From a virus (lineage: Duplodnaviria > Caudoviricetes), in the IMG/VR virus record IMGVR_UViG_3300009151_000077, positions 1 to 61,461 of that record: a stretch of 61,461 nt of DNA; one strand, written 5' to 3'. This document shows positions 1 through 61,461 of the stretch, one piece after another. Positions within the stretch are counted from its first letter, which is position 1; every line of letters starts with the position of its first letter. The position numbers were made by a program, and so were the translations under genes. The notes beneath the pieces were generated by a model. The model was not told the DNA's origin and ran no database searches. It was given only the letters and a program-made list of their open reading frames with translations.

Positions 1-135
1 ATCAGATAATCAATGTCACATTAACACAAATTTAGGAAATATATTTTTTGATACTTCGGTAAGTATTAATAATAAGTTTTTTAATAACATTAATGAATGG
101 ATTATTGATTTATATAATGTATAGCATTTTTTACT

Positions 136-143
136 TATCTTTG
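136..143 (+). promoter_or_regulatory. Bacteroidota sigma-A -7 element (TATCTTTG)
   Basis: Matches TAnnTTTG just upstream of ATG 149; the same motif recurs before many genes. Confidence 0.6.
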
Positions 144-148
144 TATCT

Positions 149-637
149 ATGAAGTATTTACCAATCTTACTTATACTATTGTTTTCATGTTCGATGGAAA
201 AGAAACTTGCTAAGTACTGCCCACTGTGCGTTCAAAAGGACAGTACATCAGTGGTTACTCAAGTTAGAGATACTACAATTATTATTCCTGGTGAGACTAT
301 ATATATACAAGATACTTTATACTGCGACTCACTTGGCCACGTTATTTCAAAGTTAGGTGACAGATTAAGAGACAAGGACGGTAAGATCATCACACTAGAG
401 ACAAGGCTAAAGAACAATGTATACACATCTAAGGCAGAGGTACGTACAATATATAAAAAAATAAAGGGTAACACTGTGTACTCAACAAAATTAGTTACGA
501 AGACACTCAAGCCAGAGAAGATTAAGTATATCCCATGGTGGGTAAACTTTTTAGCTGTAGTCGGAGGAATTGTAATGATTATAATCTTAGTGTATGTTAC
601 CATACAGATTATTAAAAAGTCAGTAATGCCGATATGA
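149..637 (+). CDS. Lipoprotein, probable unimolecular spanin
   Basis: N-terminal signal with lipobox-like LFSC, beta-rich middle, C-terminal TM helix; first gene of the lysis cassette. Confidence 0.6.
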   Translation: MKYLPILLILLFSCSMEKKLAKYCPLCVQKDSTSVVTQVRDTTIIIPGETIYIQDTLYCDSLGHVISKLGDRLRDKDGKIITLETRLKNNVYTSKAEVRTIYKKIKGNTVYSTKLVTKTLKPEKIKYIPWWVNFLAVVGGIVMIIILVYVTIQIIKKSVMPI

Positions 638-1098
638 AAGTTCAACTATTAATCTTATTGGCTTCAGTTCGAACAAGCTTTCCTAAGTTGCTAGCAGTTC
701 TTTGGACATTCTTTTTACCTGTAAGCAACTTATTATTTTTAGTTGGGTTTTGTATATTCTTGGATACAGTCTTTGGATTATGGAAAGCTAAGAAGTTAAA
801 AGAGAAAATAACAAGCAGAAAATTATCTACTATAATATCAAAGATGATGCTATATCAGATAACAATTATACTATTTTTCTTGATAGATAAGTTTATCTTG
901 AATGCAATAATGTTACAATTCTTTTCGGTGCCTTTAATGTTAACTAAAATAATTGCACTTATACTTATAAGCATAGAGATATTTAGCATTGATGAGAACT
1001 ATCGTGCTATACATAAATACGGACTGTGGTATGCATTTAAGAAGGCAGTAGGCCGTGCAAAAGAAATTAAAACAGAAATCGATGGACTCAAAGATTAA
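634..1098 (+). CDS. Holin
   Basis: Several TM segments, basic stretch (KITSRKLS), ExxSIDEN motif of phage holin_4-like proteins; directly upstream of endolysin. Confidence 0.75.
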   Translation: MKVQLLILLASVRTSFPKLLAVLWTFFLPVSNLLFLVGFCIFLDTVFGLWKAKKLKEKITSRKLSTIISKMMLYQITIILFFLIDKFILNAIMLQFFSVPLMLTKIIALILISIEIFSIDENYRAIHKYGLWYAFKKAVGRAKEIKTEIDGLKD

Positions 1099-1651
1099 TC
1101 AATTCGTTCACTTTATCCGCAAATGGGAGGGAGGGCTCAGCCGTAATTCAAACGACTCGGCATCATCACATCCTTGTCCTACTCCATTCAACGGTCATAC
1201 TGGTTGGCATACAAACGCTGGAATTACGTACCAGTCTTGGTCTCATGTATTTAATCATGACCATGATGATAGATTTTTTTCTATGAATTCTGAGGACTGG
1301 TTTAAGGTATTCAAAGGATCTTACTGGGATGGAGTAAAAGCTGATAAAATTGCAGATATTACCGTAGCTATATTCTTAACTGAAATAGCTTGGGGCAGCG
1401 GTCCATTACAGGCTATTAAGACAGCACAGAAGTGTGTAAATGAATTATCAGATGACATAAGTGTTGATGGTGTTATGGGTCCTAAGACAATAGCAGCTAT
1501 CAACTCAATTGACCCAAAGAAATTCTTGAATCAATTATTTATCGATAGAGAGATATTCTTTAGAGCTATAAGCAAGGGAAAGAATTCAGTATTCCTTAAG
1601 GGATGGTTAAATAGATTGAGAGATTTTAAAAATACATTTTATGAGGTTTAG
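1082..1651 (+). CDS. Endolysin, glycoside hydrolase 108-like with peptidoglycan-binding C-terminus
   Basis: WEGG...TNAGIT motif, VDGVMGPKT and FLKGWLNR C-terminal motif; ATG 1082 preferred over GTG 1055. Confidence 0.8.
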   Translation: MDSKINQFVHFIRKWEGGLSRNSNDSASSHPCPTPFNGHTGWHTNAGITYQSWSHVFNHDHDDRFFSMNSEDWFKVFKGSYWDGVKADKIADITVAIFLTEIAWGSGPLQAIKTAQKCVNELSDDISVDGVMGPKTIAAINSIDPKKFLNQLFIDREIFFRAISKGKNSVFLKGWLNRLRDFKNTFYEV

Positions 1652-1793
1652 AAATCATTGGTCAATGGATGTATTCGGATCTATTTGTTTTAGACTAACA
1701 ATAGGACCAATTAGATTTATATCTTTAGATATAGACATCTATAGGAATTTTTATTCATTTACTTTAATTAACTTTACAATTAGAAATAGATGA
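1641..1793 (+). CDS. Small hypothetical protein (50 aa)
   Basis: Read manually (MRFRNHW...IRNR); fills the gap and overlaps both neighbours. Confidence 0.5.
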   Translation: MRFRNHWSMDVFGSICFRLTIGPIRFISLDIDIYRNFYSFTLINFTIRNR

Positions 1794-1924
1794 AAAAGCA
1801 ATCAGAAGTTAAGGCGATGGATAAGAAGTTCATTAGCAGGCCAGGTGTGCATGCTAAGACTAAAACATCTAAATTAAAAACGTCTAAGAATTATAAAAAA
1901 CAATATAAAGGTCAAGGAAAATGA
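1790..1924 (+). CDS. Small basic protein (44 aa)
   Basis: Read manually (MKKQSEV...SKNYKKQYKGQGK); ATGA coupling on both sides. Confidence 0.6.
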   Translation: MKKQSEVKAMDKKFISRPGVHAKTKTSKLKTSKNYKKQYKGQGK

Positions 1925-2319
1925 AGCAACAAAGTTATAATGTAGTACCGCCTACAGTAGACAGTACAGTATTTGGATCTAAATCTGGTAATACTGTTAA
2001 TTTTAATGTACAGTCTTTATTGGCATTAAATGCATCTCCAGAAGTAGTAGATACTAATTTACTTACACTGTATACAATTACTAGAACTAACACGTACTTT
2101 ACTGGAACAGCATCGGTATCATTTGCTATTACAATGCCAGCGGCTAGTTCTGCGTTAGACGGTGCTAAGTATGTTGTCATGTCAACTGTATCAAGAGCTA
2201 GTACTACATGGATATCTTCAGGTGCTACGTTTGTTGGATTGCCTACGTCATTAGTGGCTAATACACCAGTGTGTTTACAGTATAGTCACTCAGATACTAA
2301 GTGGTATATATCTATGTAA
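1921..2319 (+). CDS. Hypothetical virion-associated protein
   Basis: Ser/Thr-rich beta-type ORF in the late operon. Confidence 0.55.
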   Translation: MKQQSYNVVPPTVDSTVFGSKSGNTVNFNVQSLLALNASPEVVDTNLLTLYTITRTNTYFTGTASVSFAITMPAASSALDGAKYVVMSTVSRASTTWISSGATFVGLPTSLVANTPVCLQYSHSDTKWYISM

Positions 2320-2330
2320 CATATTTTTAC

Positions 2331-2338
2331 TATATTTG
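2331..2338 (+). promoter_or_regulatory. -7 promoter element TATATTTG
   Basis: TAnnTTTG upstream of the 2360 start. Confidence 0.55.
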
Positions 2339-2359
2339 TTACAAATTAAATTAAATAAA

Positions 2360-2605
2360 ATGTCAGAAAAGAAAATTACAACAGAAGAGTTAGACCAACT
2401 CAAGTCATTAAATCAGTCTTACAGAGACTTAAAATTCCAGGTAGCTGATATCGAGGTAACTTTTGAAAGATTAAAGTCACAGAAGATTTCCACATTAGCT
2501 AATCTTGAAACATCTGCATACGATCTATCTTCTTTCCAAGAAGAAATAATGAAAAAGTATGGCAAGGACATCAAAATCAATCTAAACACTGGTGAATATA
2601 ATTAG
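2360..2605 (+). CDS. Coiled-coil hypothetical protein
   Basis: Likely start MSEKK at 2360 after an A-rich region; ends with INLNTGE. Confidence 0.6.
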   Translation: MSEKKITTEELDQLKSLNQSYRDLKFQVADIEVTFERLKSQKISTLANLETSAYDLSSFQEEIMKKYGKDIKINLNTGEYN

Positions 2606-2813
2606 AAAAATATCTATAGGTCCTGACTACATGAAGTGCATGCACTATGTAGTTGGACAAGAGGTCTTAGACAGAACGTATAGAATTGAATCTATACTAT
2701 CTGAAAAGGATGGGTCTATATGTATATGGATAATTAAAGATGGAGAGATAATAAAGTGGAAACAATTCTCCAGTACAATGCCAATTTCAATAGAATTTAA
2801 AATAGATTTTTAA
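2592..2813 (+). CDS. Hypothetical protein
   Basis: ORF coupled to neighbours (IRKISIGPDY...MHY). Confidence 0.65.
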   Translation: MNIIRKISIGPDYMKCMHYVVGQEVLDRTYRIESILSEKDGSICIWIIKDGEIIKWKQFSSTMPISIEFKIDF

Positions 2814-3373
2814 TGAAGTCACCCTACTGTTTTATCATCAAGCCATTTGATGGAAGACGGTATGACAATTTAAGAAAGTATGGTGACATAAACTTCATCA
2901 TAAGTTCTTCTCAAGATGATCATACTGTGTCCAACAGATTCGCAATAGTTGAGTCTACACCAATATATTATGACGGCCCTGTACTTCCAGGAGACTTAGT
3001 AGTTGTTCACCATAACGTGTTCAAGTTCTACTATGACATGAAGGGTAGACAGAAGAGCAGCTGGCATCATTTAATTGATGACTGCTTTATCATTGAGCCA
3101 GAGCAGATGTACCTATACAAAAGAGGCACTGAAAACTGGAAGGCTACGCCTCCTTTTTTATTCATAAGACCTATAGACTCAGAGGATAAGATGTTTACAA
3201 ATTTAGGTAGATTTGAAGAGCTTTGGGGTGAGATCGTATATAAGAACGATGACTTTACTTCGGCTGAGGTGGGTGATGTTGTTTCATTTACTCCAGAGAG
3301 TGAGTATGAATTCAAGATAGATGACGAGGTTCTTTACAGAATGTATAACAAGAACATATGTCTAAAAAAATAG
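2813..3373 (+). CDS. GroES-like fold protein
   Basis: Two repeats resembling the co-chaperonin barrel (IIKP...GDLVVVHH; IRPI...GDVVSF). Confidence 0.45.
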   Translation: MKSPYCFIIKPFDGRRYDNLRKYGDINFIISSSQDDHTVSNRFAIVESTPIYYDGPVLPGDLVVVHHNVFKFYYDMKGRQKSSWHHLIDDCFIIEPEQMYLYKRGTENWKATPPFLFIRPIDSEDKMFTNLGRFEELWGEIVYKNDDFTSAEVGDVVSFTPESEYEFKIDDEVLYRMYNKNICLKK

Positions 3374-3633
3374 AAATATTAGAAGCTGGTAAGAAGGCAA
3401 TTGATGAGCTTATTAAGGTACTTAAGTCTCCAATAATCACTCATGCAGACGATGATCTGTCAGCAGATAAGTTAAAGAATGCTGCTGCATCAAAGAGGCT
3501 TGCGTTTGAGGATGCATTGTCTATGCTTTATAAGATTGAGGAGGAGGAGAATAGGGAGAACGATGTGCCAGTTAAGGACATAAGCATGCAGGGATTTGCT
3601 GAAGGTAGAGCTAAGATAAAGAATGGAAAATAA
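3358..3633 (+). CDS. Hypothetical helical protein, possible terminase small subunit
   Basis: Position immediately upstream of and overlapping terL; function inferred from synteny only. Confidence 0.4.
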   Translation: MSKKIEILEAGKKAIDELIKVLKSPIITHADDDLSADKLKNAAASKRLAFEDALSMLYKIEEEENRENDVPVKDISMQGFAEGRAKIKNGK

Positions 3634-5845
3634 GCTATATAGTGTAATTCAAGACTATATTCCAAAGAATGTGGTCACTACCAAGAACAGACACAAGAGC
3701 TGGGCTTATGGGTACAATAGTGACTACGATGTAATAGTAATATCTAAGGATGGTACTATTGGTGAGGTATATGAAATAAATAGCATAAAGGTTGCACTAC
3801 CATCAATACCATCAGAGATTGACGACATCAACAATAGATGGACTCCACATGAGTACGACAAGGATCTATTAAGAATTAAGACAATATTTGATTGGAACAG
3901 AAGAGACAATAAATTCAAGTCTCAATACATAGACTACATAGAGAGAGAGTTTAACAGAAGAGACTCTGGATATTGGTTTATCAACAACAAGAAAAAAACA
4001 TACATAACAGGTACGCACTACATGTACTTGCAGTGGACCAAGATTGACATCGGTCTGCCTGACTTCCGTGAATCAAATAGAATATTTTATATATTCTGGG
4101 AGGCATGTAAGGCGGACGATAGGTCGTTTGGTATATGTTACCTAAAAAATAGACGATCTGGATTTTCATTTATGTCATCTGGAGAGATCGGTAATACAGG
4201 TACCATAGTTCGTGACTCTAGGATAGGTATACTATCTAAAACTGGTAACGATGCCAAGAAGATGTTTACTGATAAGGTAGTCCCAATAGTAAGAAACTAC
4301 CCGTTCTTCTTTAAGCCCGTTCAAGATGGTATGGACAATCCAAAGACCGAACTATCTTTTAGGGTTCCAGCCAGCAAAATTACAAGAAAAAACATTGACG
4401 AGGAGAAGAATAATGACATCGATGGACTAGATACTACTATTGACTGGAAAAACACAGCAGACAACAGCTATGACGGTGAGAAGCTACTTCTACTCGTGCA
4501 TGATGAATCTGGTAAGTGGTTAAAGCCTGACAACATCCTAAATAACTGGAGGGTAACTAAGACTTGTCTTCGATTGGGAAGTAGGATCATCGGTAAGTGC
4601 ATGATGGGTTCAACATCAAATGCACTATCAAAGGGTGGTGACAACTTCAAGAAACTTTACAACGACAGCGACCCTAGATCTAGATCTGCCAACGGTCAGA
4701 CAAAGAGCGGTCTGTATTCTTTATTCATTCCAATGGAGTGGAACTATGAGGGTTATATAGATGAGTTCGGTTGGCCTGTACTAGATGATACATCCAAAGA
4801 GGTGATCGGTATAGACGGATCTAAGATATTAAACAGTGTTATTACATATTGGAATAATGAAGTATCTTCGTTAAAGTCTGATGCAGATGCACTAAATGAA
4901 TTTTATAGACAATTTCCTAGAACGGAGTCTCATGCTTTTAGAGATGAGTCCAGACAGTCTATCTTCAATTTGACGAAGATATATCAACAGATAGACTACA
5001 ATGACTCTTTGATAAAAGAGAGATTCCTGACTAGGGGATACTTCCATTGGTTAAACGGAGAGAAAGACTCTAAGGTAGTATGGACTCCAGACCCAAAGGG
5101 TAGGTTCAATGTATCGTGGGTACCAGAGGTATCATTGAGAAATAATGTGATAATAAGGAACGGTAAGAAGTTTCCAGGTAATGAGGGTATGGGTGCATTT
5201 GGTTGTGACCCCTATGACATATCAGGAGTAGTTGGTGGTGGTGGATCTAACGGTGCACTTCATGGGATGACTAAGTTCCATATGAATAACGGACCAACAA
5301 ATGAATTCTTCTTGGAGTATGTAGCAAGACCACAGACAGCGGAGATATTCTTTGAGGACGTTCTGATGGCTTGTATATTTTATGGTATGCCAATACTTGC
5401 TGAGAACAATAAGGCAAGACTATTGTATCATTTTAAAAACAGAGGTTATAGGGGTTACTCTATGAACAGACCAGATAAAAACCTTAACAAGCTATCTAAG
5501 ACAGAGTTGGAACTCGGTGGTATACCTAACTCATCTGAGGACGTAAAGCAGGCTCACGCCTCTTCTATCGAATCATATATTGAGGAGTACGTAGGACTTG
5601 ACACTGAGGGTACGTATAGAGATTCTAGCAACATGGGATCAATGTATTTCACTAGAACTCTTGAGGACTGGGCTAGATTTGACATTAATAATAGAACTAA
5701 TTTTGATGCCTCTATTAGCTCTGGTTTGGCCATTATGGCTACACGAAAATATATGTTTGTACCAGAGAAGAAAGAATCAAAAATAAGTATTAAATTTGTA
5801 ACATACGATAATCGTGGAACAAGAAGCGAAATTATAAAAAAATAA
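3623..5845 (+). CDS. terL: Terminase large subunit
   Basis: Walker A-like LKNRRSGFS, Walker B LLVHDESGK, coupling GST, nuclease GCDPYD and C-terminal D. Confidence 0.9.
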   Translation: MENKLYSVIQDYIPKNVVTTKNRHKSWAYGYNSDYDVIVISKDGTIGEVYEINSIKVALPSIPSEIDDINNRWTPHEYDKDLLRIKTIFDWNRRDNKFKSQYIDYIEREFNRRDSGYWFINNKKKTYITGTHYMYLQWTKIDIGLPDFRESNRIFYIFWEACKADDRSFGICYLKNRRSGFSFMSSGEIGNTGTIVRDSRIGILSKTGNDAKKMFTDKVVPIVRNYPFFFKPVQDGMDNPKTELSFRVPASKITRKNIDEEKNNDIDGLDTTIDWKNTADNSYDGEKLLLLVHDESGKWLKPDNILNNWRVTKTCLRLGSRIIGKCMMGSTSNALSKGGDNFKKLYNDSDPRSRSANGQTKSGLYSLFIPMEWNYEGYIDEFGWPVLDDTSKEVIGIDGSKILNSVITYWNNEVSSLKSDADALNEFYRQFPRTESHAFRDESRQSIFNLTKIYQQIDYNDSLIKERFLTRGYFHWLNGEKDSKVVWTPDPKGRFNVSWVPEVSLRNNVIIRNGKKFPGNEGMGAFGCDPYDISGVVGGGGSNGALHGMTKFHMNNGPTNEFFLEYVARPQTAEIFFEDVLMACIFYGMPILAENNKARLLYHFKNRGYRGYSMNRPDKNLNKLSKTELELGGIPNSSEDVKQAHASSIESYIEEYVGLDTEGTYRDSSNMGSMYFTRTLEDWARFDINNRTNFDASISSGLAIMATRKYMFVPEKKESKISIKFVTYDNRGTRSEIIKK

Positions 5846-8274
5846 TGGATAAATCACCAATTATAATCAATCAATATCCGTTCCCTAATCAAATGGCCTC
5901 TGAAGAAGAGAAGGCTACTGAAAAGTACGGATTACAGGTTGGTAAGGCTATTGAAGGAGAATGGTTTAAAAGGAAAAATAATACCTGTAGGTTTTATGAC
6001 CAATGGGGTGAGTTCCATCGACTTAGATTATATGCTAGGGGAGAACAGTCTGTACAGAAGTACAAGAACGAGTTGTCTATAAATGGTGACATGTCTATGT
6101 TAAACTTAGACTGGACTCCAATACCTATCATCCCTAAGTTTGTTGACATAGTTGTTAACGGTATGTCTGATAGATTATTCGAAATAAAGGCTGAGTCTCA
6201 AGATGTTATGTCTGCTGAGAAGAAGAACATATTCCAAGATATGATCGAGTCTGATATGGCAGCAAAAGACTTTTTAACTATTACTAAGGAGCAGTTTGGT
6301 ATTGACGCATTTAATGTTGATCCAGCTGAACTTCCAGAGAATGATGAGGAATTGTCATTATATATGCAGTTAAAGTATAAGCCAAGTATAGAAATAGCAC
6401 AAGAGGTAGCTATCGATACGTTGCTTAAGATGAATGACTACTCAGAGACTAGAAAGCTAGTTGACTATGACCTAACTACTATTGGTATAGGATGTGTTAA
6501 GCATTCATTCTTACCTAATGATGGAGTTAAGATTGACTATGTTGATCCTGCTAACTTAATACATAGCTACACAGAGAAGGTAGACTTTTCTGATTGTTAC
6601 TATTTTGGTGAGGCTAAACAGGTTCACTACACTGAGTTATTAAAAATAAACCCAAACTTAACTGACGAGCAATTAACAGAGATTAAAAATGCTGGATCTG
6701 CTTGGACTAGTTATTTCCCTATAGTTAAAAACTATCACGATGATGCTTTTTTAAATGAGGTTGTTACACTATTATACTTTAACTATAAGACATCTAAACA
6801 CTTTGTTTGGAAAAAGAAAATACTAGAGAATGGTGGTGAAAAAGTAATAAGAAAGGATGAGTCATTTAATCCTCCAATTGAGGAAGGTATGATGTATGAG
6901 AAAGTAGAGGCGGTAAGAGATGTGTGGTATGATGGTATATTGATTGCTGGTTCAAACATTATGCTTAAGTGGGAGCTTATGCGTAATATGGTTAGGCCTA
7001 AGTCTGCAACACAGATGGCATTGCCTAACTATGTATTACATGCTCCTAGAATGTACAAGGGGATGAAGGAGTCTTTAGTTAGACGAATGATTCCATTTGC
7101 AGATCAGATACAATTGACTCACTTGAAACTTCAGCAGGTTATGGCTAGAGTTGTACCTGATGGTGTATTCATTGATGCAGATGGTATCAATGAGGTTGAT
7201 TTAGGTACTGGTGCAGCATACAATCCAGAGGATGCATTGAAGTTATACTTCCAGACTGGTAGTGTTATTGGTAGAAGTTATACTCAAGATGGTGACTTTA
7301 ATAATGCAAGAGTTCCAATAACTGAGTTAAACTCAAACAGTGGACAAGCTAAAATGGCTGCATTAATTAATAACTATAACCACTATCTAAATATGATTAG
7401 AGACGTGACGGGTATTAATGAGGCTAGAGATGGTACATCACCACATCCAGATGCATTGGTAGGGGTTCAGAAATTAGCTGCTATGAATTCAAATACAGCT
7501 ACTAGACACATACTAGAGTCTGGACTTAGTATTACTAAACGTCTTGCTACATGTGTATCAATTAGAATTGCAGATATATTAGAGTACTCTGACTTTGCTG
7601 AAGAATTTGCTATGCAAATTGGTAAGTATAACATATCTATATTAGATGAGATTAAAGACTTATATCTTCATGACTTTGGTATATTTATTGAATTATCTCC
7701 AGATGAAGAGCAAAGAGCTAATCTTGAGGCTAACATACAGATGGCATTGCAACAACAAACCATTGATCTTGAGGATGCTATTGACATAAGAAATATCAAG
7801 AACATTAAACTTGGTAACGAGTTACTTAAGGTTAAGAGACGTAAGAGAATGGAGAAACAGCAAGCAGATAAGCAGATGGAGTATCAAATGCAGATGCAGA
7901 CAAACATGCAGTCTCAACAAGCAGCATCTGAATCTAAGGCTCAATTACTTCAAATGGAATCTCAGTCTAAGATACAAATTAAAGAGGCAGAGGCTATGTA
8001 TGCTATACAGCAAATGCAAGCTGAGGCTAACTTAAAGAAGGAGTTGATGGCTATAGAGTTTGACTACAACATGCAGTTAAAGGGAATAGAGTCTGATCAG
8101 TTGATGACTAGAGAGAAAGAAAAAGAAAAGGCAAAAGATAATAGAGTTGACTTACAAGCTACTAGACAGTCAGACTTAATCAACCAAAGAAAAAATAATT
8201 TACCTCCTTTGAATTTCGAGAGTACAGATGACTCATTGGATGGATTTGATTTAGAGTCATTTGGACCTAAATAA
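5845..8274 (+). CDS. Portal protein
   Basis: 809 aa after terL; IIPKFVDIVVNG motif and long Gln-rich C-terminal coiled coil. Confidence 0.85.
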   Translation: MDKSPIIINQYPFPNQMASEEEKATEKYGLQVGKAIEGEWFKRKNNTCRFYDQWGEFHRLRLYARGEQSVQKYKNELSINGDMSMLNLDWTPIPIIPKFVDIVVNGMSDRLFEIKAESQDVMSAEKKNIFQDMIESDMAAKDFLTITKEQFGIDAFNVDPAELPENDEELSLYMQLKYKPSIEIAQEVAIDTLLKMNDYSETRKLVDYDLTTIGIGCVKHSFLPNDGVKIDYVDPANLIHSYTEKVDFSDCYYFGEAKQVHYTELLKINPNLTDEQLTEIKNAGSAWTSYFPIVKNYHDDAFLNEVVTLLYFNYKTSKHFVWKKKILENGGEKVIRKDESFNPPIEEGMMYEKVEAVRDVWYDGILIAGSNIMLKWELMRNMVRPKSATQMALPNYVLHAPRMYKGMKESLVRRMIPFADQIQLTHLKLQQVMARVVPDGVFIDADGINEVDLGTGAAYNPEDALKLYFQTGSVIGRSYTQDGDFNNARVPITELNSNSGQAKMAALINNYNHYLNMIRDVTGINEARDGTSPHPDALVGVQKLAAMNSNTATRHILESGLSITKRLATCVSIRIADILEYSDFAEEFAMQIGKYNISILDEIKDLYLHDFGIFIELSPDEEQRANLEANIQMALQQQTIDLEDAIDIRNIKNIKLGNELLKVKRRKRMEKQQADKQMEYQMQMQTNMQSQQAASESKAQLLQMESQSKIQIKEAEAMYAIQQMQAEANLKKELMAIEFDYNMQLKGIESDQLMTREKEKEKAKDNRVDLQATRQSDLINQRKNNLPPLNFESTDDSLDGFDLESFGPK

Positions 8275-8292
8275 ATATATGTAAATAATATA

Positions 8293-8300
8293 TAACTTTG
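8293..8300 (+). promoter_or_regulatory. -7 promoter element TAACTTTG
   Basis: TAnnTTTG upstream of the scaffold/capsid genes. Confidence 0.55.
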
Positions 8301-8320
8301 TAAAAATTAAATTAAATAAA

Positions 8321-9412
8321 ATGGAAGGAGAATTTAAAGTAAGAGCGGTAGAGTTCGAAGAAAAAGGTGTCGTTGAAATTGAGAATCAATTGCTAAAGGA
8401 GCATGAGGAAAAATTAAACGGTACCTCAGAAGCTGAGACTATTGATACTTCAAACTTACAACCAGCAGTAGAAGAAAATACTGTTGAAGAAATGGATGAT
8501 AATAAAGTTCTTTCATATCTTGGTAAAAGATGGAATCGAGAGATTACATCGCTAGACGAATTGGCAGATCAACGTAGGGATAACGAAGAGTTACCTGAAG
8601 ATGTATCTACCTTTTTAAAATATAAAAAAGAAACTGGAAGAAGCATCCAAGACTTTATTCAATTGAATAAGGATTATGATGCTGAAGAACCAGACTCTTT
8701 GTTGTTTGAATATTATAAGAATCAAAATGCGGATTTAGATTCTGAAGATATTAGATTTGATATAGAAAGCAATTTTTCATATGATTCAGATTTTGATGAT
8801 GAAAAAGATATCAAGAAAAAACAAATAGCAAAGAAAAAAGAGCTTGCTAAAGCTAAGAAGTATTTCAACGAATTGAAAGAACAGTACAAAGTTCCACTTG
8901 AGTCAAGGGATTCTTTTGTTCCACAAGAAGAAAGAGATAATTATGATGCTTACAAGAAATATAGAGAGTCTTCCTCTCTCAACGATGAAGAGCAACAGAA
9001 GAGGTCTAGATACTTCGCTGATAAAACAAATGAATTGTTCTCTGATAAGTTCGAAGGTTTCGGATTTAATATTGATGAGAACAAAAAGTTAGTATATAAA
9101 CCAGCTGAATCAAAAACCTTATTGCAGGAACAAGCAAATTTAAATAGCTTCGTATCGAAGTTTTTAAATGATGATGGTTACCTTGCTGATGCTGAGTCCT
9201 TTCACCGTGCTATATCTGTAGCCTCAAATCCAGAAAAATTTGCTAAGTTCTTTTATGAGCAAGGTAAGTCAGAAGCAATTGATGGTGTATCTAGGGAATC
9301 AAAGAATATTGACATGACTAGACAAACTACTCAAATTACTCCTAGTACTGGAATGCAGGTTAGAGTTTTAGATCAAGAGCGTGGAAGCAGATTAGTAATA
9401 AAAAAACGTTAA
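8321..9412 (+). CDS. Probable capsid scaffolding protein
   Basis: Highly acidic, helical; lies between portal and capsid. Confidence 0.6.
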   Translation: MEGEFKVRAVEFEEKGVVEIENQLLKEHEEKLNGTSEAETIDTSNLQPAVEENTVEEMDDNKVLSYLGKRWNREITSLDELADQRRDNEELPEDVSTFLKYKKETGRSIQDFIQLNKDYDAEEPDSLLFEYYKNQNADLDSEDIRFDIESNFSYDSDFDDEKDIKKKQIAKKKELAKAKKYFNELKEQYKVPLESRDSFVPQEERDNYDAYKKYRESSSLNDEEQQKRSRYFADKTNELFSDKFEGFGFNIDENKKLVYKPAESKTLLQEQANLNSFVSKFLNDDGYLADAESFHRAISVASNPEKFAKFFYEQGKSEAIDGVSRESKNIDMTRQTTQITPSTGMQVRVLDQERGSRLVIKKR

Positions 9413-9433
9413 ACAATTTAAAAACTTAAAAAA

Positions 9434-10876
9434 ATGGCTGGTACATTATCAACGAGCCCAGGTGTAGCAATTACACCTAGCTCAGTAAAGGCAACATTGC
9501 CTACAAATTATATTACAAACTTTAACTTCTTGAATCAGTATCTTCCAGATACATATGAGCAAGAATTTGAGCGTTACGGTAATAGATCAATTGCATCTTT
9601 CTTACGTATGGTAGGTGCAGAACTTCCTTCTAACTCTGACATGATCAAGTGGGCAGAACAAGGTCGTTTACATACAAAATACACAGATGTGTTTACTGCT
9701 CAAGCAGCAGGTGCTATTGGTACACCTGTAGTTTATAGTATGCAATCAGGTGTTATTTGTAACTTTAGAGTTGGTCAAACTGTATTTATTTCTCAGAACG
9801 CTGGTACTGCATCAAATAAAGGTGTTATTACTGCAGTAGCTACTAACGGAAGTACATTTACAGTTGCTTATTATGAAGCTGCTCAAAATATCGTTGCTGG
9901 TTCATCTACTACTAATTTATGTACTGTATTTGTTTACGGTTCTGAATTTTCTAAGGGTACTGCTGGTATGGTTGGATCTAACGAAGCTCAAGATTTATTC
10001 TTTAGTAACAAACCAATTATCATTAAGGACAAGTATACTGTATCTGGTTCAGATATGGCACAAGTTGGATGGGTTGAGGTAACTACTGAAAATGGAGCTA
10101 CTGGATACTTATGGTATATTAAGTCAGAGCACGAAACTCGTCTTCGTTTTGAAGATTATTTAGAGATGGCTATGGTTGAAGGTACTCCTGCTGCTACAGC
10201 TTCTGGAGCATTGGCTGAATTATCTAAGTCTACTAATGCTGCCCCTGGATCTGGAGCTGGTACAACTGCTGCTGGTACAGAAGGTATGTTCAATGCTATT
10301 GAAACTCGTGGTAACGTATGGTCAGGTGGTACTCCATCTTCATTGGGTGACTTTGATACAATCGTACAACGTCTTGACAAGCAAGGAGCTATCGCTGAAA
10401 ACGCATTGTTCTTGAATCGTCAATTCTCTTTTGATATCGATGATATGTTAGCTGCTCAAAACTCTTACGGAGCTGGTGGAACTTCTTACGGATTGTTCGA
10501 CAACTCAGAAGAGATGGCACTTAACTTAGGTTTCTCTGGATTTAAGCGTGGATACGAATTCTACAAGACTGATTGGAAGTACTTAAACGATGCTACACTT
10601 AGAGGTGGTTTAGTTGGTGGTGCAGTTAACGGTGTATTAGTTCCAGCTGGAACAATGAGTGTATACGATCAAGTATTAGGTAAAAATGCTCGTAGACCGT
10701 TCTTACACGTTCGTTACCGTGCTTCAGAAACTGAAGACAGACGTTACAAGACTTGGATTACAGGTTCAGCAGGTGGTGCACAAACAAGTGATTTAGATGC
10801 AATGGAGGTTAACTTCTTGTCTGAAAGAGCTTTATGTACATTAGGTGCAAATAACTTCTTTATCTTTAAAGGATAA
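9434..10876 (+). CDS. Major capsid protein
   Basis: 480 aa, strong codon bias, followed by a terminator; WAEQGRLH and IIIKDKY motifs resemble flavobacterial podovirus capsids. Confidence 0.85.
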   Translation: MAGTLSTSPGVAITPSSVKATLPTNYITNFNFLNQYLPDTYEQEFERYGNRSIASFLRMVGAELPSNSDMIKWAEQGRLHTKYTDVFTAQAAGAIGTPVVYSMQSGVICNFRVGQTVFISQNAGTASNKGVITAVATNGSTFTVAYYEAAQNIVAGSSTTNLCTVFVYGSEFSKGTAGMVGSNEAQDLFFSNKPIIIKDKYTVSGSDMAQVGWVEVTTENGATGYLWYIKSEHETRLRFEDYLEMAMVEGTPAATASGALAELSKSTNAAPGSGAGTTAAGTEGMFNAIETRGNVWSGGTPSSLGDFDTIVQRLDKQGAIAENALFLNRQFSFDIDDMLAAQNSYGAGGTSYGLFDNSEEMALNLGFSGFKRGYEFYKTDWKYLNDATLRGGLVGGAVNGVLVPAGTMSVYDQVLGKNARRPFLHVRYRASETEDRRYKTWITGSAGGAQTSDLDAMEVNFLSERALCTLGANNFFIFKG

Positions 10877-10889
10877 GAATAATTGATAT

Positions 10890-10922
10890 AGAGGGGGATA
10901 TAATGTCTCCCTCTTTATTTTT
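10890..10922 (+). terminator. Rho-independent terminator
   Basis: AGAGGGGGATA-TAA-TGTCTCCCTCT hairpin followed by a T-rich tract. Confidence 0.75.
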
Positions 10923-10945
10923 AATTTTAATTTAAATTATATAAA

Positions 10946-11710
10946 ATGGAAAAAATCAAAAGAGTAAAATTAGATTCTAAGGATAGGATTTATTTATTAA
11001 GAGGAGAAGCTTCTCCACTAAGCTATTATATAGCATCAAAAGACACACCAAGAAAGAGATTGCTTTACTATAATGAAGAGACAAACTCTAATCATGCACT
11101 TCGGTATGCAAGAAATTCTAATACACCATTTCAAGAAGAACAAGATGCAAATGTTATTTTGGAGCCTATTGTTTTTGAGGATGGGGTATTAAATGTTCCA
11201 AAAAATAATCCTGTACTTCAAGAGTTCTTACATTATCATCCAAATAATGGTAATGAATTTTATGAATTCGATAATGAAAAAGATGCACAAGAAGATATGA
11301 TAATGTTGTACGATCAACTTGATGCTCAATTAGCAGCAAGAGATTTAGATATTTCAACACTTGAATCAGTTGCAAGATTATTAATGGGTGCAAATGTAGA
11401 TTCAATGAAGACCGCTGAATTAAAGAGAGATGTGATGTTATTTGCAAAGAGATATCCTCAAGATTTTATGGAAGCTATTAATGATCCATCATTAAAAATG
11501 AACAATATAGCCGCTAGAGCTATTGCTGATGGTTACTTATCATATAGAAATAACAAGAAAGAAATATTCTTTAATTTAAAAGATAATAAAAAGAAACTTT
11601 TAACTATTCCTTATGGTGATGATCCATTATATGTATTATCATCTTATCTTCAATCAGATGAGGGAATGGATTTATATAAATTTTTAGAAAATACTTTTTC
11701 CGAAAATTAG
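10946..11710 (+). CDS. Conserved phage structural-module protein
   Basis: 254 aa ORF directly after the capsid gene. Confidence 0.6.
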   Translation: MEKIKRVKLDSKDRIYLLRGEASPLSYYIASKDTPRKRLLYYNEETNSNHALRYARNSNTPFQEEQDANVILEPIVFEDGVLNVPKNNPVLQEFLHYHPNNGNEFYEFDNEKDAQEDMIMLYDQLDAQLAARDLDISTLESVARLLMGANVDSMKTAELKRDVMLFAKRYPQDFMEAINDPSLKMNNIAARAIADGYLSYRNNKKEIFFNLKDNKKKLLTIPYGDDPLYVLSSYLQSDEGMDLYKFLENTFSEN

Positions 11711-11718
11711 TATATTTG
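11711..11718 (+). promoter_or_regulatory. -7 promoter element TATATTTG
   Basis: TAnnTTTG upstream of 11748. Confidence 0.55.
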
Positions 11719-11747
11719 CATAGTTATTAACTATTAAACATTTTAAA

Positions 11748-12068
11748 ATGAACAGAAAATTTTTACAATTTACTATTGGAGCTGCTGATGCACTTCCAAA
11801 AGCTTTAATCTCTGCTAATGCAGATTATTTAATTACAATGCCGACTACAGCTACATTATTGCTTATCGCTATTGGAGGAGTTGCAACTGCTGATGTAATT
11901 ACTATTACATTTACTACTGCTGATGCTACTTATGCATCTCACTATGCAGTTGTTAATGCTTTAGCTAATGCTAATAGCTCTTCATCTAATCCAGATGCAG
12001 TTATTACTCCAGCTTTACCAATGGTAGGAGCAACTCAACAATTAATTACTTCTGTAGCTATTTCATAA
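11748..12068 (+). CDS. Small Ala/Thr-rich protein, possible capsid decoration
   Basis: Has its own promoter and terminator; biased codons. Confidence 0.5.
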   Translation: MNRKFLQFTIGAADALPKALISANADYLITMPTTATLLLIAIGGVATADVITITFTTADATYASHYAVVNALANANSSSSNPDAVITPALPMVGATQQLITSVAIS

Positions 12069-12091
12069 TAGCATTGATTAATTTGAACATG

Positions 12092-12121
12092 AAAGGGCAC
12101 TTAGATTAAGTGCCTTTTTTT
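12092..12121 (+). terminator. Rho-independent terminator
   Basis: AAAGGGCACTTA-GAT-TAAGTGCCTTTT hairpin plus T run. Confidence 0.8.
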
Positions 12122-12124
12122 ATT

Positions 12125-12132
12125 TATCTTTG
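12125..12132 (+). promoter_or_regulatory. -7 promoter element TATCTTTG
   Basis: TAnnTTTG upstream of the tail genes. Confidence 0.55.
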
Positions 12133-12147
12133 TAAAAAGCATCAAAG

Positions 12148-12858
12148 ATGATCAACGAAGTTAGAAATACCGTACTATCTATAATTAGCAAAGACAATAG
12201 GGGATATATAACACCCCTAGAGTTCAATCTATTTGCAAGACAAGCACAGTTAGAAATATTTGAACAGTACATGTATAACTATAGCAATGCTATGGTTAAA
12301 CAAAATGCTAGAATGCATGGTGAGGGATACTCTAATATTGTACAAAATAATGCTGAGGTTATAGATAACTTTTCAGTATTCTCTGTATTAAATACAGCTG
12401 GTCCAGGTCAGTTTTACATTCCTGGTAATTATTTCTTCATTGAAAAGTTATTGTATAATAACAATAAAGAGATAGAAAGAGTTGAACATCAGAAGTTAAC
12501 TAACTTGCTTAACTCTAACATGACTGCTCCTACTGTAAACTATCCAGCATATACATTGACAGAGGGATATGGAAATAATCAATACGTTAATATATATCCT
12601 ACATCAATAACAACTAATGTACAGATACGATATATAAGATTTCCTAAGGTTCCTGTATGGACATATGCAACAACTCCAAATGGAGAGGCATTCTTTGATC
12701 CTAGTTCACCTTCATATCAAGACTTTGAGTTACCAGAGAGCGATCTACCTAACTTAGTTATAAAGATACTTGAGTACGCTGGAATATCTATTAGAGATAA
12801 TTATGTAGTATCAGCAGCAAAAACAGAAGAACTTCAAGACGCTCAACAAAACCAATAA
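12148..12858 (+). CDS. Tail adaptor/ring protein
   Basis: GYITPLEFN...AQ and YIRFP...ELP pattern; position after capsid genes. Confidence 0.55.
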   Translation: MINEVRNTVLSIISKDNRGYITPLEFNLFARQAQLEIFEQYMYNYSNAMVKQNARMHGEGYSNIVQNNAEVIDNFSVFSVLNTAGPGQFYIPGNYFFIEKLLYNNNKEIERVEHQKLTNLLNSNMTAPTVNYPAYTLTEGYGNNQYVNIYPTSITTNVQIRYIRFPKVPVWTYATTPNGEAFFDPSSPSYQDFELPESDLPNLVIKILEYAGISIRDNYVVSAAKTEELQDAQQNQ

Positions 12859-12861
12859 CAC

Positions 12862-13770
12862 ATGTCATATATAAATAACTATCAGTACTACACAAATAAC
12901 GGTAATATCCCAGAGGATACTAACTGGGGTTCTTATCAATATGTAAGTCTGTATGACCTAGTGAACAACTTTATGTTGATGTATGTTGGAAATGATAAGC
13001 TAGTAAATAATGTTGATAGATATACTATATTATTTCACGCTAAGAGAGCCATACAAGAACTAAACTATGATGCACTAAGAAACATAAGGGCACTAGAGTT
13101 AGAGATCGGTGATGAGCTTAAAATGATACTTCCTCCAGACTATGTAAACTATGTTCGTATATCAATGTTAAGAAATAATGTTCTTATACCATTGGTTGAA
13201 AATAGAACCGCTATGACTGCTACGGCATACTTGCAAGATAATAACTTAGATATAGTATTTGATTCAAATGGATCGGTAGTTATATCTGAGTCAAAGTTAG
13301 ATATACTAAGACAAGAAAAGCAATTATATACAGGTGGTGGTTTATATCACAACAACTACGGTTGGAACTACAATGGAGACTGGTTTTTTAGTTATTCTAT
13401 TGGCCAAAGATACGGTATGAGTCCAGAAGATTCAAACGTAAACCCAAAGTTCACAATCAACAAGGTGGCAGGCGTCATTGATTTTTCTACTGGAGTTGAG
13501 AATTCATTCATAGTTCTAGAGTATGTCTCTGACGGAATGGAGAATGGAGACGAAACTAAAATAACTATCAACAAGTTAGCTGAGGAGTACATATACTCAT
13601 ACTTAAAGTACGCTATACTTAATAATAAGTATGGAGTGCAAGAGTATGCAATAGCTAGAGTTAAGAAAGAAAAGACAGCCGCTCTTAGAAATACTAAAAT
13701 AAGATTAAGCAACTTACACCCATCACGTCTTCTTATGAGCTTAAGGGGTAAGGATAAATGGATTAAATAA
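12862..13770 (+). CDS. Tail tubular/ring structural protein
   Basis: LPPDYVNYVRIS and LEYVSDG motifs; synteny. Confidence 0.55.
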   Translation: MSYINNYQYYTNNGNIPEDTNWGSYQYVSLYDLVNNFMLMYVGNDKLVNNVDRYTILFHAKRAIQELNYDALRNIRALELEIGDELKMILPPDYVNYVRISMLRNNVLIPLVENRTAMTATAYLQDNNLDIVFDSNGSVVISESKLDILRQEKQLYTGGGLYHNNYGWNYNGDWFFSYSIGQRYGMSPEDSNVNPKFTINKVAGVIDFSTGVENSFIVLEYVSDGMENGDETKITINKLAEEYIYSYLKYAILNNKYGVQEYAIARVKKEKTAALRNTKIRLSNLHPSRLLMSLRGKDKWIK

Positions 13771-13772
13771 TT

Positions 13773-16700
13773 ATGGCTGAGCAACTAGATTCCACGACAA
13801 TCAAAATGTTTGTCGCTGGTAAAATGAATCAAGATATTGACGAGAGGCTTCTTCCTGACGGAGAGTATAGAGATGCATTAAATGTAACTTTAGATACCTC
13901 ATCTGGATCAAATATTGGATCAGTTCAGAATTCTCTTGGAAATACTAAAAAACTTTCCATTGCCTCTATATTATCAACGACTCCAATAAACGCAAAGACT
14001 ATTGGTGCTGTATCATATGAGGCTAAAAACTTAATGTATTGGTTTGTAACCTCAAATAATTTAGATGCAATTATAGAGTACAATGTATCTACAGGTCAAT
14101 CAACAAGAGTACTTGAGTGTACAAATGGAACTCTTAACTTTAGCAGTCAATATATTATAACTGGTGTAAACTACTTAGAGGGCGGAAACGGTAATACATA
14201 TTTATTTTGGACTGATAACTATAATCCACCTAGACGTATAAATATTGGTAGATGTAAGTCATATGGTTTAAATGATCCTAGAATAACTAGAGATATTGAC
14301 GTGGTACTTAGGCCTCCACTAAATGCACCGTATATACTTTTATCTAAAGACCCAGCTATATTGTCCAATAATCTAGAAGAAAAGTTTTTATACTTTAGCT
14401 ATAGATATAAGTACATTGATAATGAGTATAGTTCTATGGCTCCCTTTTCAGCTGTTGCTTTTCAAGCAGGTCCTTTAAATTTAGATTATGAGACAGGTGA
14501 CAATAAATCAATGCTTAATATATATAATAAAGCAGATATAACATTTGAGACTGGAAATGAATTTGTTAAAGAAATACAGCTATTAGTTAGAGATACTCGT
14601 AGCTTAAATGTTATGATTATAGACTCATTCAATAAATCTGATTTATTTATACTAAATAATAATACATATTCATTTACATTTAGAAATAATAAAACATATA
14701 CTCCATTGTCTAACGATCAAGTAACTAGATTATTTGATAATGTTCCTTTAAAAGCAAAGGCACAAGATTTAATAGGAAATAGACTTATATATGGAAATTA
14801 TTTACAATTTAGAAATATTTCATCTTCTGACGGTGCTAATATTAATATTGATTATACCGTAGGATTTGTATCATATCCAGTAAATAATGCATTAAATCCT
14901 AAGCAAACATTTAGAAGCGATAGAGACTATGAGGTTGGAATTGTATATGGAGATGATTACGGCAGACTTACAACTGTATTAACTACTAATAGAAGCAATG
15001 CTATTAATTCATTAAGCAGTTCTGTATATATACCACCTACTAATTCTGATACTGCTAATAGTTTAACAGTAAACATAAAAAACTCACCTCCAGCTTGGGC
15101 AACTAACTATAGATTAGTAGTCAAACAAGCAAAACAAACATACTATAATATATTTCCAAAAGGATTCTACGCAAGTGGACCGTTTAGGTATTTTCTTATA
15201 AATGAATCTGATAGAGATAAATTTAGTGTAGGTGATTATATTATATTTAAAACTGCAAATAATGGGCCTACTCATATTAATAAACAATTTAAAATACTTG
15301 AGTTTGAATTAAAGTCAGCTGGATTTATAACAAATGCATTAGAAGGATTATATTTTAAAATAAAAGTAGAGTATTCAGATACATTTTTAAATGCATCTAC
15401 AATTCAAAATATATCTTATACTAATCAAGGTATAAATAATCCTAGTAATAATGGTTCAGCTGTTGGGTTAACTGTTCCAGTATTACAAAATACATATGGA
15501 ACAGCAAATCCACCAACTTGGTTAAATCCATGGCCTTCTTACATATCCTCGCCTATATTTTATGGGTCTTCAACTAGTAATCAAAATGCTATATCTATAA
15601 ATTTTACAAATGTATTTAATATTGGATCTACATCATATAATGGATATAAAGGACAGTATTTTGGATTTAAAGATTTAAGATATACTATTGAGATAAGATC
15701 TAATAATACATATAATTATACTTCTGATTTAACGGGGCAATCTGGATGGCAAATTGTTGATATACCAATAGTTCCAAATGCAATAGATTTTATAAAACTT
15801 CCTTTAGGAATAAATGGATCTGCAAATGGTGCATCTGATTTAGCTTTTGTAATAAAATGGGGAAGTACTATATCATTATCAATAGGGGATAAATTTAAAA
15901 TTAGCTGTAGATCTAAAAATGGTGATAATTATTTTCCAGGAGCTACTAATAATTGTGGGTTGCTTGATACAGATTGGGGTAAAACAGGTGGTTTTGCAAT
16001 TGTAAATGGAGATTATAATGGTGCCATATTTCCTGGTGCTGTTATAAAAATACAAATAGTAGAAGATAGATATAATTCAAGTCCATATGTAACTGTGCAA
16101 TCATTTGTATCTCAATATTATTATAAAAATATTGAAGAGTGGTTTGTTGAGTCTCTTGAGTTTTTAAACTTTATACAGAATAATCAAAATGGAGTTAATA
16201 TATTTTCAAAAGGTATATGGTTTAGAAATACCGTTGGAGTTGGACAGGCTCCTGCTGGCGTAAGTTCAAATGTATCAAATTATTATCCAACTGCTGGAAA
16301 TGCTAGTCCTACAAACTATGTATATAACCTATATAATGGATTTAATACAAAAATGTTTATTCGTGGATTTGGAGGAAGAGATGGTCAAAATAAACAAAAT
16401 GTAATTAGAGTTTCTTTAACCATAGATCAATCTCCTCCAAATAAAATAGTAGTATGTGAAACTATACCGAAAGAAAATGATGCAGATATATACCACGAGT
16501 TAAGTTACACCTATCCAATTATAAATGGAAGACATATTTCTAGATGGCAATATGATACAAAAGCTCCAATGTCTTCTGGACTAGGTACACGTTTAACACA
16601 GACTTCAAAAAAATATCCTCATTATTTTACACAAGGAGAAACTATATATGTAAAGTCACCTGGTGTATTTGCTGGTGCTATGTATGTTACTTTTGTTCCA

Positions 16701-17816
16701 AATAGATATGAAGTATGTGTTAGTTTATTTGCATTCCCTGGTGGGCCTACAATACCTGGATCTGTAGCTTATGCTTTTGGAGAGCAAGATCAAACGTCAG
16801 TAACTAATGGAGCAATAATTCACATAAATCATCCAGAGTCAAAGAATAGTAACTACAACGCATTTTGTTTTGGTACTGGGCTTGAGTCTTATAGAATAAA
16901 GGATGACTATGCAAATGCAACAATGGAGTATAGCACTAGAGTATTAACAGTTATAGAAGATTATAAACAAGAAAGTAAGTTTGCTTCATTAGCATATAGT
17001 GGTCTATACAGCGGAAGCTCATCAGTTAATAGATTAAATGAATTTAATTTATCATTAGCTAACTTTAAAAATTTAGATAAAGAATATGGTCCAGTGCAAA
17101 AAATGCATGCTAGAGACACTGATTTACTCGTGTTTCATCAAGACAAAGTTACTTCTGTATTATACGGTAAGAATTTATTGGTCGATGCATTAGGTGGAGG
17201 TCAGGTAGCATCTATACCAGAAGTGTTAGGAAATCAAATTGCATTTCCAGGTGAATATGGAATAAGCAGTAATCCTGAAAGTATGGCTATATGGAGTAAT
17301 GATATTTACTTTACAGATGCTAAGAGAGGTGTAGTTTTAAAACTTACTGGAGATAGACTAGAAGAGATATCTGCCAATGGAATGAAAGATTATTTTAGAG
17401 ATTTAATGAGAGACAATCCAAATAAACAAAAGCTTGGTGCGTATGATCCATATAATAGATCATATGTTCTTTCTGTAAATGAAACATCTACCCTTCCTTG
17501 CGAGCTATCTATAACTCCAACTCAAAGGATAATAAATAGTGCTCCAGGAGGACTAAGTGCATTTTTATTTGCAATTGAGTCTAACCAACCGTCATGGACA
17601 ATAGCAGTTCAAGACAATGGATATGGAACAAACTGGGTAAATTTGATTACTTTAAGTGGATCTTATAATCAGTTAATTTATGCAAATGTTGCTGGTAATG
17701 TTAATAATTTACCAAGAAGTATTAAATTTGTAGTAACTTATTGTGGAGGCACCAAGGTATTTACTCTTAATCAAGGTACAGTGAGTCCAGTATCAGTAAC
17801 GCCTGTAATTATTTAA
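13773..17816 (+). CDS. Tail nozzle/stabilisation protein, N-terminal major part
   Basis: GKMNQDIDERLLPDGEYRDALN start, LFWTD.NPPR, GEYGISSNPES, YFTDAKRG and GAYDPY motifs. Confidence 0.65.
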   Translation: MAEQLDSTTIKMFVAGKMNQDIDERLLPDGEYRDALNVTLDTSSGSNIGSVQNSLGNTKKLSIASILSTTPINAKTIGAVSYEAKNLMYWFVTSNNLDAIIEYNVSTGQSTRVLECTNGTLNFSSQYIITGVNYLEGGNGNTYLFWTDNYNPPRRINIGRCKSYGLNDPRITRDIDVVLRPPLNAPYILLSKDPAILSNNLEEKFLYFSYRYKYIDNEYSSMAPFSAVAFQAGPLNLDYETGDNKSMLNIYNKADITFETGNEFVKEIQLLVRDTRSLNVMIIDSFNKSDLFILNNNTYSFTFRNNKTYTPLSNDQVTRLFDNVPLKAKAQDLIGNRLIYGNYLQFRNISSSDGANINIDYTVGFVSYPVNNALNPKQTFRSDRDYEVGIVYGDDYGRLTTVLTTNRSNAINSLSSSVYIPPTNSDTANSLTVNIKNSPPAWATNYRLVVKQAKQTYYNIFPKGFYASGPFRYFLINESDRDKFSVGDYIIFKTANNGPTHINKQFKILEFELKSAGFITNALEGLYFKIKVEYSDTFLNASTIQNISYTNQGINNPSNNGSAVGLTVPVLQNTYGTANPPTWLNPWPSYISSPIFYGSSTSNQNAISINFTNVFNIGSTSYNGYKGQYFGFKDLRYTIEIRSNNTYNYTSDLTGQSGWQIVDIPIVPNAIDFIKLPLGINGSANGASDLAFVIKWGSTISLSIGDKFKISCRSKNGDNYFPGATNNCGLLDTDWGKTGGFAIVNGDYNGAIFPGAVIKIQIVEDRYNSSPYVTVQSFVSQYYYKNIEEWFVESLEFLNFIQNNQNGVNIFSKGIWFRNTVGVGQAPAGVSSNVSNYYPTAGNASPTNYVYNLYNGFNTKMFIRGFGGRDGQNKQNVIRVSLTIDQSPPNKIVVCETIPKENDADIYHELSYTYPIINGRHISRWQYDTKAPMSSGLGTRLTQTSKKYPHYFTQGETIYVKSPGVFAGAMYVTFVPNRYEVCVSLFAFPGGPTIPGSVAYAFGEQDQTSVTNGAIIHINHPESKNSNYNAFCFGTGLESYRIKDDYANATMEYSTRVLTVIEDYKQESKFASLAYSGLYSGSSSVNRLNEFNLSLANFKNLDKEYGPVQKMHARDTDLLVFHQDKVTSVLYGKNLLVDALGGGQVASIPEVLGNQIAFPGEYGISSNPESMAIWSNDIYFTDAKRGVVLKLTGDRLEEISANGMKDYFRDLMRDNPNKQKLGAYDPYNRSYVLSVNETSTLPCELSITPTQRIINSAPGGLSAFLFAIESNQPSWTIAVQDNGYGTNWVNLITLSGSYNQLIYANVAGNVNNLPRSIKFVVTYCGGTKVFTLNQGTVSPVSVTPVII

Positions 17817-17818
17817 AT

Positions 17819-20641
17819 ATGAAAACAAATCAATCATTCGAGTATACAGGCAGCGATCAGTATGATATTAATAATGTTATACTAGGTGACAATGCTATAG
17901 TATTATTTGATTCATTGACTGGTGTTGGTGGCATAGACTACATGCCGTATAACGGATCTATGGTTACAGTAAAGGCTGGTGATCCATCAACCGATTATAG
18001 AAATCTATCTCCAACATTAAATAATAAGTTAAAATATCTAGTATCTGATATTGAGTATACAGAGTCAGACAAGAGTACAATACTTGCGTTATCTACAGAC
18101 ATACCAGTAACATTAAGTGGTGGTATATACGAGGGTACATTTTTATTTGAGAACCCTAATAACTATGAATATTTATACTTGCTTTGGGACTATACAGATA
18201 GTGCAGATGGCGGAACTATATCATATAGAGGACAAGCAAGTGATAGATATATTAATTTTGATTTAGGCACGGGAATAGGTATAACTGGAATAAATTATAA
18301 TGCTATAAATCAACCAGTTAGATTTCAAATAAAGTGGGGTGATACAGTAGTATCTGACTCCAAGTATGTAGGACTTAATACTTTATCTAATTATGATGAC
18401 CTAATAGCTAATGGAGTAAGTCCAGAAGATATAGGTTTACAGTTTCCATATGATGGAACAGTAAATAATGGAATGGGTAGTTTAAAATTTATAAAGTTTT
18501 TATCTGGTGGTGACTATGACAAGGCTAGCATAATTGTATCGTCTCCACTTGTTGATTCAGTATGGATAATTAATACAATAAAGACATATCTAAATGAATT
18601 CTATATAGACATAGCTGATGGAGTTGAGTCTGATGTTTGTGCTCAATGTCCTACCGAATTATACTATCATAACGGAAGTAATTTGTTGCCAACTAGTGGA
18701 GATATAATATATACAATTGCTGATGGATCTGTTGTCTATAATGGTAATAATACTCTTCACATAGTAGACTCTGTGTACTGTTCACATCCATCTACATATT
18801 TACTTATAGATGAAAATGGATTAGTAAGTTCAGTTAGCAATTGCAATTGCTATGAACCAGCACCTCCATTTATATATCAAGAGGATATATTCTTTAATAT
18901 TGGTAATCCTGTATATGTGTCATTAAGTTCTACTGGAAACCCTACATCATGGACCATTATATCTACATGTTTATCTTATGTACTTGATGGTGGATCATCG
19001 TCTACATTATTTGAGTTTACAGATTGTGATGGAAATTTAGTTGAAACAACAGTATCGGCAAATGTACAAAGAACCGTATGCTCTACATCAATTCCAGTAA
19101 TAACTAGAGGATTTGGTAGCGTAACTGCAAATGGAGTATGTGATACTAATATATTTCCAGTTGGATTATCTTTTAATAATGGAGTTCTTAATGGAAGTGT
19201 AAATGAGGCAACTAGTTTTTCATTCCTTGTAAAAGCATCAAATTGTTTTGGAGATGGTTATAGAACTATAAATGTATTCATAGGTCAAGAAAGTAATTTA
19301 AACCCAGTACTTATTGACGTTGAGCAGTTTAAAGACTTACAGTCAGACTGTTGCTCAATAACAGCTAGCTTTACATTGCTGTATTTTTCTGGTAAGTCAA
19401 GTATACCTAATGTTGGAGATAGAATTTTTATGGACCATGAGGGTAATAATATACTTAGTGGGGGTAATAGATGGTACTACATAGACAAATCTGACTACGT
19501 AATTAAGGTGGACTCAAATGGGTATGTAAATCAAACATATGTATGTCCTGGAAGTACAACTACCACCACTACAACAACAACCACAACACTTCCGATTGGA
19601 GACTATTACAATGCATCATTGTGTTCAGATTCAACTGTAAGTGTAGTTCTTTTAGACACTACATCAACTACTATAATTGCAGGTGATATTGTTAGAAGTG
19701 AAGATGGAAACTGCTGGAGAGTAACTGGTACAGCATCTGCTTCTTTTCCATATTATTTTATGTATGATCCAGTAACAATATATGCTGACTGTACCACATG
19801 TACAGGCACAACAACTACAACTACTACAACTACTACAACATTAAGTCCAACGATAACACCATTTAATATAAATACACATGGTAATTCATCTGACTATACT
19901 TGTTGTAATGCTGGAGGAGAAGATATGATTACATTATATCATAGTGGACCTGACTACACACCAGCCATAAATGATTTTGTGTATACTGACTCTATGGGTG
20001 CTCATTTATTTAATGGTGGTTTTATGTGGTACTGGGTTGATTCAAATTATGCTATAAATATAGCAGATACAGGTCAAGTGCTACGTTCAAATGACTGTAT
20101 TGTTGTTACAACTACTACCAGCACAACTACCGTACCTACATATTATTATAACGCAGAGATGTGTAATAATCCTGGGCCAGTTTATCTTCTTTCTTACAAT
20201 AACTTTACTGAGATAGAGATAGGAACTATAGTAAAAGATAGCATGGGTAATTGTTATGAGTTATTGTCTAGTGCGTCACCTGGTTCACCAGATGGTGAGA
20301 TATACTTTCAATTTAACAATTGCTTTGACTGTGTTGGAACTACAACGACAACTACTACAAGCACTACAACGACAACAACTACAAGTACTACAACAACAAG
20401 CACTACAACTATTTCACCTAAATTCCAGGTGTTGTGTAAGGATAGTTCATTTGCACTGGTTTGTGGTGCTGACATTAACACATTTTATGTTGATGGACCA
20501 CTTGGAGAGATAGGTTATAATATATACTCAAACGAATTCTCAAGCGACTTAGCTCCAGCTAATTATTATATGAAATATGACGTGTCTACTGCATATGAAT
20601 GGGACGGTTCAGCTTGGACTGGAAACTTTAAAAACTGTTAA
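17819..20641 (+). CDS. Cys-rich, poly-Thr (mucin-like) putative virion surface protein
   Basis: Four Thr tracts, repeated LY(H/F)xG...P..GD modules and GNC(W/Y)...CxxC modules. Confidence 0.65.
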   Translation: MKTNQSFEYTGSDQYDINNVILGDNAIVLFDSLTGVGGIDYMPYNGSMVTVKAGDPSTDYRNLSPTLNNKLKYLVSDIEYTESDKSTILALSTDIPVTLSGGIYEGTFLFENPNNYEYLYLLWDYTDSADGGTISYRGQASDRYINFDLGTGIGITGINYNAINQPVRFQIKWGDTVVSDSKYVGLNTLSNYDDLIANGVSPEDIGLQFPYDGTVNNGMGSLKFIKFLSGGDYDKASIIVSSPLVDSVWIINTIKTYLNEFYIDIADGVESDVCAQCPTELYYHNGSNLLPTSGDIIYTIADGSVVYNGNNTLHIVDSVYCSHPSTYLLIDENGLVSSVSNCNCYEPAPPFIYQEDIFFNIGNPVYVSLSSTGNPTSWTIISTCLSYVLDGGSSSTLFEFTDCDGNLVETTVSANVQRTVCSTSIPVITRGFGSVTANGVCDTNIFPVGLSFNNGVLNGSVNEATSFSFLVKASNCFGDGYRTINVFIGQESNLNPVLIDVEQFKDLQSDCCSITASFTLLYFSGKSSIPNVGDRIFMDHEGNNILSGGNRWYYIDKSDYVIKVDSNGYVNQTYVCPGSTTTTTTTTTTTLPIGDYYNASLCSDSTVSVVLLDTTSTTIIAGDIVRSEDGNCWRVTGTASASFPYYFMYDPVTIYADCTTCTGTTTTTTTTTTTLSPTITPFNINTHGNSSDYTCCNAGGEDMITLYHSGPDYTPAINDFVYTDSMGAHLFNGGFMWYWVDSNYAINIADTGQVLRSNDCIVVTTTTSTTTVPTYYYNAEMCNNPGPVYLLSYNNFTEIEIGTIVKDSMGNCYELLSSASPGSPDGEIYFQFNNCFDCVGTTTTTTTSTTTTTTTSTTTTSTTTISPKFQVLCKDSSFALVCGADINTFYVDGPLGEIGYNIYSNEFSSDLAPANYYMKYDVSTAYEWDGSAWTGNFKNC

Positions 20642-21561
20642 TGCGTCAACTACGTTTTTTATCAGCACAGCCAGCGATTGATTATTATGCTTGGCAGGTT
20701 GAGGTGTACCTACATAATTTTTTAGGTCTTGGATATAATGGAAACTACATAGACGTAGTGGCTGGATATCAAGGAGATATACCAGAATCTTGGCTTAAAC
20801 TTCAGAGAAGGTTCCCGTATGTTAGATTCTTTTTCTATGAAGACACTATGGGTGAATGTAATTACATACCAGCTATACAAGGACACCTGCTTAAAAAACA
20901 CTTTAAGGCTCATCCATATCTTAAGGATGATGCTATATTCTTTCATGACGCTGACTTCTTATTCACAAAGTATATGAACTTCACAAAGTTCATTAGTGAT
21001 GATAATTGGTACTTCTCAGACACTATATCATACATAGGGCATGATTATATAGTTAGCAAGGGAGAAGAGGTCTTAGATGCGATGTGTGAAGTTATTGGGA
21101 TAGATAAGTCTATTGTAAAACAAAATCAAAATAATAGCGGAGGGGCACAGAAGTTATTTAAGAATATAGATCACACCTATTGGGAAATGGTTGAGGACTA
21201 TTCAATAAAGTTATTCAACGTACTTATCAATAAACAGCATATTAAAAAAGAAAACGACCCTAACGGAATACAGTCTTGGACAGCAAGCATGTGGGCAGAG
21301 TTGTGGGTAGGATGGAAGTTAGGTCATAATGTAATCGTTCCAAAGGAGTTTGATTTTTGCTGGGCTACGTGCTCACCATCTAGATGGAAAGAAGTTAATT
21401 TCTTTCATAATGCTGGAGTAATGAATGACAAACTTGGTATGTTTTATAAGGCCAAGTACATGGATTCATACCCATATGAGGTTGATGATAATGTGTTAAA
21501 TAATAGGTGTTCATACATGTACTATCACATATTAAAATCTATCAATAGTTGTTTGATCTAA
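20641..21561 (+). CDS. GT-A fold glycosyltransferase
   Basis: FFHDAD DxD motif, YYAWQ and WTASMW motifs reminiscent of peptide O-glycosyltransferases (HPAT/SERGT-like), FFHNAG. Confidence 0.6.
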   Translation: MRQLRFLSAQPAIDYYAWQVEVYLHNFLGLGYNGNYIDVVAGYQGDIPESWLKLQRRFPYVRFFFYEDTMGECNYIPAIQGHLLKKHFKAHPYLKDDAIFFHDADFLFTKYMNFTKFISDDNWYFSDTISYIGHDYIVSKGEEVLDAMCEVIGIDKSIVKQNQNNSGGAQKLFKNIDHTYWEMVEDYSIKLFNVLINKQHIKKENDPNGIQSWTASMWAELWVGWKLGHNVIVPKEFDFCWATCSPSRWKEVNFFHNAGVMNDKLGMFYKAKYMDSYPYEVDDNVLNNRCSYMYYHILKSINSCLI

Positions 21562-21567
21562 TTTTCG

Positions 21568-21575
21568 TAAATTTG
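21568..21575 (+). promoter_or_regulatory. -7 promoter element TAAATTTG
   Basis: TAnnTTTG upstream of 21580; another copy at 22402-22409. Confidence 0.45.
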
Positions 21576-21579
21576 TACT

Positions 21580-22404
21580 ATGAGCGTTAAAACTATATCA
21601 TATTCTGAATATGTTGAAGGATGGACTTCATTTTGGTCATATGTGCCAGATTGGATGATTCATGTAAATAATTCAATGTATTCATTTAAGAATGGAGACC
21701 TATATTTACATAATGACGAATCTGTATCTTATAATAGAACAACATTTTACGGTGTAAAATATGGATGTATGGTAAGGACCATATTTAATGAGGACCCAAT
21801 ATCCATAAAAATGTATAAGACTGTATCATTAAATGGTACTGATGCTTGGGATACAAGTTTACAAACAGACTTGCAAGCAGGTGCAATAGATAGTTCGTGG
21901 TATTCATTAAAGGAAGGTCAATTATTTTCTTTTATTAGAAACTATGACTTGATAACATCTAATCCTAATGCTATAACTAATATATCACAAATAGACGGAA
22001 GGTCTATATACATTCAAGGAGTTGGAGTTACAGCTGCATCAGCCGTGGCAAATCAAGTAAGTATACTTGGACAAGGTATTGATACTCAGCCAAATATAAA
22101 TAACGGTGACTATATATATGCTATGGCTAGTTCATTATCTAATCCATCACAATTATCTGGAGCCATGACTTATATTGGTAGGGCTATTGATTTTATTCCA
22201 GGTATTCTGTTTGGTTATGGAGTATTGAACTTCCAGACTAATATTTCAGCACCTGCTGGAGTGCATTTAGTGTGTGTTAAAAATACTATATCAGAGTCAT
22301 ATGGACTTAGAGGATACTTCATGGATATAACACTTACAAATGATAATTCAGAGTTTATTGAATTATTTGATGTACAGGCATCTGTATTCAAAAGTTTTCC
22401 TTAA
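21580..22404 (+). CDS. Tail nozzle/stabilisation protein, C-terminal part
   Basis: TISYSE..GWTSFWSYVP...YSFKNGDLYLH start, KEG and GLRGYF...ELF end. Confidence 0.55.
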   Translation: MSVKTISYSEYVEGWTSFWSYVPDWMIHVNNSMYSFKNGDLYLHNDESVSYNRTTFYGVKYGCMVRTIFNEDPISIKMYKTVSLNGTDAWDTSLQTDLQAGAIDSSWYSLKEGQLFSFIRNYDLITSNPNAITNISQIDGRSIYIQGVGVTAASAVANQVSILGQGIDTQPNINNGDYIYAMASSLSNPSQLSGAMTYIGRAIDFIPGILFGYGVLNFQTNISAPAGVHLVCVKNTISESYGLRGYFMDITLTNDNSEFIELFDVQASVFKSFP

Positions 22405-22413
22405 ATTTGTATT

Positions 22414-22815
22414 ATGGAAGTGCGATTCTTAATCGAAGAAGATTACGACAAACTATCTAAGTGGTGGAAGGATTGGAGATGGACAGCACCTCCAAAAGAT
22501 ATGCTACCTCAAGATGGTTTAGGTGGTTTAATGGTATCAAGTAATGGCAGAGAAGTATGTGCTGGATTTGTATACTTTACAAATTCAAAAACAGCTTGGA
22601 TTGAGTTTATAGTTTCTGACTTTAACTACAGAGAGAGTGACAGGAAGGAAGCTATTGAGTTTTTAATTAATTCACTTATAGATATTACAAAAGATGTTAA
22701 TAACTGTAAGTATATATACACATCTTTAAAGAGCCAAAGTCTTATTGAAAGATATAAGAGTTGTGGTTTTGTTGAGGGTAGTACGCATTGTACGGAAATG
22801 ATAAAAATAATATAA
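22414..22815 (+). CDS. GNAT-fold acetyltransferase-like protein
   Basis: EVRFL..DY, AWIEFIVSD.NYR and YKSCGF motifs; precedes the ejection proteins as in many podoviruses. Confidence 0.6.
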   Translation: MEVRFLIEEDYDKLSKWWKDWRWTAPPKDMLPQDGLGGLMVSSNGREVCAGFVYFTNSKTAWIEFIVSDFNYRESDRKEAIEFLINSLIDITKDVNNCKYIYTSLKSQSLIERYKSCGFVEGSTHCTEMIKII

Positions 22816-22816
22816 A

Positions 22817-23503
22817 ATGCCAGCAGTAACATCAGCCATTGTGGCTTTAGGGGGTTTAGGTCTTAGTGCCGCTCAAGCTATCACAGCAAACAAAAAAATG
22901 GGTATAGCTCAAAAAGCATCCCAAAAAGCATCTGAGTACCTTAATGGTATTAAAGAGCAAAATCAATTTAAAGCCGTACAGGTACCAACACTTGGATTTG
23001 ATCTAGCTCAACAAGCATCAGCACAGAGAGACACTCAAGAACTTAAGGTTATACAAGGAGTTGGTGCTGAGGCTGCAATTGGTGGTGTTGGTCAAGTTGC
23101 TCAGGCTGGAGTACAAGAAGATTTACAGTTAGCTTCTACTGCACAAAATGCTCAATATGAAAGAAATCTTCAAGAAGCAAATGCAGGTCAAGGAATTGAA
23201 GGAAGGAGAGCAGAGAGAGAGTTTAACATAGGTATGGGTGCTAAGCAGGATGCTGAGTTAAGAAGAGCTGAGGCACAAAGTAGAAAAACACAAGCTATTA
23301 ATGGAATAGTTTCTTCTGCTGGATCAGCAATAAAAGCTGGTTCTAAATTAGCTCCTTTATATAGTATAAAAGATCCAACTAAGAGAGCTCAAGCAAAAGC
23401 CGACTTTCTTTATGATCAAAATAAATCAGCAGGATTAGGAGGAATTAGTGCAGAGACTATTGCTTCAGTATTAAAATTACTACAAGGTAAAGGAGAAGAA
23501 TAA
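22817..23503 (+). CDS. Internal virion/ejection protein (small)
   Basis: Gly/Ala-rich hydrophobic N-terminus, Ala/Gln-rich helices. Confidence 0.55.
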   Translation: MPAVTSAIVALGGLGLSAAQAITANKKMGIAQKASQKASEYLNGIKEQNQFKAVQVPTLGFDLAQQASAQRDTQELKVIQGVGAEAAIGGVGQVAQAGVQEDLQLASTAQNAQYERNLQEANAGQGIEGRRAEREFNIGMGAKQDAELRRAEAQSRKTQAINGIVSSAGSAIKAGSKLAPLYSIKDPTKRAQAKADFLYDQNKSAGLGGISAETIASVLKLLQGKGEE

Positions 23504-23504
23504 C

Positions 23505-24977
23505 ATGGCAAATAAAGACTACAGTACATACATTCCTACAGAATTACCAGATTGGGCAAAGTTAACTAATGGGTTAATTGATACAATTGATAAGATAGGA
23601 TCTGATAGACAAGCACAAAGGGATTCATTAGATAAAATGATGACTGATGCTAATTATTTAATGGATAAGCAAGAGTTGTTCACTAATCAAAATCTAAATG
23701 AATTTGTATTAAGTGGTGCAGATGGAGCGAGGACACTTATATCACAGTGGAATAAAGAATTAAAGGCTGGTAAGTTAAGTCCTAAAGAATATAAAAATAG
23801 AATGAATAACATCAATGAAGGATGGTCCACTCTTGCAAATTCAGCTAAAACATTTGATGCTGCAAATAGTGAATTCTTAAAAAGACAAACTCCAGGGGAA
23901 GATGGTAAATTACCAGCTGGATCTCAATTTGAGCAAACATTGGCACAAGTACATGCAGAAATAGGAAATTTAAAAGATAAAAAAGTATTCTTTGATCCAT
24001 TAACTGGAAAACCATACACCGCAAAGATAACAGATCAAGGTATAGACCCAAGCACCATGACTCCTAGCGTTAGATTTTCATTGCCTAATAATTTATTTGA
24101 TAATAGAATAGATGTTGATGCTATAATAGCAGCTGGGACTAAAAATTTTGGAGATGTAAAAATAGAAAAAGGAAATATAACAACATCAGATCCTACTCAA
24201 AGGGATGCGGTTAATTCAGCAATTATATCTTTGCAGCAAGGGGTATTAAGTAATGATAGATATGTATCTCAAGTATTAGCTCATTACTCTACTAATCATT
24301 ATGACTATTATGAGACAGAAGATGAGAAAAAAAATATGGTTTTATCTATGGCTGATACTGATATAAGAGCAAGAAAATTATCAGGCAAACCTGACTACAC
24401 TAAAGAAGAACTTGATAATTTATATTCTAATTTAGAAAAAAAGCTAATAAGATATGCACCAGATAATACTGGAGTATACCAGCCAATAATAACAGAAGAG
24501 CAAAGATTAGAAGCGGAAAAAATAGTTTTAGATAAAATAAAAGCTAATTTAAATTATGAAGTATCAATAGACGAGCCTAACTACGGTGGCGGTGGCGGCG
24601 GCGGAGGTGGCGGCGGAGATAAAACTGAAGATGTTCCATCAATGCCTAAAAAAGCACTTAAAGCTTGGATGTCTAGAGATGTAAATGCATTGTCACAATT
24701 AACAGGAGGTGAGTATACATTTAAATGGGTTGATGGAGGTCTTGGAGTAATAGAAAAAGGTAGTAAAAAAGTTAGTAAAGTAGTTACTAAAGTTGAAAAC
24801 CTATTTAAAGAATTTAATTATGGATCTTCTGGAAAAGTAGATGAGTGGCAAAATCTAGTAAAAGAAGCCTATGGAGCAATTCCTAAAGGTACAAGGGCAG
24901 AATTTATTAAGAACGGATGGACTTCAGCTCAAATAAATGAACAAGTTAAAAAGGGTAACATTGTAATTACAAAATAA
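23505..24977 (+). CDS. Internal virion/ejection protein (medium)
   Basis: Helical 490 aa with an 11-Gly linker; synteny. Confidence 0.5.
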   Translation: MANKDYSTYIPTELPDWAKLTNGLIDTIDKIGSDRQAQRDSLDKMMTDANYLMDKQELFTNQNLNEFVLSGADGARTLISQWNKELKAGKLSPKEYKNRMNNINEGWSTLANSAKTFDAANSEFLKRQTPGEDGKLPAGSQFEQTLAQVHAEIGNLKDKKVFFDPLTGKPYTAKITDQGIDPSTMTPSVRFSLPNNLFDNRIDVDAIIAAGTKNFGDVKIEKGNITTSDPTQRDAVNSAIISLQQGVLSNDRYVSQVLAHYSTNHYDYYETEDEKKNMVLSMADTDIRARKLSGKPDYTKEELDNLYSNLEKKLIRYAPDNTGVYQPIITEEQRLEAEKIVLDKIKANLNYEVSIDEPNYGGGGGGGGGGGDKTEDVPSMPKKALKAWMSRDVNALSQLTGGEYTFKWVDGGLGVIEKGSKKVSKVVTKVENLFKEFNYGSSGKVDEWQNLVKEAYGAIPKGTRAEFIKNGWTSAQINEQVKKGNIVITK

Positions 24978-24987
24978 ATAATTAAAT

Positions 24988-27900
24988 ATGTCAGATAATA
25001 ATATACCTTCACCAGCAGAATTTTATGGTAAAAAAAAACCATCAAGTACTAATAATATACCATCTCCAGAAGAATTTTACGGTACTTCATTAAAAAAAAA
25101 AGGGGTATCACAATCACAATTAGAGGAAGCGTCTACTTCATCGGATATATCAGACAACCAGGGAGATCAGCCTTCGGAGTCTTTAGGAGATGGTGATATA
25201 TATACATATAATGGTAGCACATATAAGAAGAGAGGCAACAAGTGGTATAAACTATCTGGTGGAAAATATGTACCTCTTACAGATGGTAATGTAGCTCAGA
25301 GAGTAGAGATATTAAACTCTAAGGCCAAAAAGTCAGTAGATAGATGGGCCAATGTTACTGAAGAGAATACAAACGCTAAGCCAAAATATAGAAAGGATGA
25401 CTATATAGATGAGGTTCAGAACACAGATTTCAATAGAACTGGTGATTCAAGAGCAATTCATGAAGAGGCATTACAAATGCAAAGAGAAGATATAGCTCAG
25501 AAAGAAGAAGAAAAATCTAGAAATAATAATCTTCTTCAAAATGAAGGTGTTTATACTGGATATCCTGGTAAAGATGGTAAGATTTATAAAATAATAGATA
25601 ATCATTGGTTTGAAGTAGATGCTCCTGATCCAAAATTTGAAACATTAACTCAGCCAGGAGGAGAAAATATATATAGAAAAATTGAACCAAAATCAGATAT
25701 TGATTTATATAATAAAGACCAGAAATGGAAACCTATAGATGATCAAAATAGATTAAAGTCACTTAATAAATATTTCAAAAAAGAAGCATCCTTAGACTCT
25801 ATGGATCAGGTATTTACTAATTATGACGATAGTGAAGAAAAAAAAGACAATTTATATAAAATAGATGATGGTGAGTGGAAGAGATTAATTCCAGGAGCTT
25901 CAGAGTATAGTACTGTTCTAGATGAAAATGCAATAAATGCATTAAATAGTAGGTACAATAAAAATATTGAATATAAAGATAAATCATCTGATAAAAAACA
26001 AGACTTAAAATTAAAATTTGTAGATATTAATTCTTCACTTACTGGTAAAACAGAAGAAGAAGCAGTAAGGATTTTAGAAGATAAATATGGAGATTATGGT
26101 TTCCAATTTTCACAAGAAGGGTTATTCAATATTGATAGAGTAAGAGTTAAAGCAGCAAATGGTAAGGAAATAACTGTAGAATTTGATGAAAAGAATTCAG
26201 AAGAGGCATTAAAGCTTAGAAATTTTATTGAACAAAATGCATCTAATAAAAGCAAATACAATTTATTAAATGTAATAGATAAAAAAGTTTCCGCCATAGG
26301 TGAGTCATATAATGATAAATATAATATATCTAGAGCAATACCTACTGATAATTCAAAGACGAGAGAAGAAAAGGAAAAGTATTACAATTCAGAAGAATAC
26401 AAAAAAATATTCAAGTCTTTATCTATAGATGAAATGGATGAAGAGGTTAGAAGAAGAGAAAGAGAATATCCTGTAACTAAAGGAAATATTTATAATATAT
26501 ATAAGCAAGAAAAAGAAAAGAAGTATAACTTAAATGATAAAAAAATAAAATCATTATACGAACAACTTAATATAGCTGAAAATTCTGGAAACAAACAACT
26601 TAAAAAAGAAGTTAAAAGTAAAATAGATACATACTTATCTGATGAAGTAATTAAAAATCAGGTTATGGATTATAATATTCATTTAAATGATTTAGTTGAT
26701 TCTGGAAAAAAATTAAAAACAGATATAAAACAATATGAATTATTGGTATCTGACTTTAATAAATCATATGCATCAATGTCCACAGAAGAGGTTGAAAAGC
26801 AGAAAAAAATATTAGAAAATAAAGCAGAGCAACTTGAAATAAGAAGAGATAATATATCTACTTCATTTAAAAACATAGAAGGATCACAGAAAAAAATAAA
26901 TATATTAGCTGGTGAGTACATCAGTTCAAAGGCAAAGATGGGTTCTTTTGGAGGTGCAATTGTAAATTCATTTTTAACTGGTGCTGTCAAAATAATTGAA
27001 CCAATGGTTTCTGCGTCATCATCTGGATATGATGTTGCGTTTGGAGTTAAAGAATCTATATCTCCAGAAGAAGAAAAATACTATAAAGATAAAGGATATA
27101 GTTATGAAGATATTCAAAATATAAAAAGAAACGAAAGATATAAAAGCGAAAAAGATAAGAGAAGAGAAGCTGTCATAGGAACAATAGGAAGCGAAACAAC
27201 AAAAGAATACATTAGTTCAAAAGATAATGGTTTTTTTGAGAAAGCATTATATGGTGTTGCTGAGTCAGCACCTGCAATGTTAGCCTCCTTAACTGGATCA
27301 TCAGCCGCAAGCTTTGGTGCTTTAGCATCACAATCATATAGCTCTATAGAAGATGAAATGCTTGGTGATGAAGATTTTAAAACTACTACTGCATTAGATA
27401 GATCTTCAATAGCAATACCATATGCATTGCTTATGGGTGTACTTGAAAATTATGGATTGAAAAACGCACTTAAAGGATCATCATTAACAAGTGGAATACT
27501 TAAAGGGGTTATATCTAGATCATTAAAGAAAATGCCATCTGGTGCTGAAAAAGAAGTTCTTCAACAAATAATAGATAAAGAAGTTAAAAATGTAATAGCA
27601 AAGGGAGCTATAAAAATAGTTAATGGTGCACTTGCTGAATTTGAAACTGGTGCTACTCAATCATTAGTATTAGATATTGGTTTAAAAGAAATATACAATC
27701 AATATAAAGATAAAACTAAAAACTTAACGGGAGGTGAGTCTTTTGATACACCAGATTCATTTGCTGAAGGAGCATCAAGGGTATGGGAAGATGGTTTAAT
27801 GGAAGCTATAGGTGGTGTTACTATATCTACATTTTCTAATGTTTCAACTGGAATTGTTACAGGAAATATTTCATTATACGATGAGAAAGATTTAAAATTC

Positions 27901-30900
27901 CTTGATGAAATATCTACCGATACTGAATTTAAAAAAATAATTGTAGCTAATTTAAAATCAGATATATTAAAAGGCAAAATAACTAAATCTGAAGCTGAAG
28001 CAAAACTTCAGAAAATGAACGAATTTTCAGGTATAATTCAAAACATGCCTGATGGACTTACCTCTGAACAACAAATAGAGTCTATTAATTTAATAGCTGA
28101 GAAAAAAAGATTAGAAAAAGAAATAGAAGGAAAAGATCCTTCTCTAGTAGATGCTCAAAAAAATAGAGTATCTGAGATAAATGAACAACTTAAAACAATA
28201 AGTAACAATGCCACTAAAAAAACCACAGAACAACAGCAAGGTAGCCAAGCAGAAGGCGGTGTCAGCCAATATCAAGGAGCTGGTGAAGGACAACAAAAAG
28301 ACGGGAATGCAGAAGGGGGACAACGGGAAGCCAAGGTCAATGAAGCAGATAGTGGCAATAGCACTATCCCAAGCAAAGTACAAGAAGAAGTAGCAACATA
28401 TAGAGCTGAAGAACAAGCTGAGCTTCTTAAAGCTATACCTAAAATAGAAAGCTATAAAGTTGATGGAAAGTTAGATAAAACTCTAATGCCTAAAACTGTA
28501 TTAGCTAAATATAATAAGATATACAATAAGTATGATAAATTAATAAGCCCTCTATTAGAAGCTACAACTGAAATAAAAATTGATAAGCAAAGTATTTCTA
28601 CTAATACTACAGAAGAAGTAGATAGAGTGAAATCACTTTCTATTGAGTCAGAGGATGGAGCTACATTTAATCTTGATGGTAAGAAGTATGACGGTCCTGG
28701 ATTAGTTGTTCCTGTAATTAGTATGAATACAACAATAGAAGATATAACTCCAGAGATGATATCTAAATTTGTTGAAGAACATGCTGATAAGATTGGAGAT
28801 TTTGGTACAGTAAAAGTTGGTATATATAAGTTTCCTAATAGTAATCAAGTATCTATAGACCTTAACATACTTGCACCTGAATCATCTAGAGATCAAGCAA
28901 TTGAGTTTGGAAAAATGTCTGGTCAAGAGTCTCTATTTGACATGAGTACATTTGAGAATGTTAAGACTGGTGCAACAGGAGAGAATCCAATGCAGTTTAC
29001 ACCACAGCAGTTTAAAGAAATTGCTAAGGCGTTGAAGGAAGGCAGGATGCCAAATGTATTTGGTACTCAAGAGGATACTAAAAATAATAGTAAGGAATCT
29101 ACAGCTAAGTCTGAAACTAATAAAGCAGACTATAAGCAAAACTTAGTTACTGCTGAAAATTCAAGAGAGGTAGCATCAAGACAAAAAACACCAATAAGAC
29201 AAAGGATAGCTAAAACAGTATCATTAGTAATGAGAGCTTTGCCTGGTGTTAAGATATATCTTCATAACAATGAAGCAGAGATGCATCAAGCCTTGGCAGA
29301 TTCTAGTGGTAAATCTTTAGAAGAAGTATCTAAACAGATAGGTAATTCAGCTGGGTCTCATATTTCAGGAGAGATTCATATAAATATGAATACCGCAAGG
29401 GAAAATACATTAATGCATGAGGCATTCCATGAGGCAATACTAAGGTCTGGAAAATCGGTTAAGACTATTATTAATTTTGCTAATGGACTTAAAAATATTG
29501 TATTAGATAAAGATGTTAAGGCTAAGTTAGATGATTTTGTTTCTATGTATAATTTAGATTCTAACAAAATTGAAGATCTTGAATACATTGATGAACAAAT
29601 AATATTAGAAAATAAAAGAAGAATAGCTGACGGAAAATTAGCTATGAATGCAAAAGAATCAGCTGATTATATTGACTATATAACTGAATCAACAAAATCT
29701 GAGGAAATGCTAGCAGAACTTGGTTCTATTATGGCTGAAGCGGAGACCGAACTAACAACTACAAAGCTGCATCAGTTCTTAAACCTAATTAATAGAATAG
29801 CTAAGAGCTTACGCTTACCTGTAATATTGAAGTCTACAGCAACTACACAAGAGGCCGTTGACTTTATTAATACTATGGCTACAAGTCTTAGGACTGGTGA
29901 GGAGATTGTAGGAGATAATGAAGGTGACGGTAAAATTAGAAGGCAAGCCACAGAAATCATGAAGGGAAATGAATCCCTAGAGAAGTTTGGTTTAAAAAAA
30001 GGAAAAAATATAACTAGAAAAATTGGCGAAGCCCTTGAAGCTAGACAACGTTCTAAATACGGTACAATTGCTCAAAAAGATAACTCTGCTGAAGCTCGTA
30101 AAAAAATATCTAACTGGATGGTTGATGAAGTAAAATACTTTGTCGAAATTATGGGTGATAAAAGTGGTAAAGGTTGGTATGGTGAGTTGTATCAAAAGTC
30201 ATTAGATAGAATGTCTAAGATTTTCCCTGAAATGAAAACAGATCAAAATGCAAGAGATTTGTTTACAATGTTGGTGGCAATTACATCTGATGGGCAAAAA
30301 GTAATGAGTAATTTTAAATTAGCAGCTTCTGCTTATGATTACTATAAGAAAAATGGAGTAATGCCTACCACTCTTCCAGGTCAAAGAGTAGCTTCTTTTG
30401 AAGCAAATCTAAAAAGAATAAATGAATTACTTATTGATTATAATGGTGATGTAGCCGCTATCAAAGAAAATTTGATGGAAGTTAAATCTATTCAAGAGAT
30501 AAATAAAGAGAGAAAGAAAGAAGGTTTAGAAGCGTTATCAACCAATTGGCCAGTTACGTTTAAGGCTCCATTCGCAGCATCTGTTTTTGGACCTAAACTA
30601 GGCATGTTCTTTTCTAATTTATCTGGAAACGAATCATATCCAACTTTAGATCGTTGGTGGTCTAGAACATTTAATAGATATAGAGGTACATTGATACCTG
30701 AATTAAAAAGTGGATTTACTAAAAAAGGTGAAGCTATTGGTCTTGATAGATTTAAGATATTGCTTGAAAGTCCATCTATGAGTAATGAAGAAGCACTATT
30801 AGCGTCTAAGTCTTACCGTGATTCATATGCCGCTAAAGGATACAAGAATGGAACTGAAGTAGAGAAAGCAGCAAATACAATATACAAAAATGCTTTTGAA

Positions 30901-33900
30901 AATCTTAATGATGCTCCATTCACTAAAAATGATCGTCAATTTATGTATGACACTATATCTGACGCTGTTAATAAATTAAATAAGCAGGAATATGATCTAA
31001 GTATTGCAGATGTTCAGGCTATTCTTTGGTATTTCGAAAAAAACTTATACAAAACATTAGGAGTTCAAGCAAAAATTGAAGGAATCAGTTATGAAGATGC
31101 CGCAAATTATACATATGATAAGTGGAAAGAGGCTGGTAATAAGTTTAACTACGAGATTAATCAATCTGAAGAAGGTCAATCTGTAGAGGATGAGGATATA
31201 GATGATACTGAACAACCATCCAAAATAAAACAGCAGAAGACCTTACAAGAAGAATTACCATTATATAAATTTGGAAATGAAATAACTACAACTATAGATC
31301 AAGATAAACCTATATCTGTTTTACCATTACCAGAAAGATATATGGATGGATATGAAGAAGCTACTGGTAAAAAATTAACTCAAAAAGATAAACAAAGTTT
31401 CCTATATAAATTAGGAAGAGATCATAAATATAAAAAAGGAGGCGTATATATTGATATATCAAATCTAGAAAATAAAGACACGGTAAATGGATATGTAGCT
31501 TCATCTGGAGAAATAAATATTGATCCAAAAACAGGAAGAGCTAGCCTTAATATATCTGAAAATATTTCAAGTCCTGAAGAAAGTTCTATTGGAAAGATTA
31601 TTAAAACAAATTTATTCAAGAAGAAAGCTGGATGGAATTGGACTTCAGATTCTGATAAATCAAGATATGATAAAGTAGAAACTTTAGTGTCTGTTGAAAT
31701 TGGAAGCAAACACGTTTATACCCTTGGTTTTAAATCAACTACACCAATACAGTTAAAAAATTATTCAGAATCTAAAAGCGAGCCTAGGTTAAGACCTACT
31801 ACAAAAGGACAATTATTTTTAGGTAATTATGTTGGAAATATTACAATAAGAGGTAAAAAACATCCTGTATATGATAATGTATACTCATACGATCAGAATG
31901 ATTATCAAACTTTAGATAGATTAAATTATAAATATTTAAAGCCTGAAGGACTACAAAGTTTTTATCCAGAACAAAGAAATGCAACATATAAAGAGCTAAA
32001 ATACAATCCATCAATAACACTAAAAGATAGATTAACAGATGCTGATCAATACATATTTGACAAACTAGGAATTAAGAATGCTGAATATGTATCTGGTGGA
32101 GTAGAAGCTTCTATTTATGATATAGGTGCTGGAAAAGTTATAAGAATATCTAAAAACCCTAGTAATTTTTCAAATAATCTTGTAAATAAAAAAATAGAAG
32201 GAGTTATTCCAGTTTATGCAACAGGTAAGGTTATTCTTCCTAAGAGAATGTTTGGTCTAGAAGATTACACGGGGCAAGTTATAAAAACAGAATCCAGAGA
32301 AGGTGGCTTAAAAGAAACCGAACCATTATATTATTCAATACTTAAAAAAGGAGATTCGTTAAATGTTAAAGAAGATTTAAATGCAATTTTAAATAAGCTT
32401 ATTAACTATATAACAAAAACACTTGATAAAAATATACGTTTTACTGATTCTATAGAAGATCAATTAACTATATTAAATGAACAAGAATTAGATGAATTTA
32501 AAAATAATCTTGACGATAAACAATTAAAAGATTTAAATAGAATAATAGAAATAAAAAACAATCTTAAAAAAATAGGAGTAAAAGAAAGAGACTCGCATAC
32601 TGGAAATTATGTTAGAAATTCAAATGGAGATCTTGAGGCAGTTGACCTTCAGTATGTTCGTTTTGATGAAGGATCTGAATTTAAAAAGACAGAAGAGAAA
32701 AATGTAATAAAACTACAAAAGACTCCACAAGAAACAAGAATGGATAATGAGTCTGAGTCTGTATTCAAGAAGTCATTAGATCGTGGAACAACTTGGGCTA
32801 AAGCTACTCAGAATGCACTAGACTACATACAGAAGTCAAAGTGGTATCAAGATGCAAACGACATAGATAGAGAGCAAAAGGTAAGGGACTTTAAGCAGTC
32901 TAAAAATCAAAAACTAAAGAAGGCACCATCTGTAGCTAAGATAATGGGAACTCCTAAGCCTAACATGGTCACTGTGAACGAGGTAGTTGCATTTAAGGAC
33001 CAACTAAGAAAAGAAGCCAAGGCAGCTAGAGAGGCCAAGGCTGACCTTAACTCAAAAAGAAAGTCATTAGGTGACGCCATCAAGGGAATGGTTAAGCTTG
33101 GAAAATTGAAGGCTACTCAAGCAGTCACAATCATCAAAAGAGTTAGTCAAGTAAACCTTGACAACCCAGTTATGGTTGAAAGACTTATTGACTATGCGTC
33201 AAGAGTATTTGAAAGAGCAGACTACCAAGAGAGATTAGACAGAGCATTCTCTTACAGAAGAGCGATCAGACGATTGTTGAAGTCAGATAACCAAGCACAG
33301 GTTATTGGTATGGCTAATCAGTTTACAAAGATAGATCCATCTATGGTTGAAAATATAGATGAGTATATCGCTATGGCTGATATAGTTAAGAATGCAGTGG
33401 CTCCTTCAAGAGCAAAAAAGTTCACTCTTGATAAGGAGAATTACTTTGATACTGATTCTGCAAAAGGTTTTGATATGGTATTAAGACAAGCTGCAAACAT
33501 AGAGACTGTATCAAACTTTGTTAAAGATGTACTTGAAAAACAAGAACAAAAATTAAAGGATGAGCTATTAGCTACTAATAATGATCTATTAGAATCTGGA
33601 GTTATATCTGCTGATATGACAGCAAAAGAGATACAAGAAATTGTAAACGCAATGAAAGATCCAGAATATAAAATGGATAGCCTAGAAAAAGAAAAGTACA
33701 TGAAGGCTTATCTATCAAAAAGATTTGAATCATTGGCATCAATTATTACAAATATTGTATACAATCCTAGAAACGAAAATCCACTTACTGGTGAGAAGAT
33801 GGCAATAGATGAAAAAGATAGAGCTATAATATTGAATTTACTAAAGGTAGATCTATCAGAGATGTCAAATAAAGATTCTATATTTATTGTTGAGGCAATG

Positions 33901-36576
33901 GATAACTTTATAACCAATGGAATAACTAGTAAATTAGAGGGTGCATTATCAACATACGAAGGAGAGCTTGGTTTAAAGAAAGAAATAAAATCTGGTAAAG
34001 TAGCTAGAGCATTGAAGCTTTACTTTAGCCCTAAAATAGGAAGATACTCTTCTGTAGAATTTACTCCACTACCACTTATGATAGAGAGGATGTTTAGTGG
34101 AGTTACAAGCGGAATAAGTGTAATGAAATCTATGGGACTTAATATTATTATTAATGGTGTTAATAAAGCAAATAATATTCATAACAAAATAATAAATGAA
34201 TACTACGATAAATTCATAAAGAATAGTAAAACATTTCATAATCCTGAAAATGTATACGAAAGAGGTATGCTTTCATTCTTAAAAAGAAATGTTACTGGAT
34301 CATTAGCAGAAATGAAGGCCGAAACAAATAGAAGGATTAATTTAATAACACAAAGTATTGATGTTTTAAGTAACTATGGAGATGAGTCTCAAAAAGCTAT
34401 GGCTGAAATTTATCAAAAATTATTTGATAAGTTAGGCGTAAGCACTGGAGACATAGACATAATTAACGCAAGAGCATCAAAAGAAAATAGAGAAGCTGTA
34501 GATTGGTGGATTAATGAGTGGTCTAAGCAATATAAAGATCTTGCTGATATAAGTTTATCTGTATATAATTATGACCTTGGAAGTGATTTAAACTATACTC
34601 CAGATCAATTCAAAACACTTAAGACAGAATCAATTGATAAAAACTTATTAGAGCGTAATTCATCGTTCTTAATAAGCATGGATAAAGTAACAGATAAGAA
34701 TAAGACAGGTGTTTTAATAGAATCAACTAGACCTACTAACATGGAGAAAGGTAGATATGTAAGTCTTGACTTTGATTCAAACAACTCAAACTCATTGAAG
34801 GGTGCATTAGTTGATATCAATACAGCCGCTGGAATAAGACAAGTTGATGGATTCTTAAATTCAGATCTATTAAATAAATTAATACCTACGGCTAAAGATA
34901 GAGATGCACTTAAAATAAGAGTAAACAGATACATAAGAAGAGCTAAAGGTAAAATAACCGTTCCTACAGATTTATATAAAGATGTTGATACTGTGCTTAA
35001 TTTTGCCGCGAGCCTTGGAGTTGGTAAGGCACTAGGTGGTGTACTACAGTCAGTAAAACAAACAATACCTATTGCACTAAGTACAGCTATAAACACTGGT
35101 AAGTTTAATGTAGCTGGAGTTGAATTCAATCAATGGCTTAATAAGACTGGAATGCCAATATCAAATAGAGGCATCGAGTCATTATCTACTATAGATTCTA
35201 TAGACAGAAGAATGGAAGCTAAAGGAACTAAGATTAAAGATTCATTAAAATGGATTGCAGAAAAACAACAGCTATATATAAAGTTTTTCTTGTCAAGACC
35301 AGATGTATTTATTGCAAGATCAGGTTTCGAGTCTTATTACTTACAGTATATGGGAGAGAAGTCTATAGACTGGGCCAATCATGAACCAAATCAAGACGCA
35401 TTAAACTATGCTCAATCTATGGTTGATAGACAGCAAAATATATCTGACCCAATGCTTGGCGGAGAGTTCTTAACATCTGAGGAATCAGTTAAAAGAATAG
35501 CTAAAAAAGTGTTATTCCCATTTGCTTCTTTTGCTTTAAATCAAAAGGCTAGATTAAATTCAGACTTAATAAATTTAGCATCTAAAACAACTAGCGAACA
35601 AGATAAAAAAATAGCAGCTAAATCAGCTATAGCTACGGTTGCTGAAATGGTTGCATACAGAGCTATGTCTGCTGCTATTGGTTATTCATTCTACAAGGCT
35701 GCTGAAATGGTAATCAATGGGTTTATAGGTGATGATGATGATGAAGATAAAGATCAAGATAAAAAATGGTGGATAAGTGCATCTAAGTTTCCAATTAAGT
35801 CAATGATAACTGACCTTGTATCTCCAGTACAGATGGCAGATCAATACGTTACTATGGGAACTGATTTCCTTTTATCTCTTGTTACTGGAGATACTAAGGC
35901 TGAGTTAGATGAGTCTGTTAAACAAGAAAATGAAATAAGAGCACTTAAGGATCAAGATCGAATGACTCCAAATCAAGAGGAAGACTTTAGACAAAAAGTA
36001 AAAGATAAGAGTACCTTTCAAGTTGGAAGTCAGTACGATCTTGTTAATGGATTTGGTATGGTTTCAATTGCATCAGACTTATACAAAAAGATATACTATG
36101 ACTATACTTTAGCTATGACTGGAGAGTTTGAGGATGAGTATAAAGGAAATATAACTACTAAGAAAATAAGACCAGTTGAGCAAGACTTAATGAAAAATAC
36201 TCTTATGTTCTCTGCATTATATGCCGCAGGTATTCTTCCAAAAGAATCAGATCAGATCGTTACAAAGGTTGTTAACATGGTTAAGAAGAACGCCATGTCA
36301 GAATCTGAGTATGAAAAATATAGTGAGTTCAAAACAGAATTTAAGCGTGAGCCAAGTCCATTTGAGATGGGAATGATTAAATCTGAAAAGAAGTACCAAT
36401 ATATATCTGACGATGTAAACTGGGTAAATACTAAGGGTGGATTAACATTAAGTCAAGGTAGAGAGTACGTTAAAATAATCAATACACTTGGTGAGGTTGA
36501 TAACAGTACTCTACTTGAGATAAAGGCTGGTAAGACAGCTGATCAAATAGTTAAGTCCATGAGGGCAAAGTTATAA
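24988..36576 (+). CDS. Giant polyvalent internal virion/ejection protein (3862 aa)
   Basis: Uninterrupted ORF with HExxH, GWY...DRW...QA.LW and kinase-like segments and a long helical C-terminus. Confidence 0.75.
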   Translation: MSDNNIPSPAEFYGKKKPSSTNNIPSPEEFYGTSLKKKGVSQSQLEEASTSSDISDNQGDQPSESLGDGDIYTYNGSTYKKRGNKWYKLSGGKYVPLTDGNVAQRVEILNSKAKKSVDRWANVTEENTNAKPKYRKDDYIDEVQNTDFNRTGDSRAIHEEALQMQREDIAQKEEEKSRNNNLLQNEGVYTGYPGKDGKIYKIIDNHWFEVDAPDPKFETLTQPGGENIYRKIEPKSDIDLYNKDQKWKPIDDQNRLKSLNKYFKKEASLDSMDQVFTNYDDSEEKKDNLYKIDDGEWKRLIPGASEYSTVLDENAINALNSRYNKNIEYKDKSSDKKQDLKLKFVDINSSLTGKTEEEAVRILEDKYGDYGFQFSQEGLFNIDRVRVKAANGKEITVEFDEKNSEEALKLRNFIEQNASNKSKYNLLNVIDKKVSAIGESYNDKYNISRAIPTDNSKTREEKEKYYNSEEYKKIFKSLSIDEMDEEVRRREREYPVTKGNIYNIYKQEKEKKYNLNDKKIKSLYEQLNIAENSGNKQLKKEVKSKIDTYLSDEVIKNQVMDYNIHLNDLVDSGKKLKTDIKQYELLVSDFNKSYASMSTEEVEKQKKILENKAEQLEIRRDNISTSFKNIEGSQKKINILAGEYISSKAKMGSFGGAIVNSFLTGAVKIIEPMVSASSSGYDVAFGVKESISPEEEKYYKDKGYSYEDIQNIKRNERYKSEKDKRREAVIGTIGSETTKEYISSKDNGFFEKALYGVAESAPAMLASLTGSSAASFGALASQSYSSIEDEMLGDEDFKTTTALDRSSIAIPYALLMGVLENYGLKNALKGSSLTSGILKGVISRSLKKMPSGAEKEVLQQIIDKEVKNVIAKGAIKIVNGALAEFETGATQSLVLDIGLKEIYNQYKDKTKNLTGGESFDTPDSFAEGASRVWEDGLMEAIGGVTISTFSNVSTGIVTGNISLYDEKDLKFLDEISTDTEFKKIIVANLKSDILKGKITKSEAEAKLQKMNEFSGIIQNMPDGLTSEQQIESINLIAEKKRLEKEIEGKDPSLVDAQKNRVSEINEQLKTISNNATKKTTEQQQGSQAEGGVSQYQGAGEGQQKDGNAEGGQREAKVNEADSGNSTIPSKVQEEVATYRAEEQAELLKAIPKIESYKVDGKLDKTLMPKTVLAKYNKIYNKYDKLISPLLEATTEIKIDKQSISTNTTEEVDRVKSLSIESEDGATFNLDGKKYDGPGLVVPVISMNTTIEDITPEMISKFVEEHADKIGDFGTVKVGIYKFPNSNQVSIDLNILAPESSRDQAIEFGKMSGQESLFDMSTFENVKTGATGENPMQFTPQQFKEIAKALKEGRMPNVFGTQEDTKNNSKESTAKSETNKADYKQNLVTAENSREVASRQKTPIRQRIAKTVSLVMRALPGVKIYLHNNEAEMHQALADSSGKSLEEVSKQIGNSAGSHISGEIHINMNTARENTLMHEAFHEAILRSGKSVKTIINFANGLKNIVLDKDVKAKLDDFVSMYNLDSNKIEDLEYIDEQIILENKRRIADGKLAMNAKESADYIDYITESTKSEEMLAELGSIMAEAETELTTTKLHQFLNLINRIAKSLRLPVILKSTATTQEAVDFINTMATSLRTGEEIVGDNEGDGKIRRQATEIMKGNESLEKFGLKKGKNITRKIGEALEARQRSKYGTIAQKDNSAEARKKISNWMVDEVKYFVEIMGDKSGKGWYGELYQKSLDRMSKIFPEMKTDQNARDLFTMLVAITSDGQKVMSNFKLAASAYDYYKKNGVMPTTLPGQRVASFEANLKRINELLIDYNGDVAAIKENLMEVKSIQEINKERKKEGLEALSTNWPVTFKAPFAASVFGPKLGMFFSNLSGNESYPTLDRWWSRTFNRYRGTLIPELKSGFTKKGEAIGLDRFKILLESPSMSNEEALLASKSYRDSYAAKGYKNGTEVEKAANTIYKNAFENLNDAPFTKNDRQFMYDTISDAVNKLNKQEYDLSIADVQAILWYFEKNLYKTLGVQAKIEGISYEDAANYTYDKWKEAGNKFNYEINQSEEGQSVEDEDIDDTEQPSKIKQQKTLQEELPLYKFGNEITTTIDQDKPISVLPLPERYMDGYEEATGKKLTQKDKQSFLYKLGRDHKYKKGGVYIDISNLENKDTVNGYVASSGEINIDPKTGRASLNISENISSPEESSIGKIIKTNLFKKKAGWNWTSDSDKSRYDKVETLVSVEIGSKHVYTLGFKSTTPIQLKNYSESKSEPRLRPTTKGQLFLGNYVGNITIRGKKHPVYDNVYSYDQNDYQTLDRLNYKYLKPEGLQSFYPEQRNATYKELKYNPSITLKDRLTDADQYIFDKLGIKNAEYVSGGVEASIYDIGAGKVIRISKNPSNFSNNLVNKKIEGVIPVYATGKVILPKRMFGLEDYTGQVIKTESREGGLKETEPLYYSILKKGDSLNVKEDLNAILNKLINYITKTLDKNIRFTDSIEDQLTILNEQELDEFKNNLDDKQLKDLNRIIEIKNNLKKIGVKERDSHTGNYVRNSNGDLEAVDLQYVRFDEGSEFKKTEEKNVIKLQKTPQETRMDNESESVFKKSLDRGTTWAKATQNALDYIQKSKWYQDANDIDREQKVRDFKQSKNQKLKKAPSVAKIMGTPKPNMVTVNEVVAFKDQLRKEAKAAREAKADLNSKRKSLGDAIKGMVKLGKLKATQAVTIIKRVSQVNLDNPVMVERLIDYASRVFERADYQERLDRAFSYRRAIRRLLKSDNQAQVIGMANQFTKIDPSMVENIDEYIAMADIVKNAVAPSRAKKFTLDKENYFDTDSAKGFDMVLRQAANIETVSNFVKDVLEKQEQKLKDELLATNNDLLESGVISADMTAKEIQEIVNAMKDPEYKMDSLEKEKYMKAYLSKRFESLASIITNIVYNPRNENPLTGEKMAIDEKDRAIILNLLKVDLSEMSNKDSIFIVEAMDNFITNGITSKLEGALSTYEGELGLKKEIKSGKVARALKLYFSPKIGRYSSVEFTPLPLMIERMFSGVTSGISVMKSMGLNIIINGVNKANNIHNKIINEYYDKFIKNSKTFHNPENVYERGMLSFLKRNVTGSLAEMKAETNRRINLITQSIDVLSNYGDESQKAMAEIYQKLFDKLGVSTGDIDIINARASKENREAVDWWINEWSKQYKDLADISLSVYNYDLGSDLNYTPDQFKTLKTESIDKNLLERNSSFLISMDKVTDKNKTGVLIESTRPTNMEKGRYVSLDFDSNNSNSLKGALVDINTAAGIRQVDGFLNSDLLNKLIPTAKDRDALKIRVNRYIRRAKGKITVPTDLYKDVDTVLNFAASLGVGKALGGVLQSVKQTIPIALSTAINTGKFNVAGVEFNQWLNKTGMPISNRGIESLSTIDSIDRRMEAKGTKIKDSLKWIAEKQQLYIKFFLSRPDVFIARSGFESYYLQYMGEKSIDWANHEPNQDALNYAQSMVDRQQNISDPMLGGEFLTSEESVKRIAKKVLFPFASFALNQKARLNSDLINLASKTTSEQDKKIAAKSAIATVAEMVAYRAMSAAIGYSFYKAAEMVINGFIGDDDDEDKDQDKKWWISASKFPIKSMITDLVSPVQMADQYVTMGTDFLLSLVTGDTKAELDESVKQENEIRALKDQDRMTPNQEEDFRQKVKDKSTFQVGSQYDLVNGFGMVSIASDLYKKIYYDYTLAMTGEFEDEYKGNITTKKIRPVEQDLMKNTLMFSALYAAGILPKESDQIVTKVVNMVKKNAMSESEYEKYSEFKTEFKREPSPFEMGMIKSEKKYQYISDDVNWVNTKGGLTLSQGREYVKIINTLGEVDNSTLLEIKAGKTADQIVKSMRAKL
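28208..28393 (+). CDS. Small basic phage protein overprinted in the +1 frame of the giant ORF (DUF6496-like)
   Basis: MPLKK...VSANIKEL...KQIVAIALSQA matches a recurrent small phage protein pattern; A-rich region before the ATG. Confidence 0.55.
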   Translation: MPLKKPQNNSKVAKQKAVSANIKELVKDNKKTGMQKGDNGKPRSMKQIVAIALSQAKYKKK

Positions 36577-36713
36577 CACCAGTGCAACATATCAACCTGT
36601 TGCTGTAAAAAGAATGGATGGTAAGCAAGTTCAATACGAACCCTTACCATCTTTTTTTTGTATATATAGTCCTCGACTACTGCACACATTTGTTCTACTG
36701 TGATACTTTCCAT
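36543..36713 (-). CDS. Small hypothetical protein (56 aa)
   Basis: Read manually (MESITVEQMCAVVEDYIY...); TATATTTG at 36717-36724 just upstream. Confidence 0.5.
   Translation of the reverse strand: MESITVEQMCAVVEDYIYKKKMVRVRIELAYHPFFLQQQVDMLHWCYNFALMDLTI
36617..36659 (+). terminator. Probable terminator of the late operon
   Basis: GATGGTAAG...CTTACCATC stem followed by T8, about 40 nt after the giant ORF stop. Confidence 0.6.
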
Positions 36714-36996
36714 ACACAAATATAGTTACAATACACATACAAAACAAGGGTAATGTGTTATATACTTTACAAATTGTAGGTGATTTGTTACTTATAAGTT
36801 ACATTATAACCAACCCTTTTACCAACCTTATACCAACCTTATTGCATGAATATTCTGGAAAAATTCATGCACTTTATATACTTATAGTGGAAAATTTCCA
36901 TCACTAAATCGGTTATATTCAGATTATGGTGGAAAATTCTAACAATGTACAGTAAAGCTTATTTATTGTCATTTGTTTGTTCAAGATTTTTTACAT

Positions 36997-37031
36997 AAAA
37001 AAACCCCAACAATCCGAAGACTGATGAGGTT
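36997..37031 (-). terminator. Rho-independent terminator
   Basis: Minus strand AACCTCATCAGTC-TTCG-GATTGTTGGGGTT plus T run, downstream of the phosphoesterase. Confidence 0.7.
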
Positions 37032-37050
37032 GATTTTATTATGATTGCGA

Positions 37051-38154
37051 TTAAAATAAGTGGGTAAGTCTGGCTACCTGACCGTGCTCCTTGTGGTGTA
37101 TAAATGCCTCAACTGCTTGAGGTGAATGCTGATACCCAGAACGATGGTGCCAACTGTCTGTTCCTGAGGGACTTCTAAGTGTCTCTACATTTACTGACAT
37201 AAAATCTTTCGAAGATTTATGGTGAACATGATGCCCATAAATATATCTGTGTTTGCACTCGTGCCATGACGCACCAGACTCATGTGCCATAAGTAGTGGA
37301 AGATTAGAAATCTTAGCACCATCCATGTGTGTTGACCCTATTAAATTCTCACCATACACAGAATACTTTCTGTGGCTCATGTCATTATTAAATGTGACAT
37401 TTTTTGATTTAATAAACCAAGCTTCAACACATTGCAACAACATAAACCCAGACATGAAGTCATGGTTACTTGGATTGTATACAACCTCTACGTCAGCTAT
37501 CTGACAAAGCGTTTCAATGATGTCTACAAGTAACTTCTTTGCTGTTACAAAGTTATCGTACCACATACCATCTGTATCCTGTGGTGTGCCTGATGTTGTC
37601 TGTCTTCTTGGATTGTCTATGTGAAGTATATCGTTACCAGTAATGAATATAATCTTGTCTATATTAAAACCACTAGACTTATTCAATATGCCAGTCAGTC
37701 CTTCCTTAACTCTTTTAACTGCTATCTGAGAGTTATACTCCTCACCAGTTTCGAATGATGAACACAGCTTGCCTATGTGTATGTCAGCTGGATCAAACAC
37801 CAAGCAATGACCGTCCTTGATCTTCTCTCTTTTAATTTTCTTATAGCTAGGAGCCCAGGACTTTACCTCTTGTATTAAATCATTTTGAAATTGATTAAGG
37901 TCAATCTTATTGGATGCATTTATTGAGAACTGTTTTCCCTTGTACCAATAATAATTTACAGATCCTGGATCAATTCCAACATTATTACATTCCTCATACA
38001 GTGCCCTATTGTTAATATATAGATTGACGTTTTTTCTTATGGAGTCGCTATACTCAAGTCCAAATTCTTTACAGATTATCCTAGATATCTCTGTCTTGTT
38101 TGTTTGACCACTATTAAATAATTCAATAGATCTGTCATAATAAATAGTCTTCAT
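37051..38154 (-). CDS. Calcineurin-like metallophosphoesterase with N-terminal HTH-like region
   Basis: DIHIGK, GNDILH, SNHD and GHHVHH motifs. Confidence 0.8.
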   Translation of the reverse strand: MKTIYYDRSIELFNSGQTNKTEISRIICKEFGLEYSDSIRKNVNLYINNRALYEECNNVGIDPGSVNYYWYKGKQFSINASNKIDLNQFQNDLIQEVKSWAPSYKKIKREKIKDGHCLVFDPADIHIGKLCSSFETGEEYNSQIAVKRVKEGLTGILNKSSGFNIDKIIFITGNDILHIDNPRRQTTSGTPQDTDGMWYDNFVTAKKLLVDIIETLCQIADVEVVYNPSNHDFMSGFMLLQCVEAWFIKSKNVTFNNDMSHRKYSVYGENLIGSTHMDGAKISNLPLLMAHESGASWHECKHRYIYGHHVHHKSSKDFMSVNVETLRSPSGTDSWHHRSGYQHSPQAVEAFIHHKEHGQVARLTHLF

Positions 38155-38305
38155 GTGTTTTCTGGAGGTCCTTCAGGACTTTAATTAAATTTAAAATATT
38201 TGATTTTAATTCATCGGTATTCTCATCTATTAGAGCTTCGTAAATACTGTCTGTTAGATCATTAATCTCTGACATTGTGCTGTTAACGTAGTTTACTATA
38301 CTCAT
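38135..38305 (-). CDS. Small helical hypothetical protein (56 aa)
   Basis: Read manually (MSIVNYVN...); TATATTTG at 38334-38341 upstream. Confidence 0.55.
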   Translation of the reverse strand: MSIVNYVNSTMSEINDLTDSIYEALIDENTDELKSNILNLIKVLKDLQKTHEDYLL

Positions 38306-38349
38306 CTGTTTTTTTATTTAATATAAAGATCAGCAAATATAAAAATAAA

Positions 38350-38604
38350 TTAATACTTATAACATACATTAGATAAAAAAAATACATTTTTTATTTCATA
38401 CGTCATGTTGTACTTGTGTATATCCTTCGTGTTTGCTATCTTCTCTATAGTATTAATAAACAGTGGTTTTAAGTCTTGGTCTAATGTTATAGGTTGTTTC
38501 TCAACACTACGATACACCTTATGCAACCTGCTTGTATTAGATATTGGTACTAGCGATACTCTAATGTCCGCACAATATACTGCCCTTAAAGGTCTGCTAA
38601 CCAC
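38350..38604 (-). CDS. Hypothetical protein
   Basis: ORF in the minus-strand gene chain. Confidence 0.5.
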   Translation of the reverse strand: MVSRPLRAVYCADIRVSLVPISNTSRLHKVYRSVEKQPITLDQDLKPLFINTIEKIANTKDIHKYNMTYEIKNVFFLSNVCYKY

Positions 38605-38867
38605 TCTCTAAATATTATTCCCATGTTAACTAACTCAGTATAAAACTCCATCAGATCATCGTCAGACTCATTGACTACTCTCTTGTTAAGTGAGTATCCC
38701 ATCTTATCTACCTCTGCAATAAAATCATTTCCTGCCTTCTTTACTTGTCTTTTATACACATGTGGGTACTCATCCTTGATGTCCTCCATGAAGTCCATCA
38801 TCACTGGTAAAATAGCTACCAAGCACGCCAGCTTTTTCTCGTTGGTTATAGATTTCTTTTTCGTCAT
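38586..38867 (-). CDS. Hypothetical protein
   Basis: ORF in chain; true start uncertain. Confidence 0.55.
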   Translation of the reverse strand: MTKKKSITNEKKLACLVAILPVMMDFMEDIKDEYPHVYKRQVKKAGNDFIAEVDKMGYSLNKRVVNESDDDLMEFYTELVNMGIIFREWLADL

Positions 38868-39183
38868 TGCTTAATTTTTTAAATGAATAATCTTTTTCTT
38901 TTAACATTTCATTTTCAGTGAAGTATGCCTGATCCTTGTGCCCAAATGATGCGACACTTTTATTTATAGAGAAAAATAAATGTATGAGTAACTTATTGAT
39001 TTTTAATTCTTTAGATATTTTCTTTATGCTGTATCCAGAGTTCATCATACTTTGTATTTCATCATACTTGTCAAGTATCAATTTCTCTCTTGCCACTCCC
39101 GTCTTGTATATACGCTTTGATTCCATGATTGTGAAGTTCTTTAATTCTATAAATTTGTAAGGGTCTAGGTTTACATCCGTCAC
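38770..39183 (-). CDS. HTH-containing hypothetical protein
   Basis: GYSIKKISKELKI HTH-like motif; true start probably near 39126. Confidence 0.5.
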   Translation of the reverse strand: MTDVNLDPYKFIELKNFTIMESKRIYKTGVAREKLILDKYDEIQSMMNSGYSIKKISKELKINKLLIHLFFSINKSVASFGHKDQAYFTENEMLKEKDYSFKKLSNDEKEIYNQREKAGVLGSYFTSDDGLHGGHQG

Positions 39184-39343
39184 GCTTAACCTCTATAAAC
39201 TCAACATCTGAGTTCTTTGGTATAGCTATCAGATCAGGTATACCTGGCTTGTTAGTCATTGATAATTTTATAACATAAAATCCGTCAGCTTCTAACTTCT
39301 TTATTATCTTTGATTGTATCTGTTGCTCTGTCATTGAATACAC
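39071..39343 (-). CDS. VRR-NUC domain nuclease
   Basis: EQQIQ...GIPDL...FIEVK...RPLQ PD-(D/E)XK pattern. Confidence 0.8.
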   Translation of the reverse strand: MYSMTEQQIQSKIIKKLEADGFYVIKLSMTNKPGIPDLIAIPKNSDVEFIEVKRDGCKPRPLQIYRIKELHNHGIKAYIQDGSGKREIDT

Positions 39344-39578
39344 AATAGTGCTTATCTAAATGATTAGTAAGCTTGCTTAAGTCAGCAAATCTAATGAAAT
39401 TCATTTCACTATCCAACACTTTTACTTCTTTTATTTTAATACAACCATTATCAAATATGTACTTTGATATCTGTAGTATGTTAGTAGCAGGTACTTTTAG
39501 GTCAAATGTTTTTATTAACAATTGGACCATAGGGTCATTCATTATAGCCACTTTACCTCCTCTAGTACTATATTCCAA
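39285..39578 (-). CDS. Hypothetical protein
   Basis: ORF in chain; start likely near 39542. Confidence 0.45.
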   Translation of the reverse strand: MEYSTRGGKVAIMNDPMVQLLIKTFDLKVPATNILQISKYIFDNGCIKIKEVKVLDSEMNFIRFADLSKLTNHLDKHYCVFNDRATDTIKDNKEVRS

Positions 39579-39859
39579 TATGTAATAGAGTCATCATCAC
39601 AGTAGTTCATTATCTCTTTTATACAGATTATAATACACTGCTGTGCTACCTCCCAGCTTGCATCAATTACCATAGTCATTTCTTCCTTAAGGCTTAATGC
39701 TTTCTCTCTTGGTGTCATAGGGTGGCCCCACTTCAACATGTTAGACTCTTGCTCCATCTTTATTCTGCTGTTGCATATTAGCTTAGTTATCAGATTAAGA
39801 TCGTGGTCATCATCGCATAATATTCTTATGTCTCTTTTTAATTTTTCTACTTTAGTCAT
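39542..39859 (-). CDS. Hypothetical protein
   Basis: MTPREKA..L...YW..V..EV pattern seen in small flavophage proteins. Confidence 0.55.
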   Translation of the reverse strand: MTKVEKLKRDIRILCDDDHDLNLITKLICNSRIKMEQESNMLKWGHPMTPREKALSLKEEMTMVIDASWEVAQQCIIICIKEIMNYCDDDSITYWNIVLEEVKWL

Positions 39860-40043
39860 ATTATTTTTAGTTAATTATGGTGATTAATACTTAATTTACA
39901 TACTTTGCGTGCATTTTACTTAATTTGCACTCAGTTTTATCATTTCTATTTAATTAATGTGGTAACTTTTACCCCTTATCCTTTATTAAAATGTCACATA
40001 TATTATCCAAAATTGTGACAAAAAGCCATAAATGACTAATATA

Positions 40044-40283
40044 TTAGTCATCTAGATTTAAATTATTATCTTCTAATATTTCTCTAAGTTTTGTTCTCAG
40101 TCTATCAGCTACATCAATTTCTTCTGAAGTAGCTTCTCTATTACCAATGTACCCATGTTTTACAGTACTCCTAAGTTCTTGATCAAGATCCCATACTACA
40201 CCTTTCCACTTGTATCCATCTAATGCTGTTCTAGCATCATTACTTTCTTCTTCAGAGTGAAACTCCAGAATTATTTTTCCCAT
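40044..40283 (-). CDS. Hypothetical protein
   Basis: ORF in chain. Confidence 0.6.
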   Translation of the reverse strand: MGKIILEFHSEEESNDARTALDGYKWKGVVWDLDQELRSTVKHGYIGNREATSEEIDVADRLRTKLREILEDNNLNLDD

Positions 40284-40512
40284 ACTTTCTAATTATTTTA
40301 AAAGTTCTTTTTATATCAGAATCAAGTTTTATTTCTTCATCATTTCTTATTGGATACCAAGCAATTGTATATCCATGATTAGAATTATAATCTTCTTCTT
40401 TTACTATATTACCATTTACGGACTCAAGATATATCCAAGGTAAGTTTCCTTTGATAGTGATTATAATACCTATCTTATCAAGTCTATTCTTTAATACTTT
40501 TAGCGTGTCCAT
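40252..40512 (-). CDS. Hypothetical protein
   Basis: ORF in chain (GNLPWIYL..VNG). Confidence 0.6.
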   Translation of the reverse strand: MDTLKVLKNRLDKIGIIITIKGNLPWIYLESVNGNIVKEEDYNSNHGYTIAWYPIRNDEEIKLDSDIKRTFKIIRKYGKNNSGVSL

Positions 40513-40879
40513 CCTTTCTATATTTAATTTCTTTATCCATTAGTTCAAGATGCCAATCATCTCCACCGTAATCAAGCACTGCTTTTAGATAGTTATCTGA
40601 CATATCAGCTATAGTTATCCAAGTTAATGGAATTTCACCATACTTACCACGGCTACCTCTTGCTGCATGTTTCCTGACAATCTCAAAGTCATCATCTAAA
40701 TAGATGTAGTTGAGTTCAATCTTATCCATATCCATTGCACCATATCTCTCGTACTCATTACCTCCATCTACCATAGCATTGTTTGGACAGTCACATGTTA
40801 CATAGTCGTGCCTATGTCTACTTACTAATACCTCGTTGCACTCAAGGCACTTTATCGAGTTGTATACTATCTGTCTCAT
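40484..40879 (-). CDS. Zn-binding hypothetical protein
   Basis: CxxC...HRHD...CxC...VDGG motif. Confidence 0.65.
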   Translation of the reverse strand: MRQIVYNSIKCLECNEVLVSRHRHDYVTCDCPNNAMVDGGNEYERYGAMDMDKIELNYIYLDDDFEIVRKHAARGSRGKYGEIPLTWITIADMSDNYLKAVLDYGGDDWHLELMDKEIKYRKDGHAKSIKE

Positions 40880-42104
40880 AATTTTTCTTAAATATATTTA
40901 ATGTATAGTTCTTCTTACTTTTAACAGCACTATATATTTTGTCTTCTATCCCTCCCCTTGAGAAGATCCAGTAGACCTTGTTATATAGCCTGTCAATTGT
41001 TGTCATACGATCCCTGGCCTGCCAGTAAGACACTGCACTAAAGTCGATGTTGTAAAACACTAAGTACTTAGCATTCTTAAGACTTATCCCCTCACGACCA
41101 GATACTATCTGTAGTGCTATGGACTTGTCTGTTGCGTTAAATTCATCTAGGTCTGATGTAAGGTTGTCTGGACCAAATGTATCCATTAGAGCGTCTAATT
41201 CAGCCTTGAACTTGTAGAAGATTCCGATCTTAGTTCCTTCAAATCTATTCATAATGAACTCAGCCTTTGAGTAGTCTATCACCATCCTGTTCTCACTCTC
41301 AAACTTAACCGTACCACTCCACAGCTGATGTAACTTCTGCATTAACTTCACTGGAGTGTCACCAAGTATTACCTCGTTTGAACCCTCCACAACCAAGTCA
41401 CGCTCTAGCTTCTTCACAATCATCTTTGTCTTATCGCTCATCTCAACATATAGTACCTCCTCGTCAATGTCTGTGCTGAACCCAGCCTCCTTTTGAGTGT
41501 ATGATATTACATGGCTTGATATGCTTCCCATTATCTTTGTCTCGTTTCCCTTTGAGTACTCGTTTATCATCAACCCATTTATCTTCTTCTGGAACTTGTG
41601 AACGTAGTCATCTGCCCATCTATAGAAGTTAATGTATTGCCTAAACGGATTCATTGGGTGCACGTAGAACTGATGGTATATCTGAGAGTAAGACTCTGGT
41701 GTCAGTGTACCTGTCATTAGTATTAGGTTGCATCCAGTGTTCATGTAGATCAACTGCTTAACCTGTTTAGCTCTTAAGCTTGGTTTAGGAAATGCGGACA
41801 TGGTGTGTGACTCATCACATATAATGAAGTCGTAGTATGTCTGATTGATCTTGTGGATGCTCTCGTAGTTAGTAATTGTAATACTAAACGGTGGTTGCAT
41901 GGTGTCGTAGTCCGACTGTATAGATGATATAGCTTTCTTCTTTGTTAGAAACAATACATTCTTAGCTCCAGATAACCTACACACCTCCATTGATGTGTAG
42001 GTCTTTCCAAGTCTAACCTCCATTGCTAAGCAAAGTATCTTATAGTTTTCAATTATCTTTGCACCTCTTATTGAGATGTCACTCTGATAAGGTCTTAGCT
42101 CCAT
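40842..42104 (-). CDS. SF2/SNF2-like DNA helicase
   Basis: LRPYQ, RLGKT, CDESH, TGT, GREGISL and QARDR motifs; start MELRPYQ preferred. Confidence 0.85.
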   Translation of the reverse strand: MELRPYQSDISIRGAKIIENYKILCLAMEVRLGKTYTSMEVCRLSGAKNVLFLTKKKAISSIQSDYDTMQPPFSITITNYESIHKINQTYYDFIICDESHTMSAFPKPSLRAKQVKQLIYMNTGCNLILMTGTLTPESYSQIYHQFYVHPMNPFRQYINFYRWADDYVHKFQKKINGLMINEYSKGNETKIMGSISSHVISYTQKEAGFSTDIDEEVLYVEMSDKTKMIVKKLERDLVVEGSNEVILGDTPVKLMQKLHQLWSGTVKFESENRMVIDYSKAEFIMNRFEGTKIGIFYKFKAELDALMDTFGPDNLTSDLDEFNATDKSIALQIVSGREGISLKNAKYLVFYNIDFSAVSYWQARDRMTTIDRLYNKVYWIFSRGGIEDKIYSAVKSKKNYTLNIFKKNYETDSIQLDKVP

Positions 42105-42378
42105 TGGTAAGTTTTTGTATGCATTCATTAACTTCATTTATATCTTTCTTATGAAGTGTCTCATCATACCTTAACCAGTTCAACTGACGCTTAAGTCTGT
42201 CAATAGAAAATTCAGGTGTATGGTCTAATGCTCCTCCATTTAAAAAAATGATAGATGACTCGAAATCTTTTTTCTTAGCCGTTAACTTATCATGCATATG
42301 ATAGCTGGGATTGGATAACTTTAATAAGTCATTTGTATTTGACATCCCTTGTTTTAATACTTCTAATACGAACTCCAT
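42079..42378 (-). CDS. Hypothetical protein
   Basis: ORF in chain. Confidence 0.5.
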   Translation of the reverse strand: MEFVLEVLKQGMSNTNDLLKLSNPSYHMHDKLTAKKKDFESSIIFLNGGALDHTPEFSIDRLKRQLNWLRYDETLHKKDINEVNECIQKLTNGAKTLSE

Positions 42379-42380
42379 AA

Positions 42381-42617
42381 TTATAAAGATTGTTTAATTG
42401 CTGCTTTATCAGGAAAAGCTTCAAAATCACGTAGTTTTAAATTTAATGATTCATTAAGCTTATTTCCCATCATGGTATTATCATCTATCTTTTTTTGTAA
42501 TACAGACATCTCTTTATTAAGCTTATTCATTTCTTCATTTTGCTTGTAGATGTCACTCTCGATACTTTTTAATTCAGAATATAATATTCTTCCTTGTTCC
42601 CATTGTTCTTCTGTCAT
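42381..42617 (-). CDS. Coiled-coil hypothetical protein
   Basis: ORF in chain. Confidence 0.55.
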   Translation of the reverse strand: MTEEQWEQGRILYSELKSIESDIYKQNEEMNKLNKEMSVLQKKIDDNTMMGNKLNESLNLKLRDFEAFPDKAAIKQSL

Positions 42618-42627
42618 TGTTTTTGTT

Positions 42628-44979
42628 TTAAAAATTTAACTCTAAATGTTCATCTTTCTTGGCGATGAACTCTACCATTTTACCCATTGCGTTTCTAAAT
42701 ATTCTAGGCTTCGATCCAAACTTAAACTCACCGTATGCATCTAACCACTTGTAGAACTTGTTATGTGATATCTTATATCTACCATAGTTCCCGTAGTCTG
42801 GATACTCGTCAGTAAAGTTGTTGTGTATCGTCTGTCCTATTGATATAGCTCCAAGCTTTGTCTCACCATTGTCCTCAGCGGTTGCCCACTCCCAAAAATC
42901 AGTGCTAGTTTCGGCTATAAATTTACGAGTTTTTAAGTTCATGAACTCACTCTTTATCAATCCACTAGACAAGTATGTCTGTATGTTTTGTATCATGTAG
43001 TTATCAAACTTAGTCCATTCTTGCTTAGTCCAACCAGCAAATAACATGTGACCGAACTCGCTCTCTGGTGTGAACGACTTGTTGTAGTGCTGCTTGAATT
43101 CTAGATCCCACTTACGTCTCTCGAATGAGTTACCTGCACCCTTGATGGCATAGTTTGTCGTTATGACAATCTTTGGTGCGTCCTCAAACGGTATGTGTAT
43201 CTCGTCCTTGTTCTTCTTCTCTAGTGTTATACCCTCAGTAATAATACTGAACAGTCGCTCGAAGTCAAAGTTCTTACTAACGTCATCGAATACTAGTGTC
43301 TGTGTATCTACCTGCACACGTTGGTATGGGAATGACTTCTGGAAACTGAATCCCTTGCCGTCAATTATTACCATCTTCTTCATGTGGCTGATAGACTTAA
43401 CAAATATACCCTTGCCCGTACCACCCTCTGGGTTGTCACTTATCACCTCGTCATTAAGTATGACAGCTGGACAGTAACTCGCTGGCTTGTGGCTGTGCAT
43501 TAGGTAACCTAGTGTCGACTCCATTGACCTTGTCCTCTCAGAACTACCTCCAGAAATATTTTTTATGAAGGTGTTAAACTCACAATCATCGCTTGATGAC
43601 ATAACAAAGTTACGACCGATCTTCTGCTTCTCCCACACGTAACCATTGAGCTCTCGGTAGTCTATTATCTCTACATTGTCTCTTGTTACCTTGACCGCAC
43701 AGTTGTTGTAGTATATGTACGAGTCATCTATCGTGTCAACCATGAACATTGGCTCTACCTTAGATACGTAGTTCAAGAATGTCTCTTGGAAGAACTTCGT
43801 GTTGATAGCAAAGAAGTTGTACACAGACATATCGTCAATCCCAAGCAAGTACTCAAGGACAAAGTCCTTTATAACCTCCTCGTTTACATCAGATATCGTG
43901 TTGTCAAGTACCCTAACAAATACAAAGTTGTTCGACTCAGCTGGGTAGTACTTATAGAAACCATTGATTCTCAAGTACTCCCTAAACAGGTGTGGTACAA
44001 GATCAATCTTGCCCTTGCTTGTCTTGGTCCAGAATGTATTGCTGTCAGCTGTCTCGATCAAGTAGTCGATCACATCAACACCATGCTTAGACTTGATGTC
44101 ATTGCTCGGAACGCCCATCTTCATGTCGTTCTTTATGCTGACCGTCTTATCTATGTCCTCGTAGAACTTGGTGCCGTGTGATGCGGTGTTGCGGTATGCA
44201 GACCATATGATAGTGCCGATCTCCTTCTCCATGTCTCCATCGTCATAAGACATCAGTACCGACTTGGCCTCATCTTGAGGTATGCCAAACTCATTTAGTG
44301 CTGACGCTAGGATGAATAGGTTATTGTTTCTCTGACCCTTGATCATTCCGTAGCTTTTGTTCCACCATATTGTTAGGCGTCTAGTAATCTCGTTAGTGTC
44401 ATTTATAGTAATCTTAGGTCTAACGTACACAGCTTCAGATGAATCAGATTCCATGTCCTCCCAAGTTGATGACAGCTCATTTACATGTATGTCCTCGTCA
44501 TACGACTCGTAACACACACGTGAAATATTTTTACAGCTTACGTCAAACTCATCACAATCATAATATTTTTTAAGTGATGCAAAGTATTTCTTATGATTCA
44601 TTGGGTCCTTTGGTATCCTTACTAGGACCTTAAGACCGTCTCCAGATGGTGACGTGAACACGCAGTAGCTGTACTCATCCTCCATCAGTACCACTCGCTT
44701 GTTGTACAGGTCCTGCTCGTTCTTAAATCCATCGAAGTCTATGCATATAAATCCGCTGTGCTCTATTATCGCATTGTCAGATCGTTTGCTAAAGGTACCA
44801 GAGAAACATATCGCTGGTAACTTCTTCTTCTTTTCGTTACGCTCGTCCTTGGTAGATGCATTCCTAACATCTAGTACCTTGTCCCTTGAGGCACCATTTC
44901 TTATCCTATCTATTGCCATAGAAATATCCTTATAGAACGGTGCCGCAGTGTCGTTGATTGTTCTAAAGTATGTTATCAT
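42628..44979 (-). CDS. Primase-helicase (BT4734/VirE-N AEP domain, PriCT, P-loop helicase)
   Basis: KKKLPAICFSG, CIDFD, SPSGDGLK, GQRNNNLF, GGTGKG, FDD and ITTN motifs. Confidence 0.85.
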   Translation of the reverse strand: MITYFRTINDTAAPFYKDISMAIDRIRNGASRDKVLDVRNASTKDERNEKKKKLPAICFSGTFSKRSDNAIIEHSGFICIDFDGFKNEQDLYNKRVVLMEDEYSYCVFTSPSGDGLKVLVRIPKDPMNHKKYFASLKKYYDCDEFDVSCKNISRVCYESYDEDIHVNELSSTWEDMESDSSEAVYVRPKITINDTNEITRRLTIWWNKSYGMIKGQRNNNLFILASALNEFGIPQDEAKSVLMSYDDGDMEKEIGTIIWSAYRNTASHGTKFYEDIDKTVSIKNDMKMGVPSNDIKSKHGVDVIDYLIETADSNTFWTKTSKGKIDLVPHLFREYLRINGFYKYYPAESNNFVFVRVLDNTISDVNEEVIKDFVLEYLLGIDDMSVYNFFAINTKFFQETFLNYVSKVEPMFMVDTIDDSYIYYNNCAVKVTRDNVEIIDYRELNGYVWEKQKIGRNFVMSSSDDCEFNTFIKNISGGSSERTRSMESTLGYLMHSHKPASYCPAVILNDEVISDNPEGGTGKGIFVKSISHMKKMVIIDGKGFSFQKSFPYQRVQVDTQTLVFDDVSKNFDFERLFSIITEGITLEKKNKDEIHIPFEDAPKIVITTNYAIKGAGNSFERRKWDLEFKQHYNKSFTPESEFGHMLFAGWTKQEWTKFDNYMIQNIQTYLSSGLIKSEFMNLKTRKFIAETSTDFWEWATAEDNGETKLGAISIGQTIHNNFTDEYPDYGNYGRYKISHNKFYKWLDAYGEFKFGSKPRIFRNAMGKMVEFIAKKDEHLELNF

Positions 44980-45191
44980 TTGCTTAGTTCCTTTTTTAAT
45001 TTAGTTAAGTATAATATATTGTCCATCTGCTCCTCTATAGCGTGGTCTATCCATTCGGTTACAGACAGATCATCTCTGTCCATTGTGTTGTTATACTTCT
45101 TTATTCCCTTTATCGACCTTTCTTTAAATCGAAAAATTACAGAGTCGACAATGCTGTCAACCTGCTCGTGTGTTGAATTTGAATACCACAT
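44976..45191 (-). CDS. Small all-alpha protein, possible MazG-like nucleotide pyrophosphohydrolase
   Basis: GIKKY...EWIDHAIEEQMDNILY pattern. Confidence 0.45.
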   Translation of the reverse strand: MWYSNSTHEQVDSIVDSVIFRFKERSIKGIKKYNNTMDRDDLSVTEWIDHAIEEQMDNILYLTKLKKELSK

Positions 45192-45214
45192 ATATATAAA
45201 ATTAAAGATTACTT

Positions 45215-45248
45215 AAAAAGAGGGTAGGCCATCCATAACTGCCTACCC
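45215..45248 (-). terminator. Terminator-like hairpin
   Basis: GGGTAGGC-11 nt-GCCTACCC followed by TCTTTTT on the minus strand. Confidence 0.55.
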
Positions 45249-45305
45249 AGAGTTTTTCCAAATATGGTTGGTTAACCACAGAACTCTAACTGTACCTATG
45301 AAGTG

Positions 45306-45356
45306 AAGTCGGGACAGGACTCGAACCTGTACACGTGACCATCTCACATCCCGACT
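45306..45356 (-). ncRNA. tRNA-like RNA lacking an anticodon arm
   Basis: AGUCGGG/CCCGACU acceptor stem, GUGA-GAUGG-UCAC D-like arm, ACAGG-UUCGAGU-CCUGU T arm; only 4 nt between D and T arms. Confidence 0.6.
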
Positions 45357-45520
45357 TATTGACCTATTTAATTGTTACTAATTGTTATTTCAAAATGATA
45401 CATAAGAAATGCAATTCTAATACACTTATCTTCAAAGTCAATTGCTATCATTGGAGTAATAGATATTACATTCCATGCTTTATAACTGTTAATTAATTTT
45501 GCTTTCATTTTTAATATTAT

Positions 45521-45703
45521 TTAGTTGTTTGGAATAAAATTAATTGTCATAGACACTAACTGTCCATCTTCCTGTTTTGTGTACTCTACTGAGTCAACAC
45601 TTACTAAATTTATTCCCATATGATTAGGAAATACATCTACTGGTATTGGGCAGTAAGCATCATTCATTACCACATCTTCAATCATTACTTTTTCTTTTGT
45701 CAT
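45521..45703 (-). CDS. Hypothetical protein
   Basis: 60-aa ORF with A-rich upstream region. Confidence 0.55.
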   Translation of the reverse strand: MTKEKVMIEDVVMNDAYCPIPVDVFPNHMGINLVSVDSVEYTKQEDGQLVSMTINFIPNN

Positions 45704-45906
45704 AATTATTAGATTTAAATTATTACTAAACTATTTTTTTTTCATCTTACTCTCAAACCAGTAACCTATGAACATTGGCATTGATATCCATCCTAACAAT
45801 ACAGACCATACGATGTTGAACATCTGTCTACTTGTGCCAATGTTTGGCTCATGGACCACACCAAATGTAAACACGGTGGAGAATAAGTAATACAGTAACC
45901 ACATGA

Positions 45907-46233
45907 TTAAAAAGGTAAGTCCTCGTCAGCATTGTCACCAACAGGTGTCTGCTTAACTGATTCGATCATACCCTCTACTCTCCATGCCTCTAAGTTATTG
46001 AAGTACTTTCCGTTGTACTCCCTACCTCTGATTCTGAATGATACCTCAACCTCTTGACCCTCAGCAATCTGATCTAACTTGTCGCAGTTAGTCTGTGTCA
46101 GTTGGAATGCAATATCCTGTGGATACTTCTCGTCTGGAACATTTAATACAAACTCACGCTTTTGGAACTTGTCAGTAATCTGAACCGTGTCGTTGATCAC
46201 CTTGATCAACCCTTTCATTTTGAATTCACTCAT
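45907..46233 (-). CDS. Single-stranded DNA-binding protein (DUF3127 type)
   Basis: FQKREFV, YPQ.I.F, GRE...KYFN.L.AWR and acidic DLPF tail. Confidence 0.85.
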   Translation of the reverse strand: MSEFKMKGLIKVINDTVQITDKFQKREFVLNVPDEKYPQDIAFQLTQTNCDKLDQIAEGQEVEVSFRIRGREYNGKYFNNLEAWRVEGMIESVKQTPVGDNADEDLPF

Positions 46234-47000
46234 TTGTTTTTTGATTTTAGTAAATTATAATACTCATTTGCATACTTCTCGGCAGCAGCTAACCGTTTGT
46301 CCATCTTGACAATATCATCGCTCGTAAGCTTTACAGGAACTATCGTAGCTCGAAGTTCGTCGTCTAGGTCCTCCATGTAGTGCAGGCTGTCATGCTCATA
46401 GTCTGGTTTCAACGCCTCGGGGGTTGTCGTAAGAATAAATGCAACCTCACCGTCTGACCAGTCATCTCCCGTCATCTTAGTTAGCATGTACAAATAGTGT
46501 TTTACTTGCCACTCATAGCCACTATCGTATGCCTTCTTAATTGTTTTAGGGAACGTCTTCTTTGACCATGAGGACTTCAAGTCGATCACCTTCCTTCTTT
46601 CACAATCAACAACGTCTGGGTGACCACCCGATATGCCGTACTCAAGCTCGTAGAAGTTATCGAACGACTCCTGTTTATGGTAGTCCGTGAAGAAGATGCG
46701 GTTGTATATCTCGCATGACTCTGCCTCAACGTCCCATCCCTTCTGAGTCTTCGAGTTGGAGAAGTTCTCCTCGTACTCGTACACTTGCCTATCGATGATG
46801 TCCTCGATCAAGCCCTTGGCACCTGTGCTCAGCTCTACCGAATCCATCTTTAGCTCTAACTTGTCACGGTCCTTAGCCTGTGCCTCTGTTAGCTTGACCT
46901 TAGACTTAAGGTCGTTTAGCTTTGCCAATTGGATGTCAGTCAGTCCGTCATCTCCCAAGAACAATGGTGCACATGACGATGATCTAATTCTTAACTTCAT
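46230..47000 (-). CDS. YqaJ/lambda-exo-like PD-(D/E)XK exonuclease
   Basis: IRSSS, GHPD, IDLKSSW and YEWQVKHY motifs. Confidence 0.75.
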   Translation of the reverse strand: MKLRIRSSSCAPLFLGDDGLTDIQLAKLNDLKSKVKLTEAQAKDRDKLELKMDSVELSTGAKGLIEDIIDRQVYEYEENFSNSKTQKGWDVEAESCEIYNRIFFTDYHKQESFDNFYELEYGISGGHPDVVDCERRKVIDLKSSWSKKTFPKTIKKAYDSGYEWQVKHYLYMLTKMTGDDWSDGEVAFILTTTPEALKPDYEHDSLHYMEDLDDELRATIVPVKLTSDDIVKMDKRLAAAEKYANEYYNLLKSKNK

Positions 47001-47469
47001 TGAGTACCTCCATCTGTTCGTTAGTAATAGTGTAAGCTTTCTTGATCTTATCGATCGTTGTTCTGCCCGACTCTAAAGCCTCAACAGCCTTGGCAAGTTG
47101 TGCGTCTGATAGTGTAGGTAACTCCTTCTTAGGCAATGGTCTGGTGCTAAATCGCAACGCATCAACCAATCCTTGTGGACTCTTTACCTTCTCTGTCATC
47201 ATGACAATCTGCTTGCCTATGTATTCGTCGGGGTTAAAGGAATTAAAGAATGTCTCAAGACGCTTGAAGTTTGACCTATTGCATATCATTGGCTTGTCAA
47301 ATTCTTTTAGCTTGATGAACACCTTGTCCTCCTTGCCCATCTCTCCGACAAATACATCTTGATATATTCGATCGATCGTGACAATCTTTGGCTCGTATTT
47401 TCCATTCACTTCCAAGTCCCACGAGCCTAGGTACTTGTTGTCTTTCATTAGATTTCTCCAGTGTGCCAT
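46984..47469 (-). CDS. Putative ssDNA-binding/annealing protein
   Basis: HWR...YLGSWDL, N..N.K and ALR motifs; adjacent to exonuclease and SSB. Confidence 0.45.
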   Translation of the reverse strand: MAHWRNLMKDNKYLGSWDLEVNGKYEPKIVTIDRIYQDVFVGEMGKEDKVFIKLKEFDKPMICNRSNFKRLETFFNSFNPDEYIGKQIVMMTEKVKSPQGLVDALRFSTRPLPKKELPTLSDAQLAKAVEALESGRTTIDKIKKAYTITNEQMEVLNEVKN

Positions 47470-47491
47470 ATATATTTATTTAATTAGGGGG

Positions 47492-47890
47492 TTACAAAGA
47501 TTGTAATATTTCTTTTAAACGCAATGAATAATCATCTTTTTTTATCAACAATTTGCGTTTTCGCTCTGTTAAGTACTCTAAATTGTACAGAGTTGGCTCT
47601 AGATGTGCATAGTGCATCAGCATTATTATCTTCTCTAGCTTGTTGTGGCATACATCTACGTTTACCTTATAACATCCTGCTAGCCATCCGATGCTTTCGA
47701 ATATGTACATCTGCTCGTCTGTAATCTTTTCGTACTTGTCGTTTGATGTCATGGTGTTCATGACCTCAGTCCGATTGTCCTTATCGAATACCTCTATCTT
47801 AACTCCGTGGTCTATGTACCAAGAGCTGTGACCCGTTCGGTATACTTTGTTCTCCGATTCTAGGTCTTTCCATGCTTTATTTTGGGACAT
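47492..47890 (-). CDS. Hypothetical protein
   Basis: ORF in chain. Confidence 0.55.
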   Translation of the reverse strand: MSQNKAWKDLESENKVYRTGHSSWYIDHGVKIEVFDKDNRTEVMNTMTSNDKYEKITDEQMYIFESIGWLAGCYKVNVDVCHNKLEKIIMLMHYAHLEPTLYNLEYLTERKRKLLIKKDDYSLRLKEILQSL

Positions 47891-48263
47891 ATCGAAGCAT
47901 TTTATTTTCTACTATAAAGTACTCTGTGTACTTATTTTCTTGGTATATTACAGATACTCTGTAGTCACCTGTTTTTAGTCTTGACGTGATTAGTATGTAC
48001 ACTTTATTTGTGTTAAACTGATCGACCCAATTCATGAATATAACTACGTCTGATTCTCTAACTATGCTTTTCTTTGTGGTGTCGTAGTCATTTTCATCTA
48101 ACATTTTAAACGTTTTGTGTATGGCTTCTTCCCTAGTCTTTGCCGACGTGTAGTAAACCTTGTCTCCACCGCTGTATTGTATTGTGTCAAATCCAGTAAA
48201 GACTTGAGCGAATGATGTTACCGACATTCCGAGGAATAACATCGTGATTTTAATTGTTTTCAT
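47877..48263 (-). CDS. Secreted/periplasmic hypothetical protein
   Basis: Sec signal MKTIKITMLFLGMSVTSFA|Q with the Gln +1 typical of Bacteroidota. Confidence 0.6.
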   Translation of the reverse strand: MKTIKITMLFLGMSVTSFAQVFTGFDTIQYSGGDKVYYTSAKTREEAIHKTFKMLDENDYDTTKKSIVRESDVVIFMNWVDQFNTNKVYILITSRLKTGDYRVSVIYQENKYTEYFIVENKMLRYVPK

Positions 48264-48586
48264 ATAATTTAAATTTAAGTTAGTAATTCAGACATCGCCT
48301 CAAACATCGTAGCGACTACGAATACGGATGATATCATTAGTGTAGCTATAAATATTATCATTACCCATCTGATGTTTATAAAAAACCTAGGTAGTAAACA
48401 TGACAGCAGTAGCACCGACATGGAAATTAAAAAATTAGTCATCGTTCAAGTGTTTTAAAAATTTATCCCTCTCCTCTCTGCTATTCGCAGTCCTTACGTG
48501 GACCCAACATATATAGAGGACCCTCCTCTGTATATAATACACACAGTTTCCAAAGAAATCTATGCCTGCAATACATCTGTAATGTT

Positions 48587-48787
48587 TCATTTTGTTTGTT
48601 GTTTATAGTCAATAATAAATCCGATAGCAACGATTATGTTCATGCCCAATGATGCTAGTATCTCCTTGATGTCGGAGTAGACATGTATGCTCAAGTGTAT
48701 GTGACCCACCATCCAAAATGGTATCGATAAGTTCTGGCTCACCCATACAATAGCGTACCTTATAAATCTAGTTCTCATGCATGTCAT
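48587..48787 (-). CDS. Small membrane protein
   Basis: Two hydrophobic segments (WVSQNLSIPFWMVGH). Confidence 0.5.
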   Translation of the reverse strand: MTCMRTRFIRYAIVWVSQNLSIPFWMVGHIHLSIHVYSDIKEILASLGMNIIVAIGFIIDYKQQTK

Positions 48788-48953
48788 GTATTACTATCTG
48801 TATAACCGATAAGTCGATCGATGTTACACTCGTGTCGGGGTCAACGAAGAACATGTTGAAGTAGTGCATAGCATCGTCCTTGTTGTCTGCCCATACCCTG
48901 TCGACGTAGTCGTCAGTACCCGATAGGGTGTAATTAATTCTGAATGATTTCAT
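48768..48953 (-). CDS. Small early hypothetical protein
   Basis: ORF in chain. Confidence 0.5.
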   Translation of the reverse strand: MKSFRINYTLSGTDDYVDRVWADNKDDAMHYFNMFFVDPDTSVTSIDLSVIQIVIHDMHEN

Positions 48954-49080
48954 AGCTTGCAGATATATATAACGTTATTACTATCGCCAAATTTTCTCAA
49001 GGCTTCAGCGTAACTCCTTGCGTCTATGTTCACTCCCGAACATAGGTTGTCTGATATTGTGTAGCAGATGTGGTATCTTG

Positions 49081-49344
49081 TCATAGCTCTAGTTCTATAT
49101 GGTTAATAACTTGGTATTCGTAGTCAACGTCGTTGTTGTATGGATATGCCTGTATGATATACTGCAACCATTCACGTTCGTTCGTGAATTCATACTTCGG
49201 CATGTAGTCTAAGTGCACGTCAAATTTTCCCTCAGAAAATTCAATTGTTTGCCACTCGTCTAGTTCTTCGAATTGTATGCAGTGTGTTTCGACTCCGTGA
49301 GTCAGCTCTACATATCGGATGATAGGATTGATTTTTGCTTTCAT
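49081..49344 (-). CDS. Small early hypothetical protein
   Basis: ORF in chain. Confidence 0.55.
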   Translation of the reverse strand: MKAKINPIIRYVELTHGVETHCIQFEELDEWQTIEFSEGKFDVHLDYMPKYEFTNEREWLQYIIQAYPYNNDVDYEYQVINHIELEL

Positions 49345-49692
49345 AGTGTTGGTTTTTGTTAAGTTGTGTTAAAAAATGTTGGTTAATGTTGGTTTAATGT
49401 TGATTTGAAATTTTGTAAGCCTTGGTACGACTAGGTTAGTGTTAGAATGTTAATTTTTACCCTTTAGTAGAGAAAAAAAAATAAAATATATATATATATA
49501 GTATATAGTATTACTATATACTGTAATTATTTTAATTTCACGCTAGTTTTAGCTTTAAAATCAACATTTCAACACAAAGTCAATGATAGTAAGGGTTTCG
49601 TGAAAAAAAATCAACACTAAATCAACACGAGTTAACACTAGTATTTGTTAAACGATTGATTGATAGGTTGTTAGCTGATTTGATTTCAACAC
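49345..49692. repeat. Mirrored iteron-like array around an AT-rich palindrome; putative replication origin
   Basis: About 8 TGTT(A/G) units on the left, about 6 (T/C)AACA units on the right, central (TA)n and AGTATATAGTA-T-TACTATATACT. Confidence 0.55.
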
Positions 49693-49698
49693 TCACAA

Positions 49699-50055
49699 TC
49701 ACAGGTTGATTGTCGAGCCGTCGTTCAGATTAAAGATTGCTTTTTGGTTGTTCTGTAGTCCAACGAAGACAGCCTTGCTCTCATTGTCATATACCCTTGA
49801 GATATCTAGATAGAGCCATCCATCGTCGACCCATCCACCAAGGAAGTTCTCGTCGACTGATAGCTCTAGACCTTTCTCTGCGATGAATTGATTGATTGTC
49901 TGTTCGATCGATTGGCGGGTCTCGTCTATTGGTGTATGAGAGCCTCCCTTTAGGCTGACCACATAGCCAGATGTTGGGGCTGTTCCTAAGGCTAAGTTAA
50001 ATGTAGCTCCACCATTCTGAATGATGGAGTCTACGAAGTCGTGTAGGTTGTTCAT
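49699..50055 (-). CDS. Early protein of the GATF...GY.V...LGGW...YLDIS...NQKAIF family (possible SAM-lyase-like fold)
   Basis: Motif pattern; similar to a segment of the giant protein. Confidence 0.55.
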   Translation of the reverse strand: MNNLHDFVDSIIQNGGATFNLALGTAPTSGYVVSLKGGSHTPIDETRQSIEQTINQFIAEKGLELSVDENFLGGWVDDGWLYLDISRVYDNESKAVFVGLQNNQKAIFNLNDGSTINL

Positions 50056-50066
50056 GTTTATAGGTT

Positions 50067-50297
50067 TTAAAGGTTAATATTTTCATCATTTAGTTCAAGA
50101 GATTTCTCGTAGTCAGAAAGAAATTTCTCGTAATCAGAAAGTAATTTTATTAGATTTGTCGTTTGCAATTCATTGAATGTATTACTTAATGTCTTAATAA
50201 ATCTATCAGCGTTATTTTTTCTTACTGCTCTTTCAAATGCTTCAAGCACCTCTCCGTTGTCAAATTGAAATAGATTTTTTCTTTCTTGGTTGTTCAT
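50067..50297 (-). CDS. Small early hypothetical protein
   Basis: Preceded by the repeated leader. Confidence 0.65.
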   Translation of the reverse strand: MNNQERKNLFQFDNGEVLEAFERAVRKNNADRFIKTLSNTFNELQTTNLIKLLSDYEKFLSDYEKSLELNDENINL

Positions 50298-50324
50298 AAG
50301 TTCTAGGTTTTAAAGATTAGTTAA

Positions 50325-50474
50325 TTATTTTAATTCTTCAGCGTTCCAAATTCTTCGATGTTCATTGGTTTGAAATAACATACCAATGTAATCGGTCGTC
50401 TTGTCGAATGGAATATCTCCACCGCAAAAATTATTATTCCTTACCAGAATTTCGTGGGCTTGTTCTTGTGTCAT
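50325..50474 (-). CDS. Small early hypothetical protein (49 aa)
   Basis: Read manually (MTQEQAHEIL...); preceded by the repeated leader. Confidence 0.6.
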   Translation of the reverse strand: MTQEQAHEILVRNNNFCGGDIPFDKTTDYIGMLFQTNEHRRIWNAEELK

Positions 50475-50485
50475 AAGTTCTAGGT

Positions 50486-50710
50486 TTAAAAGGTTAGTGT
50501 ATCAATCTCATCGTAAAGTTCTACATACTCTAGTGGGAATCTTTCCTTTAGTGATTGTATTAATTTTGCATGGCTGTATACCTCATAGCCATCTCGCTCT
50601 GCGTTAACGATTGGTTGGATGACCTCTGCGATTTGGCTATCGTCTAGTGTTGTTACTAGGTAGAAGTCCTCTTCTGACCATGCTGTTGTGCTGATTCTAA
50701 TTACTCTCAT
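50486..50710 (-). CDS. Small early hypothetical protein
   Basis: Preceded by the repeated leader. Confidence 0.65.
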   Translation of the reverse strand: MRVIRISTTAWSEEDFYLVTTLDDSQIAEVIQPIVNAERDGYEVYSHAKLIQSLKERFPLEYVELYDEIDTLTF

Positions 50711-50722
50711 GTTTTCTAGGTT

Positions 50723-50929
50723 TTATTGGTTAATATATCTCTCGTTAAATTGTTCTTGAGTCACCTCAGTATTGTCGATGCCCAAGTTGTATGCTATCTC
50801 TGCAACGTATTCTTTGTTATCGGGATTCAATATGCTATCGGGCCAATATCCTGTGCATGTTTCGGTTTCTTTTACTATAGCACATCCGCTTAATATTATT
50901 GTTGCTATTAAAATTAATATCGCTTTCAT
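50723..50929 (-). CDS. Small early lipoprotein
   Basis: MKAILILIATIILSG|C lipobox; preceded by the repeated leader. Confidence 0.65.
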   Translation of the reverse strand: MKAILILIATIILSGCAIVKETETCTGYWPDSILNPDNKEYVAEIAYNLGIDNTEVTQEQFNERYINQ

Positions 50930-50941
50930 AGGTTCTAGGTT

Positions 50942-51199
50942 TTAAAGTTCGTACTCGTTTCCATCCTCATCATAATACATATCGTCATCAATCTCTTCCC
51001 ACTCTGTGTAGTAATATTCTTCTTGCTCATATGCTTCGTTAAGTATGAATTCATCAGATAGACCTTCCATACCACCACGGCTTCTAAGCCAATCAATTAA
51101 GTGTTGCTCCTCAGAGAAGTATAATTCTCCATCTCCAACAACAAATCCTTCGTTCATACCACGTCCCGTAGCATCACATTTTCTTGCATATCTTTCCAT
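50942..51199 (-). CDS. Small, highly acidic early protein
   Basis: Asp/Glu/Tyr-rich C-terminus; preceded by the repeated leader. Confidence 0.7.
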   Translation of the reverse strand: MERYARKCDATGRGMNEGFVVGDGELYFSEEQHLIDWLRSRGGMEGLSDEFILNEAYEQEEYYYTEWEEIDDDMYYDEDGNEYEL

Positions 51200-51434
51200 A
51201 AGTTCTAAGTTTTAGTTGGTTTAAAAAAAAGATTTTGTTGACACTTCCTCGTGAGTGTATTCCGATACAAAATCTAATAAAAATCTTAAGCAATCGATAG
51301 GTGGTTTCGAATGTGTACTTCTTCCTTTGCTAGCCAACACATTCTAGATACTCTTGGGTTTGTTGCATTAGTATCCATAGCAATAAATAATGATGGTACC
51401 ATGCCCCATCACTCGGCATTTTTTACTTGGTTAG

Positions 51435-51959
51435 TTACATTTTAAGCATTGTGGTCTCTGTCCCATCGTCTCCATGTTCTGGAAATTCTCTATTAAATTT
51501 ATCTTGATGTGTTTCCCAAAATCTAATGTCAGACAACCAAGATATTGAGAACTTTTCTAGTCCTGCTTCAATGCACATGTCGTAAACTTTCTCCGTATCT
51601 CTAGCTGTAGGGAAGTTCTTATCGAAGGAATACATGTCATTTAATACTTCGTTACGTCCTGTGTCATCTCCTACTACATAACCTCCACCACTTGTAGTTA
51701 CTAGTTCAACGGCATGTCGATTAGTTCTTGCCCATGCATATCTTTTATTAGACATGTCTTCTTTTGCCTTAGCTGTTGAGCCTTGTATAAAGCAAGCCTT
51801 AAAGGTTTTTAGTAACTCTACCTCTGTCATGGTAAAGTCTACGAGGATTGTCTCGTGCTCTAGCACACACTCTAACGTTACTCTGTTACCTACTATCTCG
51901 TGTACCTTGTGGTCACGACCTTGCATTTTTCTGTGGTTTACATTTACGATTGCTCTCAT
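51435..51959 (-). CDS. Early hypothetical protein (174 aa)
   Basis: Preceded by the repeated leader. Confidence 0.7.
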   Translation of the reverse strand: MRAIVNVNHRKMQGRDHKVHEIVGNRVTLECVLEHETILVDFTMTEVELLKTFKACFIQGSTAKAKEDMSNKRYAWARTNRHAVELVTTSGGGYVVGDDTGRNEVLNDMYSFDKNFPTARDTEKVYDMCIEAGLEKFSISWLSDIRFWETHQDKFNREFPEHGDDGTETTMLKM

Positions 51960-51983
51960 TGTTTCTAAGTTTTAATTGGTTAA

Positions 51984-52157
51984 TTAATCTTGACAAGCAT
52001 ACAACACTTGAATCAAGCTATCGTATAAGAACATCCCGTTGTATGTCTCAAAGCCAAATCGATTGATAGTGATGTCGCTGTCATTTAATTGTAGTGTGGT
52101 GTAAGTTCCCGTGCGTTGACCATAGCTGTCTTCAACGCATACATAGTAAGTTTTCAT
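51984..52157 (-). CDS. Small early protein (57 aa) downstream of hammerhead C
   Basis: Read manually (MKTYYVCVEDSYGQ...YACQD). Confidence 0.65.
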   Translation of the reverse strand: MKTYYVCVEDSYGQRTGTYTTLQLNDSDITINRFGFETYNGMFLYDSLIQVLYACQD

Positions 52158-52173
52158 GGTTTCTAATTTATTT

Positions 52174-52225
52174 GGTTAAGACGGCACGAATGCCGTTTCG
52201 ATTATTTAAATCTCATCAGTTAACC
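52174..52225 (-). ncRNA. Type I hammerhead ribozyme (HH-C)
   Basis: GGUUAA CUGAUGA GAUU-UAAAU-AAUC GAAA CGGCA-UUCG-UGCCG UC|UUAACC; complete core, three stems, cleavage between 52180 and 52179. Confidence 0.92.
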
Positions 52226-52228
52226 TTG

Positions 52229-52402
52229 TTACCATCCTCCATATGGCTCTACCTCTAAGTCGTTAAAATTCATTATTGAATCAGATAGTGACCACTCGTA
52301 CCATGCGACAAGCACATCGTTACCTAATACCTCAACTACTTCTCCTACTCCGTGACCATAGTTGAATTCTCCTACTATGTCTCCTACTTTTAATACGTTC
52401 AT
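52229..52402 (-). CDS. Small early protein (57 aa), SH3/KOW-like
   Basis: Read manually (MNVLKVGDIV...GVGEVVEV...VLVAW); stop is 3 nt before HH-C. Confidence 0.65.
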   Translation of the reverse strand: MNVLKVGDIVGEFNYGHGVGEVVEVLGNDVLVAWYEWSLSDSIMNFNDLEVEPYGGW

Positions 52403-52414
52403 AATTTCTAAGTT

Positions 52415-52597
52415 TTATTGGTTAATAAAATCTTGTGGGCTCATCTTGATCAAGTCCTCTTCTCTGAAGTTCTTAAGGTCTTGTAACTTGCTTCTATCTA
52501 CATCTATTATCCCGTGTACAGGGTGTTTGATGTCGTTGATGCCTACGAAGTTGATGTTACGAATCAACTGCTCTCTGATTTCAAGTTCTCTTGTCAT
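52415..52597 (-). CDS. Small early hypothetical protein (60 aa)
   Basis: Preceded by the leader; its last codons (INQ*) are the next leader. Confidence 0.65.
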   Translation of the reverse strand: MTRELEIREQLIRNINFVGINDIKHPVHGIIDVDRSKLQDLKNFREEDLIKMSPQDFINQ

Positions 52598-52624
52598 AAT
52601 TTCTAAGTTTTATATGGTTAATGA

Positions 52625-52732
52625 TTATCTCCAACCTCTTACACGTAATCGGTTAGTTCTTACTAATGTGCCCTCAAAGAAGAAGCCCCAAATCTCGAAT
52701 GCTCCCTCGATTCTAATGATTTTGCTAGTCAT
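52625..52732 (-). CDS. Small early peptide (35 aa) downstream of hammerhead B
   Basis: Read manually (MTSKIIRIEGAFEIWGFFFEGTLVRTNRLRVRGWR). Confidence 0.6.
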   Translation of the reverse strand: MTSKIIRIEGAFEIWGFFFEGTLVRTNRLRVRGWR

Positions 52733-52750
52733 AATTTCTAGGTTTTTATT

Positions 52751-52807
52751 GGTTAAGACAGCACCTTGCGAGTGCTGTTTCGTCTCATAAAGACTCATCA
52801 GTTAACC
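52751..52807 (-). ncRNA. Type I hammerhead ribozyme (HH-B)
   Basis: GGUUAA CUGAUGA GUCU-UUAUG-AGAC GAAA CAGCAC-UCGCAAG-GUGCUG UC|UUAACC; cleavage between 52757 and 52756. Confidence 0.92.
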
Positions 52808-52811
52808 TGTG

Positions 52812-52916
52812 TTAAAATGAACATGAAGTTCCGTGCACGATAGCATTGTAAACGACTACTGCTACTACTAACATTAAGCCTAAAGCAAATGTTAAGGGGG
52901 CTGTTAAGTTTTTCAT
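52812..52916 (-). CDS. 34-aa single-TM peptide flanked by hammerheads A and B
   Basis: Read manually (MKNLTAPLTFALGLMLVVAVVVYNAIVHGTSCSF). Confidence 0.6.
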   Translation of the reverse strand: MKNLTAPLTFALGLMLVVAVVVYNAIVHGTSCSF

Positions 52917-52933
52917 TGTGTTAGGTATTTGTT

Positions 52934-52983
52934 GGTTAAGACGCCTCACGGCGTTTCGGTCATTAAGACCTCATCAGTTAACC
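52934..52983 (-). ncRNA. Type I hammerhead ribozyme (HH-A)
   Basis: GGUUAA CUGAUGA GGUC-UUAAU-GACC GAAA CGCC-GUGA-GGCG UC|UUAACC; cleavage between 52940 and 52939. Confidence 0.92.
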
Positions 52984-53200
52984 TTGTTGCAAGCCACGTG
53001 AAACTGCTTGCCCTCTATTAATCCCTACTAGTGTTGTTATTCTAGTGGTTCCGACACACAACCACCCGAGTAGTGTATTGTGTGCCCTAGGTATGTCCTA
53101 GTCTTGTGCTATCTTATTGACCTCCTCACCGATTGCAGTCTCAAATAGTATCGTATGTCAAATTGTCATGGTGACCTCTCGTCAGCTGAGCCGTTGCCCT
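52984..53200 (-). ncRNA. Putative structured non-coding leader of the early transcript
   Basis: No ORF; at least four hairpins (52989-53011, 53027-53046, 53053-53086, 53087-53101). Confidence 0.4.
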
Positions 53201-53203
53201 CTG

Positions 53204-53211
53204 CAATACTA
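53204..53211 (-). promoter_or_regulatory. Candidate early promoter -7 element (TAGTATTG)
   Basis: One mismatch to TAnnTTTG, with A-tracts upstream; no clear -33 TTTG. Confidence 0.3.
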
Positions 53212-53717
53212 ATGCTAAAACTTTGAATAAGTAACACTTTTTTTGAAAGTTTTTTTTGCTTGACATGTTAAAACAGCGGATTATTTGTTGCATTGCTTTG
53301 ATAATCAACACGTTACACGACGAAAAAAAAGATGAAAAAAGTTTGTTTTTTTTTGTTACGTGATGATATAACCTCCCCTATGAAGACATGAATTGCTATC
53401 AGATTGGCTTTCCTGTTGGCTCGATTGGTCGCTCGATTGGTCGGTCGGTCGGTCACCTTGTCAGTCATTCTATTTAACATAATGCAAATTATATGACAGC
53501 CTCATCGAGCAGTCGAGCGGACGGCAGGCTTGTTACCTGTGTAATATACAGCACAGGAGGGCGGACGGGGTGACCATGGAAAAGCTAGAAAATCCGACCT
53601 CAATTTCTGAAAACGGAGACCCCCCCCTTCGATTGGAAAGCGTTTCCCCCTAGCGAGCGATCACGTCAGATGGGGGTATTACCCAAAACCTATGAATATC
53701 TAACCCCAAATTTTTAA

Positions 53718-53745
53718 TATCTTTGTAAAATAAATAGTATATTTG
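53718..53745 (+). promoter_or_regulatory. Tandem -7 elements TATCTTTG and TATATTTG
   Basis: Two TAnnTTTG copies at the start of the + strand gene block. Confidence 0.6.
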
Positions 53746-53749
53746 TATC

Positions 53750-53887
53750 ATGAAGATATACATAGAAAATAGGTTACCATACGGCTTAAATTTAGGAATA
53801 GAATTATTCCAACCTGACGATCTATTTGACGAGTATGAGCTTGAGATTAATTTGTTAATAATAAAAATAGTATTAGTATGGCACTAA
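53750..53887 (+). CDS. Small hypothetical protein (45 aa)
   Basis: Read manually (MKIYIENRLPYGLNLGIE...VWH). Confidence 0.5.
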   Translation: MKIYIENRLPYGLNLGIELFQPDDLFDEYELEINLLIIKIVLVWH

Positions 53888-55416
53888 AGTTTGGAAGAAA
53901 GACTGGAATTACATCATATGTTGATGGTAAAGGTCAGGTACATTATACCGAAGAAGAGTATGATGCATATCAAAACGCAGTATCTGCGGAGAAGCAAAGA
54001 AGAAGTGATTATGACGCAAGTGTTTCTAGCTACCAAAGTGCTCTTGATTTATATGAGAACGGTCCTAAAAAAACTCCATCGGCTACCGAAGGTATTAAAC
54101 TTAAAGGAAAGTCAAAAGGCAAAGATATTGCTTTTGAAGAGGGTCAGGCTATAAGTCCAAAGGAACAGAATAGAATTATGGATGAGCGTATAAAATCTGG
54201 AGAATATGTAAAACTAAGTGATAAATCAATAGACCCTACCACTAGGTCTTATATGTCTCAGATGACAGGTGTTTTTGGAAAAATGGATGCTGCTGATTAT
54301 GATTCAGAATCTTACGTACCAAAAGGAACAAAGGTAAATAAATGGTCAGATGTATATGGTGAAAACTTTAATCCTGTTGAGTTTCACAAAGCAGGAAAAG
54401 AGGGAAACCTGGATGAGTATATGAAGAAAAATAACCTTAAAGAAGGACAATTTTTCATGCCAAATATTTCACCTCAACGTAAGTATAAAACTCCAAAAGC
54501 TCCTGGAAAGTATGTAGAGAATCCTCCTATTAAGGACATAAGTCCAGACGCTGTTGACTGGAAGCCAATGGCTAATATGCCTGCTAAGAAAGCTTTTATA
54601 ACTCAAAAAACAGGTAATCTTAAAGGAAGTCCTACTGCTCCAGAAGAGTGGTCTTCTCCCATTTTGAAAGAGAGATCTAAAACAAAGGGTACTAGATTAT
54701 ATCAAGAAAAAAATGGTTTGCGTGCTGGAATGACTAATGCGGCTACTGTAGGTAAATCTAAACCTAATAAATTACAATATAACAGAGAAGCAAAAACATC
54801 AGCCGCGTACTTTGGAAATAATGTATTTGAAGGTGAAGTAACAGGTAAGAATGCTTCGGAGTTAAAAGACATGAAAAAGGCTACAAAGCAGACACGTAAT
54901 GAAGCTTTAGCTCGTGGCAGTTTTAATAGTGCTATTGAGCTTCAAAAGGATGTTAAGCAATTAAGACGTGCTGGAGAATATGCTAATAAAGGTGGTATTG
55001 CAAAACAATACGGAACTGGTAAAATAATTGAAGGTCAAGACTCAAAGTTAAAATACTTTACTCCTGAATTAACAAAAGGAGTTAAAAACGAAAGAGGTGT
55101 TGTTGAGCGTGATCCTGGAGCTATGGCTGGTTACAAAGAAGCTCAAGCATACAAAAAACAGCAAGTTTTTTCAGAAGGAATGTCAAACTTTAAAAGCTCA
55201 ACTGATAATATGGCGAATGCAAATAGTATGAGAAAGAAACAAGAATCATTATCTGGAACTGATTCATTTATTAATCCTACAAGAGCCATAAAGATGGAAA
55301 CAAAAGCTTCAAATTCTGGCATGACCAATAGAGAGGCAGGTAAAATTGCAAGATCACAAAGAAAAGAAGAGATAAATATCATGAAAGCTCTTGATAAAAA
55401 GATGAAAATAAACTAA
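53878..55416 (+). CDS. Lys-rich, probably disordered hypothetical protein (512 aa)
   Basis: Long ORF followed by a terminator; no recognisable domain. Confidence 0.7.
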   Translation: MALKFGRKTGITSYVDGKGQVHYTEEEYDAYQNAVSAEKQRRSDYDASVSSYQSALDLYENGPKKTPSATEGIKLKGKSKGKDIAFEEGQAISPKEQNRIMDERIKSGEYVKLSDKSIDPTTRSYMSQMTGVFGKMDAADYDSESYVPKGTKVNKWSDVYGENFNPVEFHKAGKEGNLDEYMKKNNLKEGQFFMPNISPQRKYKTPKAPGKYVENPPIKDISPDAVDWKPMANMPAKKAFITQKTGNLKGSPTAPEEWSSPILKERSKTKGTRLYQEKNGLRAGMTNAATVGKSKPNKLQYNREAKTSAAYFGNNVFEGEVTGKNASELKDMKKATKQTRNEALARGSFNSAIELQKDVKQLRRAGEYANKGGIAKQYGTGKIIEGQDSKLKYFTPELTKGVKNERGVVERDPGAMAGYKEAQAYKKQQVFSEGMSNFKSSTDNMANANSMRKKQESLSGTDSFINPTRAIKMETKASNSGMTNREAGKIARSQRKEEINIMKALDKKMKIN

Positions 55417-55434
55417 TAAAATAAAATTAACAAC

Positions 55435-55462
55435 AAAACCCACTTTAATCGGTGGGTTTTTT
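55435..55462 (+). terminator. Rho-independent (possibly bidirectional) terminator
   Basis: AAAACCCAC...GTGGGTTTTTT. Confidence 0.75.
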
Positions 55463-55484
55463 GTTTTATATGCTAAAATTTTAT

Positions 55485-55492
55485 TAAATTTG
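55485..55492 (+). promoter_or_regulatory. -7 promoter element TAAATTTG
   Basis: TAnnTTTG upstream of groEL. Confidence 0.55.
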
Positions 55493-55508
55493 ACCAAAAT
55501 ATAATAAA

Positions 55509-57068
55509 ATGATAGTAAAACAAGTGCATTTTGGCGATGAGGGCCAAAAAAAGTTGAAAAACGGAATCAAAATTATCGCTGGGGCGGTAAAGAGCACCTT
55601 AGGTGCAAGAGGTCGGACTGTATTAATAGAGTCTGAGCACCATGTAGGTGGTTTAACAGTCACGAAGGACGGTGTAACGGTCGCAAAGTCGATCAACCTG
55701 TATGACCCAACTGAGAACCTGGCTGTAATGATGATGCGTCAGGCGGCAGACAAGACGGCAACTGTAGCTGGTGACGGTACAACAACATCAATCGTGTTAG
55801 CTGAGGCTATGATCGACTCTGCTGACAAGCACATGGGATTCAATGAGAACGTTATCGAGGTGATCCGTGAGATCAATGACATTACGGGAACAATTGTATC
55901 TAGACTTGAGAAGATGAGCAAGAAGGTGAGTGGCAAGAAGTTATTTGACGTGGCATCTATCAGTGCAAACAACGACAAGCAGATCGGTAAGATGATCTCT
56001 GATGCATTTAACGAGGTTGACATGGTAACTGTTGAGAACAGCATGAACTCGGAGACACATGTAGAGATTATTAGCGGAATGAAGATCGATCGTGGTTACA
56101 CATCGAAGTACTTCATCAACGAGCAGAAGAAGCAGGAGTGTATACTTGACAACCCATACATTTTAATTACAGATCACGAGATCAACAATTTATCCAACTT
56201 AGAGGCTATCTTAGCACCAATTGTAAGCCAAGGCAGGTCGTTATTGATCATCGGTACACTTGGACCAAACGCAATGAACACATTAAATGTGAACGTGGCA
56301 CAGGGCAAGATCAAGGCTTGTAACATTATCCCCCCATCGTTTGGATACAGGAAGAAGGACCTACTAGAAGATCTAGCTGTAGCACTTGGAGGTACGTACC
56401 TATCTGAGGACACTGGAGACGACTTAACGCTTGTTACTATGGCTGACTTAGGTAAGGCATCGAAAGTTGTTGTGAAGAAGAATATGACAGTATTTATGAA
56501 TGTCGCTGAGGTTAAGGAATCTATCGACATGAGGGTTGCTGACTTGAAGCATCAGATATGGGAGACAACTGACGCAAACGACAGAGAGTTCTTAAAGCAG
56601 AGAATTGCAAATATCTCTGGCGGTGTTGGTGTTATCTACGTTGGTGCGTTGAGCGACATTGAGCAGAAGGAGAAGAAGGACAGGATCGATGACGCTGTGT
56701 GTGCTGTTACTGCTGCGATGGACGAGGGTATATTACCTGGTGGTGGTATTGCATTACTTAACTGTATGGATTTGGTTATGGGTGACAGTGTTGCACAGAA
56801 CATTATGTTCGATATGTTGAGCTCACCATTTGATCAGATACTTTTAAACGCAGGCAAGGACCCATCGGCTATTAAGTTAGAGTTAGAGGGATTAGGCTTT
56901 GGTTATGACGTTAAGAACGAGGTATACGGAGACATGATGAAGATGGGTATCATTGACCCAACGAAGGTTACCAAGAACGCACTACTTAATGCTGTATCTG
57001 TGGCAACAACAATTATGAGTACAAACGCAATTATAACAAACATAAGAGACTATGAAGGTTCTAAATAA
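55509..57068 (+). CDS. groEL: Phage chaperonin GroEL
   Basis: VTKDGVTVAK, AGDGTTT, DRGY.S.YF, GILPGGG and GIIDPTKVT motifs; no GGM tail. Confidence 0.95.
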   Translation: MIVKQVHFGDEGQKKLKNGIKIIAGAVKSTLGARGRTVLIESEHHVGGLTVTKDGVTVAKSINLYDPTENLAVMMMRQAADKTATVAGDGTTTSIVLAEAMIDSADKHMGFNENVIEVIREINDITGTIVSRLEKMSKKVSGKKLFDVASISANNDKQIGKMISDAFNEVDMVTVENSMNSETHVEIISGMKIDRGYTSKYFINEQKKQECILDNPYILITDHEINNLSNLEAILAPIVSQGRSLLIIGTLGPNAMNTLNVNVAQGKIKACNIIPPSFGYRKKDLLEDLAVALGGTYLSEDTGDDLTLVTMADLGKASKVVVKKNMTVFMNVAEVKESIDMRVADLKHQIWETTDANDREFLKQRIANISGGVGVIYVGALSDIEQKEKKDRIDDAVCAVTAAMDEGILPGGGIALLNCMDLVMGDSVAQNIMFDMLSSPFDQILLNAGKDPSAIKLELEGLGFGYDVKNEVYGDMMKMGIIDPTKVTKNALLNAVSVATTIMSTNAIITNIRDYEGSK

Positions 57069-57309
57069 ATATATCATCGTTGACAAATTAGTAGAAAAGA
57101 AGACCACATCTAGTGGTCTTTTAATGAGTGGAGACGAGTACAAGGACATGCGTTACCAGTACGGTAAGGTAATTAATTATGGTCCACTAGTGTCGGGTAT
57201 TGAGGTAGGGGACAAGATCATGTTCGACCGAGTAGCTGGTCACGAGGTAATAATAGATGAAACTAGAATGTTCATTCTTCAGGAGAAGGATGTTGTTTGC
57301 ATTCTCTAG
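57052..57309 (+). CDS. groES: Co-chaperonin GroES
   Basis: TSSGLL mobile loop, G.V...G, VGDKI; overlaps the end of groEL. Confidence 0.85.
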   Translation: MKVLNKYIIVDKLVEKKTTSSGLLMSGDEYKDMRYQYGKVINYGPLVSGIEVGDKIMFDRVAGHEVIIDETRMFILQEKDVVCIL

Positions 57310-57781
57310 CTTCTTTATTAATTCTTTTTATTGCTATGGCTAGGGTTTTCTGTGCAAATGTAGCGTTCGGTCGAAATACAATATTTCTCCTTGGCGATTC
57401 AGGTATAGGCTCTAGCCCTAGTAATTTTCTATAGATACTTGCTATCATCTTTTTACCTTTGAATGATACCTCGTACACATCAAACTCACCCTTCTTTCTT
57501 TCTCTCCACTTTGAGATAAATCCATCACGGAGCAGCTTGTCAAATCTAGCACGATCCCAACTCATAAACTTAGCGTACTCTTGGAACTTGGCTCTAGTAA
57601 ACAATTGCTCTGTATATAGAAACATCAGCATGTCTATGTCTGCCTGTGACTTTATACCGTAGTTGTGTATAGCCCACTTACGTATTATACCCCAGTTCTT
57701 TAAAAAATCAAATCGAGCATCTCGTCTCTGATAAATTTTATCTGGTCTTTTTCTTATTACTTTTTTTATTTTTGGAATCAT
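57272..57781 (-). CDS. Winged-helix (MarR-like) DNA-binding protein
   Basis: DIDMLMFLY...LLRDGFI...YEVSFKGK pattern; lone minus-strand gene in the late block; start uncertain (57781 or 57808). Confidence 0.5.
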   Translation of the reverse strand: MIPKIKKVIRKRPDKIYQRRDARFDFLKNWGIIRKWAIHNYGIKSQADIDMLMFLYTEQLFTRAKFQEYAKFMSWDRARFDKLLRDGFISKWRERKKGEFDVYEVSFKGKKMIASIYRKLLGLEPIPESPRRNIVFRPNATFAQKTLAIAIKRINKEARECKQHPSPEE

Positions 57782-57812
57782 TTGATTATATTTGTATTTT
57801 AAAAGCAAAGTT

Positions 57813-58157
57813 ATGAAAAATAGAAAGACAATGGCAACTACTGTAGTCCCTATTAGAGAAAAAAAAATGATTTCTCCAATGGAGTCTTATATGTCGGAAA
57901 GCGAAAGATTAAATGCTATACCATTTAAGAACTCTTCAATTAACGTATTTGATAAGAAACGTTACGATATATCTAGAGAATTTGACGGACAGGAAGTGGA
58001 AGGTACATTAAGTGTTAGACCTACACTATCTGGAGGAACTATGCAGACAGAGAGATTTGATATGCCTGGTGGAGGAACTAATATGTCAAGAACTAGAATG
58101 AACGATATGGGTGAACCTATGAAAAGGGTTGTAAGAGATAAGAAAATTAATCAATAA
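57813..58157 (+). CDS. Hypothetical protein
   Basis: TATATTTG at 57787-57794 upstream; contains IPFKN and RPTLSGG. Confidence 0.6.
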   Translation: MKNRKTMATTVVPIREKKMISPMESYMSESERLNAIPFKNSSINVFDKKRYDISREFDGQEVEGTLSVRPTLSGGTMQTERFDMPGGGTNMSRTRMNDMGEPMKRVVRDKKINQ

Positions 58158-58168
58158 AATACATAATT

Positions 58169-58777
58169 ATGAACAACAGGGAAATAAAAACTACTACAAA
58201 GATGGATGGTAATGATAATCCAACCGTTGGTACTGAATTAATTCAAAAATCTAGACCTAGACTTTTAGGAGGTAAAGTATTTGAAAATCAATACATTGAT
58301 AGATCATCAAATAATATGAAATCAGAAAAAACCGTAGTTGGCGGTAAAGGTAATATTATTTCTAGTCAAGTGACTGATTATAATAAAATTCCATTTAAGA
58401 ATAAGGCAATTGATGCTATTAATCGTGTGGATAGACACATAGGAAATTACTTAAATACAGTTGCATATGAAACAGCAAAAGAAATTAAAAATGCTGTACC
58501 AACATTAAAAACTGCAGCACATAGAGTAAAAAATATGGTTGATAAAAATCAATACAAAAAGGGAGATAATGTTTATATTGGATCTGGAAATCCAGATGTT
58601 CCTTGGGAAGGTGATCAAAAAAAATCTAGCAGACCTACATTATCTGGTGGAGACATTAGAAGAGACGTTATTAATATGGGTAATGGTAATAAAAAAATAA
58701 TTAAAACAAAATTTGATCAAAATCAAGATATTGTAAAACAAGTTACTAAACAAAAAAAAACAATTAAAAACAAATAA
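58169..58777 (+). CDS. Basic hypothetical protein, partly paralogous to the preceding ORF
   Basis: Contains RPRLLGG, IPFKN and RPTLSGG. Confidence 0.6.
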   Translation: MNNREIKTTTKMDGNDNPTVGTELIQKSRPRLLGGKVFENQYIDRSSNNMKSEKTVVGGKGNIISSQVTDYNKIPFKNKAIDAINRVDRHIGNYLNTVAYETAKEIKNAVPTLKTAAHRVKNMVDKNQYKKGDNVYIGSGNPDVPWEGDQKKSSRPTLSGGDIRRDVINMGNGNKKIIKTKFDQNQDIVKQVTKQKKTIKNK

Positions 58778-58779
58778 AA

Positions 58780-58938
58780 ATGAAAGCAAAAGCAAAAATG
58801 GTTACAGAAAAAAAGACTGGAGAGAAGTATGCTAGCAAAAAAGCTGAAATTAAGCACGAAAAAACTGAGTCTAAGAAGGAAATGGTTAAGGAGTACGGAA
58901 TGAAAGCTGCATTAGCTAAAATGACTAAGCGTAAGTAA
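58780..58938 (+). CDS. Small Lys-rich protein (52 aa)
   Basis: Read manually (MKAKAKMVTEKKTGEKYASKKA...); coupled to the next ATG. Confidence 0.6.
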   Translation: MKAKAKMVTEKKTGEKYASKKAEIKHEKTESKKEMVKEYGMKAALAKMTKRK

Positions 58939-59237
58939 TGAAAGATCCTAGGTTAGAACGTGCTGGAGTCACTGGTTACAACCAACCTAAGAAAACCCCA
59001 AGTCACCCAACTAAGAGCCATGTTGTGGTTGCTAAGTCGGGTGACGAGGTTAAGCTTATTCGCTTTGGTCAACAAGGTGTTAAAACAAATCAAACGGTAG
59101 GTCAGCGTGAGGCGTTTAAGAGTCGTCATGCTAAAAATATCGAAAAGGGTAAAATGAGTGCTGCGTATTGGGCTAACAAGGTTAAGTGGAGTCCAAGCAA
59201 GACAGCATCTCCTAGTACTAAATGGAAGAAGGGATAA
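58938..59237 (+). CDS. Conserved basic phage protein
   Basis: KSHVV.AK.G..VKLIRFGQQG...FKSRH...SAAYWA pattern. Confidence 0.7.
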   Translation: MKDPRLERAGVTGYNQPKKTPSHPTKSHVVVAKSGDEVKLIRFGQQGVKTNQTVGQREAFKSRHAKNIEKGKMSAAYWANKVKWSPSKTASPSTKWKKG

Positions 59238-59428
59238 TGCTAATAATTAAAAGACATAAGGGTTTAGGTGACACGGTAGCTGCTATAACTAAGGCTACTG
59301 GTTTAGATAAGTTAGTCACTGAGGACTGCGGATGCAATAAGAGAAAGGAGGCATGGAATAATCCAGACCTATTAATAAATAAAATATTTTATGGGACAGA
59401 GCAAGACGTCGAAGTACTACGCAAGTAA
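59237..59428 (+). CDS. Small hypothetical protein
   Basis: GLGDTV..IT.ATG...DCGC..RKE pattern. Confidence 0.6.
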   Translation: MLIIKRHKGLGDTVAAITKATGLDKLVTEDCGCNKRKEAWNNPDLLINKIFYGTEQDVEVLRK

Positions 59429-59654
59429 TCCAGAGGCCGCTGAGAAACGTAGGGAGTATCAGAGAGAATTAAATAAGACAGATGCACAGAAGAAGTATCG
59501 TTCTGAACACAACAAAGCCAACCGAAAGGCAGGCACATATGGCAACGGTGACGGTGTGGATATGAGTTCGACAAAAAGTGGTAAATTTGTAAAAGAGAAA
59601 GCAAGTATAAATCGTGCTCGAAACGGTTCGAACGGTAAGAGCACAAAAAAATAA
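59391..59654 (+). CDS. Basic protein, degenerate HNH-like
   Basis: GDGVDMSS...SINRAR resembles GDGKDVxH...NRAR but lacks the His. Confidence 0.45.
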   Translation: MGQSKTSKYYASNPEAAEKRREYQRELNKTDAQKKYRSEHNKANRKAGTYGNGDGVDMSSTKSGKFVKEKASINRARNGSNGKSTKK

Positions 59655-59658
59655 AAAA

Positions 59659-59919
59659 ATGGCATATCAAAAATTACAGGCATCTAGAGCTGCCGCAGTT
59701 ACACCAAGTGAGGACTTTCCAATTCCATACGTTGGTGACCCATCAATCACTTGGCCTTGTGTACTATACACTGGTACAGGAGGAGACATTAAAGTTATGA
59801 CCGCTGGTGGTGACGAGGTTATTTTCTTCGGAACTGCACCTGGTTCATTCTTACCAATCCAAGTAATACAAGTATTTGAAGTTGATACAGCAGCTACAAA
59901 CATTATAGCACTCTGGTAA
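59659..59919 (+). CDS. Head spike/fibre base-like protein
   Basis: AAVTPS...LYTGTGGDIKV...GSFLPIQV...TAATNIIALW resembles the RcGTA spike-base family. Confidence 0.6.
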   Translation: MAYQKLQASRAAAVTPSEDFPIPYVGDPSITWPCVLYTGTGGDIKVMTAGGDEVIFFGTAPGSFLPIQVIQVFEVDTAATNIIALW

Positions 59920-59920
59920 T

Positions 59921-60256
59921 ATGTCTATATCAATGTCTATATCTGCTGGAGTTGGTTCAATTACCAATGCTCCAATTCTTGGTGATCCCCCAATTAATAC
60001 AAGTATTCCTAATATAGGTAAAGCAATCATATTACAACCTGGTGTGACAATAACTTGCGATGAAGGTAAATGGGAAAATAATCCATATATCTTTCAATAT
60101 CAATGGTATCGTGATGGAGTAGTAATATTTGCACCTGAAATTCCAGAATATACATTGACCGCTGATGATGTAGGTAGAAATATTAGTTGTTTAGTTATAG
60201 CTATAAATGAATTTGGAAAAACACCTCAGTTTAGTAATTCAGTTTATATATCTTAA
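59921..60256 (+). CDS. Ig-like domain virion protein
   Basis: YQWYRDG...YTLTADDVG..ISC.V.A.N..G pattern. Confidence 0.7.
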   Translation: MSISMSISAGVGSITNAPILGDPPINTSIPNIGKAIILQPGVTITCDEGKWENNPYIFQYQWYRDGVVIFAPEIPEYTLTADDVGRNISCLVIAINEFGKTPQFSNSVYIS

Positions 60257-60258
60257 TA

Positions 60259-60591
60259 ATGACAGGAAAATTCAGTAATCAAGGAGACGTAAATCCAGCT
60301 GGCACCATAATACATGAGTGTCCGTTAAATAATATTACTGAAATTTCATACATGAGATTTAATAACTCTGATTCAGATTATATATTAACTGTATCTAAGT
60401 ATGATAATTCTGTAGATGCACATATTAGATTATACTCTAAAGCTTTAGCTCAAGGTGACACAATTACAGATAATATGTTGTACGTATTAAATACAGGTGA
60501 CTACATATACGTTGAGTGTAATGTTGCAGCTACTACATATATTATAACTGGTGAGGACATGCCAAATATAAATATGATCCGATGCAAGTAG
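60259..60591 (+). CDS. Hypothetical virion protein
   Basis: Beta-rich; LNTGDYI motif; precedes the fibre gene. Confidence 0.55.
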   Translation: MTGKFSNQGDVNPAGTIIHECPLNNITEISYMRFNNSDSDYILTVSKYDNSVDAHIRLYSKALAQGDTITDNMLYVLNTGDYIYVECNVAATTYIITGEDMPNINMIRCK

Positions 60592-61461
60592 TTGATGGAG
60601 ATGGTAACGTATACGGTGAGGACAATTTAGAGATAAATGACGCAAGCGGTAAGCCTAAGACTACTGGCGGAGGTGGTGCCGTATGGGGTGGAATAACTGG
60701 AACTCTATCGGATCAGACTGATCTACAGACTGCATTAAATGCTAAACAAAATACATTAACCCCTGCTGCATTAACTAAGGTCGATGATACCAATGTAACC
60801 CTAACATTAGGTGGTAGTCCTTCCACGTCTTTATTACAAGCAACTAGTTTAACATTAGGATGGACAGGTACACTAGCTGATTCAAGGATAGCAAGTGCTT
60901 CAACTTGGAATGCAAAACAAAATGCAATAACTACTGGCACAACAGCACAATACTTTAGAGGTGATTTATCATTAGCTACATTTCCAACTATTGGCAGTTG
61001 GGGCACTTTAAACTACCCAACTTGGAGTACAGGAGCACCATTTGTAAAAATGACTGCTGCTGGTACATTTAGTCTTGATACTAATACATATCAACCTACT
61101 CTAATAAGTGGCACAAATATAAAGACAGTTAATAGTACTTCGCTTTTAGGTAGTGGTGATGTTGCAGTACAACCCACTTTAGTAAGTGGAACTTCAATTA
61201 AGACTATTAATAGCACTTCTTTATTAGGTAGTGGTAATATTATACTTGGTACTGGAACGGTTACATCAGTTAGTGGAACAACTCCAATTTCTGTATCTGG
61301 AGGCCCAGCTCCTGTTGTTTCAATTCAAGTAGCTAGCAGTTCTCAAAATGGTTATTTAGCTAATTCTGATTGGACTAGTTTTAATAATAAGCAATCACAA
61401 TTAGTAAGTGGAACAAATATTAAAACAGTAAATTCGAATACTTTATTAGGTAGTGGAGATG
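60582..61461 (+). CDS. Tail fibre protein (partial, runs off the window)
   Basis: Open frame from ATG 60582; WGGITGTLSDQTDL and three L(I/V)SGT.IKT.NS..LLGSG repeats. Confidence 0.75.
   Translation, partial: MQVVDGDGNVYGEDNLEINDASGKPKTTGGGGAVWGGITGTLSDQTDLQTALNAKQNTLTPAALTKVDDTNVTLTLGGSPSTSLLQATSLTLGWTGTLADSRIASASTWNAKQNAITTGTTAQYFRGDLSLATFPTIGSWGTLNYPTWSTGAPFVKMTAAGTFSLDTNTYQPTLISGTNIKTVNSTSLLGSGDVAVQPTLVSGTSIKTINSTSLLGSGNIILGTGTVTSVSGTTPISVSGGPAPVVSIQVASSSQNGYLANSDWTSFNNKQSQLVSGTNIKTVNSNTLLGSGD

Follow-up and report, generated by a model that had tools for sequence, protein, structure and literature searches.

A repeated leader before the small genes of one strand

The window (the whole 61,461-bp phage genome analysed here) carries on its minus strand, from 52939 to 50053, an array of 12 small ORFs, all 12 of which are preceded by a variant of the leader TTAACCAAT-AAAACYTAGAAMYT-ATG (Table 1; the span 50053..52939 given in the first-pass annotation is the same region in plus-strand numbering). 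The leader is about 25 nt long, its spacing to the ATG is fixed without variation, and its sequence contains no inverted repeat. The A of each leader-borne ATG lies at 52916, 52732, 52597, 52402, 52157, 51959, 51199, 50929, 50710, 50474, 50297 and 50055, respectively. Copies 1 and 12 are degenerate, and a 13th, decayed copy stands before a doubtful 29-aa ORF at 51419. The array forms the start of a probable early operon, where "early" refers to position only, and the phage would be one of Flavobacteriaceae-type hosts.

When the genome was searched with the full 26-mer leader, allowing up to 3 mismatches, 2 matches were obtained against 0.00 expected. A search with the 17-nt core AAAACYTAGAAMYTATG at no more than 2 mismatches found 9 matches, every one of them on the minus strand and within 50295 to 52746; in shuffled sequences the mean was 0.26 and the highest count 2, none of 100 shuffles reaching 9. 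With up to 3 mismatches there were 10 matches in the array and 4 weak ones outside it. These counts bear out the first-pass annotation, which had described a leader of this length repeated about 12 times before nearly every small ORF. It had also named equal frequency of the motif before late genes as the outcome that would speak against its reading; in fact the motif precedes none of the 58 other ORFs of the 61,461-bp genome, structural genes included. Among 90 copies from nine genomes, 75–90 retain the bases at −14 to −11 and at −8 to −4, positions −8 to −1 of the logo being partly set by the choice of copies. The last three bases follow the downstream gene (identity of 0.695 versus a background of 0.517), and the −10 to −4 core (CYTAGAA) is specific to this phage lineage.

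The ORFs of the array are real genes, since dN/dS is 0.10–0.25 in most families at dS values of 0.35–0.95, and the leader core is near-invariant across that same divergence. The cassette proteins are mostly unrelated to one another. The 68-aa ORF of family F11 has a weak match to PHROG 1119, named Cor superinfection exclusion (E=5e-6), and no RNA-binding or nuclease domain was found in any ORF of the array. The non-coding cassette has a fold z-score of 0.29, and in a related genome (G003) its neighbours differ from those seen here.

Table 1. Leaders, ORFs and hammerheads of the array, in transcriptional order (hammerheads last)
Feature	Position	Strand	Remarks
Leader 1, degenerate, after hammerhead, including ATG	52914..52939	-	
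ORF, 34 aa, hydrophobic, F10	52812..52916	-	homologues in relatives
Leader 2, after hammerhead	52730..52756	-	core, 0 mismatches
ORF, 35 aa, F2, Arg-rich C-terminus	52625..52732	-	relatives 80-86% aa identity; dN/dS 0.16
Leader 3	52595..52621	-	core, 0 mismatches
ORF, 60 aa, F4	52415..52597	-	INQ* end inside leader 4
Leader 4	52400..52425	-	exact match to first-pass consensus
ORF, 57 aa, F27	52229..52402	-	also in G004
Leader 5, after hammerhead	52155..52179	-	
ORF, 57 aa, F20	51984..52157	-	G001: 84% aa identity, without hammerhead there
Leader 6	51957..51983	-	core, 1 mismatch
ORF, 174 aa	51435..51959	-	first 50 aa match relatives' 116-118-aa family F18; remainder no match
Non-coding cassette, ~210 nt, within array	51214..51420	-	93.7% identity over 221 nt to G003
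Leader 7	51197..51223	-	core, 0 mismatches
ORF, 85 aa, F0, framework gene	50942..51199	-	in 7 genomes; dN/dS 0.12
Leader 8	50927..50950	-	core, 0 mismatches; 5′ part codes for tail of upstream ORF
ORF, 68 aa, F11, lipoprotein-like, INQ* end	50723..50929	-	other slot in relatives
Leader 9	50708..50733	-	full-leader and core searches
ORF, 74 aa, F5	50486..50710	-	dN/dS 0.19, 15 pairs
Leader 10	50472..50497	-	core search
ORF, 49 aa, F28	50325..50474	-	G004: 90% nt identity vs genome-pair median 67%
Leader 11	50295..50324	-	core search
ORF, 76 aa	50067..50297	-	no relative found
Leader 12, degenerate	50053..50077	-	
ORF, 118 aa, F6, last gene with leader	49699..50055	-	PHROG 17808, function unknown; relatives ~70% aa identity
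Hammerhead a, type I	52934..52983	-	predicted cut 52940/52939; core CUGAUGA/GAAA/GUC, three stems; Rfam: nothing at gathering score
Hammerhead b, type I	52751..52807	-	predicted cut 52757/52756; RF00008 26.5 bits vs cut-off 48.5, E=0.021
Hammerhead c, type I	52174..52225	-	predicted cut 52180/52179; RF00163 22.7 bits vs cut-off 34, E=0.057

Hammerhead ribozymes upstream of three leaders

Three copies of the leader have a hammerhead upstream, in agreement with the first-pass annotation. The predicted cleavage is at GUC|UUAACC in all three, and the first six bases of the leader (TTAACC) are the 3′ strand of stem I. Stem I is open and stems II and III are closed, the topology of Rfam RF00163 type I (clan CL00010). 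The catalytic core, CUGANGA ... GAAA ... NUH, is present in the three window copies and in all 12 copies aligned; three copies from relatives carry one extra base between A9 and stem II. In the 12-hammerhead alignment all 180 cells are paired and 7 of the 15 pairs show compensatory (both-side) changes, stem I being invariant; the covariation score was reached by none of 500 shuffles, and controls in which the pairing was slid were 21–41% paired. None of the hammerheads reached an Rfam gathering cut-off, the best scores being 22.7 and 29.2 bits versus 34 for RF00163 and 26.5 versus 48.5 for RF00008. Judged by core, stems and covariation, the three elements are type I hammerheads, for which self-cleavage is predicted. 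Such elements require transcription to read through from upstream, and their stem I takes in the leader, which therefore lies within the RNA at these three junctions. The leader is transcribed from upstream and, after the predicted cleavage, would form the entire 5′UTR there.

The combination of hammerhead and UUAACC is found in at least 140 distinct copies in viral contigs, often in tandem. Among 140 copies of this module, 129 have all four positions of stem II paired and 134 all four of stem III, the number of distinct 4-mers being 31 for stem II and 49 for stem III, and the distance from cut to AUG is 18–24 nt in 109 of the 138 copies of this stem I class that have an ATG in the stretch read. 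Five other lineages each have their own within-genome leader after UUAACC, a pattern more in keeping with homogenisation by recombination than with a single sequence that is optimal everywhere. In these lineages the copies linked to a hammerhead precede the array's first few genes; in three of the five (G011, G012 and G013) look-alike leaders without a hammerhead stand at other genes too. Orthologous junctions can also differ in this respect: the 57-aa gene at 51984-52157 has a hammerhead here and none in G001. The ribozyme-less leaders may plausibly be relics of ribozyme-flanked units, although the change could have run in either direction.

Stops, starts and gene exchange at the leader

The leader contains stop codons in three staggered frames (TAA at −22, TAA at −15 and TAG at −8), and all three are used. 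Over 88 junctions in nine genomes, the upstream ORF stops at −15 in 24 cases and at −8 in 13; 49 of the stops fall within −17 to −6 and 68 within 30 nt. The two ORFs ending in INQ* inside a leader, pointed out in the first-pass annotation, are the 60-aa and the 68-aa ORFs. The leader sequence has no Shine-Dalgarno (SD) motif and no AGGAG, and A is found at −14, −13, −12 and −11 in 82, 84, 75 and 82 of 90 copies. According to Baez et al. (2019, PMC6847099), adenines are enriched at −14 to −11 (chiefly at −12 and −13) in Flavobacterium johnsoniae, where mutating them lowered GFP by 60–90%, and A is preferred at −3 and at −6. The earlier suggestion of an SD-independent Bacteroidota translation start fits this register, A-14 to A-11 occurring in 75–84 of 90 copies just where those effects were described. 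However, 84 of 90 copies carry G at −6, and at −3 the copies divide evenly between A (45) and C (45), both positions being partly fixed by the choice of copies. G at −6 departs from the preferred adenine of that study, as does C at −3. A cultured Flavobacterium phage has a different core in the same register, at only 3 of 20 starts. The CYTAGAA core (−10 to −4) is therefore not needed by the host ribosome in general, and something besides generic initiation keeps it; this may be a sequence-specific factor.

Ten related virus records contain the same one-strand cluster, and the fullest arrays have 10–12 copies. Core copies number 5–12 in each of seven relatives whose arrays are full or partial, clustered on one strand, and only 2–3 in three more distant or fragmentary records; a reversed-pattern control gave no matches in the relatives, except for 2 in G007. 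Gene order varies between genomes, although they have a framework of genes in common. Where two genomes share the upstream gene of a junction and not the downstream one (40 pairs), homology breaks off between −11 and +7 of the ATG in 31; where they share the downstream gene and not the upstream one (97 pairs), it begins between −31 and −12 in 74. Homology between relatives starts or stops inside the leader, as was expected in the first-pass annotation, where the coincidence of breakpoints with the leader had been named as a check. Moreover, identity forms a mosaic, cassette by cassette: F0 is 93% identical between the window and G003, against a median of 77%, and F39 and F15 are 96% identical between G002 and G004, where F0 is 67%. 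These comparisons indicate that related phages have swapped genes precisely at the leader. The coincidence with junctions does not prove that the leader drove the exchanges, because nothing but the leader separates these packed genes, and selection alone would therefore retain viable recombinants that are joined at gene borders.

Interpretation and comparison with known systems

The explanation that we favour, with moderate confidence, is that the leader is an intercistronic stop/restart signal lacking an SD, which would derive from a hammerhead-made 5′UTR and would also be the crossover point for cassette exchange. It builds on the repeat, its confinement to one block, the covarying hammerheads, the use of three stops and the mosaicism bounded by junctions; beyond these we infer a function in translation and its strength, self-cleavage, early timing, and that leader homology causes the exchanges rather than only surviving selection. 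The leader would be the junction between cistrons of one polycistronic, probably early, phage operon. It terminates the upstream ORF in whatever frame by its staggered stops and would offer a putatively unpaired, A-rich start region without an SD, with the A-run in the register favoured by Bacteroidota ribosomes, and the next AUG would be reached either by re-initiation or by newly entering ribosomes. Since all junctions carry this one sequence, the leader would furthermore be a site of homologous or short-homology recombination, at which single-gene cassettes would be exchanged, moved, duplicated or deleted, within one genome or among relatives that infect the same cell. Where a type I hammerhead is present, at three junctions, it would cut just 5′ of the leader, leaving a 5′-OH mRNA whose whole 5′UTR is the 22–24-nt leader. 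The leader would most likely have descended from this widespread hammerhead-made 5′UTR and then spread to junctions without a ribozyme.

Bacteriophage T4 has the RegA repressor and the RegB nuclease, which act on early messages, and by analogy CYUAGAA plus AUG could be an mRNA operator for a sequence-specific phage or host protein or RNase, switching the early set together or cutting the message where no ribozyme does. We consider this unlikely. In its favour, the motif carries far more information than an A-rich start would require, it is limited to one temporal-looking block, and hammerheads and plain leaders hold equivalent slots. The core also differs by lineage, as expected from co-evolution with a lineage-specific factor, but recombination homogenisation explains this equally well, and the domain search of the array ORFs yielded no candidate factor. 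Two further readings appear very improbable. If the leader were a functionless scar of serial duplication of one ancestral hammerhead-leader-gene unit, the wide and often tandem occurrence of the hammerhead-UUAACC module and the resemblance of copies within one genome would be accounted for; however, a neutral scar would have decayed while flanking synonymous sites diverged by 0.35–0.95 per site, whereas leader positions −14 to −11 and −8 to −4 are kept in 75–90 of 90 copies in nine genomes, and simple gene duplication does not explain an array of mostly unrelated proteins. In the other reading, each small gene would have its own leaderless or near-leaderless mRNA, the leader being a promoter recognised by a phage-specific RNA polymerase or sigma factor. 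The host-type −7 box (TAnnTTTG) is absent from the minus strand between 45869 and 54127 and present at many plus-strand genes, so a different polymerase may serve the early block; at some late genes the box is only 4–5 nt from the ATG, which makes leaderless messages plausible in this phage, and the genome encodes a 3862-aa ORF of unknown function. Against this, the three hammerheads require upstream read-through with the leader as part of stem I, the upstream ORF ends inside the leader at 49 of 88 junctions, as is typical of operon packing, the motif is locked to the ATG at constant spacing, and the leader is unlike a host promoter.

A quite unlikely extension would join two ideas. The hammerhead-made 5′-OH end UUAACCAA, which lies 18–24 nt before AUG and recurs in at least 140 phage copies, might be a dedicated signal through which the ribosomes of Bacteroidota, which ignore Shine-Dalgarno sequences, could enter at the 5′ end; this lineage would then have copied it to every junction of the early operon. 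Because all ribozymes of the operon have the same stem I, the end released by one would fit the next, so that ribozyme-bounded pieces (52939-52757, 183 nt; 52756-52180, 577 nt) could re-join or circularise as RNA. If so, one 6-nt word would define gene cassettes at both the RNA and the DNA level.

The leader can be compared with several known elements. An integron attC cassette, which would combine an imperfect inverted-repeat recombination site at each cassette with a neighbouring tyrosine-recombinase integrase, was rejected, as the leader is not an inverted repeat; no integrase was found among 41 larger ORFs compared with PHROGs or 21 ORFs compared with Pfam. The SAS of Cluster K mycobacteriophages is described as a 13-bp element in one orientation, with 11–19 copies per genome a few bases before start codons, confined to the non-structural half of the genome, sometimes with upstream stops inside, and of unproven function with translation suggested; its consensus contains the SD core AGGAG (Pope et al. 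2011, PMC3203893). Like the SAS so described, the leader is a short one-orientation repeat just before the starts of non-structural genes only; unlike it, the leader lacks an SD, is ATG-locked, carries a stop codon in each of the three frames and is linked to the cleavage site of a ribozyme. Membership was rejected for want of AGGAG and of any sequence relationship, leaving the SAS as an analogue only. In T4-type phages, PeSL (promoter-early stem-loop) cassettes are small regulatory repeats between small non-essential early ORFs in hyperplastic regions, and recombination between copies leads to insertions, deletions and replacements among related phages (Arbiol et al. 2010, PMC2839356; see also Comeau et al. 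2014, PMC4122927). The insertions, deletions and replacements bounded by the leader are of the same kind, but a PeSL, as presented there, combines a sigma-70-type promoter with a terminator hairpin and acts at the DNA and transcription level, whereas the leader would be a stop/start joint within one transcript. Identity with a PeSL was rejected, as there is no inverted repeat and no TAnnTTTG on the minus strand from 45869 to 54127.

With the SD-less start regions of Bacteroidota, as characterised in PMC6847099, the leader shares adenines at −14 to −11, A-richness further upstream and the lack of a second AUG nearby; those host starts are only loosely A-rich, whereas the leader repeats one 17-nt word, nearly unchanged, at 12 genes in a row and has G at −6. 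The closest parallel in the ribozymes comes from prophage and phage transcripts in which clustered hammerheads bracket single genes of varying identity, and from the haloviruses HF1 and HF2, where a hammerhead variant precedes the first ORF of an early-gene transcript, 13 nt ahead of its start codon, and the mapped 5′ end is no more than 3 nt from the site of cleavage (Perreault et al. 2011, PMC3088659). The array shares with those clusters several hammerheads per transcript and variable single genes between them. Compared with the clusters as reported there, the distance from cut to AUG is tight here, the class is missed by Rfam at gathering scores, and the 3′ strand of stem I opens a leader that recurs at nine junctions without a ribozyme.

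The leader and its gene array

The array starts at a divergent intergenic region at ~53.1-53.9 kb and comprises 12 small ORFs (34-174 aa), which are read on the minus strand from 53100 down to 50000. The first-pass annotation had placed a shared leader before nearly every small ORF between 50.0 and 52.9 kb, and indeed every one of the 12 ORFs has a variant of TTAACCAAT-AAAACYTAGAAMYT-ATG in front, on that same strand. Allowing up to two mismatches, the 17-nt core of the leader occurred in nine copies, all on the minus strand (50295-52746), whereas shuffled sequences averaged 0.26 and never exceeded 2; allowing up to three, the array holds 10 copies and the rest of the window 4 weak ones. The first and last leaders of the array are degenerate. 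The same annotation had noted an upstream hammerhead at three leader copies, and three hammerheads were located directly 5′ of leaders. It had also seen the ending INQ twice with the stop inside the leader: the leader supplies the last codons and the stop of two unrelated proteins, which accounts for this ending. The motif is not equally frequent before late genes, as none of the 58 other ORFs carries it (0/58), their upstream regions being loosely A/T-rich. The observation made in that annotation is therefore confirmed, and its reading of the leader as a Shine-Dalgarno-independent translation start and/or a site of cassette shuffling is supported.

No cultured phage carrying the leader was found; in the uncultured record MW202828.1 and in Flavobacterium phage elemoA (terminase 44% identical) the motif counts were like those of the reversed control. 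Single matches to the exact core were obtained in 84 distinct unrelated viral contigs, of which 42 resemble true gene starts; as a rough composition estimate puts the chance count near the number of matches obtained, they carry no weight here. A blastn search of 49-54 kb against GenBank phages gave zero matches, and the 118-aa last gene of the array showed no close homologue among those phages. When compared with Pfam and PHROGs, the array ORFs matched only PHROG 17808 (function unknown), apart from a weak Cor-like match at the signal region of the lipoprotein. Beyond the last leader-bearing gene lies a 350-nt gap with several AACAC/CAACAC(T) words; the word also stands directly before the ATG of the next gene, in the window and in relatives, and could indicate where the next transcription class begins.

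The window represents an entire virus record, 61,461 bp long. Its PHROG matches include terminase, portal and virion proteins, an endolysin and proteins like GroEL and GroES; they also identify a replication block, encoded on the minus strand. The terminase is 68% identical to that of MW202828.1, the nearest GenBank record, and its relatives from cultured phages come from Flavobacterium (68 records), Cellulophaga (15), Tenacibaculum (2) and Maribacter (1), all at ≤44% identity. The Bacteroidota -7 promoter box, TAnnTTTG, stands before many plus-strand genes. Given these terminase relatives and boxes, the host is very probably a member of the Flavobacteriaceae. A search of genome_contigs with the phage GroEL returned no Flavobacteriaceae genome among its results; a GroEL with 74% identity to that of the phage is encoded there on an 11.7-kb contig (L139), which was assigned to a Bacteriovoracaceae MAG but probably belongs to a related phage. 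Elsewhere in the window, a 3862-aa ORF, considered as a virion RNA polymerase candidate, gave no match to Pfam, PHROG or PDB sequences; its size and place are reminiscent of the virion-borne giant proteins of podoviruses. No relatives of the 512-aa neighbour of the array were found among viral contigs. Short tandem-like repeats in the divergent intergenic region (CGACC and CAATCGA units), with similar runs at the same place in relatives, may be an origin or packaging site.

Coordinates of the features discussed, in the numbering of the window
Feature	Coordinates	Strand	Remarks
Type I hammerhead	52983-52934	minus	core CUGAUGA/GAAA/GUC
Type I hammerhead	52807-52751	minus	core CUGAUGA/GAAA/GUC
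Type I hammerhead	52225-52174	minus	core CUGAUGA/GAAA/GUC
First leader copy	52939-52914	minus	degenerate
Last leader copy	50077-50053	minus	degenerate
ORF of 174-aa protein	51435-51959	minus	in array
Non-coding stretch	51214-51420	minus	~210 nt, inside array
Gap with AACAC/CAACAC(T) words	49345-49700		350 nt
Conserved block	~53200-53330		upstream of first hammerhead
Tandem-like repeats	53390-53470		divergent intergenic region
512-aa neighbour	53878-55416
3862-aa ORF	24988-36576	plus
TAnnTTTG box near ATG	21568-21582	plus	4-5 nt before ATG
TAnnTTTG box near ATG	22402-22416	plus	4-5 nt before ATG
TAnnTTTG box near ATG	136-151	plus	4-5 nt before ATG

Cassette exchange among relatives

Viral contigs were scanned with an exact pattern and whole records then searched, which yielded ten related virus records (G001-G010). 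The fullest arrays hold 10-12 core copies on one strand within 3-3.7 kb, partial or more divergent arrays 5-7, and three distant or fragmentary records 2-3; the reversed-pattern control gave 0, save 2 in G007. The small array ORFs are conserved proteins under purifying selection, with a dN/dS of 0.10-0.25 in most families. Over ORF divergence of dS 0.35-0.95, leader positions -14 to -11 and -8 to -4 (relative to the ATG) were retained in 75-90 of 90 copies, positions -8 to -1 being partly fixed by the rule used to select these copies.

Gene order varies between genomes around a common framework of protein families (F10, F2 ... F4 ... F0 ... F5 ... F6). The lipoprotein gene F11 follows F0 in the window and F2 in G001-G004; F41 precedes F0 in G004 but comes after it in G002; families such as F27, F28 and F39 are present in some genomes and missing from others; and G010 has three F16 paralogues in tandem. 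The proposal that gene gain and loss in relatives would be bounded by the leader was borne out: in 31 of the 40 pairs that share the upstream gene and differ in the downstream gene, homology runs out between -11 and +7 of the ATG, and in the converse situation it begins between -31 and -12 in 74 of 97 pairs, these 97 including some with a hammerhead as the upstream element in both genomes. In the clearest case, the F39 gene of G002 and that of G004 are identical for 57 nt up to leader position -4, after which unrelated genes follow. Identity is a mosaic, cassette by cassette: F0 is 93% identical between the window and G003 (median 77%), and between G002 and G004 it is 67% identical while F39 and F15 reach 96%. 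The last three leader bases go with the downstream gene (identity 0.695 versus a background of 0.517), and leader copies have a weak genome-specific flavour (observed value reached by 0 of 1000 permutations). A caveat is that there is no intergenic DNA other than the leader, so that junctions at gene borders would be expected from selection alone as well.

Two further observations concern exchange within the array of the window. Of the 174-aa protein, only the first 50 residues match a 116-118-aa family of relatives (82-90% identity), which places an exchange point inside a gene and not at a leader. A non-coding stretch of ~210 nt shows 93.7% identity over 221 nt with G003, its last ~160 nt being nearly identical; because different genes flank its G003 counterpart, the stretch itself behaves as a cassette. 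Its end is a T-run directly ahead of the next leader, and the stretch also contains a sequence that would match the host -7 box but for one additional T. As a candidate structured RNA it was rejected, its fold being no better than that of shuffles (z=0.29). Downstream of the array, the Rfam DUF805b RNA motif was found in G002 (L127, 327-359) and G003 (L128, 531-563), at 38.9 and 38.4 bits versus a gathering score of 35.6, and was absent from the window in Rfam searches.

Hammerheads and the wider UUAACC module

In all three elements of the window the predicted cut falls directly 5′ of UUAACC; this hexamer forms the 3′ strand of stem I. At the gathering score Rfam reported no match in the window; the hammerheads appear below threshold only, with best scores of 22.7-29.2 bits versus the cut-off of 34 for RF00163. 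When the three copies were aligned with nine from relatives, all 180 of 180 pair cells were standard and 7 of 15 pairs showed changes on both sides. The covariation score was reached by 0 of 500 shuffles, and slid controls were 21-41% paired. Stems II and III covary, and stem I (GGUUAA/UUAACC) is invariant across the aligned copies. Judged by sequence and alignment, the three elements are type I hammerheads, with self-cleavage predicted.

A scan of viral contigs retrieved at least 149 copies (at least 140 distinct) of the hammerhead-UUAACC module in at least 129 stretches; its pattern fixed stem I and the hammerhead core, and stem I invariance in this set is by construction. Among the 140 distinct copies listed, stem II was fully paired (4/4) in 129 and stem III in 134, with 31 different stem II 4-mers and 49 stem III 4-mers, and AA directly followed UUAACC in 119. 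For the 138 listed copies with an ATG in the stretch read, the cut lies 18-24 nt from the first ATG in 109, and this ATG opens a stop-free frame in 133 (up to ~15 codons available). In five other lineages, an array opens with 2-5 genes that each carry a hammerhead and UUAACC. The leader that comes next is lineage-specific, with similar copies inside each lineage; in three of the five (G011, G012, G013), look-alike leaders without a hammerhead precede other array genes. In the cultured phage elemoA, 3 of 20 starts on the early side show another core, TAAAA at -15 to -11, placed in the same register. From these comparisons, the A-run emerges as the common feature, set by the host, and the -10 to -4 core as a lineage trait. 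A type III-looking hammerhead was also seen by eye in elemoA (L138 5071-5150, NC_055852.1, minus strand: hairpin, CUGAAGA, hairpin, GAAAC), ending ~20 nt before the first gene of the small-ORF array of this phage; a search with Rfam at E ≤ 0.1 did not recover it.

Translation, exchange and known systems

Each reading frame meets a stop in the leader (at -22, -15 and -8), and every one of these stops serves to end upstream ORFs. Across 88 junctions in nine genomes, the upstream ORF stops at -15 in 24 and at -8 in 13, within -17 to -6 in 49 and within 30 nt in 68. By Shine-Dalgarno geometry, AGAA at -7 to -4 would be unlikely to pair with the tail of the host 16S rRNA. According to Baez et al. 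(PMC6847099), start regions of F. johnsoniae are enriched in adenine at -14 to -11, and replacing these positions lowered reporter output by 60-90%. The A-run of the leader occupies exactly this register, whereas its G at -6 and its C at -3 depart from the preferences given there. At the three hammerhead junctions the leader would be the entire 5′UTR after cutting, and would therefore have to be able to recruit ribosomes afresh; at the remaining junctions, the 5-12 nt from stop to start would suit re-initiation. As to transcription, no TAnnTTTG box was found on the minus strand between 45869 and 54127, within and upstream of the array. Some 250-400 nt upstream of the first hammerhead, five genomes share a conserved block that could serve as an early promoter of non-canonical type. 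Separately, several plus-strand genes have the box only 4-5 nt before the ATG, which suggests leaderless or nearly leaderless messages.

Taken together, we lean somewhat towards a leader that is a three-frame stop and a Shine-Dalgarno-less restart, derived from the hammerhead-made 5′UTR and doubling as the crossover point of cassette exchange. A serious rival, which we hold to be rather improbable, is a trans-acting factor of the operator or RNase type that reads the core CYUAGAA. What maintains the -10 to -4 core is either recombination that homogenises the copies or a factor specific to the lineage.

To our knowledge, the translation of many small early genes without Shine-Dalgarno sequences in Bacteroidota phages, and the exchange of their fast-changing early 'accessory' genes, are both poorly known. 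The locus offers one compact answer to both questions, namely a portable joint that ends any upstream frame, would restart translation and would provide homology for single-gene swaps. This joint is tied to a very common, poorly catalogued hammerhead class that Rfam cut-offs miss, with a fixed distance from cut to AUG. The leader could be a ready-made expression joint for Bacteroidota, and is short enough for direct reporter work in Flavobacterium johnsoniae.

A full-text literature search, with subscription journals outside its scope, found no paper on a hammerhead-linked shared leader in Bacteroidota phages. The locus resembles a blend of three known systems. As described in the respective papers, hammerheads bracket single phage genes, and in haloviruses HF1 and HF2 a variant lies 13 nt before the first ORF of the early-gene transcript (Perreault et al. 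2011, PMC3088659); the SAS of Cluster K mycobacteriophages are repeats locked to start codons of non-structural genes, described as of unproven function (PMC3203893); and the PeSLs of T4-type phages are repeated regulatory elements mediating the shuffling of small early ORFs (PMC2839356). Unlike SAS, the leader is without a Shine-Dalgarno core, and unlike PeSLs it is without a promoter plus terminator. Since these are their defining features, the leader is not a member of either group but an analogue of both.

Follow-up and report, generated by a model that had tools for sequence, protein, structure and literature searches.

Three short intergenic elements that lie within 810 nt of one another on the minus strand of a phage genome, bounding one gene and then three genes, raise the question of whether this phage cuts its own messages with self-cleaving RNAs and, if so, what the cut genes would gain. 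The window, meaning the whole 61,461-base stretch of DNA analyzed here, is a complete 61-kb podophage genome whose kin are Flavobacterium and Cellulophaga phages. Its large terminase, used as an indicator of host type, matches phages of Flavobacterium, Cellulophaga and Tenacibaculum and points to a Flavobacteriia-type podophage. DNA searches of a phage record collection gave no match with either a 4-kb region or a 71-nt hammerhead as query, and no relatives were found with the neighboring 512-aa protein as query. A sequence-only reading of the locus had proposed that the elements are tandem type I hammerhead ribozymes that punctuate an early operon.

Hammerhead A (minus strand, 52934..52983) consists of a 6-bp stem I, a 4-bp stem II with the loop UUAAU and a 5-bp stem III with the loop GUGA, and its predicted cut falls after C52940 (52940/52939). 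Hammerhead B (minus strand, 52751..52807) has an 8-bp stem III with the loop CGCAA and a predicted cut after C52757 (52757/52756), and hammerhead C (minus strand, 52174..52225) a 6-bp stem III with the loop UUCG and a predicted cut after C52180 (52180/52179). Against our own covariance model, R1, the three score 75.3, 73.0 and 81.6 bits, respectively. All type I, with loops capping stems II and III and both RNA ends in the open stem I, they share one order of parts: stem I GGUUAA, the CUGAUGA core, stem II, GAA, stem III with an A-U closing pair, C17 and UUAACC. The class core (C3 U4 G5 A6 N7 G8 A9, G12 A13 A14, A15.1-U16.1 and H17) is complete in each, and the core-adjacent pairs G10.1-C11.1, A2.1-U1.1 and A15.1-U16.1 are present without a mispair beside the core, the acceptance rule set out for these three pairs in the methods text of Perreault et al. 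(2011; PMC3088659). Folded alone, each element adopts the canonical three-way junction as its minimum-energy structure (−16.1, −16.6 and −11.3 kcal/mol for A, B and C; z = −3.0, −2.6 and −1.8); the stem I duplex itself is computed at only −4.1 kcal/mol. A descriptor search that required the core, a stem I of at least 5 bp, a stem II of at least 3 bp, a stem III of at least 4 bp and H17 returned exactly A, B and C from both strands of the window and nothing from 200 dinucleotide shuffles. The coordinates, coding strand and invariant core given in the sequence-only reading thus agree with the core, fold and descriptor results, and stems II and III do differ in sequence among the copies while keeping their pairing; stem I is identical in all three. 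Two of its structural details need qualification. A 4-bp stem II with a 5-nt loop is found in each copy, but that of B can alternatively form 5 bp with a 3-nt loop, and of the stem III caps named, GUGA (A) and UUCG (C) stand, whereas B is capped by the 5-nt CGCAA and not by a GCAA tetraloop.

The comparison with Rfam that had been proposed as a check failed: no match reached the gathering score anywhere in the window, and sub-threshold scores appeared only in E-value mode. In that mode RF00163 (Hammerhead_1) listed C alone, at 22.7 bits against a cut-off of 34, with A and B unlisted; RF03152 (RAGATH-1-hammerhead) scored C at 26.1 and B at 23.5 bits against a cut-off of 56.3; and RF00008 matched B in the wrong register. 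The type I topology and core are common to RF00163, RF03152 and the window copies, and the model line of RF03152 likewise describes a phage-associated hammerhead of type I whose stem III is long. The RF03152 model differs in that its stem II is a single pair and a hairpin is conserved upstream; the window copies lack this hairpin and match its columns poorly. We do not assign A, B or C to the RF00163 family, and their membership in the ribozyme class is unaffected. Nor did any Rfam hammerhead family reach gathering score in 20 relative loci with 58 R1 matches among them.

Relatives of the three elements are numerous. The search pattern TTAACTGATGAG-N9-15-CGAAAC identified at least 131 stretches in viral contigs, and R1, applied to 74 of 80 loci (L029, L041, L044, L046, L065 and L073 were excluded as overlapping the same contigs), gave 118 matches in these 74 viral loci. 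Among 105 distinct rows of the resulting alignment, 98.5% of cells pair, 380 cells are compensatory and 13 of 16 pairs vary on both sides, compared with 23-43% pairing in slid-partner controls; these values come from an alignment fitted to the model, with stem I partly fixed by the search pattern. The unpaired core is kept across the 105 distinct copies. N7 is U in 100 and C in 12 of 112 family copies, and at H17 C occurs in 96 and A in 16. The periphery is conserved as well: stem I is preceded by A in 93% and followed by A or U, never by G or C, loop II follows the consensus U(96%)-N-A(87%)-N-U(82%), and a 4-bp stem II with a 5-nt loop occurs in 76 of the 112 copies. Such conservation may reflect a contact between loop II and the end of stem I, a tertiary contact of the kind needed for fast cleavage at physiological Mg2+, in which case these would probably not be slow minimal hammerheads. 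Clustering, for which a search of related phages had been suggested, recurs, with at least two copies in 22 of 71 related contig stretches and at least three in 9 of the 71. Two cultured Elemovirus genomes carry one copy each (42.7 bits), which in one of them is annotated as an opposite-strand protein gene. In the Elemovirus record NC_055852.1 the hammerhead occupies 17290-17347 of the minus strand. Taken on their core, fold, family-wide covariation and placement, A, B and C are strongly supported as hammerheads.

The leaders left by the predicted cuts, all on the minus strand, would measure 23 nt at A (52917..52939), where an A-rich leader beginning UUAACC is predicted to lack structure, 24 nt at B (52733..52756) and 22 nt at C (52158..52179), in agreement with the 22-24 nt first reported, and the first ~40 nt of the three 3' products fold at 0, −0.9 and 0 kcal/mol. 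The genes that follow, likewise on the minus strand, are a 34-aa hydrophobic ORF after A (52812..52916), a 35-aa ORF after B (52625..52732) and a 57-aa ORF after C (51984..52157). An ATG within the core of B leads ORF callers to extend the next gene to 52798; its real start is at 52732. Upstream, B begins 4 nt and C 3 nt past a stop codon, as had been noted. The same geometry holds across the family, where the distance from the cut to the first ATG, which the ascertainment pattern left unconstrained, has a median of 22 nt (IQR 21-25) in 114 distinct copies. The ORF that starts there spans at least 30 codons or runs off the locus in 107 of the 114, compared with 879 of 2251 random-position controls (median 32 nt), and in 43 of the 114 the end of an upstream ORF falls in the interval from 6 nt before stem I to 2 nt inside it. 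A Shine-Dalgarno-like word is found in only 13 of 108 leaders.

The leader itself is not peculiar to the ribozymes. Early-type small genes on the minus strand (49081..52621) carry the same leader without one (for example at 52621, 52425, 51983 and 50733), its common form being TTAACC, 4-5 A/T, AAAACYTAGAA, 3 nt and ATG. Of the roughly 13 genes that have it, only three carry a ribozyme, and the ten or so neighbors do not. That the common leader is a phage-polymerase promoter is less likely than that it is a translation signal, the motif being anchored to the ATG and equivalent leaders in other phages carrying Shine-Dalgarno-like words. The genes lie on one strand and are tightly packed, with gaps of 11-27 nt, and no terminator-like site was found on the minus strand between 50,500 and 53,900. 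A sigma-70 promoter scan for the minus-strand module did not rise above shuffles, and no Bacteroidota-type −7 box was found on the minus strand between 45,869 and 54,127, such boxes preceding plus-strand genes. Since no promoter was found for this module, it is the packing of the genes that argues for their co-transcription. The label of early operon would gain support if the giant 3862-aa ORF encoded a virion RNA polymerase; this ORF gave no Pfam, PHROG or PDB sequence match and contains no DFDxD motif.

We consider it likely that A, B and C are functional cis-acting type I hammerheads, co-transcribed with the small genes that head the minus-strand (early/replication) module. Each would fold during transcription and cut after C17, leaving an upstream piece that ends in a compact ribozyme with a 2',3'-cyclic phosphate. 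The weak stem I would then dissociate, and UUAACC, bearing a 5'-OH, would open the downstream piece, ahead of ~16 unpaired, A-rich nucleotides and the AUG. What the phage would probably gain is that the downstream cistron is uncoupled from the RNA upstream of it, which for A is a structured RNA of ~180 nt, and receives the same short, unfolded leader as the other early genes of the phage, a leader of a kind that fits initiation without a Shine-Dalgarno sequence in Bacteroidota. Decay that requires a 5'-monophosphate should act poorly on the resulting ends. Cleavage in vivo, like co-transcription and the effects on stability and translation, is something we infer from this arrangement. It is plausible that a polycistronic message is cut in this way into units with short, unstructured 5'-OH leaders. 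The proposal of the sequence-only reading that the transcript is divided into units with uniform leaders fits the gene packing, the lack of a terminator-like site and the 22-nt spacing, but to say that the ribozymes punctuate the operon goes too far, as only three of the ~13 genes with the common leader have one. In phage T7, early polycistronic mRNA is cut between genes at structured RNA elements by RNase III, a host protein enzyme that leaves 5'-phosphate and 3'-OH ends, whereas the hammerheads would cut themselves and leave 5'-OH and cyclic-phosphate ends.

The slot occupied by A deserves separate treatment. Directly upstream of A lies a conserved structured non-coding RNA of ~180 nt (minus strand, 52989..53165), whose 3' end would be set by the cut at A. 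In relatives a different element fills the position between this conserved RNA and the (U)UAACC leader, namely a 46-nt three-way-junction RNA that is not catalogued (for example at L147 1062-1118) and that sometimes comes with a T-arm minihelix. Two genes occur behind either kind of element: homologues of the 35-aa ORF in relatives follow a hammerhead or the three-way-junction RNA, and those of the 57-aa ORF stand directly after a hammerhead in L037 and L057 and after the three-way-junction RNA in L146. The slot elements were also considered as tRNA or tmRNA; ARAGORN finds none, and Rfam gives only tmRNA fragments of 13-17 bits at one locus. A more tentative reading, which we regard as possible rather than probable, is that the hammerhead is one of several interchangeable modules that form 5' ends, and that the junction RNA is a new processing element, whether a self-cleaving motif of a new kind or a decoy for RNase P/Z that resembles tRNA. 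It would produce the same leader 5' end, whose definition would be important where early genes of Bacteroidota phages are translated independently of a Shine-Dalgarno sequence.

The hammerheads could instead be active but essentially selfish or neutral passengers, small modules that spread by recombination at the common UUAACC leader and bring the phage no benefit. Their distribution is patchy, for the phage whose terminase is closest (68% identity) lacks the ribozyme and other relatives have one to three, and at orthologous genes the leader has a ribozyme in one phage and none in another, so that the ribozyme is dispensable for any given gene. Each window copy is also closer to copies in other phages (87-92% identity over ~55 nt) than to its mates in the window, and NNUUAA is retained as stem I in 19 of 24 secondary copies that the search pattern had not selected. 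We nevertheless think this account unlikely, given that the position relative to stop and start codons is tightly constrained over 114 copies, that core and peripheral positions are conserved, and that the same genes in distant phages keep a processing-type element upstream. Moreover, selfish elements, in which hammerheads are common according to Perreault et al. (PMC3088659), carry them as repeats and not in single intergenic slots.

A still less likely reading is that the ribozymes are regulated or deliberately slow switches. A timer, or Mg2+- or protein-dependent control of early genes in place of constitutive processing, would be in keeping with the fact that none of the pseudoknots or stem I internal loops known to accelerate cleavage is evident in A, B or C, and regulated cleavage is suggested for some phage variants in the text of PMC3088659. 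The core is fully consensus, however, the conservation of loop II and of the A residues that flank stem I is what a fixed tertiary contact would lead one to expect, and there is no ligand-type extra domain, which leaves such control improbable. Re-ligation of the segments between cuts (183 nt from A to B, 577 nt from B to C) into circular or shuffled RNAs, by the reverse hammerhead reaction or a host RtcB-type ligase, seems to us very improbable. An identical stem I beside varying stems II and III means that any UUAACC 5' end can pair with any GGUUAA, and type I geometry would keep the catalytic core on the cyclic-phosphate piece, a point also raised in PMC3088659; yet the identity of stem I is more simply explained by its 3' strand being the leader of ribozyme-free genes too, no ligase gene was found among the part of the ORFs scanned, and the text of Perreault et al. 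reports that spliced or circular products were sought and none found (PMC3088659). That the elements are not ribozymes at all, being chance matches or hairpins that act as terminators or RNase targets, is close to refuted in spite of scores below the Rfam thresholds, given three descriptor matches against none in 200 shuffles, an unpaired core conserved in 105 distinct copies while the stems covary, and the absence of a U-tract behind the stems on the minus strand.

With cis-acting processing as the preferred reading, its novelty has to be set against earlier work. [quoted passage not shown] The window's three copies show this arrangement, several same-strand hammerheads flanking phage genes or blocks, and share with those examples a consensus core, the coding strand and a position between small phage genes. 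As that text presents them, the earlier examples are mostly type II or of mixed types with pseudoknots and come from prophages of Proteobacteria and Firmicutes, whereas the window copies are set apart in being all type I, with a fixed 6-bp stem I whose 3' strand is part of the leader that ribozyme-free genes also carry, and with a fixed ~22 nt to the AUG. The HHphage ribozyme of haloviruses HF1/HF2, described in the same source, similarly precedes an early gene that heads a polycistronic transcript, only 13 nt from its start codon, and a 5' end was mapped within 3 nt of its cut; it differs in its variant core with insertions, its halophilic archaeal virus and its occurrence as a single copy and not an array (PMC3088659). 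A designed counterpart is the synthetic insulator RiboJ (PMC6206723), likewise a self-cleaving ribozyme just before the translation start that yields a defined leader independent of upstream context, although RiboJ is an engineered satellite-RNA ribozyme plus hairpin, used in E. coli with a leader containing a Shine-Dalgarno sequence. The tandem layout of phage hammerheads has been known since 2011, the ribozymes themselves are ordinary and the novelty is modest. New here are the fixed cut-to-AUG spacing, the leader held in common with ribozyme-free genes, the gain and loss of ribozymes at orthologous leaders and the three-way-junction RNA in the slot of A. A limited literature search found no paper on hammerheads in Flavobacterium, Cellulophaga or crAss-type phages, or before phage start codons.

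These findings mean that annotation pipelines relying on Rfam thresholds overlook a whole, abundant subfamily of phage hammerheads, and the comparison of slots points to two uncatalogued conserved RNAs beside the ribozymes, one of them a candidate processing element. The function of bacterial and phage hammerheads was listed as an open question in a 2019 review (PMC6765202). The fixed spacing of ~22 nt between cut and AUG provides a concrete, testable hypothesis for that function, and cultured Flavobacterium phages with one copy make it accessible to experiment.

The minus strand of the window carries three type I hammerheads, A (52983-52934), B (52807-52751) and C (52225-52174), each recognized by core and fold. 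All run in the same order, from GGUUAA through CUGAUGA, stem II, GAA, a stem III closed by A-U and a single C to UUAACC, and the minimum-energy structure of each element folded singly is the hammerhead three-way junction. Stem I is the same in all three; stem II is GGUC/GACC, GUCU/AGAC or GAUU/AAUC, one per element, and stem III varies in sequence with its pairing kept. Our own descriptor, run over both strands of the window, returned A, B and C and nothing else (none in 200 dinucleotide shuffles), and R1, a covariance model derived from A, B and C, found no further match there, the runner-up scoring 13 bits. Predicted cuts lie 23 nt (A; ATG at 52916), 24 nt (B; 52732) and 22 nt (C; 52157) from the start codon, and a stop codon precedes B by 4 nt and C by 3 nt. 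An ATG within the core of B misleads ORF callers. Sequence, folds, descriptor search and measured distances thus bear out the sequence-only reading of three minus-strand hammerheads with differing but paired stems II and III, cut 22-24 nt 5' of an AUG and, in two cases, lying 3-4 nt past a stop codon; the GCAA cap that it assigned to stem III has to be amended, as in B the cap is a 5-nt loop. The Rfam check that it proposed gave no match in the window at the gathering score and sub-threshold matches only in E-value mode. A, B and C are real hammerheads and, judged by sequence and modelled folds, very probably active ribozymes.

To place them in a family, the pattern TTAACTGATGAG-N9-15-CGAAAC was run on viral contigs and matched at least 131 stretches. 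From the matches listed, 80 loci were taken with flanks, and 74 of these were searched with R1, six being left out for overlap with the same contigs. R1 gave 118 matches, some of them copies outside the selection of the search pattern. In an alignment of 105 distinct rows, fitted to R1 and with the inner four stem I pairs fixed by the search pattern, 98.5% of cells were paired, with both-side changes in 13 of 16 pairs and 380 compensatory cells; sliding the partners by 1-3 columns left only 23-43% pairing. Twenty-four distinct copies, from the same phages, fall outside the pattern, and 19 of them retain an NNUUAA stem I. The same arrangement, which the sequence-only reading had suggested looking for in related phages, is indeed there: arrays are common, with two or more copies in 22 of 71 contig stretches and three or more in nine, the largest counted as eight copies, one a truncated duplicate. 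All five related IMG/VR records searched whole carry one to three copies, and of three GenBank relatives two have a single copy, the closest having none. A stricter pattern matched 11 stretches of prokaryotic genomes, 10 with a full R1 match and five with Bacteroidota in the record title. Rfam at its gathering score recovered none of 58 R1 matches in 20 relative loci. A cultured Elemovirus has a hammerhead at 17290-17347 of NC_055852.1 (minus strand); the annotated plus-strand 'hypothetical protein' gp68 (17275-17382; 1776-1883 of locus L138) overlies it and is probably a mis-call. Two tandem hammerheads of the same subfamily also occur in a complete Bacteroidota chromosome, that of Paraflavitalea speifideaquila (L205, ~3.2 Mb), presumably within a prophage.

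Placement was measured on 114 distinct copies (111 from the loci plus A, B and C), and since the search pattern ignores sequence 3' of the ribozyme, the result is unbiased in this respect. The median distance from cut to first ATG is 22 nt (interquartile range 21-25), and in 107 of the 114 that ATG starts an ORF that is 30 codons or longer or runs off the locus. Random positions in the same loci passed the ORF criterion in 879 of 2251 cases and lay a median of 32 nt from the ATG. For 71 copies, an open frame of 30 codons or more terminates no more than 80 nt upstream, and 43 of these frames end from 2 nt inside to 6 nt before stem I. The sequence 3' of stem I is rich in A and nearly devoid of G, with a Shine-Dalgarno-like word in only 13 of 108 leaders (the stretch between cut and ATG). 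A stands immediately 5' of stem I in 93% of copies, only A or U occurs immediately 3' of it, and loop II has the consensus U-N-A-N-U; these conserved flanks and loop II probably form a tertiary contact.

Roughly 13 consecutive small genes on the minus strand (49081-52939; from the ATG at 52916 to 49084) share one ~25-nt leader anchored to the ATG, with the consensus TTAACC, 4-5 A/T, AAAACYTAGAA, 3 nt, ATG. A hammerhead precedes only three of these ~13 leaders, so the leader that supplies the 3' strand of stem I also occurs on its own. Several of the genes have a leader overlapped by the stop codon of the gene before. At 50710 the window gene has the leader but no ribozyme; its orthologue in a related contig, L019, has a full hammerhead directly 5' of the same leader, with the stop codon of the preceding gene inside stem I. 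Leaders 3' of ribozymes in other phages are phage-specific, some with Shine-Dalgarno-like words, which argues that the leader would be a translation-initiation region and not a promoter. A, B and C are 87-92% identical to copies in other phages, more than they resemble their neighbours in the window. That the hammerheads are selfish modules we consider unlikely.

The minus-strand module opens, directly 5' of hammerhead A, with a non-coding RNA of ~180 nt (52989-53165, minus strand) that is structured and conserved. It occurs in three of five related records, 400-690 nt 5' of their hammerhead, and an nhmmer profile found it in 36 of 54 loci gathered with its 16-nt loop motif; the remaining 18 appear to be chance matches, as a pattern this short would be expected to give. 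RNAalifold on 30 sequences gave 24 pairs, 15 with compensatory changes. The invariant 16-nt loop is enclosed by a 7-bp covarying stem, a terminal hairpin has a conserved 11-nt loop, and a conserved TTGACAT stands at the 5' edge. No Rfam family matched the window stretch at E<=10 or eight relatives at E<=1.

In relatives, the slot of hammerhead A, between this RNA and the (U)UAACC leader, is filled by a different, uncatalogued three-way-junction RNA (L147 1062-1118, minus strand; L019 679-736; and other loci). Its outer stem is 7 bp long, and its two 4-bp hairpins have the loops AAUGA and AGCGAUA. In 18 sequences, pairing holds for 99.6% of cells and seven of 15 pairs are compensatory; slid controls pair at 23-56%. 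Searches with R2, a covariance model of this RNA, gave a single copy in each phage and no match in the window. A tRNA-like identity was rejected, as neither ARAGORN nor the Rfam tRNA models recognize the junction RNA. A minihelix whose T-arm is canonical (GGTTCGAnTCC type; L019 ~632-670, and L150, L173, L183 and L195) sometimes lies 5' of it, between the ~180-nt RNA and the junction RNA or leader, and in one case replaces it; ARAGORN did not call this minihelix a tRNA. The same genes follow either element: a 35/36-aa gene stands behind hammerhead B in the window and behind the junction RNA in many relatives, and a 57-aa gene behind C in the window; in both L037 and L057 a hammerhead precedes the latter gene, in L146 the junction RNA does. 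Judged only by position, hammerhead and junction RNA may be slot-equivalent, and the junction RNA is a candidate processing element.

The 61,461-base IMG/VR record, taken whole, is rated 100% complete. It encodes a large terminase, portal, virion proteins and a minus-strand replication module of exonucleases, helicase and primase-helicase, together with a GroEL-type chaperonin (55509-57068, plus; Pfam Cpn60_TCP1, 1.9e-50; PHROG 5725). A 3862-aa ORF downstream of the structural genes (24988-36576, plus) was checked for a virion RNA polymerase: sequence searches gave no match in Pfam, PDB or, for the first 1671 aa, PHROG, and it lacks a DFDxD motif. The terminase has 87 matches among phage records, all covering at least 80% of its length; the top match is an uncultured podovirus (68% identity), Elemovirus isolates standing at 44%. 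Because the 87 matches are mainly from phages of Flavobacterium (68) and Cellulophaga (15), with Tenacibaculum (2) and Maribacter (1), the host very probably belongs to the Flavobacteriia. Such a host is in keeping with leaders that are A/U-rich and have no Shine-Dalgarno words, and with Bacteroidota-type -7 boxes (TAnnTTTG) just 5' of plus-strand genes at 53718, 53738, 55485, 57787, 136 and 2331. The minus strand has no such box between 45,869 and 54,127, and the promoter of the small-gene module may thus be of a different type; a search for it found none.

Constitutive co-transcriptional self-cleavage is the best-supported reading of the sequence. Each event would separate a cistron or short block from the upstream RNA, leaving the downstream piece with a short, open 5'-OH leader; the upstream piece would retain the folded ribozyme and a 3' cyclic phosphate. 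Hammerhead chemistry yields 5'-OH and cyclic phosphate ends. Co-transcription of the module is suggested by gene gaps of 11-27 nt and by the absence of minus-strand terminator-like sites between 50,500 and 53,900. Over their first ~40 nt the predicted 3' products are unstructured (0, -0.9 and 0 kcal/mol for A, B and C), and the products should separate because stem I, at -4.1 kcal/mol, is a weak duplex. Cleavage might affect decay and translation. That it is regulated seems very unlikely, and ligation or circularization of the products is highly improbable: spliced or circular products were reportedly sought without success by Perreault et al. (PMC3088659).

In that paper, multiple hammerheads flank single genes or short gene blocks in prophages, and were proposed to turn long phage transcripts into operon-length or single-gene mRNAs; three tandem arrangements were cleaved in vitro and one in vivo (Perreault et al. 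2011, PMC3088659). The same paper places a halovirus hammerhead 13 nt 5' of the first early gene's start codon; a mapped 5' end lies no more than 3 nt from the cut. A 2019 review restates the processing idea and calls the purpose unresolved (PMC6765202). RiboJ is a synthetic analogue of the proposed role. Searches of one literature library turned up nothing on hammerheads in phages of Flavobacterium, Cellulophaga or the crAss type, nor on a fixed hammerhead-to-start-codon spacing. The processing role first read from the sequence is therefore reasonable but not new, having been proposed and partly tested for phage hammerhead clusters. What chiefly makes the locus interesting is the spacing rule seen across the family, together with the hammerheads that Rfam misses and the adjoining uncatalogued RNAs.

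Follow-up and report, generated by a model that had tools for sequence, protein, structure and literature searches.

The virus record analysed here over its full length of 61,461 bases (the window), which is rated complete, carries three type I hammerhead ribozyme motifs, and these probably cut an early polycistronic transcript into linear messages, their common stem I being kept as a part of the leader of each downstream message. An earlier note on this DNA had read the identity of stem I as a means of circularising the excised fragments and had offered an alternative, in which overlap with the leader is the reason for the conservation of stem I. The alternative is the better supported of the two, on the evidence of six leaders of the same type that lack a hammerhead, an approximately 2.6-fold enrichment of such leaders across related loci, and a comparison with sister hammerheads.

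Hammerhead motifs in the window

All three motifs lie on the minus strand: hammerhead A at 52934..52983 (predicted cut after C52940), hammerhead B at 52751..52807 (after C52757), and hammerhead C at 52174..52225 (after C52180). Each was recovered from the sequence by a pattern match, by our own parser, and by a covariance model (R1) built from an alignment of 60 subfamily hammerheads from other phage contigs with the window left out, which scores A, B, and C at 72.4 bits (E 3e-15), 65.4 bits (E 1.5e-13), and 76.0 bits (E 4e-16), respectively. The parsed order of elements is the same in all three (GGUUAA, CUGAUGA, stem-loop II, GAAA, stem-loop III, UC, UUAACC), and the core expected of a type I hammerhead (CUGANGA...GAAA...UH, with cleavage after H17) is present in 3/3 as CUGAUGA, GAAA, and GUC. 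Stems II and III are closed by loops and stem I is open in each motif, according to both the parser and the covariation among the 60 relatives. Stem I (GGUUAA/UUAACC) is indeed the same in A, B, and C, as had been claimed, while stems II and III vary in sequence and length. A strict hammerhead pattern has three matches in the window versus none in 100 shuffles. With default filters, R1 has no further match in the window at E<=10, and with the filters off over positions 44500-54000 nothing besides A, B, and C scores better than E 0.9. The three motifs span 810 nt among small minus-strand ORFs, which places them with the clustered phage hammerheads of Perreault et al. (2011). A reading of the motifs as dead relics was rejected because the cores are intact and the covariation is strong. 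Judged by their sequences, A, B, and C are true hammerheads whose subfamily escapes the curated models, and self-cleavage, leaving 2',3'-cyclic phosphate and 5'-OH ends, is their predicted activity.

At gathering scores, Rfam returns no match anywhere in the window, and no motif reaches the 34 bits of RF00163. In E-value mode, Hammerhead_1 matches only C, at 22.7 bits (gathering score 34), RAGATH-1-hammerhead (RF03152) gives 26.1 and 23.5 bits, the latter for B (gathering score 56.3), and Hammerhead_3 gives 26.5 bits versus a gathering score of 48.5. The missed threshold is a limit of the model, since at 20 family loci R1 recovers 35 members and Rfam at gathering scores recovers none. The motifs of the window share the core and the type I topology with RF00163 and RF03152 and align with them end to end, but the upstream hairpin of RF03152 is not conserved in them and their stem I sequence is different.

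The GGUUAA subfamily

The identical stem I is not special to the trio and, with hardly any variation, marks the entire subfamily. Searching IMG/VR for GGTTAACTGATGAG..CGAAAC yielded at least 118 stretches, and among those listed the parser finds 168 type I hammerheads in 103/118 loci, 154 of them unique. In the alignment of 60 members, 95.9% of the cells are paired versus 75.4% in shuffles, 11/17 pairs have changed on both sides, and none of 500 shuffles reaches the values of the alignment on any of three measures of covariation; within stem I, compensation from GC to AU is seen in 6/60 aligned members. Stem-loop II is 13 nt long in 135/154 unique members, and its pentaloop is strongly conserved (U in 115/115, any base, A in 102/115, R in 98/115, and U in 107/115), while the length of stem III varies between 12 and 45 nt. 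GGUUAA has an A before it in 151/154 and UUAACC an A after it in 145/154, and the first ATG lies 18-24 nt past the cut in 114/154, compared with 23, 24, and 22 nt in the window. The features that define the subfamily (A-GGUUAA/UUAACC-A, a 13-nt stem-loop II with a UNARU loop, a variable stem III, and a match to R1) are found in A, B, and C, loop II of hammerhead B (UUAUG) being off the UNARU consensus.

The same loci contain 47 hammerheads that the search pattern could not have selected, of which 32 have GGTTAA/TTAACC, nine have the compensatory GATTAA/TTAATC, and six have other variants. A first, unbiased scan for CTGATGAG..CGAAAC found 44 type-I-like hammerheads in 34/116 loci, and GGTTAA/TTAACC was the stem I of 0/44 of these, so the motif is specific to the subfamily and not general. 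No clear pattern of covariation between loop II and the stem I variants was seen. Identical hammerheads recur across several contigs, and one MAG contig holds eight R1 matches inside ~4 kb.

The phage and its probable host

Matches to phage terminase, portal, virion structural protein, primase/helicase, helicase, and exonuclease were found in the window. The best tblastn matches of its GroEL-like gene are to an uncultured Caudoviricetes record (47% identity) and to Bacteroides and Flavobacterium phages, and blastn of positions 51900-53300 against GenBank phages returned no match. Among cellular genomes, 13 stretches contain the subfamily pattern, of which 10 loci are confirmed by R1; four of these 10 are labelled Bacteroidota, one of them a complete Paraflavitalea chromosome, and the rest are MAG contigs with various labels. 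From the labels of the confirmed loci, the host group is probably Bacteroidota. RtcB is encoded in 3/3 of the Bacteroidota genomes, plausible hosts, in which the motif lies on a long contig. In the phage itself, neither RtcB (PF01139) nor an Rnl2-type RNA ligase (RNA_ligase, PF09414) was found; the search for T4 Rnl1 (PF09511) had 0 matches in its own control genomes.

A close relative whose 174-aa protein is 84% identical has different upstream genes and no hammerhead, from which it follows that the ribozyme-bearing cassettes are accessory. The motifs might act at the level of DNA, as units of ~50 bp that mark cassette boundaries and promote the recombinational swap of small early genes from phage to phage, with ribozyme activity secondary. 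The variable ORFans between the hammerheads, the relative with its different upstream genes, and the recurrence of identical hammerheads in several contigs are all in keeping with such a role. However, stems II and III covary strongly in a compensatory manner, which together with the intact cores implies selection on an RNA fold, and the sequence conserved outside the core amounts to only 6+6 bp, which is short for homologous recombination; we regard a DNA-level role as highly improbable.

The surrounding genes and the predicted products

From ~53300 down to ~45300, all plausible genes are on the minus strand, and most are small ORFs without family assignment. The untranslated stretch at 52984..53300 (minus strand), which contains only short ORFs without the conserved leader, is presumably the 5' leader of the early transcript. 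No terminator-like site was found on the minus strand from 53000 to 48600, a scan for sigma-70 promoters gave fewer matches than in shuffles and did not locate a promoter, and ARAGORN found no tRNA.

Cleavage at A and B would release a product of 183 nt (52757..52939, minus strand) with a 5' UUAACC leader, a single ORF of 34 aa, and hammerhead B at its 3' end, and cleavage at B and C would release one of 577 nt (52180..52756, minus strand) with three ORFs (35, 60, and 57 aa) and hammerhead C at its 3' end. The earlier note had given these lengths, boundaries, and ORF contents correctly, as well as the ends of both products (UUAACC at the start and GGUUAA-core-GUC at the end). The 34-aa ORF (52812..52916, minus strand, from the ORF list) is hydrophobic, begins 23 nt past cut A, and has no match in the PHROG and Pfam scans. 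In the longer product, the 35-aa ORF (52625..52732, minus strand) has its ATG at 52732, 24 nt past cut B, and the 60-aa ORF (52415..52597, minus strand) and the 57-aa ORF (52229..52402, minus strand) are each preceded by a UUAACC leader without a hammerhead, at 52616-52621 and 52420-52425, respectively. A second 57-aa ORF (51984..52157, minus strand) starts 22 nt past cut C. Ten small ORFs had no match in Pfam, and the ORFs inside the fragments receive no functional assignment from PHROG or Pfam: the 60-aa ORF matches a PHROG family of unknown function (E 0.0053), as does a 118-aa ORF (5.8e-9), and a 68-aa lipoprotein has a weak Cor-like PHROG match. The first 23-26 nt of both fragments are unpaired in the minimum-energy fold.

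Why stem I is conserved

The two leaders inside the B-to-C product are not isolated cases. A UUAACC leader without a hammerhead also precedes the 174-aa ORF (51978..51983, minus strand), and further ones lie at 50728-50733, 50072-50077, and 49101-49106 on the same strand; at none of these does R1 give a match with filters off. The cluster thus holds six UUAACC(A)-A-rich-ATG leaders without a hammerhead, and these are very similar to the leaders that the ribozymes would create. The common stem I of the trio would accordingly be accounted for by its 3' strand forming the opening six nucleotides of a leader motif that is used without a ribozyme as well. Across the subfamily loci, TTAACC..ATG without a hammerhead occurs at 162-169 per Mb versus 52-69 per Mb for foreign hexamers or for the same motif in other phage sets, an enrichment of only ~2.6-fold; in loci outside the window, the parser may have overlooked a ribozyme at some of the sites counted as free of one.

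To collect sister hammerheads, the stem-loop II design was kept as the search pattern and any stem I was allowed (14 of the 80 matches listed carry identifiers of the GGTTAA scan). The 90 hammerheads in the newly added sister loci have dozens of other stem I sequences, and their own stem I hexamers are not enriched at leaders (72.6 versus 64.7 per Mb). Within sister loci, stem I is identical in 13/80 pairs, stem II in 11/80, and stem III in 23/80, whereas stem I is identical in 68/103 within-locus pairs of the GGUUAA group. Since the stem I of most sister neighbours is not the same, matched ends are no general requirement of tandem phage hammerheads. Matched stem I sequences set the GGUUAA group apart, and it is also in this group that the 3' strand doubles as a leader element.

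The same sister set bears on a different explanation, in which stem I is held invariant by the fast fold of the ribozyme, through a fixed contact between the UNARU pentaloop and the A-GGUUAA/UUAACC-A helix, and the leader plays no part. Natural hammerheads need contacts between loop II and stem I (PMC3088659, in the text available), and the near-constant length of stem-loop II, its conserved pentaloop, and the flanking A residues described above are what such a contact would produce. Yet the same stem-loop II of 4 bp and UNNNU is found beside dozens of different stem I sequences (e.g., GTAACA, GGCTAA, GTCAAA, GAACAA), which have in common mainly an outer G-C pair and A-U pairs adjoining the core, so the middle positions of stem I cannot be held by a loop contact. 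It would also leave the UUAACC of the hammerhead-free leaders unexplained, and we consider it an unlikely reason for the invariance.

Linear messages as the preferred mechanism

The reading that we prefer, that of linear messages with stem I retained as leader, builds on features that are established, namely the motifs, their family membership, covariation, and geometry, and the reuse of the leader. A leftward polycistronic early transcript would cut itself co-transcriptionally, each ribozyme lying just upstream of the next gene. The RNA downstream of a cut would begin with 5'-OH-UUAACC, 22-24 nt ahead of the AUG and continued by a leader that is rich in A and unpaired, and the RNA upstream would end as a folded ribozyme with a 2',3'-cyclic phosphate. 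The products would be linear messages of one or a few genes, whose stability and translation could be uncoupled from those of their neighbours. With UUAACC fixed as a leader motif, the 5' strand of stem I would need only to remain complementary to it. Cleavage in vivo, the linear form of the products, and a part played by the newly made 5' end in the translation or stability of the message are what we infer from this arrangement; low-level re-ligation to rings is plausible as a by-product.

In the literature, hammerheads clustered in phage DNA have been found to cut polycistronic RNA in vitro (PMC3088659, available text), and processing into transcripts of differing stability or translation is a standing proposal (PMC6765202), which the same 2019 review treats as a suggestion still needing work. 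In some RNA viruses, self-cleavage in the 5' UTR is required for translation, according to the available text of PMC13725137.

Some observations count against this reading, the sub-threshold Rfam scores among them. A stem I that stays near-invariant while stems II and III diverge freely is also what compatibility of the ends would lead one to expect, and the end helix is predicted to close with appreciable probability (0.32 and 0.14 in the two fragments, with a mean of 0.46 in 24 family fragments). RtcB is also present in the 3/3 plausible host genomes.

Possible circular products

The shared stem I could instead have been selected for re-pairing between the end of a fragment and a ribozyme, followed by hammerhead reversal or the action of host RtcB to give small circular coding RNAs or joined cassettes; the tests below make this very improbable. 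The earlier note had proposed that the 5' UUAACC of a fragment re-pairs with its own 3' ribozyme, rebuilding a hammerhead beside the cyclic phosphate. The logic of that step stands, since the fragment ends are complementary by sequence, and ViennaRNA assigns the closing helix the probabilities given above for the 183-nt and the 577-nt fragment at a cost of 0.3 and 2.2 kcal/mol, respectively; selection for circles, however, is favoured by no test. Controls with shuffled interiors match the observed closure in 70/200 cases for the 183-nt fragment and 26/60 for the 577-nt fragment. Among the 24 family fragments of <=400 nt, mean closure compares with 0.35 for the shuffle medians, and 16/24 exceed their own median, which is not significant. 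The stem I of B could also be engaged elsewhere: UUAAC at 52811-52815, upstream of B, can pair with its GUUAA at a predicted occupancy of ~0.39 versus 0.32 for the closing helix, as would be expected if competing hairpins gated the ribozymes and tuned the ratio of joined to separated messages. Such a hairpin is clear only for B, though, a ligand or switch motif is absent, and Rfam has no match, which leaves regulated cleavage a very unlikely reading.

Of the neighbouring hammerhead pairs in the subfamily loci, 54/63 can cross-pair in full. The 21 adjacent pairs that differ in stem I have nevertheless kept their own pairing in 21/21 (the parser required >=5/6 of a hammerhead's own stem I pairs) and lost cross-pairing in 9/21. 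A neighbour within 3 kb is found for 32/49 well-flanked members; the 17/49 without a partner in that range have the same stem I, a uniformity that the search pattern partly forces. Neighbours in sister phage arrays, as noted, mostly have different stem I sequences. The cut-to-cut spacing has no bias towards multiples of three (18, 22, and 25 across the residue classes, n=65), and the 183-nt unit contains a stop codon.

In viroid-like RNAs, a compact fold brings the ends together and silences the ribozyme. The two fragments are not compact (z -0.69 for the 183-nt fragment, with 38/200 shuffles folding as well, and z -0.44 for the 577-nt fragment, with 32/100), so in fold they do not resemble the rod-like RNAs of viroids or retrozymes. 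Nor are they repeat units of that kind: the flanking ribozymes have only stem I and the core in common, and neither stems II and III nor the interiors are alike. A ring would again contain the entire ribozyme, its stems II and III being stable, and would be expected to cut itself.

The further proposal of the earlier note, ligation by the ribozyme itself or by RtcB, is chemically possible and has its precedent in retrozymes. Of the hammerhead architectures, only type I keeps almost all of the ribozyme together with the cyclic phosphate after cleavage (PMC3088659, in the text available), and type I retrozyme monomers show 1-3% self-ligation and 30-80% circularisation by RtcB in vitro (PMC7229834, likewise). 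RtcB is at hand in the motif-carrying Bacteroidota genomes; the phage, by contrast, appears to bring neither RtcB nor an Rnl2-type ligase of its own. In a bolder form of the idea, the palindromic stem I would serve as a common sticky end, any 5'-OH leader docking on any cleaved ribozyme, and RtcB or reversal would give circular or reshuffled early mRNAs. Were this true, such sticky-end mRNAs would resist exonucleases during infection, and selection for mutual end compatibility would explain why stem I does not vary over >100 phage contigs; we hold it to be very doubtful. A circular-RNA reading is thus possible and is not favoured by the comparisons made.

Relation to known systems and significance

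The idea of circular products is not new, since Perreault et al. (2011) raised it for clustered phage hammerheads: in the available text of that paper (PMC3088659), circular or spliced products are proposed, and circles were sought in other phage clusters and not detected (data not shown). As in those clusters, the hammerheads of the window lie on one strand and bracket single genes or short blocks of variable identity, and the published ones were proposed to trim long transcripts down to mRNAs of gene length. Going by the same text, the window differs in that all of its hammerheads are type I and of one subfamily, with a near-invariant stem I, a fixed 13-nt stem-loop II, and a position 22-24 nt before start codons. 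Metazoan type I retrozymes (Cervera and de la Pena 2020; PMC7229834, available text) are similar in their tandem type I hammerheads, with monomers of 170-400 nt that have identical-ribozyme ends and can be ligated. They are, however, repeats of one non-coding sequence whose circles have been detected in tissues, whereas the ribozymes of the window differ in stems II and III and enclose unique, coding, non-compact interiors. In the system of Lopez-Galiano et al. 2026 (PMC13725137, available text), a type I hammerhead also lies just upstream of an ORF and its cut creates a translated 5' end, but that system belongs to fungal and plant RNA viruses with eukaryotic cap-independent translation, and the window to a DNA phage with bacterial initiation. 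In the literature searched, no description of the GGUUAA subfamily was found, though supplementary alignments may already list it, nor were circular mRNAs from DNA-phage hammerheads beyond Perreault et al. (2011). Circular mRNA, if true, would be striking for a DNA phage.

The purpose of bacterial and phage hammerheads is still open (PMC6765202). The window offers a clean example and gives access to a large comparative set for this question, with at least 118 viral stretches that the curated thresholds of Rfam miss. The contrast within the subfamily, in which the distance from ribozyme to start codon is fixed and one stem is frozen while the others drift, makes direct tests possible, among them whether a 5'-OH end ~22 nt from the AUG matters for the translation or stability of the message, and whether UUAACC acts as a signal in the leader.

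Hammerhead arrays in other loci

Dense hammerhead arrays are found in two MAG contig loci, where the covariance model R1, built from 60 subfamily hammerheads of other phage contigs with the window excluded, yields 8 matches within about 4 kb (L243, 534-4572, plus strand) and 6 matches within about 2.1 kb (L247, 228-2312, minus strand). Hammerheads bracket nearly all of the small genes in these two arrays. The arrays of sister phages (L259, L263, L266, L317, L325, and L328) have the stem-loop II design in common and carry stem I sequences that differ between neighbours, the shared part of stem I being mainly the outer G-C pair and the core-adjacent A-U pairs. Hammerheads are absent from L238, a close relative of the window phage, in which long G-rich and C-rich tracts occupy an intergenic region (4400-4660) upstream of the early genes.

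Other features of the window

At its distal end, the hammerhead-bearing minus-strand cluster contains a tRNA-like element (45306-45356, minus strand). Its canonical T arm (GGUUCGAGUCC) is accompanied by an acceptor stem and a D-like arm, whereas an anticodon arm is missing. The element scores 19.8 bits with the Rfam tRNA model, compared with a gathering score of 29, and ARAGORN called no tRNA for it. Possible readings are a signal for RNase P/Z processing and a relic of an attachment site.

In the intergenic region from which the minus-strand early cluster and the plus-strand genes diverge, a 12-nt unit (GCTCGATCGGTC-like) occurs as three tandem copies (53419-53454). Within the cluster, a 68-aa protein with an N-terminus of the lipoprotein type (50723-50929, minus strand) is weakly matched (E 5e-6) by PHROG 1119, the Cor superinfection exclusion protein. 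On the plus strand, the phage encodes a GroEL-like chaperonin (55509-57068), for which the top tblastn match is groEL of an uncultured Caudoviricetes record (47% identity), followed by Bacteroides and Flavobacterium phages, as well as a giant ORF of 3862 aa (24988-36576) that matches no PHROG at E<=1e-5.

Stem I sequences outside the ribozymes

In the predicted 183-nt cleavage product between hammerheads A and B, a UUAAC within 52802-52815 (minus strand) overlaps the 34-aa ORF's stop codon and is complementary to GUUAA in the stem I strand of hammerhead B. The resulting alternative hairpin competes with stem I of B, with a predicted occupancy of about 0.39.

Two hammerhead-free leaders on the minus strand retain both halves of stem I, one as GAUUAA immediately adjoining UUAACC (51977-51990) and the other as GGUUGG, a 9-nt loop, and UUAACC (52615-52637); their R1 scores are 9.6 and 8.6 bits, respectively (E about 1-2). 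The two leaders resemble empty sites or traces that lost ribozymes left behind, although chance may also account for them.
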